Positions 1 through 50,720 of a DNA stretch of 50,720 bases are shown in pieces. The stretch comes from Candidatus Nanoanaerosalina halalkaliphila (lineage in GTDB: Archaea > Nanohalarchaeota > Nanosalinia > Nanosalinales > Nanoanaerosalinaceae), in contig JALDAE010000002.1 in the NCBI GenBank assembly GCA_022729335.1, positions 1 through 50,720 on the forward strand, read 5' to 3'. Positions within the stretch are counted from its first letter, which is position 1. Each line of letters opens with the position of its first letter. Position numbers and translations under genes: made by a program. The notes under the pieces are model-generated. The model did no database searches, was not told where the DNA came from, and saw only the letters and a list, made by a program, of their open reading frames with translations.

Positions 1-66
1 AAATAGAAATTGATGATCCCTCGAGATAGTTGAAACTTGAAATATTCTTCTGTACCTATAATCAGA

Positions 67-176
67 ACTAGAGAGCTCAAAAACCACAAAAATTGTAGTT
101 TCAACGCCTCTAGTAAACAAAATACCAAACTAGAGGGCCTAATAATACAAAATTACTTTACTAGAGCGCCTCTAGT
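67..176. repeat. ACTAGAG / CTCTAGT inverted-repeat pairs arranged with about 62-nt periodicity
   Basis: ACTAGAG at 67-73, 129-135 and 160-166; its complement CTCTAGT at 108-114 and 170-176. 160-176 is a 7-bp stem with a 3-nt loop (ACTAGAG-cgc-CTCTAGT). Units 61-122 and 123-184 align at about 35 of 62 positions by my hand count, with conserved blocks AACTAGAGnGC and CGCCTCTAGT. Lies in non-coding DNA 3' of the GT4 gene. Confidence 0.5.
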
Positions 177-207
177 CCGAAAAATAACAAGGGAGAAACA
201 GCAGCCA

Positions 208-1338
208 TCAGTTTTCCACAACTTCATTTATTCTTTTGTCCATCTTTTCAGCGAACTTCTCCCATGTGAACTCCTTCGCTCTTTCCCTAGAATTCTTGCA
301 CATGTCCTTGTACATCTTCGTGTTTCCAACAAGTTCCGACATCTTCGAACCTATTTCCTCAGGTTCGGATTCAACCAGAAACCCTGTGTCCCAGTTCTCA
401 ACGCTTTCAGAAGGCCCTCCCTCGTCAACAGCTACAACGGGTTTTCCTGATGCCATCGCCTCCACAGGTACAATTCCCCAGTCCTCGTTCTTTGCGGTGA
501 ACAAAACCGCTGTGCACCTGCTGTACAGATCCACCATCTCGCTGTCACTTACATCTGTTTTTATCTCCACTTTGTCGGATGAAATATTCCTAAGCTCTTC
601 AACGTATTTTTTATCGTCGGGGAAACCGGCAAGTACAAGCCTGTAGTCTTCTTCAACTTTCTCGGAGAACTTTTCGAAAGCCTTCACAGCCAGGTCCTGT
701 CTCTTGTACCTTTTGAACCTGCTCGGGTAGAAGAAGAACTTCTCTTCCTCTTTTGACTTGAACCTGGACAGGTCGGCTCCAGGGTGAACCACTTCTTTTT
801 CCGCTTTTTCGGCAAGGTCCGCTCTCCGAATGTTTTCAGCAGTGTTCTGACTGTTCGCGAAAACATAATCAAAGTTTTTCCAGGCTTTTTTCTCCAGAAA
901 GCGGTAGACAGAGGCTGCGAAGGAGAAGAAAATGTTTTTCGGGAATCCGTACTGTTCTCTGTAGTGGCTGTGGAACTGGTGCGCAGCCCTCAAAGGTGTG
1001 TGGCAGTAACAGATAACAGGTTTTTCGTGGTTTCTGAACGTTATGAAGCTGCCCAGGCCTGCTTCGGACACCAGCAAAACATCATAATCGTCCAAATCAA
1101 GCTTCCCGGATATAATCCGTGGTGCTGTAAACGCTCCTCTTTTGAGAAATCCTTCGGGAACTGTTTTGTCTGTAAGCTTTTTCACTTCCACGTCGTACTC
1201 TTCAAAGCTCTCCGAAAGATAGTGTGTTACAAGCGTAACTTCGTGTGTGGATCTCTCCGCATATTCGAGCATCAGCCTCTCGATACCTCCCTTGGACTTC
1301 ATCCACGGCTGGTAAAAAAGAACCTTCATTTTTTCCAC
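208..1338 (-). CDS. Glycosyltransferase, GT4-like (GT-B fold)
   Basis: 376-aa ORF. N-terminal KSKGGIERL glycine motif and C-terminal EDWGIVPVEAMASGKPVVAVDEGGPSE (E-x7-E type nucleotide-sugar binding motif). The track start at 1338 is GTG; ATG at 1329 (MKVLFYQ) is equally plausible. Confidence 0.8.
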   Translation of the reverse strand: MEKMKVLFYQPWMKSKGGIERLMLEYAERSTHEVTLVTHYLSESFEEYDVEVKKLTDKTVPEGFLKRGAFTAPRIISGKLDLDDYDVLLVSEAGLGSFITFRNHEKPVICYCHTPLRAAHQFHSHYREQYGFPKNIFFSFAASVYRFLEKKAWKNFDYVFANSQNTAENIRRADLAEKAEKEVVHPGADLSRFKSKEEEKFFFYPSRFKRYKRQDLAVKAFEKFSEKVEEDYRLVLAGFPDDKKYVEELRNISSDKVEIKTDVSDSEMVDLYSRCTAVLFTAKNEDWGIVPVEAMASGKPVVAVDEGGPSESVENWDTGFLVESEPEEIGSKMSELVGNTKMYKDMCKNSRERAKEFTWEKFAEKMDKRINEVVEN

Positions 1339-1398
1339 ACGGAGAATTCTTTGTGAACATCTGTATTAAATCCTTTGAAAGAAAGATTTTTTGGAAAC

Positions 1399-1983
1399 TC
1401 AAAGGTGTTTCACTTCGTTGTACACCACCTCCAGATCCTCTAGTTCCCTGTAGTCAGAGATGTCTTCTTTTTCAAGTATGTCGGCCAGCATGGGCCAGTT
1501 CAGTCCCTTAAGCTCCCATTCCAGTTTTTCCCCGTTCTTGAAGGTTGATGCACCCCATTTCTCGGTTATTCCCGATGGACACCTGAATACCTCGGTTCCT
1601 TCTCTGTACGGTTCGATGTCCAGATATTTCTCGGTTGTGTCGACCACTTTTTCGAACTGGTGCACCATTTCCTGCTCCCCGTTTGAATAGGATCTTGCCA
1701 GGGTCGAGTAGAGTTTGACAGGTATGTCTTTTTCTTCGAAAAGCTCTCCAAAAGTTTTTTTCTCTCTTTCAACCTCCAGAAGTTCTTTTCCATGGTTTTC
1801 GAGCAGTTTTTCTGCCTTTTGTTCCGAGATCAATACATCTATCTCGTTTTTTCCGTTGAGTATGACATAGTTCGACAGAAAGTATCCCTGATCCGAGATT
1901 TCGTCGTACCCCATGAAGTTTTTCTCCAGTTCAAGGTCCTCTCCCAAATTTTTCTCCTGCATCTTCGTCCGATCCCTGTACAT
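1399..1983 (-). CDS. Hypothetical acidic protein
   Basis: 194-aa ATG-initiated ORF, same strand as the downstream GT4 gene with a 60-nt spacer. E/D-rich composition like the rest of the window; no motif recognised. Confidence 0.45.
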   Translation of the reverse strand: MYRDRTKMQEKNLGEDLELEKNFMGYDEISDQGYFLSNYVILNGKNEIDVLISEQKAEKLLENHGKELLEVEREKKTFGELFEEKDIPVKLYSTLARSYSNGEQEMVHQFEKVVDTTEKYLDIEPYREGTEVFRCPSGITEKWGASTFKNGEKLEWELKGLNWPMLADILEKEDISDYRELEDLEVVYNEVKHL

Positions 1984-2129
1984 CGTAATACATCGTAATA
2001 CGTTTGGCCGGTATTTAAAAGTTTCCGAAAAACCTCTTTTCCAGAAACCCTTTCGAGCAAAAAAATTAACTATGGGGACTACTATGAAAACCGTTTCATG
2101 GAACCTGTAAAAGGGAAATTTGAGGACAG

Positions 2130-2154
2130 TTATTAAAAATCGGGTTTCAACCCG
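2130..2154 (+). promoter_or_regulatory. TATA-like box followed by the 14-nt palindrome CGGGTTtcAACCCG, immediately upstream of the 1247-aa gene
   Basis: TTATTAAAAAT at 2130-2140 sits about 25-30 nt before the ATG at 2163, which implies a leaderless or near-leaderless mRNA. The perfect inverted repeat CGGGTT/AACCCG (2141-2146 / 2149-2154) lies between the box and the start codon. Confidence 0.35.
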
Positions 2155-2162
2155 GTTATCCC

Positions 2163-5100
2163 ATGTCCCTCAAGCCAACAATCCTTGTACTGCTACTTGT
2201 GCTGCTGTCCGCAAACACGGTTTCAACCACTTTGACATACTCCTCGGAGGAAGAAGGGTTCGTTGAATCCCTTGAAAAAGAAGAAAACGCGGATATTTAC
2301 AGGGATGCAGGTGTGCTGGAGCTTGATCTTCCGGAATACGACGACTGGAAGAGCCTGGAGTTCTCCATAAAAGTGGTCGATGGACCCGGAACATACGTGC
2401 ATCTGGACGGCAGTTTCCTGAACAGGTTTTTCCTTGAAACGGAGCACCAGACCTACATGGTTCTGGACAGTGCGCATCCCTTCAGAAACAGCTACAGCAG
2501 GCTGGAGGAAACCGACTACGATCTTGAAGAGGGATGGTACCGGGTAAACCTCGAGAAAACAGGTAACTGGACCGGAACCATGAAAGTGGAGGATCTTGAA
2601 ACCGGTGAAGAAGAAAAAAACATGGAGGGCAACAAAATAAAGGACGACTACATCTTCAACGTGTTCTACGACAAGCCAGGCAGTTTCACGCCGTCAACCC
2701 TGTACCTTTACCAGGGAACAGGAGGAAAAAGGTTCAGAAACGTTTCGTTCACCTTTGAAAAAGAGGTTGACCCGGCACCCGACAACTCAAAGATACTTGT
2801 TGAGCCCTCGCCGGAAAAGGCATTGCTGGCATCAACAACGAAACAGGATTTCACGGTCACTGAAAAAATAGACAGGGATGAAAAACACCTGGAAAACTAC
2901 ACCGAGGTCTACACCCTCGGAGATGTGGATACAGGCGAAATCGAAACAACCGAGATAAAGAAAGAGGATGTTCTACCTGTTTTCTTCCCGGAAAAAGAGG
3001 AATACATCAGGTTAGGGGAGAACAGGTCCGAAAACCTTTTCAGAGCAAGGTACGCTATGGAGAAAGGACTCCCGGTCAGCTACAAAGAAGAAGACCTGGA
3101 ACAGAAACAGCCGGACAGAAACGAGATACAGGGTTTTATACGGAATGAAAGCGGCGGCCATGCGGTGATCGTGGATTCCTCGTCGGAAAGCTCTGTTCTT
3201 TCCCCTGTTTACTCGAAAAAAGTTGATGCGTCGATGTTGGTTCTTGACTCGGATGAAACTCTGAATGCTGATAGGAAGTTCAGGGAAAAACTCAAGAGCT
3301 GGTACAGGGATGAGAGTACTGAGCCGTCTCCGGAAAGACTTGTCGAGGGTTTGTACGTTACAAACTTCGGCGCACCCATGAAAGAAATCGAGGATCCTAT
3401 AGAGGCCGAAAGAAACGTTTTATACAGCGATGAAATAGACAACGAAACAATTTACACCGACAGTCATTTGACAGACCTTGACTCGGACGGTTTCGCCGAT
3501 GTAAACTACGGAAGGCTTCCAGAAGACATTGAAAAAGCACAAGACATTCTGAAAACCGAGAAAAATGGAGACAAAAGCGCTCTAGTGGCTGCTCAGTACA
3601 TGCATGAGACGAAACCCGGTGTCGTGGCGAACCTTGGAGGAGGACTGACATACGGCCTCAACAACATGATAGAGCTGGAAAACCAGCGAATAGATACAGA
3701 ACTACTGGTTGAAAACCGTACCAGCTACCAGGATATCGGGGACGCAACAAGAGGTTTGATTACTTCTTTGAAGGATGTGCCGGACCCCGTGAAAATAAAA
3801 GAAGATTTCGAACAGCTTTACGTCTACGCGAAGCAGGGAAGGTTCCAGGAAGTATTCAGAAAAGTCGTGGAGGATCCTGGCAGAGTTGCAAAGATCGTGG
3901 AAAAAACAGTCGGTGTCCTGGAGGGAGAAGACGGTTTTATCGATGAAGGGTTGTCCGACAACTTGCCCCTGACGGAGATGGCAGGAGCCGTCAAAACCGC
4001 AGATAGAGGAGCCGAACTTCTAATGACAGGGCTGGAGTACCGGCCGGACTACGACCAGGAAAAATTCGGGGAGTTCGTGGAGGCGCTGGAGGAAAACAGG
4101 GGTTACCGGAAAGTTGAGGAAAAATTCCTGGATTCTTTCATCGCTCCTAGAGAGCCTCTCAAAGGAAAAAACTTGGGTAATATATCTGAGAAGTCCAAGG
4201 CGATATACATAGGCGAGGGTAACGGAACCCACTGGCATCTTCCGGATGGAGACTTCCGGCCAGCCGGTTTCGATGGTTTTTTGATCGATACCTCGCCCAT
4301 AGCCGGGAGACCGGGCTCCGAACTACTTGAAAAAACTCTGGAAAACGGTTCGAAAGGATTCCTCGGTTTCACAGGGAATACTTACTACCACTACACGCAG
4401 GAACTTGTTCAGAGGTTTTTGAGAAGAGGTTACCGGACCGGTTCAGCATACAGAAAATCTCTGAACAGTTACAAAAGAGACAGCTGGACCTTTGATCCCG
4501 AAAACGCTGCGTTTCTCAACGCTTACTGGAGGTCAAGGGCCAGGAAGAACAAGACCCTGAAATCTTTCTTGCATTACGGGTTACCGGAAACAGTGAAGGA
4601 TCCTGTCGCGGAAATCCCTCCCGAACCAGAAAAAAAGTGTGTAGAAGGTTTTTGCCGTTACAGCTGGACCGAAGAAGTGGAGCACAGTTTCAAGGAGAAT
4701 TTCCTGGTTTTTGAGGACGTGGAGACATTTAAAGAGCCGGAGATGCCCGAGGTGTTCTTCAAGAAGTTCTCAAGGACTTTTCCAGCGGATGCAAGGATAA
4801 AGGAAATCGATCTTGTAAGAGAGGAGAAAGTTTTGGACATAAATTACGTGGAAAACGTGACGGAAACTGTTTTCCCCGCGGACGACAAACAGCTGGAAAA
4901 CCAGAGCTTTCCGGACGGCAGAAAAGAGCTTACTGTGAAGGTGCCTGTCCTCAGGAATTACAGGGGAGAAACAAGGGTCACGGAAAAAATCGATCTCAAC
5001 ATCGAAACAGAGCAAAACACCTCTCTATCCGTCGATGCTGGCAGGGAATCCGTTTCTGTAAATCTGAATGTCTCGGAGAAACAGGGAGGGAAAGTTGTTT

Positions 5101-5906
5101 TGACACAGGGAAACAGGACGGACAGAAAGAAAAAGGTCAGGGAAGTTGAACCGAGGAAAGGCAGGAATTCCCTGGTATTCGAAAGCCTTGAAGGGTTTGA
5201 CAGGTACGATGCAGAGGCTTACTTCATCGGCGAAAATGTTCTAGGGCCTGTGAAAGACAGCTACGAACCGAAAAACAAGGACCAAAGGGAACTAGATGTT
5301 AAGGCGGGAGAGGAATTCGAAATACGTGTTCCGGGCGACCTTGACGAGAGACCCGAACTGAGTACGTCCGAAGGTGTTCAGACAGGTTTTCTTGAGAACA
5401 GTACTCCTTCAGCCAACGAAAACCTTGTTTTTACAGGTATTGCTCCGGGAAAACAAAAAGTCGAGCTGGAAACGGAGAACAGGAAAAAAGTTGTGCATGT
5501 CCGGGTCGAGGGAGCAGAAACATCTAGATACAGGGAAAAAAGCAACGGTTCTTACCTGGAAAAACAAACACGTTTCGACAGGTTCATCCACAACAGTTCG
5601 AAAGATACAGAGGTTTTCAGCTACAGTAACGACGATGGAAAACTGGATATCGTGAAAAACCACAGTGAAATACGCATGGAACTATCCATGCCGGATTTAA
5701 AAGCTGAAAAAATTTGGAGAAGCGGAGAAAAAACCGAGAAAATCTTTGAACCAGGAGGATACCTTGTAAGAAATTTTGAGAACGGGGAGAAGACTTCAAT
5801 AGGTCAGGGTATAGATGAAAGCGTTCTTGATCTTTATATGGAGTTGATGGAGGAGGAGATGGATAAACTGATGGAAAGAAAAGATGTTTTGAGATCTGGT
5901 TCATGA
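2163..5906 (+). CDS. Large secreted cell-surface protein, S-layer-like glycoprotein candidate, function unknown
   Basis: 1247-aa ORF. N-terminal signal-like segment MSLKPTILVLLLVLLSANTVSTT. About 20 N-x-S/T sequons counted by eye (NWT, NVS, NYT, NRS, NES, NET, NRT, NIS, NGT, NGS, NKT, NVT, NQS, NTS and others). C-terminal third has Ig-like beta-strand patterns, for example LVFTGIAPGKQKVELETENRKKVVHVRVEG. No C-terminal TM segment. Confidence 0.7.
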   Translation: MSLKPTILVLLLVLLSANTVSTTLTYSSEEEGFVESLEKEENADIYRDAGVLELDLPEYDDWKSLEFSIKVVDGPGTYVHLDGSFLNRFFLETEHQTYMVLDSAHPFRNSYSRLEETDYDLEEGWYRVNLEKTGNWTGTMKVEDLETGEEEKNMEGNKIKDDYIFNVFYDKPGSFTPSTLYLYQGTGGKRFRNVSFTFEKEVDPAPDNSKILVEPSPEKALLASTTKQDFTVTEKIDRDEKHLENYTEVYTLGDVDTGEIETTEIKKEDVLPVFFPEKEEYIRLGENRSENLFRARYAMEKGLPVSYKEEDLEQKQPDRNEIQGFIRNESGGHAVIVDSSSESSVLSPVYSKKVDASMLVLDSDETLNADRKFREKLKSWYRDESTEPSPERLVEGLYVTNFGAPMKEIEDPIEAERNVLYSDEIDNETIYTDSHLTDLDSDGFADVNYGRLPEDIEKAQDILKTEKNGDKSALVAAQYMHETKPGVVANLGGGLTYGLNNMIELENQRIDTELLVENRTSYQDIGDATRGLITSLKDVPDPVKIKEDFEQLYVYAKQGRFQEVFRKVVEDPGRVAKIVEKTVGVLEGEDGFIDEGLSDNLPLTEMAGAVKTADRGAELLMTGLEYRPDYDQEKFGEFVEALEENRGYRKVEEKFLDSFIAPREPLKGKNLGNISEKSKAIYIGEGNGTHWHLPDGDFRPAGFDGFLIDTSPIAGRPGSELLEKTLENGSKGFLGFTGNTYYHYTQELVQRFLRRGYRTGSAYRKSLNSYKRDSWTFDPENAAFLNAYWRSRARKNKTLKSFLHYGLPETVKDPVAEIPPEPEKKCVEGFCRYSWTEEVEHSFKENFLVFEDVETFKEPEMPEVFFKKFSRTFPADARIKEIDLVREEKVLDINYVENVTETVFPADDKQLENQSFPDGRKELTVKVPVLRNYRGETRVTEKIDLNIETEQNTSLSVDAGRESVSVNLNVSEKQGGKVVLTQGNRTDRKKKVREVEPRKGRNSLVFESLEGFDRYDAEAYFIGENVLGPVKDSYEPKNKDQRELDVKAGEEFEIRVPGDLDERPELSTSEGVQTGFLENSTPSANENLVFTGIAPGKQKVELETENRKKVVHVRVEGAETSRYREKSNGSYLEKQTRFDRFIHNSSKDTEVFSYSNDDGKLDIVKNHSEIRMELSMPDLKAEKIWRSGEKTEKIFEPGGYLVRNFENGEKTSIGQGIDESVLDLYMELMEEEMDKLMERKDVLRSGS

Positions 5907-5919
5907 AGAGGTGTCATAC

Positions 5920-6765
5920 ATGAAAGTAGGAAATTTCTTGATGCTGGCTGTGATAGCGGCCAGTCTGGCGATACTTCCGATTGCGTCGGCAAACCTGCAC
6001 GAAGAATTCGACGAGGCAGACAATGAAGAAATAGATCCACCGGAAAACGGTGTGATGGCTGATAACAGCGTGGAAAAAACATCTCTGGGAGGTAACATGT
6101 ACGAAAAAACAGTTGAAACAATGCACGGAGAGTTTTCGGTCAGGGAAAAAGGCCCAGAAACAGAAAAAGTGCTTGAAAGCTCGGGGAAAACCTACCGGTC
6201 CACCGAATCAAACGGAAAAGTCACTGAGGAGCTAGTAACACCGCGCTACAGTTATACAAAAACAAGAAACGGAGGGCAGGAAGAGGAAAGATGCGAAACT
6301 CCTGAAGGAACATACACAATTTCCAGGGAAAAAGGCAGTTTCAACGAGTTTTTCGACGGTATAGAAAGAGAAAAAGCGGAGGAAAAATGCATGGATGCTT
6401 ACGAAAAACTTGAAGAGGAAAGGCAGAACGCAATCCAGATTTCAAGAGATATAGGGCTTGTGGAAGACGAACTGGAGATAATCGATCTTAACTACACCGC
6501 GGAGTATCTGGAGATAGAGAACACAGGGATCACAATCGTTGAGCTCGATGGCTGGAAAGTGGAAGACGACTCCAGCCTCTCTCACACCTTTGAGAAAGGA
6601 GTTCTGGAACCTGGAGAGACAGCTGTGCTGAAATCTGGCGACCTGTACGATGAGTGCGAGGAGTTCTGCTGGACCTCTGCCAACAGGTGGGCCCAGTCAG
6701 GTGACAAGGCGCATCTGATAAACACGGAGAGCGAAACAGTCGACACTTACAGTTACGGGGGTTGA
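5920..6765 (+). CDS. Secreted protein with C-terminal lamin-tail-domain (LTD)-like module
   Basis: The track ORF starts at GTG 5911. ATG at 5920 is preceded by GAGGTG (5908-5913) and gives the signal peptide MKVGNFLMLAVIAASLAILPIASA. The C-terminus EYLEIENTGITIVELDGWKVEDDSSLSHTFEKGVLEPGETAVLKSG ... SGDKAHLINTESETVDTYSYG matches the LTD pattern (E-hydrophobic-E-hydrophobic-x-N ... L-x-GW-x-hydrophobic ... PGE ... GD-x-hydrophobic-x-L). Confidence 0.6.
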   Translation: MKVGNFLMLAVIAASLAILPIASANLHEEFDEADNEEIDPPENGVMADNSVEKTSLGGNMYEKTVETMHGEFSVREKGPETEKVLESSGKTYRSTESNGKVTEELVTPRYSYTKTRNGGQEEERCETPEGTYTISREKGSFNEFFDGIEREKAEEKCMDAYEKLEEERQNAIQISRDIGLVEDELEIIDLNYTAEYLEIENTGITIVELDGWKVEDDSSLSHTFEKGVLEPGETAVLKSGDLYDECEEFCWTSANRWAQSGDKAHLINTESETVDTYSYGG

Positions 6766-6802
6766 GAGACCTCCTTTTTTCCTTTATTTTTGAGGTGTAA
6801 AT

Positions 6803-7195
6803 ATGAGGAAGACCGCAAAAACAACGCTTGTGACGGGTTTTGGTTTCTCCATAACCGCAACTCTGTTGCTTTCAAGGTACGGAACTTCTTACGAGACGGT
6901 GACCGGGACACTTTACCTCTACGGATTTGTCTGTCTTGCAGGAGGTGTCATAGGGTATAGACATGCTTTCCTCAGGTACTGCAGGAACAGGAGTAATGCA
7001 GATATATGGGAAGTGCTGGGAGTCAAAAAATTGTTTCAGGCGTTCAAAACAAATCAATGGTTTGTAAAAACGGTTTCTGTAAGTAGAAAAGCCAAGAAGT
7101 TGGAGATTAATCAAAAACTTGTGTCTTTAAGGGACGAAAAAGGCATAGGGATTTCCTATCCAAGAAAAGCTGTTGTCGAGATCAGGCCTGCCTGA
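6803..7195 (+). CDS. Small basic membrane protein (two predicted TM helices), unknown function
   Basis: 130-aa ORF with GAGGTG 6 nt upstream of the ATG. Hydrophobic segments TLVTGFGFSITATLLL and LYLYGFVCLAGGVIGY, followed by a K/R-rich tail. Same strand and tightly spaced after the two secreted-protein genes. Confidence 0.5.
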   Translation: MRKTAKTTLVTGFGFSITATLLLSRYGTSYETVTGTLYLYGFVCLAGGVIGYRHAFLRYCRNRSNADIWEVLGVKKLFQAFKTNQWFVKTVSVSRKAKKLEINQKLVSLRDEKGIGISYPRKAVVEIRPA

Positions 7196-7197
7196 AC

Positions 7198-9162
7198 CTA
7201 TCTCATTTCCTTTATCTCGCATTTGCCGGGTGGAAGAGCTCTCATGATCATATCAAGGTCGTAGTCATCACCTGTTTTTTTGTGGAGATGTCTCTGAATC
7301 TTTTTTCCGATATCAGATTTTTTGCCTCTTCCCTGGGATACCTCGACGAAGTTATCGCAGTTCGAACTAACAGCTGAAACAGGTCCTCCCATGGGCACAA
7401 CTCCGTCATCTCTCTCATAGCTTCCTACAGCTGCCGAAACCCTGACGTTCTTCATGTAATCTCTCTCACCTCTTATAACGAAGGCGCCCTTGCCCAGGTA
7501 CTCGCCCGACTCCGGATCCTTTGTCACCTGTTCCGGGGCTACGTGGTAGGCATCATCGCCTCCAACACCTATTTTCCAGGCTTTTGAATAGGAAATTGCT
7601 AGCTGAGCGGCCTCTTCAAGTGTTTTATCGGGTATGTCCTTGTTTTCGGGGTTCTTGACCACTACCGAGGGAGCGCCGTCGAAATCAGCGTGGACGTACC
7701 TGTCGTTGTTCTCCATGTGTTTCTTCACAAGGACCTCGTTGGAAGTCTTGTCCATGCCTCCGACAACCAGGAAACCATCGGAGGAAAAGAACCACCTGAA
7801 CTTCTGGTACCATTTCTTCTTTTTCCTTTTCTCTTCCTTGTTCTTGAAAGCATCCGAAACATCGATATCTTCCTTGTTTTTCTCAAGTTCCTCCAGTTTT
7901 CTCTCTGTTTCTTCAAGTGCTTTCCTCGCTCCTTCAAGCTTATCCTTTGACTTCTTGTACTTCTCGTAGTACTTTTCGGCGTTCTTCTCCACGGACATTT
8001 CGACATCTATGACCGCGTTGTGCTCTCCCAGATCAACAACTACCTGTGACATCCCGTCCCTGATGTCCTCGATCACCTGGGCCTCCCTCACACCTTCGGC
8101 TTTTTCCCCGGAAAGTTTTTCCCGGACTTCTGTCTCCGTATAATTCTTCCTGGCTTTTCTTATGGTATCTATTATGCTCTCGATGGTTCCGTAGTTCTCA
8201 TAGATAACGTCGCCTATCTCTTTTTTCTCCTCAAGGGACTCCTCCATCCCCTTTATTTTCTGCTTCTGCTGCTTTTTCATACCCTCCAGCTTGTGCTTCT
8301 TCTTCCTGTAGGCCTCTCTTTTCTGCCTTCTGTACTCCGCTTTCTGTCTCTCCGTGAAATAAGTGTCTAAAGCCTTTGAAAAAGTTTCGAAGTTCTTCTT
8401 ATCCAGGCCCTCGTACTTCTCCATCGGTATAGGAGCAACATCGGCGGGGTCACCTCTCTCGTCGTAGTAAATCCTTGGTTTTAGCCTTCCGGAGGACATC
8501 TGCGCCACGATATCGTTCATTTTCATGTAGATGTTGCGAAGGGTTTTTTCATCCAGACCGTCGGATCTCTCGGATTTTTCGGTTCCTGCCCTCTCCAGTA
8601 TCTCTTCCGCGTAAACACCTCCAAGACCTATGTCGGAAGCCAGAACCTTCACTATCTGCTTGGAGGACACGAAGTTCTTTAGACCGTCTAAATCTCTTGG
8701 ATCCGCATCCGAGGCAGGAGGCACATACTCCTCTCCCCTGTAAATTTTTCGATCGCTCCACTCCTGGGCGTCAAGAGCCTGCAAAATAACGTTTCCTTCT
8801 TTTTTAACCAGCACGTAGTTCCCCTTTCCGAAAAGTTCGGCGACCAGTTTCTTGTCCTCCGTGTGGAACTCTACAACCCTGTCCATTTTTCTCTGCTTGA
8901 TCTCGGTAATAACAGAACCTGAAAGATGTTTTCTGAGTGTCATGCAGAAGCTGGGAGGTCTCTCAGGATTATCTCTCTTGTAAGAAGTTATGAATGCTTT
9001 TCCAGGAGCCAGAAATATCCTGTACTTTTTGTCACCGGGATTGTAGACATGTATAGTCAGGTCTCTGTCTCTCTGGTATATCTTGTCGATTCTTGCACCC
9101 TCAAGCTTTTTCAGCTCGTTCATCAGTGCCAGAAAATCCAGGCTGGTCAGTTCGTCTCTCAT
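7198..9162 (-). CDS. NFACT-family protein (archaeal Rqc2/RqcH / FbpA-like ribosome quality control factor)
   Basis: 654 aa. NFACT-N-like N-terminus (LTSLDFLALMNELKKLEGARIDKIYQ), central coiled coil, and an NFACT-R/DUF814-like segment WFFSSDGFLVVGGMDKTSNEVLVKKHMENNDRYVHADFDGAPSVVVK. Confidence 0.8.
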   Translation of the reverse strand: MRDELTSLDFLALMNELKKLEGARIDKIYQRDRDLTIHVYNPGDKKYRIFLAPGKAFITSYKRDNPERPPSFCMTLRKHLSGSVITEIKQRKMDRVVEFHTEDKKLVAELFGKGNYVLVKKEGNVILQALDAQEWSDRKIYRGEEYVPPASDADPRDLDGLKNFVSSKQIVKVLASDIGLGGVYAEEILERAGTEKSERSDGLDEKTLRNIYMKMNDIVAQMSSGRLKPRIYYDERGDPADVAPIPMEKYEGLDKKNFETFSKALDTYFTERQKAEYRRQKREAYRKKKHKLEGMKKQQKQKIKGMEESLEEKKEIGDVIYENYGTIESIIDTIRKARKNYTETEVREKLSGEKAEGVREAQVIEDIRDGMSQVVVDLGEHNAVIDVEMSVEKNAEKYYEKYKKSKDKLEGARKALEETERKLEELEKNKEDIDVSDAFKNKEEKRKKKKWYQKFRWFFSSDGFLVVGGMDKTSNEVLVKKHMENNDRYVHADFDGAPSVVVKNPENKDIPDKTLEEAAQLAISYSKAWKIGVGGDDAYHVAPEQVTKDPESGEYLGKGAFVIRGERDYMKNVRVSAAVGSYERDDGVVPMGGPVSAVSSNCDNFVEVSQGRGKKSDIGKKIQRHLHKKTGDDYDLDMIMRALPPGKCEIKEMR

Positions 9163-9285
9163 CCCTAAACACCTCTTTGTTACCCAACTTTTAATTCAGT
9201 AACCTCGGATAAAAATCCGTCAGTACAGATCTGGTTTATCAGAAGTCACGGCAAATACACGGAAAAGAAAAACCATTTACGGTTT

Positions 9286-9825
9286 TTACCCCTCTGACTC
9301 TACCTCCTCGTCGAAATAGTTGAGGAACTCCTCCTCGCTGACACCTGTATCTTTTTTGAAATCTTCGAGAGAATCAAGTTCGAAGTAATCGAAGAACTCG
9401 TCCGTGACATCCAGTACTTTTGTTCTTCCCTCCTTGGAAGAGCTGATAAGCCCTCTTTCCTCCAGGTCTTTTATCTGATTATAGGCCCTGTTACCCCTGA
9501 CATCCACTATCTTGGACTGTTTCACGGGGGCGTTGTATGCTATTATGGAGAGAGTTCGCAGCTTTGCCTCCGATATGTCCTGGTGAGGTGCGTACTCCTT
9601 CACCCTGTCTATGTACCTCTCCTTGACCTGTAGCATGTAACCGTTCTTGGTTTCTATGAGCTCCAGACCTCTATTATCCTCTTCTAGATCATCTTCATAG
9701 CTCTCTATAAGAGTCTGTACGAAACCCTTGGAACCTATGTTCATCAGGTCGGCTATCTGCTCGTTGCTAAGTGGTTCCTCCGACACGAAAAGCGCTGCCT
9801 CAAGTACTCCTTTTTTCTCTTCCAT
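9286..9825 (-). CDS. scpB: Segregation and condensation protein B
   Basis: LEAALFVSEEPLSNEQIADLM and winged-helix repeats typical of ScpB. Directly downstream of scpA. The track start is TTG at 9831; ATG at 9825 is preferred. Confidence 0.8.
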   Translation of the reverse strand: MEEKKGVLEAALFVSEEPLSNEQIADLMNIGSKGFVQTLIESYEDDLEEDNRGLELIETKNGYMLQVKERYIDRVKEYAPHQDISEAKLRTLSIIAYNAPVKQSKIVDVRGNRAYNQIKDLEERGLISSSKEGRTKVLDVTDEFFDYFELDSLEDFKKDTGVSEEEFLNYFDEEVESEG

Positions 9826-9835
9826 TTTCAAACCC

Positions 9836-10573
9836 TCAGTTGTTCTCCAGCGGAGATATCTTTATATCCCCGAAGAACTCCTCCTGTTTACACATTATCT
9901 TTTCGTCTGTTTCAAGGTGGAGTATGTGGCTGAATTTCTCCAGTTTCTCCTCCTTGTTCCTCTCCTCCAATATCTTTTCGAAATGTATTGTCTCTCCTTC
10001 AGCTTCGAAAAAGTCCTCAAGCCTGTTCATCAGTTCATCGAGCTTGTCAGAGATATCGCGAGAGTCCAGGTCTATAAACTCCTCCTGGTTCTTGAAACGT
10101 TCCTCCCTTCTTTTCTTCCTTTTTTTCTGTATCTCAAGAGCTTTGTCCAGAGCTTCCTTCAGTTCATCGACGCTAACCCTTCTTACAGGTCTTTTCTTTA
10201 TCTTGGGCCTGACGTTTTCTTCCGGAACCTCTATACTCTCCTCTTCCTCAACAAAATCCTGTTCAAACTCTTCAAACTCTTCGTGATCTTCAAAATCATC
10301 CGGCTGTTCTTCCTGGTTCGTATCCGACATCATATCAGTCTTCATCCTTAGAAGAAAAGCGCATATAAACATCATCCTGGCAGGAATCTCAAGGTTAAGT
10401 CTTTCAAGCCGTTCAAGGTATTTTCTGAACCTTTCGGCTATCTTGACTATGTCAACTGCCCAGGGATCCATGTCCTGGGAGAACCTGTCAACTATCTGCC
10501 TCCAGTTCTTGGAATGTAACTTCTCAAAGCTGAAGCTATCAAGTTCTAGCTCTTCCGGGGGCTCACCAACCAT
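9836..10573 (-). CDS. scpA: Segregation and condensation protein A (kleisin)
   Basis: About 245 aa with the characteristic N-terminal helical segment (DPWAVDIVKIAERFRKYLERLERLNLEIPARMMFICAFLLRMK). Positioned between smc and scpB. The track start is TTG at 10579; ATG is at 10573. Confidence 0.7.
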   Translation of the reverse strand: MVGEPPEELELDSFSFEKLHSKNWRQIVDRFSQDMDPWAVDIVKIAERFRKYLERLERLNLEIPARMMFICAFLLRMKTDMMSDTNQEEQPDDFEDHEEFEEFEQDFVEEEESIEVPEENVRPKIKKRPVRRVSVDELKEALDKALEIQKKRKKRREERFKNQEEFIDLDSRDISDKLDELMNRLEDFFEAEGETIHFEKILEERNKEEKLEKFSHILHLETDEKIMCKQEEFFGDIKISPLENN

Positions 10574-10656
10574 ATTCAATTGATTGTTTACGCAGGTCTA
10601 TAAACATTTGCCATCCTAAAATCTTCTCCGGACCCGGAAAAAGAAAGAAAAAGTTT

Positions 10657-11421
10657 CTATGGTATCTTCTCCCTAAAACCTTTCAGTTCTTCAAGTGCGT
10701 TCTCCATCAGACCTGTTTCCTCGAGTATGTCGGAGTGTTTTTCGATAAATCTTTCAAGGTTTTCCGCAAGCTCTTCAGCCGCCGCTCTACTAGAAACACT
10801 TTCTTCATGCATGAAATACTTGACAAGCACTTCATCAACAAAAACAGGTTCTCCAAACTTTTCTATAGTCCTTACCCACATGTCAGAGTCCTCCCATATA
10901 TCCAGGTTTTCGTCGAAAAATCCGATCTCGTCAAAAACTTCTCTTGAGAAGACAGCTGTGGACGGAGGAACTGTGTGCCCCTTTAGAACTGATTTTTTCA
11001 TGGTCATACCCTGGAAAAACGGTTTCCCTATCTTCTTCTTTTTCTCCTTGAGAAAAACCTTCTGAAACTTGGATACAGCCATCTGCCCATCTTGAATATC
11101 AAGCGCCATGATCTTCTCCTCCAGGTTTTCGGGGAACCAAACATCATCAGAATCAATAAAAGCTATGTAATCGCCGGATGATTTTTCTATACCCTTGTTC
11201 CTGGCCTCGGAAACCCCGGTTCCGTGCACCAGATACTCGACTCTTTCATCATCGAAGCTTTTCACGGCCTCTTCTGTATTATCCTCTGTTCTTTCGTCAT
11301 CAACCACCAGAACCTCCAAATTTTGGTATGTCTGGTTAAGGACGGATGCAAGAGAACGATATATCTCTTTTTCCCGGTTGTACGTCGGCAAAACAACGGA
11401 AACAAGTTTTTCAGAGTTCAA
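10657..11421 (-). CDS. Glycosyltransferase family 2
   Basis: VSVVLPTYNREKEIYRSLASVLNQTYQNLEVLVVDD plus a DSDD (DxD) motif. TTG start overlaps the last codons of smc by 11 nt (ATTGAACTCTGA). Confidence 0.8.
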   Translation of the reverse strand: MNSEKLVSVVLPTYNREKEIYRSLASVLNQTYQNLEVLVVDDERTEDNTEEAVKSFDDERVEYLVHGTGVSEARNKGIEKSSGDYIAFIDSDDVWFPENLEEKIMALDIQDGQMAVSKFQKVFLKEKKKKIGKPFFQGMTMKKSVLKGHTVPPSTAVFSREVFDEIGFFDENLDIWEDSDMWVRTIEKFGEPVFVDEVLVKYFMHEESVSSRAAAEELAENLERFIEKHSDILEETGLMENALEELKGFREKIP

Positions 11422-13915
11422 TGCTCCTCACCTTGGAGACGCCTTCCTGTATGCTTACTCCGTAGGCTCTGTCCGCATGCCTTACGGTTTGCTCGTTGTG
11501 AGAAACCATTATGACTTGAGAGTGTTGAGAATATTCTCTGATAAGTTTTGAAAGTATCTTGGAGTTTTTCTTGTCAAGAGCAGCATCTATCTCATCCATC
11601 AGGTAGAAAGGTGATGGGTCGTACTCCTGTATCGCGAATATGAAAGATATCGCCGTGAAGGTTTTTTCCCCTCCGGAAAGAGAATCGATCGTGTTGGGAT
11701 CCTTGTCAGGCGGTCTGGCCTTTAGCAAAAGACCTGAATCAATGTTCCCCTCTTCCTCGAGTTCAAGGTATGCATCTCCTCCTTCAAAAAGAGTCTGGAA
11801 TATCTCCCCGAACTTATCGGAAACTTTTTCCATGGTGTTCATGAATTTTTCTTCTTTTTTCGCCTCTATCTCCGCTATCATCTCTTCGATCTCTTCTTTC
11901 TCGTTTTTAATGCTGTTGAACTTTTCCTTGAACTCGTCGTACTCCTCTTTAAAATTGTGGTATTCCTCTATAGCTTTCATGTTGACGTTTCCAAGTCTGT
12001 TTATCTTCCTTACAACGTTTGATTTTTTCCTTTTAAGCTCGTCTACGCTTCCCTCCACCCTTTCAAGCTCCTCTCCCTCATAGGCTTCGAGTTCATCGCT
12101 TATGTTTTCAAGCTCTCCCTCGAATCTTGCCCTCTTCTTTCTTACATCGCCTATCTTTCTCTTGAGACGATTTATCTCTTCAGCAAGCTCCTTGCGTTCC
12201 TCTCTCTTTTCTTTCATCTCCTGTTTTATCTCTTTTTTCTCCTGCTTCAGTTCATCGGATACCTGGCTCTTCTCCTCTTCCTCTTCCCTTTTATCTTCGA
12301 GAAGCTTGTTCAAATTACCTATTTCTTTTTTAAGCTCGCTTATCTCTTCCTCAAGTTTTTCTTTCTCTTTCTTCTTTTTCTCGGGGTTTAAAGAGCTCTT
12401 GGATTTTCTTTTGGATCTTTTTCTCCTTTTTCTTCCTCCGGTCATCGACCCTCCTTTTCTCATTATGTCTCCATCTAGAGATACGGCTCTCACGCGTCCT
12501 GCGTTGGACAGGCTCTTCAGATTTTCGCATACAAGCGTGTCCCCAAGCACATAGCTCATCACTTTCTCGTATTTCTGATCGTAGTCCACAAGGTTGAGAG
12601 CGAAGTCTATGACACCCGCCATCTTGACAGCTCTCTTGGAAGAAGACGATCTGTTCCTAGAAGATATCTTGTCCATCGGCAGGAACGTGGCTCTCCCAAC
12701 ATTGTTCTTTTTCAGGAAGTTTATGCACCTGTTCGCTACATCCCTGGAATCTACAACCACGTTATCGTACTTTCCTCCCATAGCGGTCTCTATACCTACT
12801 GCGAACCTTTCCTCGTAATGAATAAGCTGTCCAACCGTTCCGTGTACACCGTCAAATCCCTGTTCCAGGACTTTTTTTACGGCTCTGTTGCTTCCGGAAT
12901 AATCCGAAATCTTCTCGTATTCCTCCAGAAGACTATCAATATTATTTATTTTATCTCTCTTGTTTTCTATCTTGTCTTTCTTCCTCTCTATTTTTCCCTT
13001 GAGTCTTTCGATCTCTGTGACAATATTAGAATCTTTTTCAGACTCTATGCTTTCCTCTATTTCTTCTTTCTTTATCTCGAGCTCTTCGAGCTCCTCGTCT
13101 ATACTTTCCAGCTCTTCCTCTTTTTGACTTATCTCCTCTTCCTTGTCGGATTCTCCAAGCGCCTCCATCTGGTTCTTCAGGGCATCCTCCCTCGCCCTGA
13201 GGATCGAATATTTTATCCTTCGTTTCTCATCCTGAAGCTTCTGAAGTTTTTCTGCAGCTTCTTTCTGCTCCCTCAAGTTTTCCAGCCGGTCTTTTTTCAT
13301 TTCCTTCTTTATTTCAAACCTTTCAAGCCTGTTTTCCACTTCTTCAAGCTCTTCCAGGCTTTTTTCTTTTTTGTCCTCGTACGAAGAAATCCCTGAAATC
13401 CTGTCAACAATTTCTCTTCTTTCAACAGGGGTTCTCTCAACTATCTCGGTGACCTGCCCCTGCCTGACAAAATGATAACCTGAATCACTAACCCCTGCAA
13501 CTTCAAGGACCTTGTCTATCTTTGACCTCTTGCAGTTGTTTCCCTGAAACCTGTAGGTCGAGTACCCGTTTCTCTTGATCTTTCTTCCTATCACGACCGT
13601 GTCGGAGTCCTCTTCCAGTAATTCGTCGAAGGTTCCATCGGAGTTATCCAGGTAAAGTTTGACCACCGCTTCTTCGGCGGGCTTCCTGTCCTCGCCTCCG
13701 TTGAAAATAAGCTGTGGTAATTTCTCGGCTCTTAGTTGGGACGACCTTGTTCCCATCACAAATCTCATGGCGTCCATGATATTGGATTTGCCGCTTCCGT
13801 TGCTTCCCACGATAGCCGTGAGTCCGGGGAAAAAAGGTATGGCTGTCTGTCTCTGAAAGCTCTTGAACCCTTTGAGGTAAAGCTTCTGTATCATCGAGTT
13901 GTTTTCTTCAGCCAT
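11411..13915 (-). CDS. smc: SMC chromosome segregation ATPase with shortened coiled-coil arms
   Basis: Walker A GSNGSGKSN. Hinge GVHGTVGQLIHYEERFAVGIETAMGGKYDNVVVD...GRATFLPMDKI. Signature motif and Walker B LSGGEKTFTAISFIFAIQEYDPSPFYLMDEIDAALD. Only 834 aa, and scpA/scpB lie downstream. Confidence 0.9.
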   Translation of the reverse strand: MAEENNSMIQKLYLKGFKSFQRQTAIPFFPGLTAIVGSNGSGKSNIMDAMRFVMGTRSSQLRAEKLPQLIFNGGEDRKPAEEAVVKLYLDNSDGTFDELLEEDSDTVVIGRKIKRNGYSTYRFQGNNCKRSKIDKVLEVAGVSDSGYHFVRQGQVTEIVERTPVERREIVDRISGISSYEDKKEKSLEELEEVENRLERFEIKKEMKKDRLENLREQKEAAEKLQKLQDEKRRIKYSILRAREDALKNQMEALGESDKEEEISQKEEELESIDEELEELEIKKEEIEESIESEKDSNIVTEIERLKGKIERKKDKIENKRDKINNIDSLLEEYEKISDYSGSNRAVKKVLEQGFDGVHGTVGQLIHYEERFAVGIETAMGGKYDNVVVDSRDVANRCINFLKKNNVGRATFLPMDKISSRNRSSSSKRAVKMAGVIDFALNLVDYDQKYEKVMSYVLGDTLVCENLKSLSNAGRVRAVSLDGDIMRKGGSMTGGRKRRKRSKRKSKSSLNPEKKKKEKEKLEEEISELKKEIGNLNKLLEDKREEEEEKSQVSDELKQEKKEIKQEMKEKREERKELAEEINRLKRKIGDVRKKRARFEGELENISDELEAYEGEELERVEGSVDELKRKKSNVVRKINRLGNVNMKAIEEYHNFKEEYDEFKEKFNSIKNEKEEIEEMIAEIEAKKEEKFMNTMEKVSDKFGEIFQTLFEGGDAYLELEEEGNIDSGLLLKARPPDKDPNTIDSLSGGEKTFTAISFIFAIQEYDPSPFYLMDEIDAALDKKNSKILSKLIREYSQHSQVIMVSHNEQTVRHADRAYGVSIQEGVSKVRSIEL

Positions 13916-13945
13916 GAGTCCTTTCCTCTAAAATAAAAAAAGAGA

Positions 13946-15250
13946 TCAAGGTGTTAGCCTTGACGGATCTCTTGGGAATAGTATTCCCTCCTTGATGTTG
14001 TCAAGCTCCAGAAGTTTTGTGACAAGCCTGTCAAGTCCCATTCCGAAACCTCCGTGTGGAGGCATTCCGAACTTGAACGCTTCAAGATAGAAAGAAAAGT
14101 TTGACTTGTCTACTCCTTCTTCATCCATTGCATCAAGTATGACGTCAAGTCTGTGCTCTCTCTGTCCTCCTGAAGAAAGTTCCTGGCCCCTGAAAATCAG
14201 GTCGAACTTTCTGGATGCCATCTCGTCTTCTTCCCTGTCCTGCATGTAGTAGAATTTTTCGCCAGGATAACCTACAACGAAAAAGAACTCGTGGCCTTTC
14301 TCTTCAAAGTACTCTCCAAGAAGCTTCTCTCCCTTTGTATCAAGGTCTCCTTCTTCATCTGGCTGGTAGTCGAACTCCTCGTCAAGTATCTCTATTGCTC
14401 TGTCAAAAGTTATCCTCGGGAAGTCTTCCTCGGGCACTTCAAGATCCACGTCCATAACCTCTAGCTCTCTGGAAGCGTGTTCGTTCAGGTACTCGATAAG
14501 GTGTTTCAGACCTCCTTCAAGAGCGTCCATGACATCGTTGTGATCGTCTATGAAAGATAGCTCCACGTCCCACTGTGTAAACTCTGAAACATGTCTCGAT
14601 GTTCCGAAGTTCTCGGCTCTAAACGAAGGACCTATCTCGTAGACCCTGTCAAAGCCTGCGGCCATCAACATCTGCTTGTAAAGCTGAGGGGACTGCCTTA
14701 GAAAAGCTTCTTCTTGATAGTATATAACCGGGAAAAGTGTTGCTCCTCCCTCTGCACCTCCCTTTGAAATAATAGGAGTATGTATCTCGATATATCCCTC
14801 ATCGTCGTAGTACTCCCTCAAACCGGTCACCACCTTGTCCCTGAAGGAGAAGATATCGAAAACGTGTTTTTTCCGCAGATCCATAAACCTCTTGTCAAGT
14901 CTTGTCGATAGATCCGAATCAACAGATCCCGTGACCTCAAGAGGTAGAGGAGATTCTGCCTGTCCTATAATATCCATTCTTTCTGGTTTTATCTCTCTTC
15001 CGCCCGGAGCCTGATCGTTTTCTTCGACATTTCCAACTATCTCGACAACGTCCTCGTTTCCCAGGCTTTTTCCGTTTTCGAAAAGCTGTTCGTTGAGTTC
15101 ATCCTTCTTGAAGGTTACCTGAACTTCGCCTTCCCTATCTCTTACAACTACAAATACAAGTTTACCGATGTCTCTTATCTCATGAACCCATCCAGCTATC
15201 TTTACCTTGTCGTCATCTGGTTTCACATCTATGCTGTACTTTCTATCCAT
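13946..15250 (-). CDS. aspS: Aspartyl-tRNA synthetase, archaeal type
   Basis: N-terminal OB fold (VKIAGWVHEIRDIGKLVFVVVRD). Class II motifs FRAENFGTSRHVSEFTQWDVE and GMPPHGGFGMGLDRLV. Confidence 0.9.
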   Translation of the reverse strand: MDRKYSIDVKPDDDKVKIAGWVHEIRDIGKLVFVVVRDREGEVQVTFKKDELNEQLFENGKSLGNEDVVEIVGNVEENDQAPGGREIKPERMDIIGQAESPLPLEVTGSVDSDLSTRLDKRFMDLRKKHVFDIFSFRDKVVTGLREYYDDEGYIEIHTPIISKGGAEGGATLFPVIYYQEEAFLRQSPQLYKQMLMAAGFDRVYEIGPSFRAENFGTSRHVSEFTQWDVELSFIDDHNDVMDALEGGLKHLIEYLNEHASRELEVMDVDLEVPEEDFPRITFDRAIEILDEEFDYQPDEEGDLDTKGEKLLGEYFEEKGHEFFFVVGYPGEKFYYMQDREEDEMASRKFDLIFRGQELSSGGQREHRLDVILDAMDEEGVDKSNFSFYLEAFKFGMPPHGGFGMGLDRLVTKLLELDNIKEGILFPRDPSRLTP

Positions 15251-15327
15251 TTATAACAACCTATTTAACCCAATCCGTGCCTATATTTAAATGGTTTTCT
15301 TCGACTAAAAAAATGTTGCCAAGGATT

Positions 15328-15996
15328 TCAGAAATCACCTATACTGGACTGTTTTTTCTGCTGAACAATCTTCTTAGCGGTGCTCCAGGACATCCTTGTC
15401 TCCTCGGGCATCTCCCCGTTTTTGCTGTAATAATCCTCAAGAAAATTTATGGTGGGTTTGTCATGCGGGTATCCGGATCTGAAGTCCCGTCCATATTTTT
15501 TCTTAAGTTCTTCAACATGATTTTCCCTTGCGTTCTTAGCTACTATAGACGCTGCAGAAACTATAGGATAGTTTTCATCAGCAGAATGCTCGGCAACTAT
15601 CTCTAAATCCTTGAAGTTATCGGGTAGCTCTTCAATTATCTTTCTGCCAAATCTTTCTCCATCGGGCTCCGGGAGGTCGACTATCGCGCGATCCGCCTCC
15701 AATTTTTTTATTACTCTAGAGAAACCTCTGAGCTCTATAACGTTGAGCGACATAATTTTTCTGAGTTCATCGATCTCCGAAGCCGTGAACTCTTCAACAA
15801 CTATTTTTTCGCAGAAATCCTCAACTTTTTTACCTAGTTCTCTTCGTTTACTGTCAGAAAGCTTTTTCGAGTCCTTGAAACCCATTGTATCAAGCTTTTC
15901 CATATCTTTCTCGTCCACCAGAACTCCAGCAATAAACATAGACCCGATTACAGGCCCTCGACCTGCTTCATCTATCCCGCATATCTTTTTCCCCAT
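15328..15996 (-). CDS. rnhB: Ribonuclease HII
   Basis: GIDEAGRGPVIGSMFIAGV catalytic motif, plus DSKKLS and SAASIVAK motifs. Confidence 0.9.
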   Translation of the reverse strand: MGKKICGIDEAGRGPVIGSMFIAGVLVDEKDMEKLDTMGFKDSKKLSDSKRRELGKKVEDFCEKIVVEEFTASEIDELRKIMSLNVIELRGFSRVIKKLEADRAIVDLPEPDGERFGRKIIEELPDNFKDLEIVAEHSADENYPIVSAASIVAKNARENHVEELKKKYGRDFRSGYPHDKPTINFLEDYYSKNGEMPEETRMSWSTAKKIVQQKKQSSIGDF

Positions 15997-16058
15997 TCAA
16001 AAGAACCCGAACAAAACTTGTTTTCTCAGGCTTTTCAAGTTAAGGAAAAAAAGAAAAA

Positions 16059-16631
16059 CTAGTCAAGAAACTCTATGTCCCTGTAAAAAATCTTTCTGTT
16101 CTCGAATTCCTCGGGAGACTCTGGTTCGGTGTGGAAAAACGGTTTTAACAGCATATCAGAGTTCTCTCCTCTTACATAGATGCCTTTTTCTCTGCTTCGC
16201 ATCATTTCGTCGTCTCCATACAAAACTTTCTTTGCTGCTCTAACATTGTTTACAAATTCGCCGCTTCTATAAGGCTTCAGGATCTCTCCTTCATCATCCC
16301 ATAAAGATATTTCTACTTCTGCTCCTTTTTCTTCAAGGTACTCTCCAACGGTCTTGGACTGTTTTTTGACCCCGAAAGGTTTTGAGGGGTTGTCGATTTT
16401 CATCTTTCTTATCCTGTCGTATTCTTCATCAGTCAGCAGAACCTTTTCTTTATCTCCAAAAAAACCTTCTTCTTTAAGCTTGTAGTTCCTTACATTGTAA
16501 CCGATTTTTGGCCGAAATCCGTCCATATAAGGCCTTCCCATCGTGCTTCTGTCTTCTTCAAGTTCGTAATCTCCGATTTTTCCTACTGTCTCGTACTCTT
16601 CATCGCTTTTTCCAAGCAGTTTTTCTAGCAA
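16059..16631 (-). CDS. Hypothetical protein
   Basis: 190-aa ORF with no recognised motif. The start is uncertain: TTG at 16631, or ATG 30 codons downstream (MGRPYMDGF). Confidence 0.4.
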   Translation of the reverse strand: MLEKLLGKSDEEYETVGKIGDYELEEDRSTMGRPYMDGFRPKIGYNVRNYKLKEEGFFGDKEKVLLTDEEYDRIRKMKIDNPSKPFGVKKQSKTVGEYLEEKGAEVEISLWDDEGEILKPYRSGEFVNNVRAAKKVLYGDDEMMRSREKGIYVRGENSDMLLKPFFHTEPESPEEFENRKIFYRDIEFLD

Positions 16632-16773
16632 TTAGGACCCTCCACAGCTTTATTGGAGTAACTAATATATAAAAGTTACTACTTTATGATTACAATACCC
16701 GTTACTTATTCTGGCACGAAAACGTTCTATTTTATAAACCCGTTCCCACAATTAATTTATCGGGGGATCTAAA

Positions 16774-17793
16774 ATGACTAACATAGTTATCAACGGAGTC
16801 GGGACTATCGGCAAGAGAGTGGCCGAAGCTGTGAAAAAACAGGAAGACATGACGCTCTACGCCTTATCTGACGTTGCTCCAAATCCTGAGCTAAGAACCG
16901 TAAAGGAAAACTTTCTAAACGATACAAGATTGCTTGCTTCGACGGAATCAGCTGTCGACGACCTTCAGGAAGGAGGTCTTGAAGTCGATGGAGTTCTCGA
17001 GGAACATATTGACGAAATAGATCTAATAGTTGATGCCACCCCATCAGGTATAGATGAAAAGAACAAGGAAAATATCTACGAGCCTAACGATGTGAAGGCT
17101 ATATTCCAGGGCGGTTCCGACAAGAGTATCGCAGATGTATCATTCAACGCTGACGCAAACTACGAAGATGCTCTTGGTGAGGACTACGTGAGAGTTGTTT
17201 CGTGCAACACAACATCACTCTGCAGGACACTTTATGAACTTGATGACAGTTTCGGAGTAAACGAGGCAAACGTGAACCTGGTAAGAAGAGGAGGAGATCC
17301 CAAAGAAGATTCTAGAGGACCCATAAACTCTATTATACCGGTTACTGACGTTCCGTCTCACCACGGACCTGACGTGCAGGAAGTAATGCCGGAAATAGAC
17401 ATTACTACCCTTGCAGTGAAGGTTCCAACAACCCTGGCTCACGTTCACATGGTCACAACAGAGATAGAGGATGATGCAACGGAAGAAGACGTGAAAAGGG
17501 TTTTCGAAAAAAGCACTCGTATAAGCCTTGAATCAGCAGAAGAAGGCTTTTCATCAACAGCAAAGATTACAGAAAAAATGCGGGACATGCACAGAGAAAG
17601 AAACGACATGAACGAAGTAGCTGTGTGGGAGGAAACCATAACAGTCGAGGGCAAAAAAGTCTACTGGATACACATGACCCACCAGGAGTCCATAGTTGTA
17701 CCAGAAACCATAGACGCCATAAGAGCTATGCTCGAAATGGAAGAAGACAAACTCGCATCGATAGGTAAAACAAACGAAGCCCTTGGAATCTAG
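16774..17793 (+). CDS. gap: Glyceraldehyde-3-phosphate dehydrogenase, archaeal type II
   Basis: INGVGTIGKRVAEAV Rossmann motif, catalytic SCNTTSLCR, and archaeal-type length (339 aa). Confidence 0.9.
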   Translation: MTNIVINGVGTIGKRVAEAVKKQEDMTLYALSDVAPNPELRTVKENFLNDTRLLASTESAVDDLQEGGLEVDGVLEEHIDEIDLIVDATPSGIDEKNKENIYEPNDVKAIFQGGSDKSIADVSFNADANYEDALGEDYVRVVSCNTTSLCRTLYELDDSFGVNEANVNLVRRGGDPKEDSRGPINSIIPVTDVPSHHGPDVQEVMPEIDITTLAVKVPTTLAHVHMVTTEIEDDATEEDVKRVFEKSTRISLESAEEGFSSTAKITEKMRDMHRERNDMNEVAVWEETITVEGKKVYWIHMTHQESIVVPETIDAIRAMLEMEEDKLASIGKTNEALGI

Positions 17794-17803
17794 TTGATAA
17801 AAA

Positions 17804-19027
17804 ATGAATGAAAAACCTGTAACACTGTCGTTCGAGGTACATCAGCCCCATAGACTCAGGACAGACGGAGTTAACGAGGAGGCTGACACGCTATATGACC
17901 GTTATTTCGATGACAGGATGAACGAACATTTTTTCAAGGATGTTGCTGAGAACTGCTACTTTCCTGCAACTGACAGGTTGCTGGCTGCAGCAGAACACTT
18001 TCTGGATAAAGACAAACAGTTCAAGGTGAACTTTTCGATCTCCAGTTCGTGGATAGAACAGGCCAGACAGTACCATCCCGAACTTATAGAACTTCTGAAC
18101 AAATTTCCTGACGAAACAATCGATTTCATAGGGCAGAGCCATTACCACTCGCTGGCAGGACTGTTCGATGACAAGACCGAGTTCAGGACTCAGCTAAACA
18201 AGCATAAATCAATAATCAAAGAAGAGTTCGGTGTCGTTCCAGAGGTCATGACAAACACAGAGCTTATCTATCACAACGGTATAGGAAAGATATCCGCAGA
18301 GGAAGGATACAAAGGAATATTTACAGAGGGTGTTCCAAGGATTCTCGAGTGGAGATCCCCCAACCACATCTACACTCAGCCCCACATGGAAGACAGGGGT
18401 AACGCGATACTTTTGAGGAACAGGGAGCTTACAGATGACGTTGGATACAGGTTTTCTGCAGAATGGTGGGACGAATATCCACTTACAGCAGGTAAATACG
18501 CATCATGGCTTTCTGCAGAACCCGGAGAAGTTCTGAACCTGTTCATGGACTATGAAACATTTGGAGAGCACCACTGGAAAGGAACAGGCATACTAAGCTT
18601 CCTTTCTGATCTTCCGCACAAGGTGCTTGCAAGGGAAGATCTCAGGTTCGAGAAAGTCAGAGACGTCACCGATATCGATCCCGTAGGGGAGTTCGACGCC
18701 TTCGAGTTCAACACCGTTTCCTGGGCTGACCAGGAGATGGACGAGACCGCATGGCTCGGAAACCCCGTGCAGAAAAAACTGTTCGAATTCCTTGAGGATC
18801 TTGAAGAAAAGGTGAAGAAAGTTGCGAAGGACAACGAGGAATACCTGGAAGTATGGAGAAAGATGCTTACCTCCGATCATTTGCACCATATAGCTACAAA
18901 GACCTACGACGATCACTCGGTGCACAACTACTTCTCATACTTCGATCATCCGCACCAGGGATTCGCAGTAATTTTCGATCACCTGACCGATTTCAGGCTA
19001 AAAGTGGAGGAAGAGCTTAGAAAGTGA
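17804..19027 (+). CDS. Glycoside hydrolase family 57 (alpha-amylase-like)
   Basis: GH57 region I FEVHQPHR and the acid/base region FMDYETFGEHHW. 10 nt after gap. Confidence 0.8.
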   Translation: MNEKPVTLSFEVHQPHRLRTDGVNEEADTLYDRYFDDRMNEHFFKDVAENCYFPATDRLLAAAEHFLDKDKQFKVNFSISSSWIEQARQYHPELIELLNKFPDETIDFIGQSHYHSLAGLFDDKTEFRTQLNKHKSIIKEEFGVVPEVMTNTELIYHNGIGKISAEEGYKGIFTEGVPRILEWRSPNHIYTQPHMEDRGNAILLRNRELTDDVGYRFSAEWWDEYPLTAGKYASWLSAEPGEVLNLFMDYETFGEHHWKGTGILSFLSDLPHKVLAREDLRFEKVRDVTDIDPVGEFDAFEFNTVSWADQEMDETAWLGNPVQKKLFEFLEDLEEKVKKVAKDNEEYLEVWRKMLTSDHLHHIATKTYDDHSVHNYFSYFDHPHQGFAVIFDHLTDFRLKVEEELRK

Positions 19028-19035
19028 TCCTCCAG

Positions 19036-19057
19036 AAAAAAACTCTTTTTTATTTTT
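19036..19057. terminator. Bidirectional oligo-T/oligo-A tract between convergent genes
   Basis: AAAAAAACTCTTTTTTATTTTT lies between the stop of the GH57 gene (+) and the stop of the GlgA-like gene (-). Oligo-T runs are the usual archaeal termination signal. Confidence 0.4.
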
Positions 19058-19067
19058 CTAGCTAAAG

Positions 19068-20213
19068 TTATTCTACTGCGCTTCTGTAAACATTTGAAGT
19101 ATCTTCAGCTACTTTATCCCACATGTAGTTCTCTTCAACGTGTTCCCTTGCATTGTTACCCATCCAGTTAGCCCAGTCAGGGTTGTTAAGCGCTCTAGTG
19201 ACCTGTTCTTTGATGGAGTTGGGGTCCTGTGGATAGGTGTGAAGCCCTGTGTACTCGTGGATCACCGTGTCTTTCATACCTCCCACGAAAGAAGCCACCG
19301 GAGGTGTCTTGCAAGCCGATGATTCAAGAGGTACAAGACCAAACGGCTCGTACACGGATGGGGCCGTGGTTACAAGAGAATTCTTCAGAAGAGAGACAAG
19401 ATCTTCCTCGGGTATGAACCCTGTGAAATGAACTTTGTCCCCTGCATATGACTTGGCCATCGACCTGTACTCTTCCAGGTTGCCGCTACCTGCAAAAACG
19501 AACTTTGCGTCGGGATGCTCGTCCAGTATCTTCGGCATCGCCTTTATGAGATAGCTGGGTCCTTTCTGAGGGTAAAGCCTTCCTAGAAAAGTAACTATTT
19601 CCTCGTGTGGAAGCGCGTAATCCGACCTATCGAAATCATCATTTCCTTTCTCGAATCTTTCAAGGTTTACTCCGTTGGGTATGTAATGTAGTTTTTCCTC
19701 AGGAACCTCGTAATCATGCTTAACTTCATTGTAAAGATCTCTTCCAACAGTTATTACCTGTGAAGCTTCATATGTACCGTACCACTCCAGCCTCTTTATT
19801 ACTCTCTGGTATTCGCTTGTTATACCGTCTCTTCCGGACTGTGTGGAGTGAACAGTGAACGCCATCGGTTTGCCCGTGGATTTCTTTATACCTGTGGCTC
19901 CGGGTACAGCCATCCAGTCATGTGCATGAACAAAATCAAATCCGTCGTAATGTTTCTCTAGCTCTATAGCTTTCCTCTCGGCCTCGAATCCAAACTGCAT
20001 AGCCCATGAAAGAGTGTTTGGAGCTGCATCGTTAGTTGTGATTCTATGTATTTCGACACCATCCCTTTTCTCATAACCAGGCGTCTCTCCCTGTGTGATG
20101 ACAATCGGCTCGTGACCGTTCTCGGCAAGTGTGGTTGCAAGATCTTCGCAGTGGTTAGCAATTCCTCCTGCTTTTATTGGTGGATACTCCCAGGTTATGA
20201 AAAGCGGTCTCAT
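19068..20213 (-). CDS. GlgA-like glycosyltransferase (GT4/GT5 type, K-x-G-G motif)
   Basis: N-terminal FITWEYPPIKAGGIANHCEDLA (KxGG motif of prokaryotic glycogen/starch synthases) and C-terminal YEPFGLVPLESSACKTPPVASFVGGMKDTV. 381 aa. Confidence 0.75.
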   Translation of the reverse strand: MRPLFITWEYPPIKAGGIANHCEDLATTLAENGHEPIVITQGETPGYEKRDGVEIHRITTNDAAPNTLSWAMQFGFEAERKAIELEKHYDGFDFVHAHDWMAVPGATGIKKSTGKPMAFTVHSTQSGRDGITSEYQRVIKRLEWYGTYEASQVITVGRDLYNEVKHDYEVPEEKLHYIPNGVNLERFEKGNDDFDRSDYALPHEEIVTFLGRLYPQKGPSYLIKAMPKILDEHPDAKFVFAGSGNLEEYRSMAKSYAGDKVHFTGFIPEEDLVSLLKNSLVTTAPSVYEPFGLVPLESSACKTPPVASFVGGMKDTVIHEYTGLHTYPQDPNSIKEQVTRALNNPDWANWMGNNAREHVEENYMWDKVAEDTSNVYRSAVE

Positions 20214-20807
20214 TTATCCTTTCACCTCTCTGTAGACTCTTCTTGTTTCTTCCTGCCATTCCTCGGAGAAAGGACTTATCTTCTCGATTTTCTGGCCAGG
20301 AACATCAAGATCAAACAGAAGGGAGTTCTTGGTACCCTCGTTATTCGCGATTATTTTGTCCGCCTCATAACCTCCTTTCCACTCCATATCCGAAATAACA
20401 GCCGAATGCTGTCCTTCAAATCCTCTTTCGTTTTCAGTGGAATGTATAGTGGCAACAAGCGGTTTTTCAAGGTAGTTAGAAATAGTTACTCCAGAAGGTA
20501 CGCACACCCAGTCATTCACGTGTACGAGGTCGAAGCCTTCTTGCTCGAAAACCTCTCTGGACGCTCTTTTCATCTCATTGTTCATTATCATGGCCCAGTC
20601 GTATATGTTCTCGGCTTCAAAGTTAACATCGATCTTTTTTACCCTTACCTCATCCCTAACATCGAAGTCGGAGCCATCATTAAATCCGACCATAAAAACC
20701 TGGTCGCCCGAATCCACCAGATAGTTGGCGAGGTTCTTACAATACTCCGAAACTGCCTCCCCATCTCTTAAAAGCCTTGAAAGTATTAGTACGTTGATTT
20801 TAATCAC
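20214..20807 (-). CDS. Half-size glycosyltransferase-like protein (N-terminal Rossmann domain only), paralog of the downstream GT
   Basis: 197 aa that aligns by eye with residues about 1-185 of the adjacent 381-aa GT (YDWAMIMNNEMKRASREVFEQEGFDLVHVNDWVCVPSGV...TIHSTENERG versus LSWAMQFGFEAERKAIELEKHYDGFDFVHAHDWMAVPGAT...TVHSTQSGRDG). It lacks the C-terminal E-x7-E domain and the KxGG glycines. GTG start overlaps the pgi stop (GTGATTAA), and its stop abuts the next ATG. Confidence 0.6.
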   Translation of the reverse strand: MIKINVLILSRLLRDGEAVSEYCKNLANYLVDSGDQVFMVGFNDGSDFDVRDEVRVKKIDVNFEAENIYDWAMIMNNEMKRASREVFEQEGFDLVHVNDWVCVPSGVTISNYLEKPLVATIHSTENERGFEGQHSAVISDMEWKGGYEADKIIANNEGTKNSLLFDLDVPGQKIEKISPFSEEWQEETRRVYREVKG

Positions 20808-21966
20808 CTTCGAAGCGTTTCTGAATACCTATTTTTTTGCTTTTTTCTACATCCGGCTGGTTGAAAGGATTCAGTCCTCTAAAACCAGCGCTATAGTATG
20901 CTGTATACTGCAAGAGAGCAAGTAGCTCTCCACATGTTTCGGGACAAACTTTATCGATTTTCAGGTCAAAAGCAGGCATTTCTTCTGATTTCAGTGCCTC
21001 TCTTACACCTGAAAGCTCGGATCGGAGCGAATCAGCGAGGTCAGCTTCCTCGAATTCGGATAGTTGTCTCCCCCTAACGTTTACATCATTTAATTCTTCG
21101 TCTACCTTTAAAAATGTGCTTTCGTGCTCTTCGACATGGAACAGCATCGTGACCAGATCTTCCTTCCCTCCGAAAAGCCTCTGTATGGTGTGGTGTTGAC
21201 ACTCTGGCCCCACATCACCAAAAAAAGTCTGTCCTTTTCCATCCTTGCAGACGGTCTCATGCATCAGCTGCACAAGTAGAGGGTAAAATCCGAAAAGCTG
21301 TGTCGAATAAAAAGGCGTGAACACCTTGTCAAGTCCTCTCTGTTCGGCGGAGTAAAGAACGCTCGCTATCTTCTTGACATCATTTGAACTCTCCTGCTCC
21401 AACTTTCCATACATTTTCTCGGCTCCCTGCCTTATCCCTTCAAAATCAAAACCCATGAAGGCTGCAGGAACCAGGCCTGTTTCGGTTGCTCCGGTATACC
21501 TGCCGGAAATATCAGGATGCTCTATAAAATCAAAACCTTTTCTTTCGACTATCTCCCTGAGAGCGCCATCGTTGTCAGAAGTAACTGCAAATACAGGGAA
21601 TCCTTTCTCAACAAAGTGCATAAGATCCTCTATAACTCCAACGGTTTCTCCCGACTTGCTTATAGGCATTACAAGAGTTTCCTCCGGATCAAGCCTTTTT
21701 GATAATCCAGAGACTTTTTCGGGCTCCATAGTTGTCAGTATATGTGCCTCTTTGTCCTTTTTATCGCCAAGTGCTTCATTGTATGCTCTAAAAGAAGTTA
21801 CCGAACCTCCGTTTCCGATGACCACTAGGTCCTTGAAATCATGTTCCCGGGCTTTTCTTCTTATCTCCTCTATATCCGGGGAATAATCCGCAAAATCCGG
21901 TTTCTCCATGTTTAAGTCTTCTTTTTCGAATCCGCCGGTGTTGATAAATTCTATTTCAATCCCCAT
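20800..21966 (-). CDS. pgi: Glucose-6-phosphate isomerase (SIS-domain type)
   Basis: VVIGNGGSVTSFRAY and MPISKSGETVGVIED SIS motifs. 388 aa. ATG overlaps the upstream gene end by 11 nt. Confidence 0.8.
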   Translation of the reverse strand: MGIEIEFINTGGFEKEDLNMEKPDFADYSPDIEEIRRKAREHDFKDLVVIGNGGSVTSFRAYNEALGDKKDKEAHILTTMEPEKVSGLSKRLDPEETLVMPISKSGETVGVIEDLMHFVEKGFPVFAVTSDNDGALREIVERKGFDFIEHPDISGRYTGATETGLVPAAFMGFDFEGIRQGAEKMYGKLEQESSNDVKKIASVLYSAEQRGLDKVFTPFYSTQLFGFYPLLVQLMHETVCKDGKGQTFFGDVGPECQHHTIQRLFGGKEDLVTMLFHVEEHESTFLKVDEELNDVNVRGRQLSEFEEADLADSLRSELSGVREALKSEEMPAFDLKIDKVCPETCGELLALLQYTAYYSAGFRGLNPFNQPDVEKSKKIGIQKRFEGD

Positions 21967-23803
21967 TTTTTTCCCTCCTCAGAGCCATTTCATGGGCCTC
22001 GTAGTAATTCTCGATCATCTTGGTCCAGGAGGTTAACTGCACCATCTTTCTCGCATTGTGTTTTCTCTCGGTTATCTCGGTTTTCGAATAGTTCACGAAA
22101 TCCTCGATCTTTCCAGCAAGGTTATCGACAAAACTGTCGTAGGACACGTCTTTCCTGCGTATCACCTCTATACCTGGTTTTTCCATGTCCGCGTGTTCAA
22201 GCAGGAACTGTCCGAAACCCGCAAGATCAGTCGTTATAGAGAGACATCCGCTTGCAGCAGTTTCTACAGGAGTGTAACCCCATGGCTCGTAGTAGCTCGG
22301 AAATATTCCTGCGCTTGTGGCTTTTATAGCGTCCTCGTAGGACATGGAAAGCATCTTGTCCCCTCTTGAGAGGTATGTCGGGTAGAACACAACTTTGACC
22401 CTGTCATCCTCCCTGTTCTCAAGGCCGTTTTCTCTTAGCCTTTCAAGCACGTCATCGTTATCGTAGTTAAGCGTGTAGGCGCATAGAGGCGGAATACCTC
22501 CTCTTTTTTCGTGAAAGTTCTGCCTTATAACTTCCAGTTCGTGAGAGTCCGAAAGCCAGTCCTTCACAAACTTCTCCGCGTTCTCTCCAGAGGTAATCTT
22601 GTCCAGTAACTCTGTTTTAAGATCCGGCAAAATAGAGTCGATGTAATCCTCGAGCTCATCGTAAAGGGACATGTTTTCAAGCACGTCAAGCCTCTCTCCC
22701 CTTACATCGGCCGGGACAAATATGAATACAAAGAAGTCATCTCCCTCTTTTTCGTTCAGCTTCCCCAGAGAGTCTATAAATGCGTCCAGACCCTTGTTGT
22801 GGAACTCGTATCTCCCGGATATGAACAGTATTCTGGGGTCGTTGTCGAGATCGATCTTGTAGTATGGTTCGAAATACGCTCTAAGAAACTTTTTCATCCT
22901 TTTCTTCTTTTTCTTGTGCTGGTAGGATAATTCCTCGAGGCTCGGGAACTCCTCGACGTTAAATCCATTGGGCAAAACTTTATCGGGCTCAACTCCAAGA
23001 ACAGCATCAGCTTCCCTGGCAGTTACATCGGAAACTGTTGTGAAAACATCCGCATCCATGGCTCCCGCCTTCTCAACCTGGTGCCTTGATTTTACACCGT
23101 ACTCTTCGGCAATTGATTCTCCAAAGCTTTTCTCCATCTTGCTAAGTCTTGTATACCTGTGTTTAACGTCTTCAGCTATTTCTTCCTGTGACTCGGCATC
23201 CTCCACCATAGAAACAACGTCCCGGCCCGCGTTAGACAGTGCTCTTCCAAGGACTGTTGCATGAGTCGTGAAAACGCTCGGTATGTCTGTCTCGAATATT
23301 GCAGGTGCCGAAAGCCATTCATGAGCATGGAGAACGGTGTTTCCCTCGAACTTTTCGGAAAGTTTCTGGACAAGTTTGCCCACGGCAAAAGCCCATTTCA
23401 CAGGGTCCTCAAACATGGGGCCTGAATTCAAAGAATCAATCTTGTAATCCTCCCAGAGCTCTGCTTTTATCTCATTAACATCTTTTTTAAGATCTGATGC
23501 ATCAACAAGGATACATTCAGGACTGTAAGGTAGTTTCCAAACTCCGTGAGTGCATTTTATTCCGTACTCTTCTTCAAGTTCGTCAAATATTTCCTTAAAA
23601 TCATGCGTGGATCGCTTTGCAAAATCTTTTCTGGCATTTTCCTCGTCGTAATATCCTATGGTGAGGTAGTTATCACCATACATTTTCTTCATCTGGCAGG
23701 CCTTTGATTTTAGAACCTGATATATGCCTCCTACCTTGTTGGCCACTTCATAGGAAACCTCAACGAGGTTATCTGGAGTATTATATTTATCTTTTCCGGA
23801 CAT
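21956..23803 (-). CDS. Glycogen synthase, eukaryote-type (CAZy GT3-like)
   Basis: N-terminus [39 protein letters not shown] and C-terminal [31 protein letters not shown]. From memory these closely resemble animal/fungal glycogen synthase blocks ([22 protein letters not shown]... and [15 protein letters not shown]...). Confidence 0.85.
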   Translation of the reverse strand: [615 protein letters not shown]

Positions 23804-23921
23804 ATATACATTGATACCGGTTTTAAGTTAAAAATTTATCCAAAAAAATGCTGTAAAAGATGTTATGACCTTTATTTAGTAAATACAAAATTTATAATGT
23901 ATCGTCACAATTTGTTTATAT

Positions 23922-25682
23922 ATGGACTATACAATTGAAGAAGATTTCCAGGAGTACTGCGGAACTATCTCCAACATGCACGGCTTCCTTCACAGGTATC
24001 TGGACACAGGTTTTAAAACGAAATGGGCGGGTTACTGGGTGCCTCCAAACAAGTTTATGGACTACTATGCTTTCGAGGTCAACGGAAAATGGTTATCTCC
24101 AGAAACTCTTGTAAAGACAGAATACGGCGACAAAATAATTTATCATCATAATCTAGGAAGTTTAAGAGTGAAGGAGATAGTGGAAACGCCCGAAGAACTG
24201 CCTGGTTTTAGGGTCACCCTTGAATTCGAAAATTTGACTCCGGAACCAAAAGCCGTGTATACAAAGATCGAGCTGGGTGTGGATATCAGACACAAGTCCG
24301 AGGATGTTGAAAACCCTGGCTACAAGACGGAGTTCTCCAAGAAAAAGCTTCTTGTTGAGTCTTACGGCAGGCACCTTCTAATGAGTTCCGAGAAACCCAT
24401 GAAAATGAAGGGAAAAGAAAGAACCAGAGAACACCACCCTGGAGAAAGACAGGTATGTATGGTGCCCGGAGAACAACACTTCAAAGTAGAACTGGGACCT
24501 GAAAAAACAGGGAAGAACGTTCTTGAATTTACGACAAACGATCAAAGGTTCGGAAAGCTGGACGAAAAAGAGAACGATGTAGAACTTGGAAATAATAATG
24601 ATATGCTGGAAAGAGCGTTCCAGTGCTCTGAAGAAAGCCTAAGAAATCTTGTTTATGATAGAGAAGGTAAGGGTGTTATTGCCGGTCACCCCTGGTTCCA
24701 AGAGTACTGGAGCAGAGATGCCTACTGGTCCTTGATGGGTCTGATCGACCTTGGTTATTTCGAGCTTTCCAAAAAAATACTTCACAACTTTGCGGTGCAG
24801 GAAGGATTTCCAAACCAGATAACATTTGATGAGGGCAAAGCCGGTTATCTGGGAGAGGACGTGCCTCCTCTATTCATCATAGCGGCCGAAGAGCTAAAGA
24901 AGTACCACCACGTTACAGATGAAACCGAAGAAAAAGAGATGGAGGCATTGAAACACCTAAAAATTGGGGAAGGCAACGTGGTGACCCATAAACCGGAAGG
25001 AACATGGATGGACACGCTTGAAAGAGACAGAGCGATTGATATACACTCTCTATGGCTGGAAGCAGTTGAAAGGCTTGGAGCCACATCAAAAGAGATACTT
25101 CAAAGAGGAATGGAAAAATTCAGGGAAGGTGATATACTGAAAGATTGTTTGGAAGAAAAAAAAGTCGCTGTAAACAGCGCTATTCCTCTAATGTTCGGCC
25201 ATTTCGAAGACGAAAAACTTGTTGAAAAATTAAACTCCTGTCTAAAAACTGATTACGGTGCTGCCACTCTTTCCACCAAGGACAGCGAATACAGTCCAGA
25301 AGGATACCATACAGGATCAACATGGGGTCTTACAACAGGATGGCTCGCCGCTGCAAACCTGAAGAACGGAAAGTTGGATGAAGGCCTTGAAATACTGTCC
25401 AGATTTGCAGAGACAGTTGAACAAGATCAGCCGGGAGCACTACCAGAAGTTATCAACTCGGAAACAGGAGAAAACATAGGATGTGTGGAACAGGCCTGGA
25501 GCGCATCTATGGTAATCCATGTTATCGACAGATACCTTTTTGGAATAGATGTTAAAGATGGGGAACTTGTTGCAGATCCCGTGGACGGATTCACAGGTAA
25601 AAGAAAATACAAGAGATTCAAGAACAATCTCTACCATGTAAGGGTTCAGGACGGAGATGCAAGGATAGACAAGGTGGTATGA
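23922..25682 (+). CDS. Amylo-alpha-1,6-glucosidase / glycogen debranching enzyme family protein
   Basis: GHPWFQEYWSRDAYWSLMGL and an (alpha/alpha)6-barrel-type C-terminal half (GYHTGSTWGLTTGWLAAA, QAWSASMVIHV), typical of archaeal GDE_C proteins. Confidence 0.8.
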   Translation: MDYTIEEDFQEYCGTISNMHGFLHRYLDTGFKTKWAGYWVPPNKFMDYYAFEVNGKWLSPETLVKTEYGDKIIYHHNLGSLRVKEIVETPEELPGFRVTLEFENLTPEPKAVYTKIELGVDIRHKSEDVENPGYKTEFSKKKLLVESYGRHLLMSSEKPMKMKGKERTREHHPGERQVCMVPGEQHFKVELGPEKTGKNVLEFTTNDQRFGKLDEKENDVELGNNNDMLERAFQCSEESLRNLVYDREGKGVIAGHPWFQEYWSRDAYWSLMGLIDLGYFELSKKILHNFAVQEGFPNQITFDEGKAGYLGEDVPPLFIIAAEELKKYHHVTDETEEKEMEALKHLKIGEGNVVTHKPEGTWMDTLERDRAIDIHSLWLEAVERLGATSKEILQRGMEKFREGDILKDCLEEKKVAVNSAIPLMFGHFEDEKLVEKLNSCLKTDYGAATLSTKDSEYSPEGYHTGSTWGLTTGWLAAANLKNGKLDEGLEILSRFAETVEQDQPGALPEVINSETGENIGCVEQAWSASMVIHVIDRYLFGIDVKDGELVADPVDGFTGKRKYKRFKNNLYHVRVQDGDARIDKVV

Positions 25683-26890
25683 GGTTGGACTGGAAGAAAA
25701 AGTACGTTGAAGTGGCCAGAAATTTTTCTGTGGATAGAGAAAAAACATTTCTTTCGGGTTTCAACGCCAACATAGACAGGGTTTTCAGGGCGGATGAAGT
25801 TCTGACCAGAAATCCGGAGGAAGAGGATCTAGGATCAATTGAATCATATGAAGACTTGTTGAAAGTTCTCAAATACTGCAAAGAAAACGGAAAAAACAAG
25901 GAAATCGATATAGAGAGTTATAAACCCGAAATAGAAGGAGGAGAGACGTATATAGGCGGGCAGGGAGGTATTGTATCCACGTTTTGCTCCCGGATCGGAA
26001 CCGATTCCGTGATTTACACTCCTTTTATCTCGGAAAAGCTATCTGAAGCCATGGACAGTGATATAAAAACAAAGAGCTGTGAAGAAAACAGTTTTACGTA
26101 TATAGAAAATGCATTAAACTCGGAAAAGACGAAAGAAAATATGATTTTTGAGTTTCAGGGAGATAAAACAGGCAGATTGATACTTTCAGACAGCTTAGAA
26201 GGTTTTGAACCTGTATTCATGGAGGATGATGACTTCCTTGACTTTATAGATGAAAAAGTTGACCGGTTTTTCTTCTCGGGCTTTCATCACATAAGCAACG
26301 AAGAAATAGATACAGCAAAAGAACAGCTAAAATATCTTGATACGTCCATACACCTTGAATACGTTTACAATGATGAAGATAAGGCTAGAAAGATTGTAAA
26401 TAATATTTTTCCTTTTGTTGAAAGTATCGGATGTGACGGAGATGAGATGGAACAAATAATGGAAGTTAAAGGCATGGAAAAACCCCAGAACACCAGGGAG
26501 TACATTGAAAAGATGGAAAAGATAGCAAGAGACTCCGGTATCGAAAGGTTTCATGTCCACACCTACAATTTCCACATGTGCATGGTGAGGAAAGGCTACG
26601 GAATAGATGTGGAGAGAGTTCTGGATTCGATGTTGTTCGGAGAATTATGCGCAATAGCTTCTGCAGATAAAGGAGACATACCTTACCTGGAAGATATCAG
26701 AAATTTTTCTATGAACAACAAACACCTGAAGGGAGAAGGAAAGGTTAGAAGGATCTCCGATAACGGCATAATAGAAAAAGAGGATTTCTATGTTCTGATG
26801 ATCCCGATCATAATACATGAGAAGCCGGAAAGGCTAGTAGGTCTTGGCGACCTTATCTCCTCGGGAAGTTTTTTCTCCGAGGTTTTCTAA
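25679..26890 (+). CDS. ADP-dependent sugar kinase (glucokinase/phosphofructokinase family)
   Basis: FNANIDRVF, IGGQGGIVSTF, FFFSGFHHI, SIGCDGDEMEQI and C-terminal RLVGLGDLISSGSF follow the ADP-PFK/GK family pattern. The start overlaps the debranching-enzyme stop (ATGA), with GGTGG just upstream. Confidence 0.8.
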   Translation: MRLDWKKKYVEVARNFSVDREKTFLSGFNANIDRVFRADEVLTRNPEEEDLGSIESYEDLLKVLKYCKENGKNKEIDIESYKPEIEGGETYIGGQGGIVSTFCSRIGTDSVIYTPFISEKLSEAMDSDIKTKSCEENSFTYIENALNSEKTKENMIFEFQGDKTGRLILSDSLEGFEPVFMEDDDFLDFIDEKVDRFFFSGFHHISNEEIDTAKEQLKYLDTSIHLEYVYNDEDKARKIVNNIFPFVESIGCDGDEMEQIMEVKGMEKPQNTREYIEKMEKIARDSGIERFHVHTYNFHMCMVRKGYGIDVERVLDSMLFGELCAIASADKGDIPYLEDIRNFSMNNKHLKGEGKVRRISDNGIIEKEDFYVLMIPIIIHEKPERLVGLGDLISSGSFFSEVF

Positions 26891-27408
26891 GTCCAGTAAT
26901 CCTCCAAAACATCTTTTTTCTCGATATATCCTTCCTGTGTATCTTCTAATGTCTCTTTCATAACCTTCGTGTCCAGAGCTGTTTCCATAAAACCTCTGTC
27001 TTTTTCATAGATAGGTACCAGCTGAACGTGGAGGTGCGGAATTGATTCTCCGGCTGCTTCTCCTAGATTTATGCCTACATTAATTCCTGCAGGATCTCTT
27101 ACTTTTCTCTGAAGTTCTTCCACTTTTTGGACCATTGCAAAAAGCCTGTCACGTTCCTCGTCTTCCAGCTCGGTCAGGGAATTTACGTGTTTCTTGGGAA
27201 CAACCATCAGGTGGCCTGTGTTATAGGGAAAAATGTTCAGAATAACCATCAGAAAATCATCTTCAAATACGGAAAGCTTTGTGACTCTTTCGTCTCCTTT
27301 TGCCTGAGCACAGAACACACAGTCAATATCTTCAGGGATCTCGGCAACCTCATATTTTTTTCTCTCGGGACTCCATAGATAGGTCTCGTACGGATGTGTG
27401 TCTGACAT
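26887..27408 (-). CDS. HIT-superfamily nucleotide hydrolase/transferase with an H-x-H-x-Q motif
   Basis: CVFCAQ, NTGHLMVVPKKH and GESIPHLHVQLVP. The third histidine of the histidine triad is Gln. 173 aa. Confidence 0.8.
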   Translation of the reverse strand: MSDTHPYETYLWSPERKKYEVAEIPEDIDCVFCAQAKGDERVTKLSVFEDDFLMVILNIFPYNTGHLMVVPKKHVNSLTELEDEERDRLFAMVQKVEELQRKVRDPAGINVGINLGEAAGESIPHLHVQLVPIYEKDRGFMETALDTKVMKETLEDTQEGYIEKKDVLEDYWT

Positions 27409-27422
27409 TTAAACCACCTGTT

Positions 27423-28181
27423 CTAGTCGAAGAACCTCAGGAATCCGTTTTTCATTTTTTCCACGGGACTCCTTTTAGGAGGTTCCTGCCCAAGTAATTT
27501 GTGAGAAACATCTTCAACTGATTCAACTACTTTTGAATAAGGCTTGTGGTGTACAAGAGGTTCTCCATGTGCTATGGATTCTCTAACATAGTTGCAGTGA
27601 GGTACTTCTCCGATGATGTCCTCACCTATCTTTTCGGCCACAACATCGTGTTTCAGTTCCAGATGGTCGTCAAATACCTGGTTAAGGACAATGCCCTGTA
27701 CATCTACATCTAGCTTCTTGGCCAGTTCACGGGTAACCTTTGCGTTATCTACTGCCGGATACATAGGCCTTGAAACTATAACAGCTTCGTTACTTGCTTC
27801 AAGAGCTCTTTGAACAGGTCTTTTTGCTCCTGGTGGGCTGTCAATAATAACAAAATCTTTCTGACCCAGAAAATCCAAGATAGCGTGCTTCAGATGGTTG
27901 GAATCCAGAGAGTAATCCTCGAAATCTGCAGGCAAAACTGATACTCCTGACTTGTGCCGGTAAACTGCCTGTGTGATGTATGCATCTCCCTTTACAACAT
28001 CGTTCAAGGTTGCACTAGATGCATCAAGTCCAAAATGCCTTGAAATATTTGCTCCGGAAAAATCTCCGTCGATTAGCGCAACTCTCTCGCCTTTTTCGGC
28101 CAGTGAAACGGCCAGGTTTGTCGAAAAAGTTGTCTTTCCCACTCCACCTTTTCCCGACACAATTGAGAGTACTCTTGTCAT
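27423..28181 (-). CDS. minD: MinD/ParA-family P-loop ATPase with C-terminal amphipathic helix
   Basis: Deviant Walker A SGKGGVGKTT, and VIIDSPPG. The C-terminus KMKNGFLRFFD resembles the MinD membrane-targeting sequence. Confidence 0.75.
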   Translation of the reverse strand: MTRVLSIVSGKGGVGKTTFSTNLAVSLAEKGERVALIDGDFSGANISRHFGLDASSATLNDVVKGDAYITQAVYRHKSGVSVLPADFEDYSLDSNHLKHAILDFLGQKDFVIIDSPPGAKRPVQRALEASNEAVIVSRPMYPAVDNAKVTRELAKKLDVDVQGIVLNQVFDDHLELKHDVVAEKIGEDIIGEVPHCNYVRESIAHGEPLVHHKPYSKVVESVEDVSHKLLGQEPPKRSPVEKMKNGFLRFFD

Positions 28182-28217
28182 GTATTACTTATTGTAGCCC
28201 ATTAGTTAAAAACTTTA

Positions 28218-29393
28218 TTAGGAATATTTTTCCAGCGCACTGATCACCGGGAGTTGCTCTCCGCTCATGAACCTGACAAAAGCTCCACCGGCAATGGACA
28301 CGTGAGAGAAATCATCGACAGAAAACTCTGATTCGCTAAGGAGTGTGGATGTATGGCCTCCTCCCAGCAAGGTAAATCCATTGCACAGAGTAACAGCCTT
28401 TAAAACACTTAATGATCCCTCTCTATAACCTTCTTCATATGCTCCCATGGGACCTTTCATTATAACTGATTCAGCGCTTCTTATGATAGCCCTGTATTTT
28501 TCAGCGGTTTCAGGACCTATATCCCATACCATTTCAGTACCGTCAAGTTTTTCAACGTCCACCTTGCCCTTCTCATTTCTTATATCAACGGGAAGAACAA
28601 ATTTGTCCTCGTGTTCTTTAAGAATGTCGAAAAACTCTTTCTCGCCTTCGTTCAGCCCTCTTTCTTTTATCCAGCCGTACTTTTTCTCGAGATCCTTGCC
28701 TTTCAATTTGAGAGCTATCTCGCCAGGTATACCTCCAAGAAGAACCTTTTCTGCTTTTTCGATCATGTTTTCCAGTACTTTGACCAGGTCGGCGGGTTTT
28801 GCTCCTCCCAAAACCAGAACAGGGTTCTCAACAGCATCTCTTGCTTTAGAGCATTCTTTAATTTCTCTGGCCATGAGAGGACCTGCACAGGTTTCAAGAT
28901 TTTTCATAAAGCCCATCATAGATCCATGTGGTCGATGTGCGACCGAAAAAGCATCGTTAACAAATAAGTCGAAATGTCTCTGAAGCTTTTTTACAAATAT
29001 GTTTTCCGAGTGTTTCTCAACTGTTTCGTTCCTAAGTTCCTCGGAAAGAAATCGGGCGTTTTCAAAAAGAGCGATATCGCCGTTAGTCATTTCCTCTATT
29101 TTCTCTTCAGGTTCCTGGCCAAAGAAAGAGGCTATGAACTTTACTTCTTTACCTATCTCTTTTTCAAGGAGAGATACATGATTTTCAAGCGACATAAAAT
29201 CCTTGTCGCCTGGTCTTCCCTGGTGAGCCATCAACACAACCTTGGCCCCTCTATCAGATAGCTCTTTTATTGATTCGGAATACCTTTCAAGTCTCAAGTT
29301 TTTTACAGGTCTGTTTTCCTCTATGGGAAGGTTCAGGTCAGACCTGACCAGGACTTTCTTGCCTTCAACATCCTCATCAGATACGTTTTTCAT
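28218..29393 (-). CDS. pgk: Phosphoglycerate kinase
   Basis: KKVLVRSDLNLPI, VVLMAHQGRPG and GGGHTSTLL-type C-terminal motifs. The track start is TTG at 29411; ATG at 29393 (MKNVSDEDV), 4 nt after the fba stop, is preferred. Confidence 0.9.
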   Translation of the reverse strand: MKNVSDEDVEGKKVLVRSDLNLPIEENRPVKNLRLERYSESIKELSDRGAKVVLMAHQGRPGDKDFMSLENHVSLLEKEIGKEVKFIASFFGQEPEEKIEEMTNGDIALFENARFLSEELRNETVEKHSENIFVKKLQRHFDLFVNDAFSVAHRPHGSMMGFMKNLETCAGPLMAREIKECSKARDAVENPVLVLGGAKPADLVKVLENMIEKAEKVLLGGIPGEIALKLKGKDLEKKYGWIKERGLNEGEKEFFDILKEHEDKFVLPVDIRNEKGKVDVEKLDGTEMVWDIGPETAEKYRAIIRSAESVIMKGPMGAYEEGYREGSLSVLKAVTLCNGFTLLGGGHTSTLLSESEFSVDDFSHVSIAGGAFVRFMSGEQLPVISALEKYS

Positions 29394-29397
29394 ATTA

Positions 29398-30189
29398 TCA
29401 CATCTCGTCAACTATCCGATCCACACTTTTCTCCCTGAATAGAAGGTCTCCGACTGCTTTAATAATTTTTTCGGGGTTTTCTCGTTTCCAGACGTTCCTC
29501 CCAACAGCGGTTCCATTGCAACCTGCAGAAATAGAGTTTTCAAGCACTTCAAGGAATTCTCTATCCGTTTTAACAGAGCCTCCGGAAACCACAACATCCA
29601 TGTCACCGGTGACCTTTGTGACCTGTTCCATGTTTTCTTGAGATCCTGTGTATTTCACTTTCACCATGTCAGCTCCCAGTTCAAGGCCTATCCTGGCACC
29701 GTAACTGACAACTTCGGGAGTTGTATCATCCTCTATGTCTTTTCCACGCGGATAAGCCCATACCACGACCGGGATATCGTACTCTCTTGCCTTCTCCTGA
29801 ACCATCCTGAAATCCTCAAACATCCTTTCCTCTGTTCTGGAACCAGGATACAAGGTGTATCCCAGAGCATCAGCTCCTAAATCCACGGCTCTTTCAACTG
29901 TGCAGTTCTTGGGAGAGTAAGGAATGTCGTCCTTCATGTCAGTCGTTCCATTAAGTTTTAACAGCAAGTTTACTTCATCCGAGTAATTATGATAATATCT
30001 CTCCGCCAGTCCTTTCTGAACAGCCAGAAGATTGACGTCTTTGTTAGTAGCGAGTTTAAAAACTCTCTCAGGATCCGCAGTTTTCGGTAGTTTTTCGAAA
30101 TCGGACGGTCCGTGCTCCAGTCCGTGGTCGTATGCAAGTATAAACATATTTCCATTATTCTTGAGTCCAGAAAAGCTTTCCTTGTTCAT
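29398..30189 (-). CDS. fba: Fructose-bisphosphate aldolase, class I archaeal (DhnA) type
   Basis: MFILAYDHGLEHGP, a Schiff-base lysine context (ADMVKVKY) and TIM-barrel length of 263 aa. Operon with pgk. An AroA-prime (ADH synthase) paralog cannot be excluded from sequence alone. Confidence 0.75.
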   Translation of the reverse strand: MNKESFSGLKNNGNMFILAYDHGLEHGPSDFEKLPKTADPERVFKLATNKDVNLLAVQKGLAERYYHNYSDEVNLLLKLNGTTDMKDDIPYSPKNCTVERAVDLGADALGYTLYPGSRTEERMFEDFRMVQEKAREYDIPVVVWAYPRGKDIEDDTTPEVVSYGARIGLELGADMVKVKYTGSQENMEQVTKVTGDMDVVVSGGSVKTDREFLEVLENSISAGCNGTAVGRNVWKRENPEKIIKAVGDLLFREKSVDRIVDEM

Positions 30190-30238
30190 GTAACAAACTT
30201 GTCAACAACCAAATATAAATCTGTCCGGTGGCACCAAC

Positions 30239-30245
30239 TTTAAAA
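30239..30245 (+). promoter_or_regulatory. TATA-like box for the tRNA gene
   Basis: TTTAAAA centred about 28 nt upstream of tRNA position 1 (30270). Confidence 0.4.
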
Positions 30246-30269
30246 CTGTTACCAAGAAATTCAATTGGT

Positions 30270-30344
30270 AGCGGGGTGGAGCAGCCAGGAGTGCTCGTCG
30301 GGCTCATAACCCGGAGGCCGGTGGTTCAAATCCACCCCCCGCTA
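30270..30344 (+). tRNA. Initiator tRNA-Met (anticodon CAT)
   Basis: Cloverleaf read by eye. Acceptor AGCGGGG/CCCCGCT with A1:U72, then U8. D arm GAGC-AGCCAGGAGT-GCTC. Anticodon arm TCGGG-CTCATAA-CCCGG, with CAT at 30305-30307 and three G:C pairs next to the loop. Variable loop AGGCC, T arm GGTGG-TTCAAAT-CCACC, discriminator A. No encoded CCA, and an oligo-T follows. Confidence 0.85.
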
Positions 30345-30400
30345 TAAGGCCTAAAGTTTTTATTCAGGTAATTACTCGGACATATTTTATCTTTTCTAGT

Positions 30401-33400
30401 TTATTCAATTAGCTCCAGTTCCGGAGAGTCATACAAGGGCTCGCAGACACCTGGTTCTTCGCAGTTATTTGTTATACACTGATCATCATTTTCACATTCC
30501 TGGCCGGTTTCGAGCATGATCTCGATACTTTCAAGATGGTGCTTTCCTTCATTCCCCTGTCTATCTTCGGAATTAAGATGAAGTGCTTTGACATCGTAAT
30601 CATCCCATGACTCCGAGCACTCTATTTCAACAGGCTGTTCTCTTTCACCGTCAAAATTTTCTTCACATATCTTGTTGGAACAATCTTGTTCTTCACATAA
30701 AGATAAAGATTCTATTCCTGATTCTTTGTCAAACGCTTCAGCTTCTATAGTCGCTTCGTCACCTGAAGATACTGTATCCCAGTCCTCTTCACCTTCAACC
30801 AGTACCCTGTAATCCTCAAGTTCAGGAGGATATGTATCTTCTCTCCATATCGGAAAGGATTCATCCTCTTCTTTTTTACATACAAAGTAATCGTCTTCAA
30901 GCATCTCAAGAGAGTATTCGAAATGGTAACTGATTATCTCGTCGGGTATGTTACTGTAATGAGTCGGAGCTCCATCCTCTTGACAGAAAGCTATTTCTTC
31001 CTTGTCATCAGGACACAAAAACTCTTGATCCTCAAAGTTTGAGCCTTCATACTCTTTGTTCAGCCAGCTATCGTCTTCCTCACATCTTCTGAAAACATGG
31101 AAGCTCTCTATTTCCGTGTCCTGTTCTTTACCCATTGCTCCGTCAAACTGCTTGTCAAAAGACTGGTCTTCAAGAGAATCTGTCAAACTTTGATATACAT
31201 CTTCGTCCATTTCTCCATCCTGGTAATCTCCTGTTATGCTGTCTTCAAGTTGATCAAGCGGGCTATTCTCTTCTTCAAAAAGATCTTCAGACCAGTCAAA
31301 TACAAAAGAGTCTTCTGGAGGTCCAAAACCTGCGTCACCTATTTCTGTTCCATCATGGGCCACTCCTTCAAGTTCAACAGTGTTTTCCAGGCAGTCCTCC
31401 CAGTTGTACATACACCTGGCGAAGTTAGTCATGTTAACCTGCTCAAGTGCTCTCCAGTTCCAAGAAGTATCAAGGATCTGTTCATAGATCACATCCATTT
31501 TTAGGTAACCGTGGTATCCTTCTTCATCCTCAACCAGCCATGACTCTGTTTCAATCTCTATCTCGTATTCCCCTGACTCTTCCATGTCTTCAATAGAAAT
31601 TATCCTTATAGTTCTTCCATCGTCTTCTTGTTTCATCGGCGCTCCATCAATTACCCGAGAGTTAACATCAGTCCATTCCCTTATGTATGGAATTATATCG
31701 TCCAGATCTCTATCAGCAATCTCTTCGCCTTTATAAGGTCTTCTATACTCTATGTCGTCTATAACAACCTCGAATTTATTTTCTCCTTCTTCCATATCTC
31801 CTAGAGAAACAATTTCGATTCGTTCTGTTTCGGAAAAGACAGATTCATCAAGTTCTTCGTTGTTGCTGTCTATTATTTCCAAGCGCTCTCCTTCTTCCTT
31901 GTCCAAAAAGTCTTCAGCGACATCTATATCGTCTTCGTTAAAATCAGAAACATTGGAAACTGTGCCGTCTTCAACACTCGAGTATCCCATATCCAGTCCT
32001 CCGGTGTCAACCTCGATGAAATAAGGATCTTTTTCCTCGACCTCCTCCGAACCCGAGCTAACTACCTCATTGAAAGTATCGATGGTGACATAATTCAGTC
32101 TATCCGTGTCTTCAAGCCCGCAATAATCTTCAAAAGTGCTAATTTCGTTTTCAAATTCGGATTCAATCTCGTATATATCATCAAACTCTAGTTCAGAATC
32201 TCTTATATCTACTTCGCAGCTCTCGGATAAAACCCTTGTAATGGTTGTATCTTCATCCATCTCTACCTGATCATCGTCCGGATCCGGTGCCTCGGCACCC
32301 ATAAGGTAATCAGGTCCAAGCCATAAATCCTCAAGACTCAGGCCATCGTGCTGCCCTTCAGCTATCTCCGTAATGTTGTACCTGTCACCTTCATCAAAAT
32401 CTTCTCCCGGCAACTCTAGATTTTCCTCTTCCACCACCTTGTTAAGAGCTTCGGCGAATCTTTCTCGCCAAGCCCATAGACGATAACTTCTTAACTCGTT
32501 TTCAGGTTCGTAAACAAGTTTAAAAGATTTCTGCGAAGGCATTTCGATTTCATCAAGCCTTCCGAACTGATCACCGTCATCTCCGTAATACACGTTGTGG
32601 TGAGCCGCATAAAGACCTGTTTTCTCTGTGTATCCTTCGCCGTAAACCTCATCTATATCTATACTGTCATCCAAAGTCATTTCATTTTGAAGCCTGGCAA
32701 AAGGCACTCTGTTCATACACGCCAAAATAGTCATATACATGCTCAAATACATATCTTGCTCAGATTCAAACGCAGGAGTACCTATGGAAGCGTAACCTCC
32801 TGGACTCAAACTGTAACCTGTGTTTATATCTCCGGTCGGATGTCTCTGTGAAAGTCCTTGTATAGATGGACAAACCGAATCGTCCTCGTTAACAGAAATA
32901 CTTTCGAGTGTGTTAAGGTTCATACTTTCTATTTTTTCCTGGTCAAGAAACGGGGCGTCTTGGTGTTCGGACGGAATGCTCGTTCCATCTGAAACAGCAA
33001 CATCCTCCTCAGGATCTCCACAGACCATTTGAACTCCACCTCCTCCCAAATCCAGTTCATCCCTATCTACTGTCTCTATGTGAGACGTTGCTCCGCTACC
33101 ACAGTCATGCCTATTACCAACCACATCTGGATCGTATAATATAGGGTCTTCAGGAGTTCCACATACCTTGAGGCTATCAACATCATTAGGCATATCGTCG
33201 GAGTCCTCGAGCGAACCATCCCATCCCGAGCCTATGTTGTCATTGGGATCAAAAGCATGCCTCATGAAATACTCGACATCTCCTTCGGGATACACTTCTC
33301 CGTCCTCGTTCCATTGACTGACATAATCATCCCATGAACCATCGAATTCCTCCCATTCCTGGGGCTGGGGACAGTCATCGAAGGAAGAAATCCTGTCATC

Positions 33401-33622
33401 GGTCGTACAATACTGGATAGGTCGATCATCAACAACTCTGTATATCTGATCACAGTAATAGAGTTCGCCGTCTATTATTCCGTCTTGACATCCTGTAAGG
33501 TAGTGAAGGGCGTCAACTGTCCTGTCCCCCGGAGGAGAAGGAGCAGCAGGATCGGCGTTTACGAATGTTAAACCAAAAACGAATAAAAACACCATAAAAA
33601 CAACTAATTTTCCTCCTTTCAT
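30401..33622 (-). CDS. Hyper-acidic secreted protein with Cys-rich termini, unknown function
   Basis: 1073-aa ORF. Signal-like MKGGKLVVFMVFLFVFGLTFVNA. By eye roughly a third of residues are D/E. Cys clusters occur near the N-terminus (GCQDG...YYCDQ...QYCTTDD...DDCPQP) and C-terminus (QECENDDQCITNNCEEPGVCEP). Internal repeat IEIVSLGDMEEGENKFEVVID / IRIISIEDMEESGEYEIEIET. GGAGGA lies upstream, and the ATG overlaps the upstream stop (ATGA). No TM anchor. Confidence 0.75.
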   Translation of the reverse strand: MKGGKLVVFMVFLFVFGLTFVNADPAAPSPPGDRTVDALHYLTGCQDGIIDGELYYCDQIYRVVDDRPIQYCTTDDRISSFDDCPQPQEWEEFDGSWDDYVSQWNEDGEVYPEGDVEYFMRHAFDPNDNIGSGWDGSLEDSDDMPNDVDSLKVCGTPEDPILYDPDVVGNRHDCGSGATSHIETVDRDELDLGGGGVQMVCGDPEEDVAVSDGTSIPSEHQDAPFLDQEKIESMNLNTLESISVNEDDSVCPSIQGLSQRHPTGDINTGYSLSPGGYASIGTPAFESEQDMYLSMYMTILACMNRVPFARLQNEMTLDDSIDIDEVYGEGYTEKTGLYAAHHNVYYGDDGDQFGRLDEIEMPSQKSFKLVYEPENELRSYRLWAWRERFAEALNKVVEEENLELPGEDFDEGDRYNITEIAEGQHDGLSLEDLWLGPDYLMGAEAPDPDDDQVEMDEDTTITRVLSESCEVDIRDSELEFDDIYEIESEFENEISTFEDYCGLEDTDRLNYVTIDTFNEVVSSGSEEVEEKDPYFIEVDTGGLDMGYSSVEDGTVSNVSDFNEDDIDVAEDFLDKEEGERLEIIDSNNEELDESVFSETERIEIVSLGDMEEGENKFEVVIDDIEYRRPYKGEEIADRDLDDIIPYIREWTDVNSRVIDGAPMKQEDDGRTIRIISIEDMEESGEYEIEIETESWLVEDEEGYHGYLKMDVIYEQILDTSWNWRALEQVNMTNFARCMYNWEDCLENTVELEGVAHDGTEIGDAGFGPPEDSFVFDWSEDLFEEENSPLDQLEDSITGDYQDGEMDEDVYQSLTDSLEDQSFDKQFDGAMGKEQDTEIESFHVFRRCEEDDSWLNKEYEGSNFEDQEFLCPDDKEEIAFCQEDGAPTHYSNIPDEIISYHFEYSLEMLEDDYFVCKKEEDESFPIWREDTYPPELEDYRVLVEGEEDWDTVSSGDEATIEAEAFDKESGIESLSLCEEQDCSNKICEENFDGEREQPVEIECSESWDDYDVKALHLNSEDRQGNEGKHHLESIEIMLETGQECENDDQCITNNCEEPGVCEPLYDSPELELIE

Positions 33623-35040
33623 CTTTTATCACCCAACATCTTGTAACCCAACAAAACAACTGCTATTAATCCTATAGCTGCCACAAGACCTATCCTCCAA
33701 TATTCATCGTCTTCCTCGGGCTCTTCTGTTTCTTCGTCTTCTTCTTCAAACGTTCTTACAAAATAGGATTCCTTTTCCGGTTCCTCTTCGACACCTCTAC
33801 AATCATAACATCCCATCTCATACTCTTGTTTTGTACATACACCGTCCATAACGCATTCTCCTCTTTCCCGAACATATCCGTCTTCAGTCAGAACTCTGTC
33901 AGGGATTAGCTCGCTGTATTCTTCCTCGTAGACATCAAAAACGAGATCGTCCTTCCCAAGTTCGATCCTCAATACATATTCTTCGAGGTCTTCCGGGACC
34001 TCGAATCCGAACTCGAAGTCTTCGGGTTGAAAAGGTAGCCTATCAATAGTTTTCTCTTCACTGATTACGACTTCATCTTCTTTCAATATTTCAAGATTTA
34101 GAAATGCGTTTTCAACCGTACTAACACCATCAGCAGGACCTACTATCGTAACTTCGGAGCCGAAATATTCTCCTTCTTTGTAGACATCCTCGTAATTTCT
34201 TACTTCTGTAATGCTTCCTCCTTCACCACCTATTACAAGCCTAACAGATCCTCCTGTCATCCTATCTCCGTCTTCATTATTGATTACTGTTTCTACTTCA
34301 TACGTGCCTGGTTGATTCATCGAAGTTTCCAGTGTATACACTTTTTCCTCTCCAGGATCTAAAGAGCCTATTTGTTCCTCAAATTCTCTTATGTCTTTAT
34401 CTTTAGTGGAATATGTTGGTCTTATCTTTGTTTCAGCGCTTAATTCAACAGAACTATCTCCAGGGTTTACTATTTCAGCCCTTATATCGAACTCGGAACC
34501 AGGTAGAACTGTTTCGCCGTGTGTGCCATAGGATGGTTGTCTTCTGGTCACAACAGAGTCTCCCTGTGTAATTATCTGTTCGTAAACCAGGTAAACACCG
34601 GAACTGCCTAACTCAACTACATCAGTCACCTCCTCGTTTTCTATGTATACCTCTTCCTGGATAAAAGCCACAGGAATTCCGCTGCTTGATTCGACCCTAT
34701 AAATTAACTCGTACTCTCCCTCGGGTATATCAGAAGGTATTTCTTCTTCTATCTCGACTAGTCTGAGCTCCCTTGAAGCAAGATCTATGTCTTCCTCAAG
34801 CACTGTTTCAAAAACCACGCTATTATCAGATTCTCTCTGCAAGAACGCATAAACATTAAGCCCTACTTGAGGGCCGTCTCCATGGTTTAAAATATTTGCT
34901 CGGCCTTCTAATGTTTCTCCAGCATTATAAACAGGTTCATCAACTTCTAAACCTCTAAAACTAATATCAAAGGATGTCGCAGTTGCCGCAGAAAAAGTTA
35001 ATAAGACGCCGATAGCCAAGATAAATGCTTTGCATTTCAT
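33619..35040 (-). CDS. Membrane-anchored cell-surface protein with Ig-like (CARDB-like) repeats
   Basis: 473 aa. Signal-like MKCKAFILAIGVLLTFSAATA. Repeated beta-sandwich signatures (YNAGETLEGRANILNHGDG, FDIRAEIVNPGDSSVEL, EVTIVGPADGVSTVENAFLNLEI). Juxtamembrane Cys cluster (GECVMDGVCTKQEYEMGCYDC), an acidic linker, and a C-terminal TM plus basic tail WRIGLVAAIGLIAVVLLGYKMLGDKR. No PGF-CTERM motif. Confidence 0.75.
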   Translation of the reverse strand: MKCKAFILAIGVLLTFSAATATSFDISFRGLEVDEPVYNAGETLEGRANILNHGDGPQVGLNVYAFLQRESDNSVVFETVLEEDIDLASRELRLVEIEEEIPSDIPEGEYELIYRVESSSGIPVAFIQEEVYIENEEVTDVVELGSSGVYLVYEQIITQGDSVVTRRQPSYGTHGETVLPGSEFDIRAEIVNPGDSSVELSAETKIRPTYSTKDKDIREFEEQIGSLDPGEEKVYTLETSMNQPGTYEVETVINNEDGDRMTGGSVRLVIGGEGGSITEVRNYEDVYKEGEYFGSEVTIVGPADGVSTVENAFLNLEILKEDEVVISEEKTIDRLPFQPEDFEFGFEVPEDLEEYVLRIELGKDDLVFDVYEEEYSELIPDRVLTEDGYVRERGECVMDGVCTKQEYEMGCYDCRGVEEEPEKESYFVRTFEEEDEETEEPEEDDEYWRIGLVAAIGLIAVVLLGYKMLGDKR

Positions 35041-35105
35041 TATTTATTATTTAATCAAAGTTATTTAAAAAATATACGAGAGGCCGGCAAGGACTCCCGC
35101 TATAG

Positions 35106-35165
35106 AAAGGCTCTGGTCAATCCTACAAAGGCTCTGGTCAATTCAACAATTTATTCTCTGGTCAA
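35106..35165. repeat. Three phased direct repeats (core GCTCTGGTCAA) upstream of the surface-protein operon
   Basis: AAAGGCTCTGGTCAAT at 35106-35121 and 35127-35142 (21-nt period), plus a third core CTCTGGTCAA at 35156-35165 (24-nt spacing). They lie 65-125 nt upstream of the ATG at 35040 (minus strand) and upstream of an A/T-rich TATA-like tract at 35041-35075. Confidence 0.5.
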
Positions 35166-35174
35166 ACGCCGGCT

Positions 35175-35357
35175 TTAAAGATCGGACACATACTCCCTAA
35201 AATGCTTCTTACACAACACAATATTATCAGATCCATCATGCAGCACGTTCTTAAACGAAGTAGTTCTACCGCAGACTTCACATTCATATCGAACGCTTTT
35301 ACCGCTGTTTTGAGCTTTTTCTGGCATACTTGTTTCCAAAACTTTTGTTCCTTGCAT
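35175..35357 (-). CDS. Small (60-aa) zinc-finger-like protein, C-x2-C-G ... C-x2-H
   Basis: ATG preceded by AGGAGGGAGA (35361-35370, 7-nt spacer). Sequence ...RYECEVCGRTTSFKNVLHDGSDNIVLCKKHFREY, in which the CEVCG plus CKKH pairs resemble haloarchaeal CPxCG-type micro-proteins. No homology check was possible. Confidence 0.4.
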   Translation of the reverse strand: MQGTKVLETSMPEKAQNSGKSVRYECEVCGRTTSFKNVLHDGSDNIVLCKKHFREYVSDL

Positions 35358-35505
35358 TTTTCTCCCTCCTCGGGATACTGCCCACCCGGTTCGAACAGGT
35401 AGCTCCGGAGGTACGGTGTGTTTCCAGGGACCAAGAAAAAATCGGTCCTCCTCCCTGCTGTGCGGTACGGAGGTATACAGCCAACAGGGAGGTTACACCA
35501 GAGCA
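35358..35505 (-). other. GC-rich structured leader or ncRNA upstream of the zinc-finger ORF
   Basis: Stems visible by eye (plus-strand coordinates): CCTCCCTG 35450-35457 pairs with CAGGGAGG 35485-35492; GGACC 35428-35432 pairs with GGTCC 35444-35448; near-palindrome GTAGCTCCGGAGGTAC at 35399-35414. On the minus strand there are three CCUCC elements (35407-35411, 35469-35473, 35488-35492) complementary to the GGAGG ribosome-binding site. An A/T-rich TATA-like tract lies at 35508-35525. Confidence 0.3.
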
Positions 35506-35541
35506 GTTATGAAATATTTATTTGAGAAGTAATTTTCGACC

Positions 35542-35595
35542 GCCCCCTTCCGTTCCGGGTTTAGTCCCGGAAGGTCAAAGACGGGCTACTTTTTA
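35542..35595 (+). other. Hairpin followed by an oligo-T run (small RNA or terminator-like element)
   Basis: TTCCGGG (35553-35559) pairs with CCCGGAA (35566-35572) around the loop TTTAGT. Outer GCCC/GGGC pairing at 35542-35545 / 35583-35586. A TTTTT run follows at 35590-35594. Preceded by AAATATTTATTT about 25 nt upstream. Confidence 0.25.
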
Positions 35596-35600
35596 TTATC

Positions 35601-35693
35601 CCCACACAATATTCAGCAGGTAGTGTGTCGGGATAGCTGAGGCTCTGTGGAATCTCTTCATAAACTTCTTGGTTCCACAGGTTTTAGCCTCAG
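35601..35693. other. Two stable hairpins in non-coding DNA
   Basis: Hairpin 1: CCCACACA (35601-35608) pairs with TGTGT-c-GGG (35624-35632). Hairpin 2: CTGAGGCTCTGTGGAA (35637-35652) pairs with TTCCACAG (35673-35680) and AGCCTCAG (35686-35693), giving 16 bp interrupted by a 5-nt bulge. Confidence 0.3.
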
Positions 35694-35851
35694 TCTGAAA
35701 CATCTTGAATCTATGTTAAGATATACTCCACACCTTTAAAAAGGTTCGGGAGAGTCTCCAGCCGGTTAACAAATGTTTATTGCGCTCTACCATGTTTAAA
35801 AAACCGGTCCTGACAAGAATATTAAAGAGGTTCCTCCCAACATTATAGCTT

Positions 35852-36382
35852 ATGTGGGAACCAAACTCAGGTGTGGTGGTGGTAGATTTCCAGAAGGAGT
35901 GGAAGCAGAACGATTCTATTTACCATCTGGGAAGGACCAACATCGTGGAGAAGAAGTGTAGAACGCTTGTTCATGAAGCCCAGAAGAACTCTTCTCCGGT
36001 TGCCTACACAAAAAAACTAGGAAGGGAAGACGAGGAGGCTTTTTCTGAAGATACAGAAAATACAGATATCATAGAGGAACTTCCTGATGAAGGAGTGGAG
36101 ACATTCGAAAGGAAGAACTGGGACCCTTTCATAAACACGAGACTGGAAACTTTTTTGAAAGATATGAATGTCGGTCACCTGTACATAGCAGGGATGGCCG
36201 TAAATGCAGGAGTCAGAGAATGTGTCGAATCCGCTTTCAACAGAGGTTACTCGGTTACTTTGGTGAAGGACTGCTGTCTTGCAGAGACGTCGGAGGAGAT
36301 GCAGTTCACGGTGAAGGATCTGCAGAAATATAGGTTTATCACTGTAAAGACATTAAAGCAGGTTATCGAACAATCATGGTAA
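35852..36382 (+). CDS. Isochorismatase-family cysteine hydrolase
   Basis: VVVVDFQKEW at the N-terminus and LYIAGMAVNAGVRECVESAFNRGYSVTLVKDCC (catalytic Cys context) are typical of the isochorismatase/nicotinamidase fold. 176 aa. Confidence 0.7.
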   Translation: MWEPNSGVVVVDFQKEWKQNDSIYHLGRTNIVEKKCRTLVHEAQKNSSPVAYTKKLGREDEEAFSEDTENTDIIEELPDEGVETFERKNWDPFINTRLETFLKDMNVGHLYIAGMAVNAGVRECVESAFNRGYSVTLVKDCCLAETSEEMQFTVKDLQKYRFITVKTLKQVIEQSW

Positions 36383-36439
36383 CAAATGCTTTCTTGTGCC
36401 AAAAAATATTATTTAACGACCCCCATTAATATTTAAAGT

Positions 36440-36458
36440 CCGAAAAAACTTTTTTCGG
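36440..36458. terminator. Perfect 9-bp inverted repeat CCGAAAAAA-c-TTTTTTCGG
   Basis: Read directly from the sequence. Lies 58 nt after the isochorismatase-family stop and 22 nt before the E1-alpha ATG. The T6 run is consistent with an archaeal terminator, though it could also be a 5'-UTR hairpin of the dehydrogenase operon. Confidence 0.35.
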
Positions 36459-36479
36459 CCCTGAGGAGTTGATATAATT

Positions 36480-37553
36480 ATGCCAGTCAAAGAAGTGAAA
36501 GAAGGAGTTGAACATATACAAATTCTAGATAAAGAAGGAAACGTTGACGAAGAACTTGAGCCCGACATCCCAGATGAAAAACTGCTGGAAATGTATCGTG
36601 ACATGATGTATGCAAGGAAGCTGGACGAAAAAGCTTTCAAGTTACAGAGAAGGGGTGACGCCGGAACATACGCTCCTGTAAAGGGTGAAGAAGCTTGTCA
36701 GGTAGGTCCTGCTCATGCACTGGAGGAATCCGACTGGTTTGTTCCTTCCTTCCGTGAGGCTGCATTCGCACTGACAAGAGGAATGTCCCCGGTGAAACTT
36801 TTCAGGTACTTTATGGGAGATCCTTACGGAAACAAGGTGGAGGACACACATAATCTGCCGGTTTCAATTCCTATAGCATCCCAGACGCTTCATGCAACAG
36901 GAATAGGGATGGCAACAAACATAAAAGATGAAAACGAGGTAACAATCACATATTTCGGAGACGGAGCAACTTCTCAGGGAGATTTTCACGGAGCACTCAA
37001 CTTTGCTGGCGTATATGAAGCACCTGTAATATTCTTCAACCAGAACAACCGTTACGCCATATCCGTACCAAGGGAAAAACAGACTGCCTCGGAAACACTT
37101 GCACAGAAAGCCAAGGCCTACGGTATAAAAGGTCTGCAAGTGGACGGTAACGACATACTCGCTACTTATAAGGTTGCAAGTGAAGCCGCAGAGAGAGCCA
37201 GGAAAGGAGGGGGGCCAACACTTATAGAGGGTCTTACATACAGGCTTGGAGTTCACACAACATCAGACGATCCGTCAAGATACAGAAGTGAAGAAGAAGT
37301 CGAAAAATGGAAGAAAAGAGATCCTATTAAGCGTTTCAAAAAATATCTGTTGGACAAAGGCGTACTGGATGAGGAAAAAATCGACGAAATCAACGAAGAA
37401 ATAGACAAAGACCTGGAAGAAAAGGTCGAAGAAGCTCTTGAAATGGGTTCTGTGGAAACCGAGAACATGTTCAAACACGTGTACGACGAGGTTCCACAGA
37501 GGCTGAAGAAGCAGTTAGAAAAAGCAAAGGAAAGAGAAGGAGGTGATAATTGA
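36480..37553 (+). CDS. pdhA: 2-oxoacid (pyruvate) dehydrogenase E1 component, alpha subunit
   Basis: TPP-binding motif YFGDGATSQGDFHGALNFAGVYEAPVIFFNQNNRYAIS. GAGGAG lies upstream. Confidence 0.9.
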   Translation: MPVKEVKEGVEHIQILDKEGNVDEELEPDIPDEKLLEMYRDMMYARKLDEKAFKLQRRGDAGTYAPVKGEEACQVGPAHALEESDWFVPSFREAAFALTRGMSPVKLFRYFMGDPYGNKVEDTHNLPVSIPIASQTLHATGIGMATNIKDENEVTITYFGDGATSQGDFHGALNFAGVYEAPVIFFNQNNRYAISVPREKQTASETLAQKAKAYGIKGLQVDGNDILATYKVASEAAERARKGGGPTLIEGLTYRLGVHTTSDDPSRYRSEEEVEKWKKRDPIKRFKKYLLDKGVLDEEKIDEINEEIDKDLEEKVEEALEMGSVETENMFKHVYDEVPQRLKKQLEKAKEREGGDN

Positions 37554-38515
37554 TGGGAGAGAAAAACATAGTTGAAGCTATAAGAGACACTCTGGATGAA
37601 CAGATGGGTAAAAACGATGATATAGTGGTACTTGGAGAGGACGTCGGTGTCAACGGAGGTGTATTCCGTGCTACAGATGGCCTTCATGACAAATACGGAG
37701 AGGAAAGAGTTATGGACACTCCACTGGACGAAGCAGGCATCCTTGGAACAGCCACAGGAATGGCTGTTAACGGGCTAAGGCCTGTTGCCGAGATACAGTT
37801 CTCCGGGTTCATTCCTCAGGCGTTCCACCATGTCAAACAGCACATATCCAGGATGAGGATGCGTACACAGGGAGATATCAATCTTCCGATGGTAATAAGA
37901 TCGCCCTACGGAGGAGGTATAGAAGCTCTAGAGCATCATTCAGAGTCTCAAGAAGCTCTTTACAGCCATATAGGAGGCTTAAAAGTCGTGATACCTTCCA
38001 ATCCTTCAGATGCCAGGAACCTGTTGATAGAATCGATCAAGGATCCTGATCCTGTTCTTTTCCTGGAACCAAAAAAGATATACCGTGCTTTCAAGGAAGA
38101 AGTAAGGGACGAGAACGTGGAGATCGGAAAAGCAAACACTGTAGAGAAAGGAAGCGATGTGACAGTTGTTTCATGGGGTGCAATGCTAAGGGAAACGATG
38201 GAAGCCATGGAAGACATCGATGCATCAGTTGAACTCATAGACATGAGAACCGTGAATCCTCTGGACGATGAAAAAATCCTTGAATCAGTCCGGAAGACAG
38301 GCAGGCTTGTTGTGGTTTCGGAGGAGCCAAGAACCGCCAGCATGGCAGGAGAGATTTCGGCAACCGTTTCAGAAGAAGCAATTCTTAGTTTGAAAGCCCC
38401 TATTAAACGAATAACAGGTTTCGACATACCCTATCCTCTTTATCAGAACGAGGACATCTACATGCCTGACAGCCAGGATATAAAGAAGGGTATAAAAGAA
38501 ACGCTTGAATTCTAG
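37553..38515 (+). CDS. pdhB: 2-oxoacid (pyruvate) dehydrogenase E1 component, beta subunit
   Basis: VVLGEDVGVNGGVFRAT and DTPLDEAGILGTATGMAVNGLRPV motifs. ATG overlaps the alpha-subunit stop (TGATG), with GGAGGTGA upstream. The track start is TTG at 37550. Confidence 0.9.
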   Translation: MGEKNIVEAIRDTLDEQMGKNDDIVVLGEDVGVNGGVFRATDGLHDKYGEERVMDTPLDEAGILGTATGMAVNGLRPVAEIQFSGFIPQAFHHVKQHISRMRMRTQGDINLPMVIRSPYGGGIEALEHHSESQEALYSHIGGLKVVIPSNPSDARNLLIESIKDPDPVLFLEPKKIYRAFKEEVRDENVEIGKANTVEKGSDVTVVSWGAMLRETMEAMEDIDASVELIDMRTVNPLDDEKILESVRKTGRLVVVSEEPRTASMAGEISATVSEEAILSLKAPIKRITGFDIPYPLYQNEDIYMPDSQDIKKGIKETLEF

Positions 38516-38525
38516 GTGATTCAAA

Positions 38526-39944
38526 ATGGTAGAAAAATTCAGGTTTCCTGATGTAGGAGAAGGAATCAGAGAAGGAAAGCTGATAGAATGGACCGTGTCA
38601 GAGGGTGAAAAAGTCGAGGAGGACCAGACACTTGCAGAAGTAGAGACCGACAAGGCCGTGGTTGACGTTCCATCTCCAGGCGAAGGCAAAATAAATGAGC
38701 TACTGGCAGATGAGGGAGACAACATCCAGGTCGGTGAAGTCATACTCACACTTGAAGGCTCGGAAGAAGAGAAAACAGAAGAACCGGAAGATGAGCAGGA
38801 AAAAGAAGAGGTAGAAAAAGTCCAGGTATCGGAAGAACCTTCAGAAAACGTAAAGGCTATGCCCAGGACGAGAAAGTTTGCAGAGGAAAAAGGAGTTGAC
38901 CTGGCAAAGATAAATGCAGAAGGCGTAATCAAGAAAAAAGATGTTAAAAACTTTTTGAAAGACCAAGAAACAGAGGCGAAGGAGAAAAAACCTTCGAAAG
39001 AACAAGAAAGAGTTCTTGCATCCCCCTCAACAAGGAAATACGCCAGAAACAAAGGAGTTGATATACATGAAGTCGAGGGAACTGGTCCCGGTGGAAGGAT
39101 CGAGAAAGACGATATAGACAGGTTTATTGACAAACACTCGGAAGAGAAAGGAAAGGTTGTCAGGGAGAAGGTGAGCGACGCACCTGTAGGCAAAGTCGAG
39201 TTCAGGCATCCAAGTCTGGAGGACTACGACTTCGAAAAGTACGGAGAAGTCGAGAAAGAAGAGGTTTCCAGCGTTAGGAGATCAATAACCAAAAACCTTG
39301 TGGAATCGAAATACACCGCTCCACACGTAACCGTAACAAGGGACGTAATAATTTCCGAGCTCTGGAGGATCAAAAACAGGAAAAAAGAACTGGCAGCGGA
39401 ACAGGATGTAAAGCTGACGCTTACTCCTTTCATAGCCAAGGCAGTTATCGGGAGTTTGATGAAGTATCCATACATGAATGCTTCATACGACGAGGAGAAA
39501 GGAGAAATCATAAAGAAGAAGTACTACAACCTCGGGGTGGCTGTGGCTACGGACGAAGGTCTGAAAGTCCCTGTCATCAAGAAAGCGGACAACAAGAACA
39601 TCCTTCAGCTAGGCAAGAAGATCAATGAAAAAGCCGAAAAGGCAAGGAAAGGTGATTTAAAACTTGATGACGTGAGAGGAAGCAGTTTCAGCATAACAAA
39701 CTGGGGAAGCATAGGCGGAGAGTACGGTACACCGCTGATAAATTATCCGGATGTAGGAATCCTGGGGATAGGAAAGATAAAGGAGAAACCTGTTGCAGTA
39801 GACGGAGATGTTAGAGTTGAAAAGGTTCTTCCTCTGTCACTGACTTTTGATCATAGAGCAATAGACGGAGCATATGCAGCAGAATTCATCGAATCAGTTT
39901 CAAAACATCTTGAAGATTCAGAACTACTTTTGATAGAGGAATAG
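38526..39944 (+). CDS. pdhC: Dihydrolipoamide acyltransferase (E2)
   Basis: Lipoyl domain with [14 protein letters not shown]. Peripheral-subunit-binding-like segments at aa 111-144 and 165-200. Catalytic [12 protein letters not shown]. Confidence 0.9.
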
Positions 39945-39953
39945 GACGATAAA

Positions 39954-41348
39954 ATGGTAGTTGGAAATATTAAAGAGTCAGCGGATGTTGTTGTGGTGGG
40001 TGCCGGGCCTGGAGGATATGTGGCAGCGATAAAACTAGCTCAAATGGGAAAAGATGTCAAGCTGGTTGAAGAAAACAAGGTAGGCGGTGTATGCCTTAAC
40101 GACGGTTGCATACCTTCCAAATCCTTGATACATGTTGCTGATAACTTCAAAGAAATCAAAGAGCTCGAAAGCATCGATCAAGACCTTGAGATAGATGCTG
40201 GTGCACTCCAGAACTGGAAGGAAGAGGTCGTCAACAAGCTTACTTCCGGAGTGAAGATGCTGGAGAACAGGAACGGCGTGGAAATCATAGAGGGACGAGC
40301 CAAGCTGACAAACGAAAAAGAGTTGCATATAAATACTGAGGAAGCTTCAAAGACGCTCAAGTTCAACGAATGTGTCCTGGCCACTGGTTCAAAACCTGTC
40401 GAGATCCCGGGCATGGAGTTCTCAAAAGAAGGAATAATAAGTTCAAAAGAGGCGCTGAAGCTAGATGAGATACCCGATGAGCTTCTGGTGATAGGCGGAG
40501 GCTATATAGGCATGGAGCTTGGAACCGTGTATCAGAAACTGGGTTCCGATGTGACCGTTCTGGAGGCCTCGGACAGGATTCTCTCCGTTATGAACGAGGA
40601 AGCATCCAAGGTAGTCAAGAAAAGAGCCGAAGAACTGGGAATGAAAATTGTAACAGGAGAAAAAGCAGAGAGTTCTGAATTAAAAGACGGGAAAAGAGTC
40701 GTAAAAACCAATTTCTCCAGCTATTCAGCGGACAAAGTTCTTGTTTCGGTCGGAAGAACCCCCAGAACCGAGAACATCGGTATCGAAAAAACAGGTATCG
40801 AAAAAACAGAAGGAGGCTTCATAAGGACAGATGAGACCATGGAAACAACTTCAGAAGGAATTTATGCTATAGGAGATGTAGCAGGTCACCCCATGCTCGC
40901 TCACAAGGCAATGCACGAGGGAAGAGTGGCCGCAAAAACCATAGCAGGTGAAACTTCTTTCGCAACAAGGCAAGCTATGCCTTCAGTCCTATATACCGAT
41001 CCTGAAATAGCCAGCACAGGTATGTCTGAAAGAGAGGCAGAAGAAAAAGGTATAGAAACCGTAACAGGAAAGTTTCCTATGGGAGCAAATGGAAGAGCCA
41101 TGACTATGGATTACAAAGAAGGTTTTGTCAAGCTTGTTGCCGATAAAGAAAACAAAACACTAATAGGAGCCACTGTATGCAGTCCTGAAGCCTCAGAGAT
41201 AATCTCCGAGCTAAGTCTGGGTATAGAAATGGGCTGTCTTGTTGAGGACCTGGCCATGACCGTTCATCCTCACCCATCAATTTCTGAAGCGGTTATGGAA
41301 GCTGCAGAGGAGATAGTGGGCGAACCGGTTCACAAGTACAAGCATTAA
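39954..41348 (+). CDS. lpdA: Dihydrolipoamide dehydrogenase (E3)
   Basis: VVVGAGPGGYVAA FAD motif, redox-active GGVCLNDGCIPSK, and the C-terminal HPHPSISE interface motif. Confidence 0.9.
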   Translation: MVVGNIKESADVVVVGAGPGGYVAAIKLAQMGKDVKLVEENKVGGVCLNDGCIPSKSLIHVADNFKEIKELESIDQDLEIDAGALQNWKEEVVNKLTSGVKMLENRNGVEIIEGRAKLTNEKELHINTEEASKTLKFNECVLATGSKPVEIPGMEFSKEGIISSKEALKLDEIPDELLVIGGGYIGMELGTVYQKLGSDVTVLEASDRILSVMNEEASKVVKKRAEELGMKIVTGEKAESSELKDGKRVVKTNFSSYSADKVLVSVGRTPRTENIGIEKTGIEKTEGGFIRTDETMETTSEGIYAIGDVAGHPMLAHKAMHEGRVAAKTIAGETSFATRQAMPSVLYTDPEIASTGMSEREAEEKGIETVTGKFPMGANGRAMTMDYKEGFVKLVADKENKTLIGATVCSPEASEIISELSLGIEMGCLVEDLAMTVHPHPSISEAVMEAAEEIVGEPVHKYKH

Positions 41349-41373
41349 AAACTTGAAAGAAAAACTTCTTTCC

Positions 41374-42351
41374 ATGAAGAAACTTGCCAAGAACGTTCTC
41401 GGGCTTTTCGTACTCGAAGACGAGGAGCTAGTAGAATTTTTTAGTTTCTCCAAAGACCCTCTGGAAGTTACAAAGAAATTAAAGCAGACCACAGACAAAG
41501 AAAAAGAACTGAAGGAGAAATACGGAGAGATGGAGGAAGCTCAGATCGATGCTTTCGATATAGGCAAAAAGGCAGGGCTTGTTGAGAGTAGGGAACAGGT
41601 ATACAGCCTGATGAAAAAAGTATCTAAGGAGTACACAAGATCAAGGATAAAGGAAGAGCAGGATCACGACCAGGTTATGATACAGGCTGTCCGAAGGCTT
41701 TCAGAACTTGATAAACAGATAAACAAGTCAATAGAGAGGTTGAAAGCATGGTACGGGCTTTACTTTCCGGAGCTTGAGCAGAAAGTTTCCGACAACGAAG
41801 AGTTTCTGGAAAAAATTTCCAACGAGTTTTACCGGGAAAAAATAATGGAAAAAATGGATATCAAGGACACCACAGGCTTTGAGATGGATGACATGGATAT
41901 AGAACATCTCAAGAACTTTGTTGACTCTACTTTAAAGATAGTTGGCGAGAAAAAAGATCTTGAGTCCTACGTGGAATCTCTTGCAGAAAGGTTGGTTCCG
42001 AACACTTCTGCAGTGGTTGGTCCTCTGCTGGCGGCAAAGACCCTGTCAGAAGCAGGTTCTCTCAAAAAACTTGCAAGGATGCCTTCATCGACCATACAGG
42101 TGCTTGGTGCCGAAAAAGCTCTTTTCAGACATATGGAAGGTAAAGGTTCTGCTCCGAAACACGGAATACTTTTTCTGCACCACACGGTGAGCGGTCTGCC
42201 TGAAGATAAAAGAGGCAAGATGGCCAGATATCTTTCAAACAAACTGGCGCTTGCAGCAAGACTCGACATGTACGAGGGCGAATTCAAGGGAGAAGAGTAC
42301 CGTGAAGAGGTCGAAGAAAAATATAGAAAACTGAAGGAGGGTGAAAAATGA
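41374..42351 (+). CDS. nop5: Nop5 (Nop56/58) C/D box sRNP core protein
   Basis: GPLLAAKTLSEAGSLKKLARMPSSTIQVLGAEKALFRH Nop-domain motif. Precedes fibrillarin as in most archaea. ATG at 41374 (MKKLAKNVLGLFVLED) is preferred over the track TTG at 41353. Confidence 0.85.
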   Translation: MKKLAKNVLGLFVLEDEELVEFFSFSKDPLEVTKKLKQTTDKEKELKEKYGEMEEAQIDAFDIGKKAGLVESREQVYSLMKKVSKEYTRSRIKEEQDHDQVMIQAVRRLSELDKQINKSIERLKAWYGLYFPELEQKVSDNEEFLEKISNEFYREKIMEKMDIKDTTGFEMDDMDIEHLKNFVDSTLKIVGEKKDLESYVESLAERLVPNTSAVVGPLLAAKTLSEAGSLKKLARMPSSTIQVLGAEKALFRHMEGKGSAPKHGILFLHHTVSGLPEDKRGKMARYLSNKLALAARLDMYEGEFKGEEYREEVEEKYRKLKEGEK

Positions 42352-43001
42352 AGGAGATACATCCAGGGATCCACGAACACAGCGGTAAACTATACACAAA
42401 AAATTTGGTTCCGGGAGAAACAGTATACGGCGAAAAAACAGTTGATGAAAAAGGCGAAGAATTCAGGGAGTGGGAGCCAGGAAGATCAAAGCTGGGAGCC
42501 GCGATAAAAAACGGTCTGCCAGAAACAGGCATAAAAAAGGATTCAAAAGTTCTTTATCTGGGAGCGGCTTCGGGTACAACGGTATCGCATGTATCGGATA
42601 TAGCTAGAAAAGGTGTTGTCTTCGGTATCGAATACTCGAAAAAGGTGGTTAGAGACCTTCTGAGAAATTCAAAAAAGCGTGAAAATGTCTGTCCTATTCT
42701 CGGTGATGCAAGGAAACCTTCAGAGTACTCAAATATTGTAGACAAGGTTGACATAGTGTTTCAGGATGTGGCTCAGCCCGACCAGGCCAAGATTTTCCGC
42801 AAGAACTGCGATAAATTCCTCAAGGATTCCGGTATAGGTCTTCTGGCCATAAAATCACAATCCATTTCTTCTTCAAGACCTGCAAAAGAGATTTTTAGGG
42901 AACAGGAGGAGAAAATGAAAAAGTTTTTCGAAATCAAGTGGAAGAGCGGTCTGGAACCCCATGAAGAGGGTCACATGTTTTATCTTCTCGAGAAAAAATA
43001 G
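42348..43001 (+). CDS. flpA: Fibrillarin (rRNA/tRNA 2'-O-methyltransferase)
   Basis: SKVLYLGAASGTTVSHVSDI SAM-binding motif. ATGA overlap with nop5, with GGAGGGTGA upstream. Confidence 0.9.
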   Translation: MKEIHPGIHEHSGKLYTKNLVPGETVYGEKTVDEKGEEFREWEPGRSKLGAAIKNGLPETGIKKDSKVLYLGAASGTTVSHVSDIARKGVVFGIEYSKKVVRDLLRNSKKRENVCPILGDARKPSEYSNIVDKVDIVFQDVAQPDQAKIFRKNCDKFLKDSGIGLLAIKSQSISSSRPAKEIFREQEEKMKKFFEIKWKSGLEPHEEGHMFYLLEKK

Positions 43002-44198
43002 TTACCTGGTTTCCGCCTTTAGCGCGATAAGTTCAACCGATACTTCCCGTCCGGTTCTTGCCTCTAGCTGATCCTCGAGTGCCTCCACATCGACCTCCGG
43101 ATTAAAAGCCATTATCTCTATATGTATCTGTTGACCGGATATCTCCACATCTCTGCTTAGTATGTTGTCCGAAAAAGACGAATCAACAACCTGATCTATA
43201 TCTGATCTCAGGTTGGTTGACTGTATATTTTGAAAGGTAAGGTACCCCACAAAAACAGAAATCAGAAGTATTGAAACTGCCGATATCATTATAGCCTGTT
43301 TCATCTTCTCCTGTGATACTTTCTTCCTGTAGTACGTTGAAGGAGATACTCCCACAAACTTGAACGTTATAGAACCCGCAAGTATTAGAGCCGCCATATT
43401 GGTCAAAATAACTATCAGAGAGTTCAAGAACATCGAAATTGCTCCGATAGAAAGTGAAATCCCTGAAACTGCGGCCGGCGGTACAAGAGCAATCGCCACC
43501 GCAACACCTGCAAGCTGTTCCTTGTTCCCTGATACAAAGGTAAGGGCAGATGCAGAACCAACAAAAATCGAAAGAGGTACAATTATCAGAGTCGGATTTG
43601 CCACCATTTCCATCAGAGCATTGGGTTCTTCAAAACCCGGTTTTGGAATTATGAAAGCTATTAATATAGCTATAGCAACCCCAAAAACAGCATTCATGAA
43701 GCTGTTCTTTATTATCCTTCTGTCACCGATAACAAAACCAAAAGAAGAAGCTATGAAAGGTCCTATAAGAGGTGCAATAACCATAGCACCCACAACCACC
43801 ATAACATTCTCCATCATCATTCCAAATACAGCTATGCCTGCCGAAAGCATTATAAGAACCCATGAAGAAATATCGAACTGTGAGAAAGTTAGCGCCTTTG
43901 AATACATCTCCTGGGTCGAGAGCTGAGAGGAAACGTTCTTCATCTTCTTGCCTTTCTCTATCTTCGCCTCCTCCTCTATTATCTCAACTGTAAGATCGCC
44001 TGATTTTACCTCCTTTATATGACGGACTTTCTCTATAAGTTCGTCTATGTCATCAGGCTCAACTATCATCTGGAACTTCACATACTTTCCGTCCTCTTTC
44101 TTTACCTCGCTATAGGTAACGTCTTCACAGAACTCATTTACAACTTCATCAACAGCGTCTCTGTTGTTTCTGGGAACAGTGATCTCGAGCCTCTTCAT
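43002..44198 (-). CDS. DUF389-like integral membrane protein with N-terminal soluble domain
   Basis: 398 aa. The hydrophobic core includes VVGAMVIAPLIGPFIASSFG, which resembles the DUF389 family signature, and there are multiple TM helices. The call is from memory of the family pattern. Confidence 0.55.
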   Translation of the reverse strand: MKRLEITVPRNNRDAVDEVVNEFCEDVTYSEVKKEDGKYVKFQMIVEPDDIDELIEKVRHIKEVKSGDLTVEIIEEEAKIEKGKKMKNVSSQLSTQEMYSKALTFSQFDISSWVLIMLSAGIAVFGMMMENVMVVVGAMVIAPLIGPFIASSFGFVIGDRRIIKNSFMNAVFGVAIAILIAFIIPKPGFEEPNALMEMVANPTLIIVPLSIFVGSASALTFVSGNKEQLAGVAVAIALVPPAAVSGISLSIGAISMFLNSLIVILTNMAALILAGSITFKFVGVSPSTYYRKKVSQEKMKQAIMISAVSILLISVFVGYLTFQNIQSTNLRSDIDQVVDSSFSDNILSRDVEISGQQIHIEIMAFNPEVDVEALEDQLEARTGREVSVELIALKAETR

Positions 44199-44242
44199 CA
44201 GAAAGAAATTGGGATTTCTTCCTTAATAGCTTAACCTCGTCA

Positions 44243-45343
44243 TCATTCAACCTGAGGCATGTTTTCTATAACATTCTCCTTGAACTTTTCAACATGCTCT
44301 CTGGACATAGAGGCGCCAGCTGCCTTTCTATGGCCACCTGCCTCTGCTTTTTCATCCACATCTTCTGGAAGAGATTTTCTTAATACACCTCCAAGATCTA
44401 AACGTCCTGACTGACATCTGGAAGAAATATTTGCGCTGCCGTCAAACATACGGATAGTTACAAAAACCCAATCTTTATTATCAACAGATATCTGAGTTGC
44501 CAAAGAAGAATTTACATGATAGGGAGATTCAAAAGTAAATATCACCAGTTTTTTATCCTCGTATACTTCCTTCTCCTCCTCAAAATTTTCTTTAATATTT
44601 TCAATTTCCTGGCTGACGCTTTCATAGCTCTTGTAAAGTTCCTTATATGAATCATGGCTTTCTATGTATTTTATACCTCTTGATTCTGTCAAAACTTCAA
44701 AAACAAGTTTTGAACACCTATTGGTATCCTTGTAAGGTTTTACATTCATCACAGAGCTGTAAGTTCCGTATCTGCAGTTCTTCGCAAGGTTGTACTGGCT
44801 GAGGTTTGAAGGAAAGTACTGGGGATGAAGCCTCTTTAGTTTCTCGAACAGCCCCATGGCCTGATTAACTCCGAAATCCTGTATTATTCCGAGACCAGCG
44901 ATCCAGTCAAGGTCCAGCCCAAATCTCTTCGATATATCGTTGCAAAGCTTTGAAGCAGGGATGTATATGTCAGGATTCTCTTTTCTGGGGTTAACCAGTA
45001 TGCCTTTTTCGGGATCTCTGTCAAAATCGTGGTGATCAATAACCAGAACATCCAGACCGAACTCTTCGGTAAGTTCAGAAACTCTGTCAGAAGGAACGCT
45101 TATATCCAGAACTATCAGCTTGGTAATATCTTTCTTCTGAACAAGTCTTTCGGTGCTCTCTCCCACATAGTGTTTTCTGCCCTCAGGAACCTTCAGAAAA
45201 TCAGCTCCATCTCCCCTAACTTCTTCTATTATCTTGGATATTATAGCAGCAGAGCAGGATCCATCCATATCCCAGTGATTAACTACAAGTACTGTGTCGT
45301 CTTCATCTATACTATCCAGGTAATCAACAGCTTCTTCGTACAT
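44243..45343 (-). CDS. DHH/DHHA1-family phosphoesterase (NrnA/RecJ-like)
   Basis: Motifs VLVVNHWDMDGSCS (DHH motif I/II), LVIDHHD (DHH) and GGHRKAAG (DHHA1 GGH). 366 aa. Confidence 0.75.
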   Translation of the reverse strand: MYEEAVDYLDSIDEDDTVLVVNHWDMDGSCSAAIISKIIEEVRGDGADFLKVPEGRKHYVGESTERLVQKKDITKLIVLDISVPSDRVSELTEEFGLDVLVIDHHDFDRDPEKGILVNPRKENPDIYIPASKLCNDISKRFGLDLDWIAGLGIIQDFGVNQAMGLFEKLKRLHPQYFPSNLSQYNLAKNCRYGTYSSVMNVKPYKDTNRCSKLVFEVLTESRGIKYIESHDSYKELYKSYESVSQEIENIKENFEEEKEVYEDKKLVIFTFESPYHVNSSLATQISVDNKDWVFVTIRMFDGSANISSRCQSGRLDLGGVLRKSLPEDVDEKAEAGGHRKAAGASMSREHVEKFKENVIENMPQVE

Positions 45344-45345
45344 CT

Positions 45346-45795
45346 TTATTCCTCTGTAACATCCTCTACAACGGTGTCCTCGTCCACCATGTATCTAGGA
45401 TCAAGTTCAAGCATTTTCTTTCTTCCTCCTCCGCCACCATAAACGACCTTCCTCTCTAAAAGTTCCTCATCGACTACTTTTTTTAATCCTGTGCCCACCG
45501 GGGGAACTTCACCCACACTATAACCTGTTAGCTCCTCCACTTTTTCAGGTGATGCCATACTTGCGGATTCAGCGGAAAAAACATCCTCTAATTTATCAAA
45601 TGAAACCCTTTTATCGCCTCTGATAACTACAAGTACGTCATCATTGTCTATTTCCACCACCAGACTTTTTATTATGTTGTTTTCGTCAGTATTAAGTGCG
45701 TTAGCTGCCTGAGACACGGTGTTTGTTTTGCTGGAAACCTCTATTATCTCCGCATCTATGCCTCTATTTTCTATAGTTCTTTCCAAATCGTTCAT
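45346..45795 (-). CDS. YbaK/ProX-type aminoacyl-tRNA trans-editing deacylase
   Basis: IKSLVVEI...VLVVIRGDKRVSFDKLE...TGYSVGEVPPVG pattern. ATG at 45795 with AGGTGAT upstream; the track GTG at 45804 lies inside that SD. Confidence 0.75.
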   Translation of the reverse strand: MNDLERTIENRGIDAEIIEVSSKTNTVSQAANALNTDENNIIKSLVVEIDNDDVLVVIRGDKRVSFDKLEDVFSAESASMASPEKVEELTGYSVGEVPPVGTGLKKVVDEELLERKVVYGGGGGRKKMLELDPRYMVDEDTVVEDVTEE

Positions 45796-45804
45796 TAAAA
45801 TCAC

Positions 45805-48800
45805 CTAGTTAACCGGTTCAGAAAAGGAAAAACTGATTTTTAGTCCTTTGAACTCAACTTCACCAGTTTTTGACAGCTCTTCACCACCAAATACAACTTC
45901 ATCAAGGTTTATCCTTTTCTCGAGTAGATCCTTGTTGTCCTTTACAGGCTCATAATCTCCTTTAATGTTTAACTTTACTTTGTCAGACACTTCTAATTCT
46001 TCCTCCTTTCTCTTTTGTTGTATGGCTCTCACAACTTCCCTGACAAAGGATTTGTTCTTTATTTCCTCCGTCATGTTCAAATCAAGATACAGCCTTCCAC
46101 CGGAGAACTCTTTGCCTCTCACGTTTTCCGAGGTTTCCTTCACTATTTCTACATCTTCCTCCTCCACTTCGAAACCATCTATCCTTATAGTGCCCGTGTC
46201 CCGAAGCTGCTCAACATCGGAGTGATCCAGTCCCTCGAGAAGGTTTGCGACTTTCTCGGCTTTTTCGCCAAACTTGGGGCCTATACTGGAGTAATCAGGT
46301 CTGGCTTTCAGGCTAGTGGAGACTTCTCCGAACTCAAACTCTTCTACATTTGCCATGTCCTTGATTATGTAGATCAGATCGTTTAGATTGTACTTTACTT
46401 CATCTTCAGTAGACACTATCATTTTCTTGGCCGGCCATCTCAAACTGTACTGCTTTTCATCCCTTATTTTAACAGCTTTCTGAACCATCTCTCTCACGAG
46501 TTCCATCGATTCCTCAAGCTCCCTATCCATAAACTCTTCATCAGTTATGGGGTAGCTTTCCATGTGTACAGAATCTTCTTTGCCTCCAAGATCCTGGTAG
46601 ACTTTCTCGGCGGTGTAAGGAGCTATAGGGGCAAGCAGTAGATTCGTCTTTTTGACGACTTCGTTCAGCGTCCATGCTGCTGCATCGTCTCCTTTCTTCA
46701 CCCTGTCTCTCACGACTTTGACATACCATCTTGAAAGGTCTTCAAGCACAAAGCTCTCTATTTCTCTTGTGACCTCGTGGAAAAGCGCGTTTTCCATCTT
46801 GTCGGAAACGTCTTCTATCAGATGGTTTGTTTTCGATAGTATCCATCTGTCCTCTTCTTTGAGTTCCTCCGGTCTTTCAAGTTTTTCCGGGTTCTCAACA
46901 TATGTATCAACGAACTCCTTTGTGTTGTAAAATACGGAGAAGAACCTGTATATCTCGTCCTCTATCTCTGTCTCGTCGTACTTGGTCTGTTCCCATGGAG
47001 CAGCAACCCACATCGAGTAAAAGCGTGGTATATCCGAGCCGTATTTTTCCACCTGTTCCACAGGATCCACCACATTACCAACAGATTTCGACATTTTTTT
47101 ACCTTCCTCGTCCAGCACGTGGGCCTGGAAAAGAACTTCATCGAACTGTCTGGAGTCAAAGCCAAGTATTCCGCAGAACATCAGAGAGTAGAACCATCCT
47201 CTTATCTGATCCGATGCCTCCGTTATGAAATCAACAGGGAACCTGTCCTCGGGAACATCATCGAAAGGATAATGCATCGATGCGAAAGGAGCGCATCCTG
47301 AATCAAACCACACGTCCAGTATATCCTTGACTCTTTCGTAATCTCCTCCACAGTCACACTCCCATGTTATATCGTCAACAACATGCTTGTGAGGATCAAA
47401 ATCCTCTGGAAGCGACCCTGCAAGTTCTTCGAGGCGGTCGAAACTCCCGACAACCTCTTCTTCACCACATTCCTGGCAAACCCATACAGGCACAGGAGTT
47501 CCCCAGTAGTTCTGTCGGGAAATACACCAGTCCGGGCTTTTTTCGACGAAGTTCTTGAATCTCTTCATTATATGGTCAGGAATCCAGTTGACCTCTTCCT
47601 CAGTCTCCTCAAGTATCCTCTGTTTTACCTCTTGGTTCTTTATGAACCACTGGTCTTCAGCTCTGTAAACAAGTTTGGTTTTACATCTCCAGCAATGGGG
47701 ATACTCGTGCCGGTATTTTTCAGAGTGAAGCATCAAATTCTTTTCCCTGAGTCTATCATTTATATCTTCTTCTGCATCAAATACATAAACTCCGCTGAAT
47801 TCTCCTGCCTCTTGAGTGTAAACTCCTTCTTTATCCACAGGAGAGTAAACAGGTATATCAAGTTTCATCGCTTCTTCGTAGTCTTCCTGTCCGTGCCCGG
47901 AGGCTGCGTGAACCAGTCCGGTTCCCTCCTCAAGTGTCACAAGTTCTTCAGATGTATGAACCCTGTGGACCTTTTCTTCCTCATCCAGCTCTTTCTGATT
48001 GGGAATTTCGTCTACGAAAGGATGCTTGTACTTCTTGCCCTGTAACTCTATTCCCTTGAAACTTCCAAGAACCTCGTATTCCTCTTCCGAATAACCTGAT
48101 TTTTCCATAACTCTTTCAACCAACTGAGAAGCTATTATCAATACTTCATTATCAACTTCAACTCTTGAATAGTCGAATTCAGGGTGTACAAATACAGCCA
48201 TGTTCGCAGGTATCGTCCATGGGGTCGTGGTCCATATAACCACTTTTTCCTCCCTGTTCTCCAGAGGGAACTTCACAAAAATAGCTGTGTCCTCAACTTC
48301 TTGGTACTCGTCTGTAACTTCGTAACCTGATAGAGAGGTCTGGCACCTAGGACACCAGTGTATAGGTTTTTCAGCCTGGAAAAGAAGTCCCTGTTCATGA
48401 GCCTTTTTTACAAGCCACCATTCGCTTTCGATATAGTCATTTGTGTATGTCAGGTACGGATCTTCAAAATCCTGCCATATGGCAAGATCTTCCATAACTC
48501 CTACCCATAGATCCTGTGCGGAGGTGGCTCTTTCCCTGCATTCCTTGATGAATTCTTCTGCAGATATGCTTTTTCCTATCTCGTTTTTATCCTCTATCTC
48601 CAGTTCTTCCTCGGTAGCGAGCTCGTTCGGTAGGCCGTGTGTGTCAAAACCTGCCTGATCCCAGACATCGTATCCCTGCATCTGTCTGAATCTAAGAACC
48701 ACGTCCTTCAGAACCTTCCCCTGCATGTGACCAACGTGTGGAGCACCGTTCAGATACGGAGGGCCGTCAATAAGAATGAATTCCTCGTTTCCCTCTGTGG

Positions 48801-48882
48801 ACTCCCTCACTTTTTCGACTATGTTGTGCTCCTTCCAGTACTGCGATATCTCCGACTGTACCTCGATGGGTTCAAAGGACAT
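45805..48882 (-). CDS. ileS: Isoleucyl-tRNA synthetase
   Basis: PPYLNGAPHVGH (HIGH-type) and KMSKS motifs, CP1 editing domain, and Zn-type CxxC pairs (CPRC, CWRC, CQEC). ATG at 48882 is preferred over the track TTG at 48891. Confidence 0.9.
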   Translation of the reverse strand: MSFEPIEVQSEISQYWKEHNIVEKVRESTEGNEEFILIDGPPYLNGAPHVGHMQGKVLKDVVLRFRQMQGYDVWDQAGFDTHGLPNELATEEELEIEDKNEIGKSISAEEFIKECRERATSAQDLWVGVMEDLAIWQDFEDPYLTYTNDYIESEWWLVKKAHEQGLLFQAEKPIHWCPRCQTSLSGYEVTDEYQEVEDTAIFVKFPLENREEKVVIWTTTPWTIPANMAVFVHPEFDYSRVEVDNEVLIIASQLVERVMEKSGYSEEEYEVLGSFKGIELQGKKYKHPFVDEIPNQKELDEEEKVHRVHTSEELVTLEEGTGLVHAASGHGQEDYEEAMKLDIPVYSPVDKEGVYTQEAGEFSGVYVFDAEEDINDRLREKNLMLHSEKYRHEYPHCWRCKTKLVYRAEDQWFIKNQEVKQRILEETEEEVNWIPDHIMKRFKNFVEKSPDWCISRQNYWGTPVPVWVCQECGEEEVVGSFDRLEELAGSLPEDFDPHKHVVDDITWECDCGGDYERVKDILDVWFDSGCAPFASMHYPFDDVPEDRFPVDFITEASDQIRGWFYSLMFCGILGFDSRQFDEVLFQAHVLDEEGKKMSKSVGNVVDPVEQVEKYGSDIPRFYSMWVAAPWEQTKYDETEIEDEIYRFFSVFYNTKEFVDTYVENPEKLERPEELKEEDRWILSKTNHLIEDVSDKMENALFHEVTREIESFVLEDLSRWYVKVVRDRVKKGDDAAAWTLNEVVKKTNLLLAPIAPYTAEKVYQDLGGKEDSVHMESYPITDEEFMDRELEESMELVREMVQKAVKIRDEKQYSLRWPAKKMIVSTEDEVKYNLNDLIYIIKDMANVEEFEFGEVSTSLKARPDYSSIGPKFGEKAEKVANLLEGLDHSDVEQLRDTGTIRIDGFEVEEEDVEIVKETSENVRGKEFSGGRLYLDLNMTEEIKNKSFVREVVRAIQQKRKEEELEVSDKVKLNIKGDYEPVKDNKDLLEKRINLDEVVFGGEELSKTGEVEFKGLKISFSFSEPVN

Positions 48883-48963
48883 GATTATCAACTTTTTCCT
48901 AATTACCTACTAATCTTTAAGTTTTTCACCCTTTAAAGAAACCGGTTAAACAAATGTGGAAAA

Positions 48964-49395
48964 TTATTTGCCCTCGGAATTCTTTTTCAAAATCTTTTCT
49001 ACCTCTTCTAAAGCATATTTTCTGGAGGTGAACCCGTAATCAGGCAGATCCTTGTCAGGTTCAAAACCCCTGAATTCTATATCCCAGAAACCGGTGTCTC
49101 TCTTGAAAACACGTATTTCAGAGTCTGTTCCTGTATGTCTCCACACATCATCGGATGTCTTTTTCCACCTGCCGGTCTTCCTGAGATCCTTTACCTGATT
49201 CGAAAACCTCCGGTTACCTTTCTTCGAAACCTCCAGCTCCTCACCTCTCTCAAATATCTCATACAATCCTCCTTTTGGCCCTTCAACAACCAGAAAGTTG
49301 TTTTTACTTTCCTTAACTTTGAGAGGTTGTTTTCTCTCGTTGAAAAGGATGAAATCTCCTTCTTCCAGGTTTTCAAAAAGTGTTTTTTTATCCAC
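48964..49395 (-). CDS. Hypothetical protein
   Basis: 143-aa ORF with only a GTG start available. No recognised motif. Same strand and 30 nt downstream of the PHP-like gene. Confidence 0.4.
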   Translation of the reverse strand: MDKKTLFENLEEGDFILFNERKQPLKVKESKNNFLVVEGPKGGLYEIFERGEELEVSKKGNRRFSNQVKDLRKTGRWKKTSDDVWRHTGTDSEIRVFKRDTGFWDIEFRGFEPDKDLPDYGFTSRKYALEEVEKILKKNSEGK

Positions 49396-49425
49396 ATCAA
49401 ATAACTGGTTCCAAAACTTGATAAA

Positions 49426-50499
49426 TCAAAGAATTTCCTTCAGAATTTCAATGGGATCCCTGGTGTTTTCCCTTATCTCTTCAGGGTTTATGTTTTCCAG
49501 GGATTTGCAGAAACTTTCAAACAAATTGTCGAACTCTTCTTTTTCGTAGGGTAAAAATTTTCGGTATATTCCTGTTTTGTAGAGAGGTAGAACTCCTGGA
49601 AAAGTCTGAAAAAATTCTCTCCAGCTCGTCCCTTCACCGGTATCTTCCCAGCTCAATACCCTGGGTTTCAAAATTTCGTCAGTGTTTATCTCTCCCTCAA
49701 AAAGCTTTTTGATAGCTTCACGGCCAAGAACACCTGCGCCTTCAAGTTTTTCAGGTATGGCGCAGTGTATATCCATCTCTGAAATAACAGGTACTTCGAA
49801 CTCCCATGAAATCGAGGCCACGTTCTCAAAATCCTTGTATTTCGGATTGATACTGTTGAGAACATCCGATCCTCGGAGCTCAACAACTCCATTAATAAGT
49901 TCATGCAGTCTTCTGTACTTGCCATGAGAAACCCTGTTGAAAAAACCGGTGTACCCCGACGAGAACCCAACGGCGGAATCTATATTTCTATCATTTGCCT
50001 CTCTGTAAAACCTTCTCAACACGGTGTCAGGAATCTTGTAATGAGGTGTGAACGGATGAGCCGGCATGGCCCATTCAACTTTTTCCGCTTCATCCATAAA
50101 TTCGTCAAATGATATGTTGTAAAAAGTTCTTTCATCTTCAACAGGTACACCGCAGAGCAGAAAATGTACGTTGTATTTTTCGACCGAGCATTCAACAGAA
50201 TTAATAACAGATACTTTCCTTCCGTCAAGCTCAAAGGATGCATGACTTTCGAAAAGTTCGAATTCGCCGCCTTTTTCCACTACTCTGTCCTCCAAGCTTT
50301 CAAAAGTCTCAACGGAACTACCCCAGTGCTCTGTGATGTTAAAAACTAGGTCTATATCTTTAGGTATGCTTTCCACAAACTTTATTAAGTCTACAGCGTG
50401 GTTGTAATCACCGTAATTCCATATACCCTTAATTTCTTTCATCCTTTTATTGGATTCGTGGGTATGAAGGTGGTTGACAAATACAACTGGGTTGCTCAT
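49426..50499 (-). CDS. PHP-domain-like metal-dependent phosphoesterase (tentative)
   Basis: His/Asp pattern reminiscent of PHP motifs: VNHLHTHES, ITEH, MPAHPF, SEMDIHC. Weak, by-eye assignment. ATG at 50499. Confidence 0.4.
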   Translation of the reverse strand: MSNPVVFVNHLHTHESNKRMKEIKGIWNYGDYNHAVDLIKFVESIPKDIDLVFNITEHWGSSVETFESLEDRVVEKGGEFELFESHASFELDGRKVSVINSVECSVEKYNVHFLLCGVPVEDERTFYNISFDEFMDEAEKVEWAMPAHPFTPHYKIPDTVLRRFYREANDRNIDSAVGFSSGYTGFFNRVSHGKYRRLHELINGVVELRGSDVLNSINPKYKDFENVASISWEFEVPVISEMDIHCAIPEKLEGAGVLGREAIKKLFEGEINTDEILKPRVLSWEDTGEGTSWREFFQTFPGVLPLYKTGIYRKFLPYEKEEFDNLFESFCKSLENINPEEIRENTRDPIEILKEIL

Positions 50500-50602
50500 C
50501 AATTATAGATGTTAAAGAGAAGTTTTTAACGGTTTTCCGAATACTGTTTTTAATCACAACCCTAATAATATTTAACCTCATATATGTTATTACTTGATAT
50601 AA

Positions 50603-50720
50603 ATGGCTAGAAAAAGAATATCTCTGACTCTGGCAGAAGAGCTTGTGGATAAAATTGACAGAGAAAAAGAGAAAAATAAGATCAACAATAGGTCCAGAGC
50701 TGTTGAAACGTTTTTGAAAG
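50603..50720 (+). CDS. Ribbon-helix-helix (CopG-like) DNA-binding protein, 5' fragment running off the window
   Basis: ATG at 50603. MARKRISLTLAEELVDKIDREKEKNKINNRSRAVETFLK has the RHH beta-strand (RISLTL) and helix pattern. No stop codon within the window. Confidence 0.45.
   Translation, partial: MARKRISLTLAEELVDKIDREKEKNKINNRSRAVETFLK

Follow-up and report, generated by a model that had tools for sequence, protein, structure and literature searches.

Glycogen synthases of the GT3 family have been reported in DPANN archaea, where their priming was posed as an open question; the eukaryotic GT3 enzymes require a primer, and a glycogenin homologue is unconfirmed in DPANN (Cifuente et al. 2024, Chem Rev, PMC11046441). 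The same review sets a question mark on the GT4 that lies beside GH133 and GH57 genes in archaeal glycogen clusters, and the clusters it describes in DPANN and Euryarchaeota, i.e., a GlgA-GT3 with an unexplained GT4, hold the same kind of gene set as the locus analysed here. Neither the accessible parts of this review (PMC11046441) nor those of the nanohaloarchaeal genome papers mention an N-domain-only paralogue or its pairing with the GT4, and they are likewise silent on GH57-BE/GT4 fusions and the adjacent NTP-transferase/PGM fusion. This N-domain-only glycosyltransferase (hereafter half-GT) and its pairing with GT4 are apparently undescribed in the literature so far.

Several characterised systems resemble parts of the locus. 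Mycobacterial GlgM, a GT4 enzyme that makes alpha-maltose-1-phosphate, is close to our GT4 (TM-score 0.85, 25% identity) but differs from it in that the latter reaches less than half of the cut-off of the GlgM family model (TIGR02149), has no GlgE context and has orthologues fused to branching enzymes. The small archaeal glycogen synthase of Pyrococcus abyssi (PaGS) is of similar size and fold (TM 0.83-0.85, 24-26% identity) and also carries a KxGG-type loop, but is a GT5 enzyme, whereas the Pfam and NCBIfam signatures found here are those of GT4. Among two-protein glycosyltransferases in which one chain is non-catalytic by itself, Alg13/Alg14 are complementary halves of one enzyme, while in streptococcal GtfA/GtfB the GT4 enzyme receives its acceptor from a dead GT-B paralogue. 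Half-GT fits neither design, given that its partner GT4 is already complete, which rules out a split enzyme with half-GT as one of the halves, and that GtfB is a full-length GT-B and half-GT an isolated N-domain. Arabidopsis STARCH SYNTHASE 5 (SS5), like half-GT, is without the C-terminal GT1 subdomain. The accessible part of an article (PMC10801857, citing Abt et al. 2020) describes SS5 as a non-enzymatic glucan-synthase paralogue that promotes glucan initiation via protein interactions. Half-GT, a paralogue of a probable glucan synthase and predicted to be non-catalytic, may be its functional analogue, but SS5 belongs to the GT5 lineage, is eukaryotic, lies outside any operon and partners MRC, the homology shown being that of the GT-B fold only.

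Organisation of the operon

The window, a stretch of 50,720 nucleotides of Candidatus Nanoanaerosalina halalkaliphila (contig JALDAE010000002.1, positions 1 to 50,720), contains four minus-strand genes arranged head to tail in the order GT3, PGI, half-GT and full-length GT4, with the following features in and around them.

16774-17793, plus strand: archaeal GAPDH (339 aa; Gp_dh_C, 1e-25), syntenic in relatives
17804-19027, plus strand: GH57 alpha-glucan-active enzyme (407 aa; PF03065, 1.4e-65), without a BE_C domain
19028-19067: convergent spacer between GT4 (minus) and GH57 (plus), 40 nt, with an A-run and a T7-run, read from the sequence
19068-20213, minus strand: GT4 gene (381 aa)
20214-20807, minus strand: half-GT (197 aa; GTG start)
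20800-21966, minus strand: pgi (388 aa)
21956-23803, minus strand: GT3-family glycogen synthase gene (615 aa), at the head of the operon
23804-23921: divergent intergenic region between GT3 (minus) and the GDE gene (plus), AT-rich, putative promoter region, read from the sequence
23922-25682, plus strand: GDE_C (GH133-type) amylo-alpha-1,6-glucosidase-like protein (586 aa; PF06202, 3.4e-21), divergent from GT3
25679-26890, plus strand: ADP-dependent phosphofructokinase/glucokinase (403 aa; PF04587, 1.5e-39), syntenic in relatives

The original prediction had described four fused minus-strand genes, and the ORFs and junctions are exactly as it claimed: GT3 runs 11 nt into pgi, its stop TGA (21956-21958) lying within ATGGGGATTGA, pgi and half-GT overlap by 8 nt, with the stop of the former and the start of the latter both in GTGATTAA, and the half-GT stop TAA abuts the ATG of GT4 (TAAATG). 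GGAGG lies 8 nt upstream of the pgi ATG and GAGGTGA ca. 10 nt upstream of that of GT4. A TATA-like TTTTTAA can be read ca. 25-31 nt 5' of the GT3 ATG; a sigma-70 scan of 23804-23921, using a model that is not applicable to archaea, gave nothing above chance. At the other end, the spacer at 19028-19067 is a putative oligo-T terminator. GAPDH forms the edge of the sugar-metabolism supercluster that holds the operon, and the counterpart of the GDE gene in cultured relatives is named glycogen debranching enzyme. Glycogenin, GlgC and GalU had been said to be missing from the window, and a family search indeed found neither NTP_transferase (GlgC/GalU) nor GT8 among its ORFs of at least 120 aa. Nor does the window show a recognisable branching enzyme, and it also holds no GlgE, sugar-phosphate phosphatase or maltokinase, three enzymes that the accessible parts of the papers on cultured Nanohaloarchaea do not name.

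Conservation and expression

The order GDE, GT3-PGI-half-GT4, GH57 is kept in all 42 related nanohaloarchaeal loci (34 complete and eight contig-truncated), each from a different species-level genome, and most operon junctions there range from -4 to +12 nt. Given this common order and the tight junctions, the arrangement is far beyond chance, and the four genes are a conserved and tightly coupled unit, as had been proposed. The position of pgi is the same in all complete loci, that of the GDE gene is conserved as well, and GH57 adjoins GT4 not only in Nanohaloarchaea but also in Aenigmatarchaeota, Bathyarchaeia and other DPANN loci. In Ca. Nanohalococcus occultus (SVXNc) all four orthologues are expressed, with published RPKM values of 1963 (GT3), 1010 (PGI), 238 (half-GT, i.e., ca. 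one quarter of GT4) and 963 (GT4); a single sample cannot prove a single transcript.

The pairing of two synthases had been called unusual, which does not hold. It is the rule in Nanohaloarchaea and common in other DPANN and in CPR, where GT3, GT4-like and GH57 genes cluster widely (27 DPANN/CPR/nanohaloarchaeal loci vs one Planctomycetota/Bacteroidota locus), and GT3 in DPANN was already published. Both GT3 and GT4 are retained in tiny DPANN and CPR genomes.

Two glycosyltransferases of different families and a short PGI

The two transferases belong, as claimed, to different families and not to a single one. The GT3 product matches PF05693 (Glycogen_syn, 2.3e-113) and aligns over its full length with human GYS1 and yeast Gsy2 (E ca. 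3e-84). The whole catalytic core is shared with the eukaryotic enzymes, and in 36 of 36 nanohaloarchaeal orthologues neither the donor-binding R331/K337 nor the E506-x7-E514 motif varies. Of the seven residues that we take to form the Gsy2 glucose-6-phosphate (G6P) site, three are matched (H296, K300 and K581, all invariant in the archaeal GT3), whereas its main arginine, R583, is replaced by Ile and H500 by Ser. At 615 aa, compared with 705-737 aa in eukaryotes, the archaeal GT3 is without N- and C-terminal phosphoregulatory tails. Unlike the eukaryotic enzyme, which works with glycogenin (no GT8 glycogenin was found in this window), it shares an operon with PGI, GT4 and half-GT.

The pgi product scores weakly against PF00342 (27 bits), and NCBIfam PGI models reach 1e-33, yet stay under their cut-offs. 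However, it matches Thermus thermophilus PGI (PDB 1zzg, 4e-23), in an alignment that takes in the SKSGET, GRY and QH motifs as well as FNQPDVEKSK. It is a glucose-6-phosphate isomerase of the short bacterial/archaeal type.

GT4 combines Pfam Glyco_transf_4 and Glycos_transf_1 and exceeds the other operon genes in conservation, its KAGG loop, R212/K217 and E289-x7-E297 being invariant or nearly so. Of the proposed "GT4/GT5" assignment, the Pfam and NCBIfam signatures uphold GT4 but not GT5 (TIGR02095 gives 94 bits and would need 328). Its best NCBIfam match is the glgA_Coryne (GlgM) subfamily TIGR02149 (1.7e-42, 146 bits, cut-off 302), so that it stays below threshold with either glgA model. 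The AF2 model (pLDDT 94) is structurally equidistant from MshA, PaGS, GlgM and sucrose-phosphate synthase (SPS). The best PDB sequence match is SPS 6kih (3e-29), and the characterised enzymes closest to it in sequence and fold are SPS, MshA and GlgM, which use phosphorylated small acceptors, with PaGS no closer.

Bacterial orthologues of GT4 are 35-40% identical to it. Four of them are fused to a GH57+BE_C branching enzyme, and the bacterial order is the GT4 orthologue followed by an NDP-sugar pyrophosphorylase/PGM fusion (NTP_transferase-PGM); an NTP_transferase-PGM/PMM fusion adjoins GT4 in ca. 20 bacterial loci and in one Bathyarchaeota locus. Archaeal half-GT/GT4 pairs neighbour GH57, GDE, GT3, PGI and FBPase. 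With the branching-enzyme fusion and the adjacent NDP-sugar-forming fusion, the bacterial orthologues look self-sufficient. These fusions and gene neighbourhoods strongly suggest that GT4 is an NDP-glucose alpha-glucan synthase.

A conserved N-domain paralogue paired with GT4

Half-GT matches Pfam Glyco_transf_4 alone and aligns with GT4 residues 17-179 (31% identity, E 9e-30), its tail EETRRVYR corresponding to the GT4 tail EDTSNVYR. The AF2 model (pLDDT 90.2) comprises a Rossmann domain and a helix at 184-196, and in fold it comes closest to the N-domains of MshA, GlgM, PaGS and SPS and to the engineered Thermosynechococcus SPS construct 6ldq (residues 27-220 and 406-426; TMq 0.73, TMt 0.78, 15% identity), which similarly consists of an N-domain and the C-terminal crossover helix but is a laboratory truncation, whereas half-GT is a natural gene. 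The only PDB sequence match of the half-GT profile is Pyrococcus abyssi glycogen synthase, at the HxHDW...TIH motif. Half-GT is thus a paralogue, of ancient origin, of the N-domain of GT4; it has kept the C-terminal crossover helix and is predicted to be non-catalytic because the KxGG loop and the entire donor-binding domain are absent.

Homologues of ca. 200 aa form more than 140 clusters in several phyla; 28 columns are invariant in an alignment of 30 sequences, and pairwise identity averages 55%, much as in PGI (57%). With pN of 0.06-0.19 and saturated pS (dN/dS at most 0.14), half-GT is under purifying selection. The view that it is a functionless relic in decay, left by a tandem duplication or split gene, which the sight of half a glycosyltransferase beside its own paralogue might invite, is therefore very hard to credit: it is refuted by conservation and selection, and the constant length, the invariant motifs, the clean domain excision with the crossover helix retained and the expression in SVXNc (RPKM 238) all speak against it.

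A GT4 scan shows half-GT directly upstream of GT4 in 19 of the 23 archaeal loci but in none of the 57 bacterial ones, and this adjacency recurs in all archaeal contexts examined (Aenigmatarchaeota, Bathyarchaeota and six more contigs), mostly with a 4-nt overlap. The two genes are co-inherited: half-GTs are monophyletic (85/100 bootstraps), as are the GT4s partnered with them (96/100), and the branching of both clades is mirrored, exactly so at the resolved level. In a mirror-tree test, half-GT distances follow those of GT4 (partial r 0.27) somewhat less well than those of GT3 and PGI (0.43). Half-GT and GT4 may form a physical complex. GT4 can also act alone, since all bacterial orthologues and four Bathyarchaeia loci are without half-GT; many Woesearchaeota/CPR GT3 clusters, too, have a GT4-like gene and no half-GT.

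Proposed role and alternatives

The explanation that we find, on balance, probable is that of a core glycogen-synthesis operon in which GT4 and its half-GT partner are the likely chain starters and GT3 elongates. The operon would be set in a cluster that covers glycolysis, gluconeogenesis and the turnover of glycogen, with PGI converting gluconeogenic fructose-6-phosphate (F6P) to G6P, the entry point to glycogen, and with PGM and NDP-glucose pyrophosphorylase encoded elsewhere. The alpha-1,4-glucan would be built by two retaining glucosyltransferases, the eukaryote-type GT3 and GT4, which appear not to be redundant, as both co-cluster with GH57 in reduced DPANN and CPR genomes. Half-GT may partner GT4 as a non-catalytic subunit or regulator, e.g., in acceptor binding or N-domain oligomerisation; GT4 with half-GT would start chains de novo, and a division into priming and elongation is plausible. 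Against this explanation count the mirror-tree correlations, the low RPKM of half-GT, the GT4 loci that have no half-GT, the small phosphorylated acceptors of the closest characterised GT4 relatives, the missed glgA cut-offs and the window's want of a branching enzyme.

GT4 and half-GT could instead make a small phosphorylated glucoside (maltose-1-phosphate, a sucrose-6-P-like product or a G6P/F6P-linked disaccharide) and no polymer, with PGI supplying the acceptor and GT3 as the only glycogen synthase. The sugar-phosphate acceptors of SPS, MshA and GlgM, the top NCBIfam match (glgA_Coryne), the F6P/G6P-interconverting PGI directly upstream and the statement that many GT4 annotated as GlgA are really GlgM (PMC11046441) all agree with this. 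We nevertheless consider it unlikely: TIGR02149 is far from its cut-off, PaGS, a true glycogen synthase, has an equally close fold and the highest identity, the branching-enzyme fusions of the bacterial orthologues fit a polymer-making enzyme, the window is without GlgE, sugar-phosphate phosphatase and maltokinase, and the half-GT/GT4 clusters of most other lineages have no PGI. Half-GT might also serve GT3, as an acceptor-presenting or scaffolding factor like glycogenin or plant SS5, its adjacency to GT4 reflecting origin by duplication. In evolutionary distance it is most strongly correlated with GT3 (r 0.70, partial 0.43), a gene located no more than a few kb away in Nanohaloarchaea and the DPANN loci L046, L117 and L126; yet half-GT/GT4 pairs with a 4-nt overlap occur with no GT3 in the flanks retrieved for Aenigmatarchaeota L039, Bathyarchaeia, L045, L047, L050 and L052, most DPANN/CPR GT3 clusters have no half-GT, and the mirrored half-GT and GT4 phylogenies point the other way, which leaves this role rather doubtful.

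Reduced genomes rarely keep redundancy, and both enzymes occur class-wide in one operon in genomes of ca. 1 Mb, and in many DPANN/CPR too. It is thus improbable that GT3 and GT4 are redundant or condition-specific synthases (e.g., for different NDP-glucose donors) and that half-GT regulates GT4 only, even though the bacterial GT4 orthologues seem enough for the whole pathway and Planctomycetota/Bacteroidota GT3 loci are without a nearby GT4 (only one GT3/GT4-like/GH57 cluster there). Archaeal GT5 synthases do take several NDP-glucoses and haloarchaea have GDP-glucose pyrophosphorylases, but the primer dependence of eukaryotic GT3 and the unconfirmed glycogenin homologue of DPANN weigh against two interchangeable synthases (PMC11046441).

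Half-GT is hence not gene debris but a conserved N-domain paralogue that is paired with GT4 across archaeal phyla. If GT4 and half-GT do start the chains that GT3 elongates, this pair would stand in for glycogenin, on which eukaryotic GT3 enzymes depend.

A conserved glycogen operon in Nanohaloarchaea

Four genes on the minus strand (19068-23803) form a conserved, translationally coupled operon encoding, in transcription order, a GT3 glycogen synthase, a PGI, a "half-GT" (an N-domain-only paralog of the last gene product) and a GT4 glycosyltransferase.

Genes of the operon (window positions)
21956-23803, minus strand: gene 1, GT3 glycogen synthase, 615 aa
20800-21966, minus strand: gene 2, PGI, 388 aa
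20214-20807, minus strand: gene 3, half-GT, 197 aa, GTG start
19068-20213, minus strand: gene 4, GT4, 381 aa

The overlaps and the abutment described in the original prediction are borne out by the ORFs and junctions: GT3 and PGI genes overlap by 11 nt (ATGGGGATTGA), PGI and half-GT by 8 nt (GTGATTAA), and the half-GT stop directly abuts the GT4 start (TAAATG). Shine-Dalgarno-like motifs precede the PGI start (GGAGG) and the GT4 start (GAGGTGA), and the unit is bounded by a 118-nt AT-rich divergent spacer 5' of GT3, with a TATA-like TTTTTAA ca. 25-31 nt from the ATG, and by a 40-nt convergent spacer 3' of GT4, with a T7 run. Inside the unit, intergenic promoters have no space. Scans for sigma-70 promoters and intrinsic terminators, i.e., with bacterial models inappropriate for archaea, stayed below the shuffle expectation.

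The neighboring genes encode an alpha-glucan-active GH57, GAPDH, a GH133-type debranching-enzyme-like protein (GDE), ADP-PFK/GK, a HIT protein, PGK, a class I aldolase and the PDH complex. The predicted absence of GT8, GlgC and GalU from the window held, as NTP_transferase, PGM and GT8 domains are missing from all ORFs of at least 120 aa; no branching enzyme was recognizable in the window either. The GH57 (17804-19027, plus strand) has 407 aa without a BE_C domain, whereas debranching is represented by the GH133-type enzyme; branching could be an activity of this GH57 subfamily or of an enzyme encoded elsewhere, or else the glucan carries few branches.

Homologs carry the name Nanohaloarchaea, the closest genomes being the MAGs NHA22 and NHA24 (Ca. 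Nanoanaerosalina; 75-90% amino acid identity). A locus scan with one genome per species gave 43 loci, 42 nanohaloarchaeal and one from Aenigmatarchaeota (L039). The arrangement GDE (minus), GT3, PGI, half-GT and GT4 (plus), GH57 (minus) is complete in 34 of the 42 nanohaloarchaeal loci, the remaining eight ending at contig edges and being consistent with the complete order, and operon junctions in relatives are mostly -4 to +12 nt. Mean pairwise identity across 35 genomes is 77% for GT4, 65% for GT3, 57% for PGI and 55% for the half-GT. The orthologs of Ca. Nanohalococcus occultus (SVXNc_0131-0134) are all expressed, with RPKM values of 1963, 1010, 238 and 963, respectively, next to 1012 for GDE and 1104 for GH57 (PMC10266531 Table S1); the half-GT is thus expressed ca. 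four-fold below GT4 in this single data set. That study named only SVXNc_0131 a "glycogen synthase", the other two transferases being merely "glycosyltransferase" (PMC10266531).

In most other Nanohaloarchaea the cluster further includes PMM/PGM, TIM and a second GT4. The cluster of the window lineage (16774-27408) is more compact than those of the other nanohaloarchaeal loci (L004-L044) and of Ca. Nanohalococcus occultus (SVXNc_0125-0140), lacking PMM/PGM (between HIT and ADP-PFK/GK), TIM (between ADP-PFK/GK and GDE) and the second GT4 beside GH57; NHA22 and NHA24 likewise lack this second GT4, and their loci stop short of the PMM/TIM positions. The HIT-family gene (26887-27408, minus strand) keeps its place beside the glycogen cluster in almost all Nanohaloarchaea (MinD-HIT-[PMM]-ADPK-[TIM]-GDE, followed by GT3 and the rest), and a HIT gene also lies near the half-GT/GT4 pair of contig L052. 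The protein matches an ATP adenylyltransferase/Ap4A-phosphorylase model below cut-off (4.7e-29) and, weakly, the GalT C-domain, and could conceivably act in nucleotidyl or nucleotide-sugar transfer.

Elsewhere in the window, a 376-aa GT4 (208-1338, minus strand) is ca. 25% identical to the operon GT4 and is not orthologous to the "second GT4" of other Nanohaloarchaea, and a GT2 (10657-11421, minus strand) is embedded between the SMC and ScpA genes. Three large ORFs without Pfam match (2163-5906, plus; 30401-33622, minus; 33619-35040, minus; 1247, 1073 and 473 aa) are possibly surface proteins of a kind typical for DPANN; the first is followed by a 284-aa ORF with a Lamin Tail Domain.

Two different synthases and a divergent PGI

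GT3 and GT4 are two different, catalytically intact GT-B glucosyltransferases. GT3 matches PF05693 over its full length (E=2.3e-113; 380 bits vs. a cut-off of 27), and its residues 13-610 align to human GYS1 29-615, with yeast Gsy2 and C. elegans GS also found (E ca. 3e-84). The retaining catalytic set, i.e., GRYEFHNKG (R331, K337) and E506-PWGYTPV-E514, is invariant in 36/36 orthologs. In contrast to the eukaryotic regulatory type, this 615-aa protein lacks the phosphorylated N- and C-terminal tails. The G6P allosteric site of yeast Gsy2 reportedly consists of H286, K290, H500, R583, R587, Q283 and N284 (Baskaran et al. 2010); against this list, GT3 retains H296, K300 and K581 (all invariant) and shows the changes R583 to I577, H500 to S497 and Q283/N284 to S/Y. 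A conserved basic helix (R580, K581, H582, R585), together with H296/K300, partly matches the eukaryotic site and hints at regulation by G6P, although the decisive arginine is absent.

PGI scores just above the PF00342 cut-off (27.4 bits vs. 22) and aligns with T. thermophilus 1zzg (4e-23), including the phosphate-binding and catalytic motifs SKSGET, GRY, QH and QPDVE..K. NCBIfam PGI models match at up to 1e-33, yet all equivalog cut-offs are missed (117 vs. 487); it is thus a divergent, short member of the PGI/SIS superfamily.

GT4 matches PF13439 (Glyco_transf_4, 97 bits) and PF00534 (Glycos_transf_1, 139 bits), both above cut-offs, has a KAGG loop, R212/K217 and an invariant E-x7-E motif (E289-PFGLVPL-E297), and its AF2 model is a GT-B fold (pLDDT 94). 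Fold searches with the half-GT and GT4 models confirmed a GT-B fold of the GT4/GT5 type, with MshA, PaGS, GlgM and SPS at TM ca. 0.83-0.88. Sequence and fold of GT4 fit a polymer synthase and a sugar-phosphate glucosyltransferase alike, and do not discriminate the acceptor.

Genomic context of GT4

Context is more informative. Four Bacillota genomes (Alicyclobacillus ferrooxydans, an Alicyclobacillaceae isolate, Phosphitispora and a Bacillaceae MAG) encode proteins of 929-958 aa in which a branching enzyme (GH57+BE_C) is fused to an ortholog of the operon GT4 (35-37% identical).

GH57+BE_C::GT4 fusion genes (locus, positions)
L132: 4375-7212
L116: 4315-7191
L113: 4354-7155
L129: 801-3590

Each of these genes is followed by one for an NTP_transferase-PGM/PMM fusion of ca. 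850 aa, and together they would form a glycogen pathway of two genes, leading from G6P to branched glucan. We found no description of such a pathway, or of a GH57-GT4 fusion, in the searchable literature. A sugar-1-P nucleotidyltransferase-PGM/PMM fusion is the next gene in ca. 20 bacterial loci and in Bathyarchaeota. Archaeal half-GT/GT4 pairs occur with GH57 and GDE (L039, L051, L104, L117, L126) and, in one locus (L046), with GH57, GDE, GT3, a non-orthologous SIS-type PGI and FBPase. Genomic context thus connects the GT4 family with branching enzyme, glucan hydrolases and the supply of NDP-glucose; based on the branching-enzyme fusions and NDP-sugar-forming neighbors, we infer that the operon GT4 is a putative NDP-glucose alpha-glucan synthase, making alpha-1,4-glucan.

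GlgM is among the fold matches of GT4, and the GlgM/glgA_Coryne model (TIGR02149) gives it 146 bits, vs. a curated cut-off of 302; a GlgE-like gene is absent from the window and GlgE goes unnamed in the consulted passages of papers on cultured Nanohaloarchaea, making a GlgM-like role for GT4 less likely than that of an NDP-glucose alpha-glucan synthase. Assignment to GT5 GlgA (TIGR02095/PRK00654) was rejected at 94 bits vs. 328, with coverage of the C-domain only.

Co-occurrence of GT3 and GT4

In a GT3-alignment genome scan, 27 loci had a GT4-like gene no more than 8 kb from GT3, in most cases together with GH57 and frequently with DUF5752. These derive from Woesearchaeota, Aenigmatarchaeota, Iainarchaeota, Parvarchaeota, other DPANN and Nanohaloarchaea, as well as from several CPR bacterial lineages and some MAGs labeled Methanosarcinales; among Planctomycetota and Bacteroidota GT3 loci only one has a GT4-like gene nearby. 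The GT4-like genes beside GT3 in Woesearchaeota and CPR represent a sister subfamily (28-32% identity) without a half-GT. DUF5752 (PF19027) recurs beside GH57 and GT3 in DPANN/CPR glycogen clusters, either standing alone as a small gene or extending GH57 at its C-terminus.

DUF5752 occurrences (locus, positions)
L046: 2075-2383
L105: 3478-5034 (C-terminus)
Other loci: L137, L143-L149, L158, L170, L176, L177, L204

Co-occurrence of GT3 and GT4 is not new, because a 2024 Chem Rev review already catalogues it (PMC11046441). It reports uncharacterized GT3 synthases in DPANN and some Euryarchaeota, poses their priming as an open question, and notes that a "glycogenin-like" annotation in Ca. Nanohalobium failed an HMM check; the GT4 of archaeal glycogen clusters is question-marked (e.g., the P. 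torridus GT4 with GH133 and GH57), the authors speculating that it may be an unrecognized glycogen synthase (PMC11046441). The original prediction called it unusual for GT3 and GlgA-like synthases to be co-translated with PGI, and read this as a division of labor. The interpretation is reasonable but overstated the rarity: GT3-GT4-like pairing recurs in 27 loci and the operon is ordinary and catalogued in Nanohaloarchaea.

A non-catalytic paralog paired with GT4

The half-GT is a constrained, non-catalytic paralog co-inherited with GT4. Pfam recognizes an N-terminal GT4-type domain only, 31% identical (E 9e-30) to GT4 residues 17-179, and the terminal helices are alike (EETRRVYR vs. EDTSNVYR in GT4). 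In the AF2 models (pLDDT 90 for the half-GT, 94 for GT4), N-domain secondary-structure elements follow the same order, and the last element of the half-GT is the helix by which GT-B enzymes cross back to the N-domain. In fold searches the half-GT matches best the N-domains of MshA, GlgM, PaGS and SPS, and it superposes (TMt 0.78) with 6ldq, a laboratory SPS construct of exactly the N-domain plus C-terminal helix. Thus, GT4 identity, the matching last helix and fold superposition indicate that it arose when the donor-binding Rossmann domain was cleanly excised. Its KxGG loop has degenerated as well (DGE in Nanohaloarchaea, RxVG in Bathyarchaeia), and the half-GT is predicted to be non-catalytic and unable to bind a sugar nucleotide in the GT-B manner.

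Constraint is nonetheless strong: 28 columns, including HxxDW and STENERGF, are invariant in 30 sequences, and pN of 0.06-0.19 against saturated pS gives dN/dS of at most 0.14, comparable to PGI. A profile search of 1.8 billion representatives brought up dozens of divergent members of 180-230 aa, and among 36 aligned half-GTs only W100, E125 and E142 (window numbering) are invariant, with R128 nearly so. Four distant members (P0249, P0261, P0274, P0275; alignment A2) share, after a variable linker, a C-terminal tail with an AYMGVPSE/A-like end, reminiscent, by analogy, of a docking peptide. D99/W100 are kept throughout Nanohaloarchaea, with His replaced by Gln in one subclade. In structures of E. 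coli GS, the sugar/acceptor side of the cleft is lined by the Asp of HxHDW and the His of T-x-H, and by this comparison acceptor binding by the half-GT is plausible.

In every genomic context examined, the half-GT lies directly upstream of an ortholog of the operon GT4, usually with a 4-nt overlap. In the GT4-alignment scan this was so in 19/23 archaeal loci (Nanohaloarchaea, Nanobdellati, Bathyarchaeia) and in none of 57 bacterial loci, and Bacteroidota GT3 loci have no half-like ORF within 8 kb. The GT4 family functions without a half-GT in bacteria and some Bathyarchaeia.

Half-GT-then-GT4 loci (taxon labels taken from MAG titles)
L039: Aenigmatarchaeota
L048/49: Bathyarchaeota
L045, L046, L047, L050, L051, L052: contigs

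In a bootstrapped NJ tree of N-domains the halves are monophyletic (85/100), as are the partner GT4s (96/100), and both clades have the same internal grouping, which indicates a single ancient duplication with loss of a domain, after which half-GT and GT4 were inherited together. A mirror-tree test gave no specific half-GT/GT4 signal, the half-GT following GT3 and PGI slightly better. Some Bathyarchaeia-type loci carry, directly upstream of the half-GT, a conserved-looking ORF of ca. 80 aa without Pfam match (L047 1184-1426; L048 663-908; L105 5098-5349), which may be a third module component.

Conservation, dN/dS, clean domain boundaries and expression rule out a pseudogene or remnant. An Alg13/Alg14-type split enzyme, in which separate N-half and C-half genes would make up one enzyme, is rejected as the downstream GT4 is complete, with its own N-domain. 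The half-GT shows instead the marks of an accessory paralog, i.e., loss of donor-binding elements, purifying selection and co-occurrence with a catalytic paralog. An N-half/C-half split turned up only in a gut Firmicute (L053 8001-9338), whose GT is encoded by N-half (198 aa) and C-half (219 aa) genes beside DUF4912 and a GH57 branching enzyme; this may be a genuine split enzyme or result from a frameshift, and is unrelated to the archaeal half-GT plus complete GT4.

Proposed mechanism and implications

We propose that PGI would convert F6P to G6P for glycogen synthesis, and the reverse during degradation, beside ADP-GK/PFK, while GT4 would make alpha-1,4-glucan with the half-GT as its subunit or regulator. 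GT4/half-GT would initiate chains and GT3 elongate them, because reduced genomes keep both GT3 and GT4 without glycogenin. At its most specific, which we regard as rather unlikely, the pair would be a glycogenin-independent initiation machine: the dead half would hold or present the nascent glucan, or nucleate a hetero-oligomer, GT4 would make a short primer, and GT3 would take over. If true, archaea would thereby have their own answer to how GT3 enzymes are primed and, given that the pair occurs in DPANN and Bathyarchaeia, it may be an ancestor of the initiation systems of eukaryotes (glycogenin/GS) and plants (SS4/SS5) or run parallel to them. Should the half-GT be only a minor regulator, the finding shrinks to a well-conserved, already catalogued glycogen operon.

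The half-GT/GT4 pseudo-enzyme module is apparently new, an archaea-specific variant of the dead-paralog-assisted glycosyltransferase theme; no description of the half-GT, or of a non-catalytic GT4 paralog, was found in the searchable literature. It bears on two questions stated in the review, the glycogenin-free priming of prokaryotic GT3 and the role of GT4 in archaeal glycogen clusters. GT4 gains a concrete, testable assignment as a proposed alpha-glucan synthase, via the branching-enzyme and NDP-sugar-forming fusions, and its archaea-specific partner is a previously unremarked, conserved pseudo-enzyme of the acceptor-side domain only. Together, the module and the genomic evidence for GT4 as a glycogen synthase make the priming question directly testable. 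The machinery is of ecological relevance too, since glycogen turnover is regarded as the central energy metabolism in Nanohaloarchaea as well as in many other DPANN symbionts, and is the basis of the mutualism on starch and glycogen that was shown for Ca. Nanohalobium.

Follow-up and report, generated by a model that had tools for sequence, protein, structure and literature searches.

Within the window (the whole 50,720-nucleotide stretch analysed), we identified two minus-strand genes, A and B, at the positions reported by an earlier sequence-only reading (Table 1). They are not a chance pair of open reading frames, because conserved homologs exist for both proteins. The organism carrying them is a halophile with a small genome, as that reading had also gathered, and belongs to the DPANN archaea; in IleRS it shares 79% identity with Ca. 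Nanoanaerosalina / Nanohalarchaeota MAGs. The four-nucleotide stop/start overlap of the genes is present as described and is consistent with translational coupling from A to B. The GGAGGA previously assigned to B as its own ribosome-binding site, on the other hand, lies downstream of the B start codon (33616..33611), where it encodes Gly3-Gly4 (codons 3-4), and would be usable as a Shine-Dalgarno (SD) sequence only for Met10, with a spacing of 15 nt. Sites of the GGAGGTGAT type serve other internal operon genes of the window, and orthologous A-B junctions carry GGAGGTGG or GGAGGAG in the same place, inside the terminal codons of A. The AT-rich TATA-like box upstream of A is likely the gene's own promoter, with a short or absent leader. 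The three direct repeats just upstream of it, spaced 21 and 24 nt, may be a regulator binding site.

Table 1. Positions of the gene pair, its regulatory features and the regions of both encoded proteins
Feature	Coordinates	Strand	Description
Gene A	33619..35040	-	473-aa type I membrane protein: signal peptide, three Ig-like beta-sandwich domains, 4-Cys knot, acidic tether, C-terminal TM helix
Gene B	30401..33622	-	1073-aa secreted, hyper-acidic, Cys-rich protein of an unnamed family
ATGA overlap	33619..33622	-	stop of A/start of B, read from sequence
SD-like GGTGAT	33628..33633	-	within the last codons of A, 5 nt upstream of the B ATG
AT-rich TATA-like box, TATATTTTTTAAATAA	35061..35076	-	21-36 nt upstream of the A ATG, read from sequence
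Three direct copies of TTGACCAGAG(CCTTT)	35103..35167	-	repeat search, families D1 and D2
A signal peptide	34978..35040	-	aa 1-21, MKCKAFILAIGVLLTFSAATA/TS, Sec type; hydropathy and model helix aa 2-18
A ectodomain	33913..34965	-	beta-sandwich domains aa 26-134, 143-270, 276-376 (DSSP, pLDDT)
A Cys cluster, Cx5Cx8CxxC	33799..33855	-	C396, C402, C411, C414; invariant columns
A tether, TM and tail	33637..33789	-	acidic disordered tether aa 418-446, TM aa 447-468, basic tail KMLGDKR
B signal peptide and mature start	33527..33622	-	aa 1-23, ..FVNA/D; Pro-rich DPAAPSPPG aa 24-32
B conserved core 1	32273..32905	-	aa 240-450; motifs W.CP, ACxNRxP, H....Y, YRxWAWRxR
B variable middle	31478..32272	-	aa 451-715; beta-sheet and helix modules alternate
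B conserved core 2	30803..31477	-	aa 716-940; SWNWRAL..A.CMYNWE.C, DAGFGP, DGA; Cys 847, 870, 880, 915
B C-terminal module	30404..30802	-	aa 941-1073; small beta domain and Cys knob C-x5-C-x4-C-x5-C

Protein A carries the signal peptide and the C-terminal membrane anchor proposed for it, the latter a hydrophobic helix (aa 447-468; Kyte-Doolittle peak of 2.22 at aa 450-468; model helix aa 447-472) followed by a basic tail. The signal peptide is predicted to be cleaved at ..SAATA/TS, a site placed by eye from the A-x-A rule. The AF2 model (pLDDT 80, pTM 0.67) consists of three tandem beta-sandwiches, with pLDDT below 50 over aa 424-445. The repeats had been described as CARDB-like, and the model upholds their three-sandwich architecture. 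The CARDB (PF07705) match lies in the second domain (aa 176-256; E 5e-4; 74 of 101 profile positions) and its 20.6 bits fall under the Pfam gathering threshold of 22.7. Similarity among the domains is weak (hhalign E of about 3e-4 for D1/D2 and D1/D3), and Foldseek recovered only generic multi-beta-sandwich proteins, such as the MG domains of alpha-2-macroglobulin/complement and transglutaminase barrels. The tandem sandwiches of the model match MG/CARDB-like arrays there, and CARDB is in any case uninformative on function. About 33 residues before the membrane helix lies the juxtamembrane Cys cluster noted previously (aa 396-414), which is invariant in 18 of 18 family members and kept in all four A-B fusions described below. 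We found 17 homologs of A, at 23-46% identity.

The signal peptide of protein B is predicted to be cleaved at ..VNA/DP, and the A/DP-x-x-PPP motif around this site is kept across B orthologs and in the fusions. An uncleaved signal peptide would itself anchor B. The extreme acidity attributed to B is borne out, its D+E content of 28.0% being the highest in the window (mean 19.5%, s.d. 3.9); B also has the lowest K+R content (5.6%) and the highest Cys content (2.33% versus 0.73%) of any protein there. Its cysteines are indeed concentrated at both ends: residues 1-302 contain 9 of the 25, and the C-terminal 227 contain 12. Orthologs have a D+E content of only 14-19%, and half of residues 24-239 of the window protein are window-specific acidic insertions. 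Hyper-acidity is specific to this lineage, and the cation-binding envelope role once suggested for the pair is therefore unlikely as a conserved function.

The predicted model of B is of moderate quality (pLDDT 65.5, pTM 0.54). Two conserved cores stand out, with invariant columns and pLDDT of 75-92 (core 1; aa 730-760 and 820-930 in core 2) and mean identities to orthologs of 39% and 35%, respectively. The middle region between them has a mean identity of 17% and large length differences, and the number and sequence of its modules differ by lineage. At the C-terminus, most long orthologs carry a CARDB-like domain and a VPG-hydrophobic-basic TM tail (the tail in L001, L002, L004, L008, L009, P0024, P0026, P0029 and P0044), in place of which the window protein has a Cys knob module, with the same knob present in P0021, P0022 (L007), P0023 and the fusion P0027. 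The absence of an anchor from B agrees with its hydropathy, which reveals no TM segment beyond the N-terminal hydrophobic one, but holds only if the predicted signal-peptide cleavage occurs. 

Neither protein belongs to a characterised family, as first suspected: profile, PDB and structure searches returned none. For B there was no Pfam or NCBIfam match, no PDB sequence match and no Foldseek match at E <0.01 in PDB or BFVD. Its orthologs, at 23-32% identity, share invariant Cys and Trp motifs, and B belongs to a previously unnamed family. The family is rare: among 1.84e9 proteins, its other members form just 28 clusters at 50% identity, and pattern scans of limited sensitivity across 185,579 species genomes and JGI metagenomes turned up no more than a handful of loci.

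The proposal that A and B act as one functional unit gains from a survey of co-occurrence: A is directly followed by B in all 15 other recovered loci where the genes are split, with no counter-example. The genes overlap or lie at most 1 nt apart in 14 of these, by the 4-nt overlap of the window in L001, L002, L008, L012, L017, L019, L021 and L039, by an overlap or a gap of 0-1 nt in L007, L013, L009, L020 and L038, and by a 13-nt overlap in L018; the gap in L004 is 186 nt. Furthermore, four independent protein clusters (P0002, P0027, P0028/L011 and P0036), spread over two or more clades in an approximate NJ tree, are in-frame A-B fusions. These run from the A ectodomain through the 4-Cys cluster, the TM helix and a short K/R loop to a second hydrophobic segment ending ..A/DP, and then B. 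Given the adjacency and the fused clusters, functional coupling of A and B is strongly supported. That they are unrelated, non-interacting secreted proteins sharing an operon would accord with the export signal that each possesses, and with the anchor that each has in most lineages, but seems very improbable against the invariable adjacency, the conserved stop/start overlap with embedded SD, and the fusions. The literature searched holds no description of strict pairing, translational coupling or fusions of the form A-TM-loop-signal peptide-B.

Two further parts of the original proposal are not supported. An anchor-plus-cargo logic for the whole family is contradicted by the membrane tails of most long B orthologs: with anchors of their own, they do not require dependence on A. 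Docking through cysteines finds no specific support either: the four of A are even in number, invariant and self-contained, the Cys count of B is odd in some family members and even in others, and nothing in the sequences points specifically to an A-B disulfide.

The genomic context of the relatives links the pair to type IV filaments. Eleven loci extend far enough upstream to judge, and in 7 of them the pair is found next to a Tad-like type IV filament operon or in its vicinity, a synteny that, where kept among related genomes, is no independent evidence of function. In four loci (L002, L004, L008 and L012) the pair follows a pilin/T2SSE/2xT2SSF operon, with 33-65 nt between the final class III pilin-like gene and the pair. 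In the distant L009 and L020, T2SSE/T2SSF genes are found at a distance of about 4 kb, and in L011 a T2SSE-like gene is 3 kb away from the A-B fusion. A and B are not themselves filament subunits, since their signal peptides are of the Sec type and not class III. In Ca. Nanohalobium constans LC1Nh, an 'archaella-like' operon comprises FlaG, FlaI, FlaJ, FlaJ2 and seven hypothetical proteins (La Cono et al. 2020, PMC7443923). Two of our loci, L004 and L018, are from Ca. Nanohalobium sp. MAGs. In L004 an operon of this type closes with A and B, each annotated as 'hypothetical protein' (MFB6114733.1 and MFB6114734.1). The L018 contig breaks off short of the ATPase and platform genes; what it retains of the pilin/T2SSE/2xT2SSF operon are homologs of the final two genes, and A and B follow these directly. 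The likeness to LC1Nh is one of operon type, the A and B proteins not having been analysed in PMC7443923, and the window organism differs in belonging to another, Nanoanaerosalina-like clade with the pair elsewhere in its genome.

Archaeal type IV pilus (T4P) loci are described as frequently carrying an 'S-layer-like' protein with a C-terminal TM helix and conserved Cys, together with a large signal-peptide protein predicted to be an adhesin or minor pilin (Makarova, Koonin & Albers 2016, PMC4858521). A two-platform 'System 1' has been reported in DPANN, and Ig-rich S-layer-like accessories have been proposed to aid filament passage through the envelope (2026 TFF census, 10.64898/2026.04.22.720090). 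Compared by description only, A and B are similar: a secreted beta-rich protein of about 470 aa, with one C-terminal TM helix and conserved Cys, adjoins a signal-peptide protein of about 1000 aa, and roughly half of the relatives have the two as the last genes of an operon of a VirB11/T2SSE ATPase, two TadC/FlaJ-like platform proteins and several class III pilin-like proteins. Function is only predicted, in both cases alike. The published descriptions were made for different lineages and arCOGs, such as arCOG05471 in Thermoproteales, and the pair of the window is detached from any filament operon. Since A and B always occur together, are sometimes fused and often end pilus operons, we consider the pair a good candidate for a pilus-linked cell-surface complex.

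The detachment might instead be taken at face value, with the pair a free-standing host-attachment adhesin or acidic envelope matrix, as the sequence-only reading had it, and the pilus-operon adjacency of some genomes inherited synteny among surface genes. No filament gene was found in the 50-kb window or near the pair in L001, L021 and L038 (each with at least 4 kb of upstream sequence), and the window copy has a TATA-like box of its own, read from the sequence. The fast-evolving, length-variable middle of B and its interchangeable C-terminal modules would fit a protein facing hosts or viruses, and DPANN ectosymbionts have many surface-protein genes (PMC10266531). We nevertheless regard this as rather unlikely. 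Strain-specific adhesins are not usually kept as a single-copy syntenic pair over divergence such as that of A, the filament association reaches beyond close relatives to deeply branching members (L009/L020 and the L011 fusion), profile searches found no lectin, LamG, PKD or other binding domain, and the hyper-acidity is no family trait.

The S-layer of Sulfolobales comprises SlaB, of about 475 aa with a C-terminal TM helix, and the anchorless SlaA, of about 1400 aa, encoded by adjacent, co-expressed genes. By analogy, the pair could form the main S-layer, A being the anchored stalk (SlaB-like) and B a lattice canopy (SlaA-like) whose negative surface concentrates cations. The sizes and division of labour of A and B, their adjacent, co-translated genes and the Ig-like domains of A fit this arrangement. 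Moreover, nanohaloarchaeal cells show a regular S-layer-like surface (PMC7443923; 10.1101/2023.02.24.529834), and predicted S-layer proteins are frequent within T4P loci (Makarova et al., PMC4858521). We judge it unlikely all the same, given the rarity of the B family. In an S-layer atlas, homology stepping that began with the S-layer proteins of other archaea led to those of Nanohaloarchaeota (Nanohalobium constans A0A5Q0UGZ7, 1015 aa; Asbonarchaeaceae MDY6761655.1, 1069 aa); B has no detectable relatives beyond its own small family and matches no S-layer Pfam or NCBIfam model. Its conserved cores are modelled as mixed alpha/beta and Cys-rich, not as Ig-domain arrays, and N-glycosylation sequons are not enriched (none in A, three in B). 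No sequence or fold similarity to SlaA or SlaB was found, A appears all-beta without a coiled-coil stalk in its model, the anchor gene comes first in the pair, and most B orthologs have their own TM tail.

We therefore favour, tentatively and at somewhat less than an even chance, a 1:1 surface complex of A and B that is ancestrally an accessory module of type IV filaments. We propose that a single transcript starts at A's own promoter and that ribosomes finishing A restart on B by means of the ATGA overlap and the SD in the last codons of A. Both proteins would be exported by Sec. A would be retained in the membrane by its C-terminal helix, presenting three Ig-like domains and a disulfide-knotted module on the acidic tether, and B would shed its signal peptide and sit on the outer face beside A. 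In the window organism B may be held at the surface by A, because it lacks the C-terminal membrane tail of most orthologs. In halophilic DPANN archaea, the ancestral context may have been a Tad-like type IV filament operon with genes for an ATPase, class III pilins and two platform proteins. There A would be the 'S-layer-like' membrane-anchored component and B a large secreted partner, structural or adhesive in role, positioned where the filament emerges or close by, with a possible part in host contact. In the window genome, the pair would have moved off the filament operon and now be expressed from a promoter of its own.

We identified both open reading frames at exactly the coordinates proposed in the sequence-only reading, with the ATGA overlap in place. 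The first gene encodes protein A, a membrane-anchored Ig-like protein, and the second encodes protein B, a hyper-acidic, Cys-rich secreted protein. That reading had also assigned to B a Shine-Dalgarno site of its own, GGAGGA. The motif is in the wrong position for this, as it lies inside B and is usable only for Met10, at a spacing of 15 nt; the actual upstream element is GGTGAT. B orthologs retain a Lys/Arg-rich N-region in the alignment, consistent with the first ATG as the start. Internal genes of the window have GGAGGTGAT-type sites and first genes have AT-rich upstream regions. The TTGACCAGAG repeats upstream of A look like a possible transcription-factor binding array, and the tRNA-Met gene bounds the A-B transcription unit.

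Features of the A-B gene pair and its flanks in the window
Feature	Position	Strand	Remark
Gene A	33619..35040	-	473-aa ORF
Gene B	30401..33622	-	1073-aa ORF
ATGA, A stop TGA / B start ATG shared	33619..33622	-	read from sequence
GGTGAT, upstream element of B	33633..33628	-	5 nt from B ATG
GGAGGA	33616..33611	-	past B ATG; codons Gly3-Gly4
TATA-like box of A	35076..35061	-	read from sequence
Three direct TTGACCAGAG(CCTTT) copies	35103..35167	- sense	spacing 21 and 24 nt; just upstream of TATA-like box of A
tRNA-Met (CAT) gene	30269-30345	+	56 nt past B stop codon, convergent

Hydropathy, the structural model and the sequence agree with the earlier description of A as having a signal peptide, a C-terminal TM helix and a juxtamembrane Cys cluster. 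The N-terminal hydrophobic signal is predicted, by eye, to be cleaved at ..SAATA|TS, and the sole other hydrophobic segment (aa 447-468) is followed by KMLGDKR. Cysteines C396, C402, C411 and C414 form a Cx5Cx8CxxC cluster about 33 residues N-terminal to the TM helix. The AlphaFold2 model, built on an 18-sequence alignment (pLDDT 80, pTM 0.67), contains three beta-sandwich domains (aa 26-134, 143-270 and 276-376), then a small Cys-containing module, an acidic disordered tether (aa 424-445) and a terminal helix. The three domains show weak self-similarity (hhalign E ~3e-4), and Foldseek returned only generic tandem beta-sandwich proteins, topped by MG-domain / transglutaminase-barrel arrays (E ~1e-9, low global TM). 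The repeats had been called CARDB-like. A is indeed an anchored Ig-repeat protein, and its model has the Ig-like seven-stranded beta-sandwich expected of CARDB, but membership does not hold: CARDB (PF07705), the sole Pfam signal in A (aa 176-256, E 5e-4), reaches 20.6 bits against a gathering threshold of 22.7 bits, which is resemblance only. Homologs of A (17 clusters, 23-46% identity) carry merely 'faint' precomputed CARDB or DUF4832 matches. NCBIfam gave nothing meaningful for A, the S-layer-named matches being negligible (SLAP_DUP E 0.13, PACE-CTERM E 0.3).

B has one hydrophobic segment, at the N-terminus (..FVNA|DP), and no other membrane-like stretch, so that hydropathy supports a signal peptide without a further TM segment. 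Its extreme acidity and terminal Cys-rich blocks are borne out by comparison across the window: D+E reaches 28.0% (window mean 19.5%, sd 3.9), K+R is the lowest of the window proteins at 5.6%, and Cys makes up 2.33% (window mean 0.73%), concentrated in residues 1-302 and the final 227. Since D+E in B orthologs is just 14-19%, the hyper-acidity is a trait of the lineage and not of the family; acidic insertions unique to the window's protein account for half of aa 24-239. An unpaired Cys of B was considered as a docking residue and rejected as a trait of the family, the Cys count being odd in the window's protein and its closest relatives and even in many others.

An exhaustive HMMER search of 1.84 billion representatives revealed only 28 other 50%-identity clusters of the B family. 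A word-indexed search, with B as a single sequence or as a 7-sequence profile, recovered the query and one homologous protein cluster (P0002) only, probably because it was swamped by acidic low-complexity words. The orthologs are 23-32% identical and form a true family by alignment, with invariant Cys, Trp and Arg motifs (ACxNRxP, YRxWAWRxR, SWNWRAL..AxCxYNWxxC, DxGxGP and DGA). Conservation is concentrated in two cores, with 39% identity over aa 240-450 and 35% over aa 716-940, on either side of a middle part that varies in length and is 17% identical. The B model is moderate (pLDDT 65.5, pTM 0.54; cores 75-92). No match was found for B and 21 relatives in Pfam or NCBIfam, for three profiles of the family among PDB sequences, or for the B model in PDB and BFVD at a Foldseek E < 0.01. 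Profile, PDB-sequence and Foldseek searches thus confirm that neither A nor B belongs to a characterised family. Wherever database members of the two families bear a name, it is 'hypothetical protein'; MFB6114733.1 and MFB6114734.1, both from Ca. Nanohalobium sp., are examples.

B directly follows A in every readable locus. Among the homologous DNA loci that we recovered (numbered L, a slash joining names of one locus), none lacks the pairing that the sequence-only reading had expected in relatives. Fifteen loci besides the window carry A and B as separate genes: L001, L002/3, L004, L007, L008, L009/10, L012 (where the contig end cuts B), L013, L017, L018, L019, L020/14, L021/36, L038 and L039. 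The identical 4-nt overlap occurs at eight of these junctions and an overlap or gap of 0-1 nt at five; the outliers are L018, with a 13-nt overlap, and L004, whose 186-nt gap probably stems from a mis-called B start. Seven junctions have GGAGGTGG or GGAGGAG within the last codons of A, which encode a Tyr-Trp-Arg-Trp tail. At L001, L007, L008, L012, L013, L038 and L039 the A-tail codons TAC TGG AGG TGG also serve B as its Shine-Dalgarno sequence, GGAGGTGG, and this stretch thus gives both the positive-inside anchor residues of A and the A-B coupling signal. The corresponding stretch of the window is 33628-33633. Exact peptides of the window's A had no match in GTDB genomes. GTDB scans with a 9-sequence alignment, the degenerate DNA pattern for VRxVI..VGPADG and the B motifs yielded L011, L014/L020, L017, L018, L019 and L021 only, and a JGI metagenome scan yielded three loci, L035 alone being not already represented.

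In four clusters A and B are fused in frame: P0002 (1478 aa, 4 contigs), P0027, P0028 (L011, MGM5488550.1) and P0036. P0002 aligns with A over aa 12-398 (E 3e-39), and its match to the B profile covers aa 833-1430 at an hhalign probability of 100. All four fusions retain the 4-Cys cluster and TM helix of A, followed by a Lys/Arg loop of 5-8 residues and a second hydrophobic segment that ends in ..A|DP(P), as in free B. From these shared elements the fused and split forms are predicted to have the same topology, with the large domains outside and the loop cytoplasmic. The fusions occupy at least two clades of a rough NJ tree. As classic Rosetta-stone evidence they argue for joint action of A and B at a fixed stoichiometry; they contradict the reading in which A and B do not interact at all, which we consider highly improbable. 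In L005 the P0002 fusion gene is flanked by two secreted paralogs of ~90 aa (..GFIWAD.NG.WH.AEDV..; 5501-5782 and 7727-7999), and by a NosD/beta-helix protein.

The C-terminus of B divides the family. Most long orthologs carry a CARDB-like domain there and, at the very end, a VPG[LI]-hydrophobic-basic tail, as in L001, L002, L004, L008, L009, P0024, P0026, P0029 and P0044. The B proteins of the window, P0021, P0022/L007, P0023 and P0027 lack an anchor and terminate in a C-x5-C-x4-C-x5-C knob that accompanies a small beta domain. The proposal that A is the anchor and B its cargo therefore fits the window's B but fails family-wide: as most orthologs have a membrane tail of their own, it describes a derived state in the window lineage. 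The ortholog tails look similar to PGF-CTERM, an identity that we rejected as NCBIfam gave it no support. The window's B, ending in the Cys knob without a TM segment, is not a PGF-CTERM / archaeosortase substrate (TIGR04126). The A domains did not match the C-terminal CARDB-like domain of B orthologs significantly (hhalign probability 5%).

In many relatives the pair is close to a type IV filament operon. At L002, L004, L008 and L012 a stretch of 33-65 nt separates it from the final gene of a Tad-like filament operon upstream. This operon includes genes for a T2SSE ATPase and two T2SSF platform proteins, three small genes of class III pilin-like type and genes for three larger proteins, two of them with clear KGQ| prepilin sites. 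The distant loci L009 and L020 have ATPase and platform genes ~4 kb upstream, with a KaiC-like gene between, and the L011 fusion has a T2SSE-like gene 3 kb away. Among loci with 4 kb or more of sequence upstream, filament association was present in seven and absent from four (the window, L001, L021 and L038). In the window, tblastn with the filament-operon proteins gave no match, and no T2SSE or T2SSF Pfam domain was found among 22 scanned ORFs, A and B included. Downstream of the pair, L039 has RFC genes, as do L002 and L004; upstream of A (1-1000) it contains only tiny ORFs, and the last pilin-like gene is absent. The L039 lineage may have lost or moved the filament operon.

Archaeal T4P loci have been described in which a large signal-peptide protein is encoded along with an 'S-layer-like' protein that has conserved Cys and a C-terminal TM (Makarova et al., PMC4858521). 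A and B show this combination: the smaller protein has a Sec signal, a C-terminal TM and conserved Cys, and the larger has a signal peptide. Neither is a class III protein, cleavage appearing by eye to be of Sec type after the hydrophobic core (A, MKCKAFIL..ATA|TS; B, MKGGKLVV..VNA|DP); prepilin motifs (RKG|ITP and KGQ|VSIEF) occur in their operon neighbours at L008. A 2026 census found two-platform 'System 1' loci in DPANN and suggested that Ig-rich S-layer-like accessories aid filaments in crossing the envelope (10.64898/2026.04.22.720090). Ca. Nanohalobium constans has pilus-like stalks and an operon of FlaG, FlaI, FlaJ, FlaJ2 and seven hypothetical proteins (La Cono et al., PMC7443923). 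L004 (Nanohalobium sp.) shows an operon of this type, which ends with the genes of A and B. In L018 (Nanohalobium sp.) homologs of the operon's last two genes alone are kept before A and B, and the contig ends before the rest.

We tentatively propose that A and B form a 1:1 surface complex that was originally an accessory module of the filament apparatus. A would be transcribed from its own TATA-like box, with the TTGACCAGAG repeats possibly bound by a regulator, and both proteins would be made by coupled translation and exported by Sec. A would be a type I membrane protein carrying three Ig-like domains and a Cys knot, perhaps disulfide-bonded, on a flexible acidic tether; B would be cut at ..A|DP and kept on the surface through contact with A. 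The module may have arisen as an accessory of a Tad-like filament, pairing an S-layer-like component with a large structural or adhesive partner. In the window genome it would now be an independent transcription unit, with B retention dependent on A. An adhesin or acidic matrix that stands apart from filaments, as in the sequence-only reading, would account for the detached loci and the variable region of B, yet it leaves unexplained why linkage to filaments recurs in deep family branches, and we find it doubtful.

We also judge it unlikely that A and B are the main two-component S-layer. The analogy with SlaB/SlaA is attractive and nanohaloarchaea have S-layer-like surfaces (PMC7443923; 10.1101/2023.02.24.529834), but the A-B family is small, no S-layer model matches either protein, and the modelled B cores are not Ig arrays. 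Curated haloarchaeal/DPANN S-layer glycoprotein models identified no such family among A, B and 21 other B-family members, and, unlike a Sulfolobales pair, A and B gave no SlaA/SlaB match in Pfam, NCBIfam, PDB sequences or Foldseek. In an S-layer atlas, the SLPs of Nanohaloarchaeota could be reached through homology steps that began in other archaea; B, by contrast, has no relatives beyond its own family. Enrichment in N-glycosylation sequons, taken as an S-layer indicator, gave no consistent signal.

A more speculative extension of the filament-accessory proposal, which we would not expect to hold in full, sees in A-B an envelope module dedicated to halophilic DPANN archaea and at first made as a single polyprotein. 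The TM helix of A and the internal signal peptide of B would form a membrane hairpin, signal peptidase would cut the chain into an Ig-like anchor and a disulfide-rich ectoprotein of novel fold, and the resulting heterodimer would be a collar or adhesive platform for contact between the Tad-like filament and a haloarchaeal host, with the variable middle and swappable C-terminal modules of B setting host specificity. The fusions, with an internal signal peptide straight after a TM helix, offer a natural test of archaeal membrane-hairpin processing.

A system of this kind, in which a large secreted protein accompanies a membrane-anchored Ig-like one and the genes frequently belong to type IV filament loci, has already been predicted in archaea. 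Four points are new here: B constitutes a family of its own, for which no relatives could be detected; A and B are strictly paired, and their translational coupling is conserved; fusions of the two recur in which a signal peptide is placed internally, behind the TM helix; and the Nanoanaerosalina-like lineage has an anchorless hyper-acidic B variant. To our knowledge, the means by which nanohaloarchaea and other DPANN ectosymbionts grip their hosts are largely unknown. Attention has so far centred on giant SPEARE-type proteins and on LamG/PKD proteins. A-B is a compact, conserved and wholly unannotated module and a well-defined candidate for DPANN surface biology; strict adjacency, conserved coupling and repeated fusion make an unusually strong genomic case that the two proteins form a complex. 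One site at which it recurs is the end of the sole pilus-like operon described in cultured nanohaloarchaea. It is therefore a concrete target for the co-cultures of Nanohalobium, Nanohalococcus and Nanohalovita that already exist, in which one could ask if it occupies the base or tip of the filament, belongs to the S-layer or is required for host contact. Even if A-B proves an ordinary accessory surface protein, the family definition is usable for annotation.

The host of the module is a halophilic DPANN archaeon, as indicated by the IleRS of the window, which shares 79% identity with its counterparts in the Ca. Nanoanaerosalina / Nanohalarchaeota MAGs NHA22 and NHA23 (65% with Asbonarchaeaceae), and by genes for glycogen metabolism and glycolysis of the set that is typical of nanohaloarchaea. 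The window encodes GAPDH, GH57, GT4, a PGI-like protein, glycogen synthase, debranching enzyme and an ADP-dependent kinase (16774-26890), as well as pyruvate dehydrogenase E1 (36480-38515). These genes fit the fermentative, polysaccharide-storing lifestyle described for nanohaloarchaea. Upstream of A lie 810 nt without a long ORF (35041-35851), unusual in so compact a genome, with several short palindromes and no credible Rfam match to an ncRNA. Within this stretch, 35175..35327(-) encodes a 50-aa CxxC...C zinc-finger-like ORF (MPEKAQNSGKSVRYECEVCGRTTSFKNVLHDGSDNIVLCKKHFREYVSDL). The window also contains an apparent second surface gene pair (2163-6765, +), in which a 1247-aa signal-peptide protein (MSLKPTILVLLLVLLSANTVS) with no Pfam match is followed 4 nt on by a 284-aa Lamin Tail Domain protein (E 1e-14).
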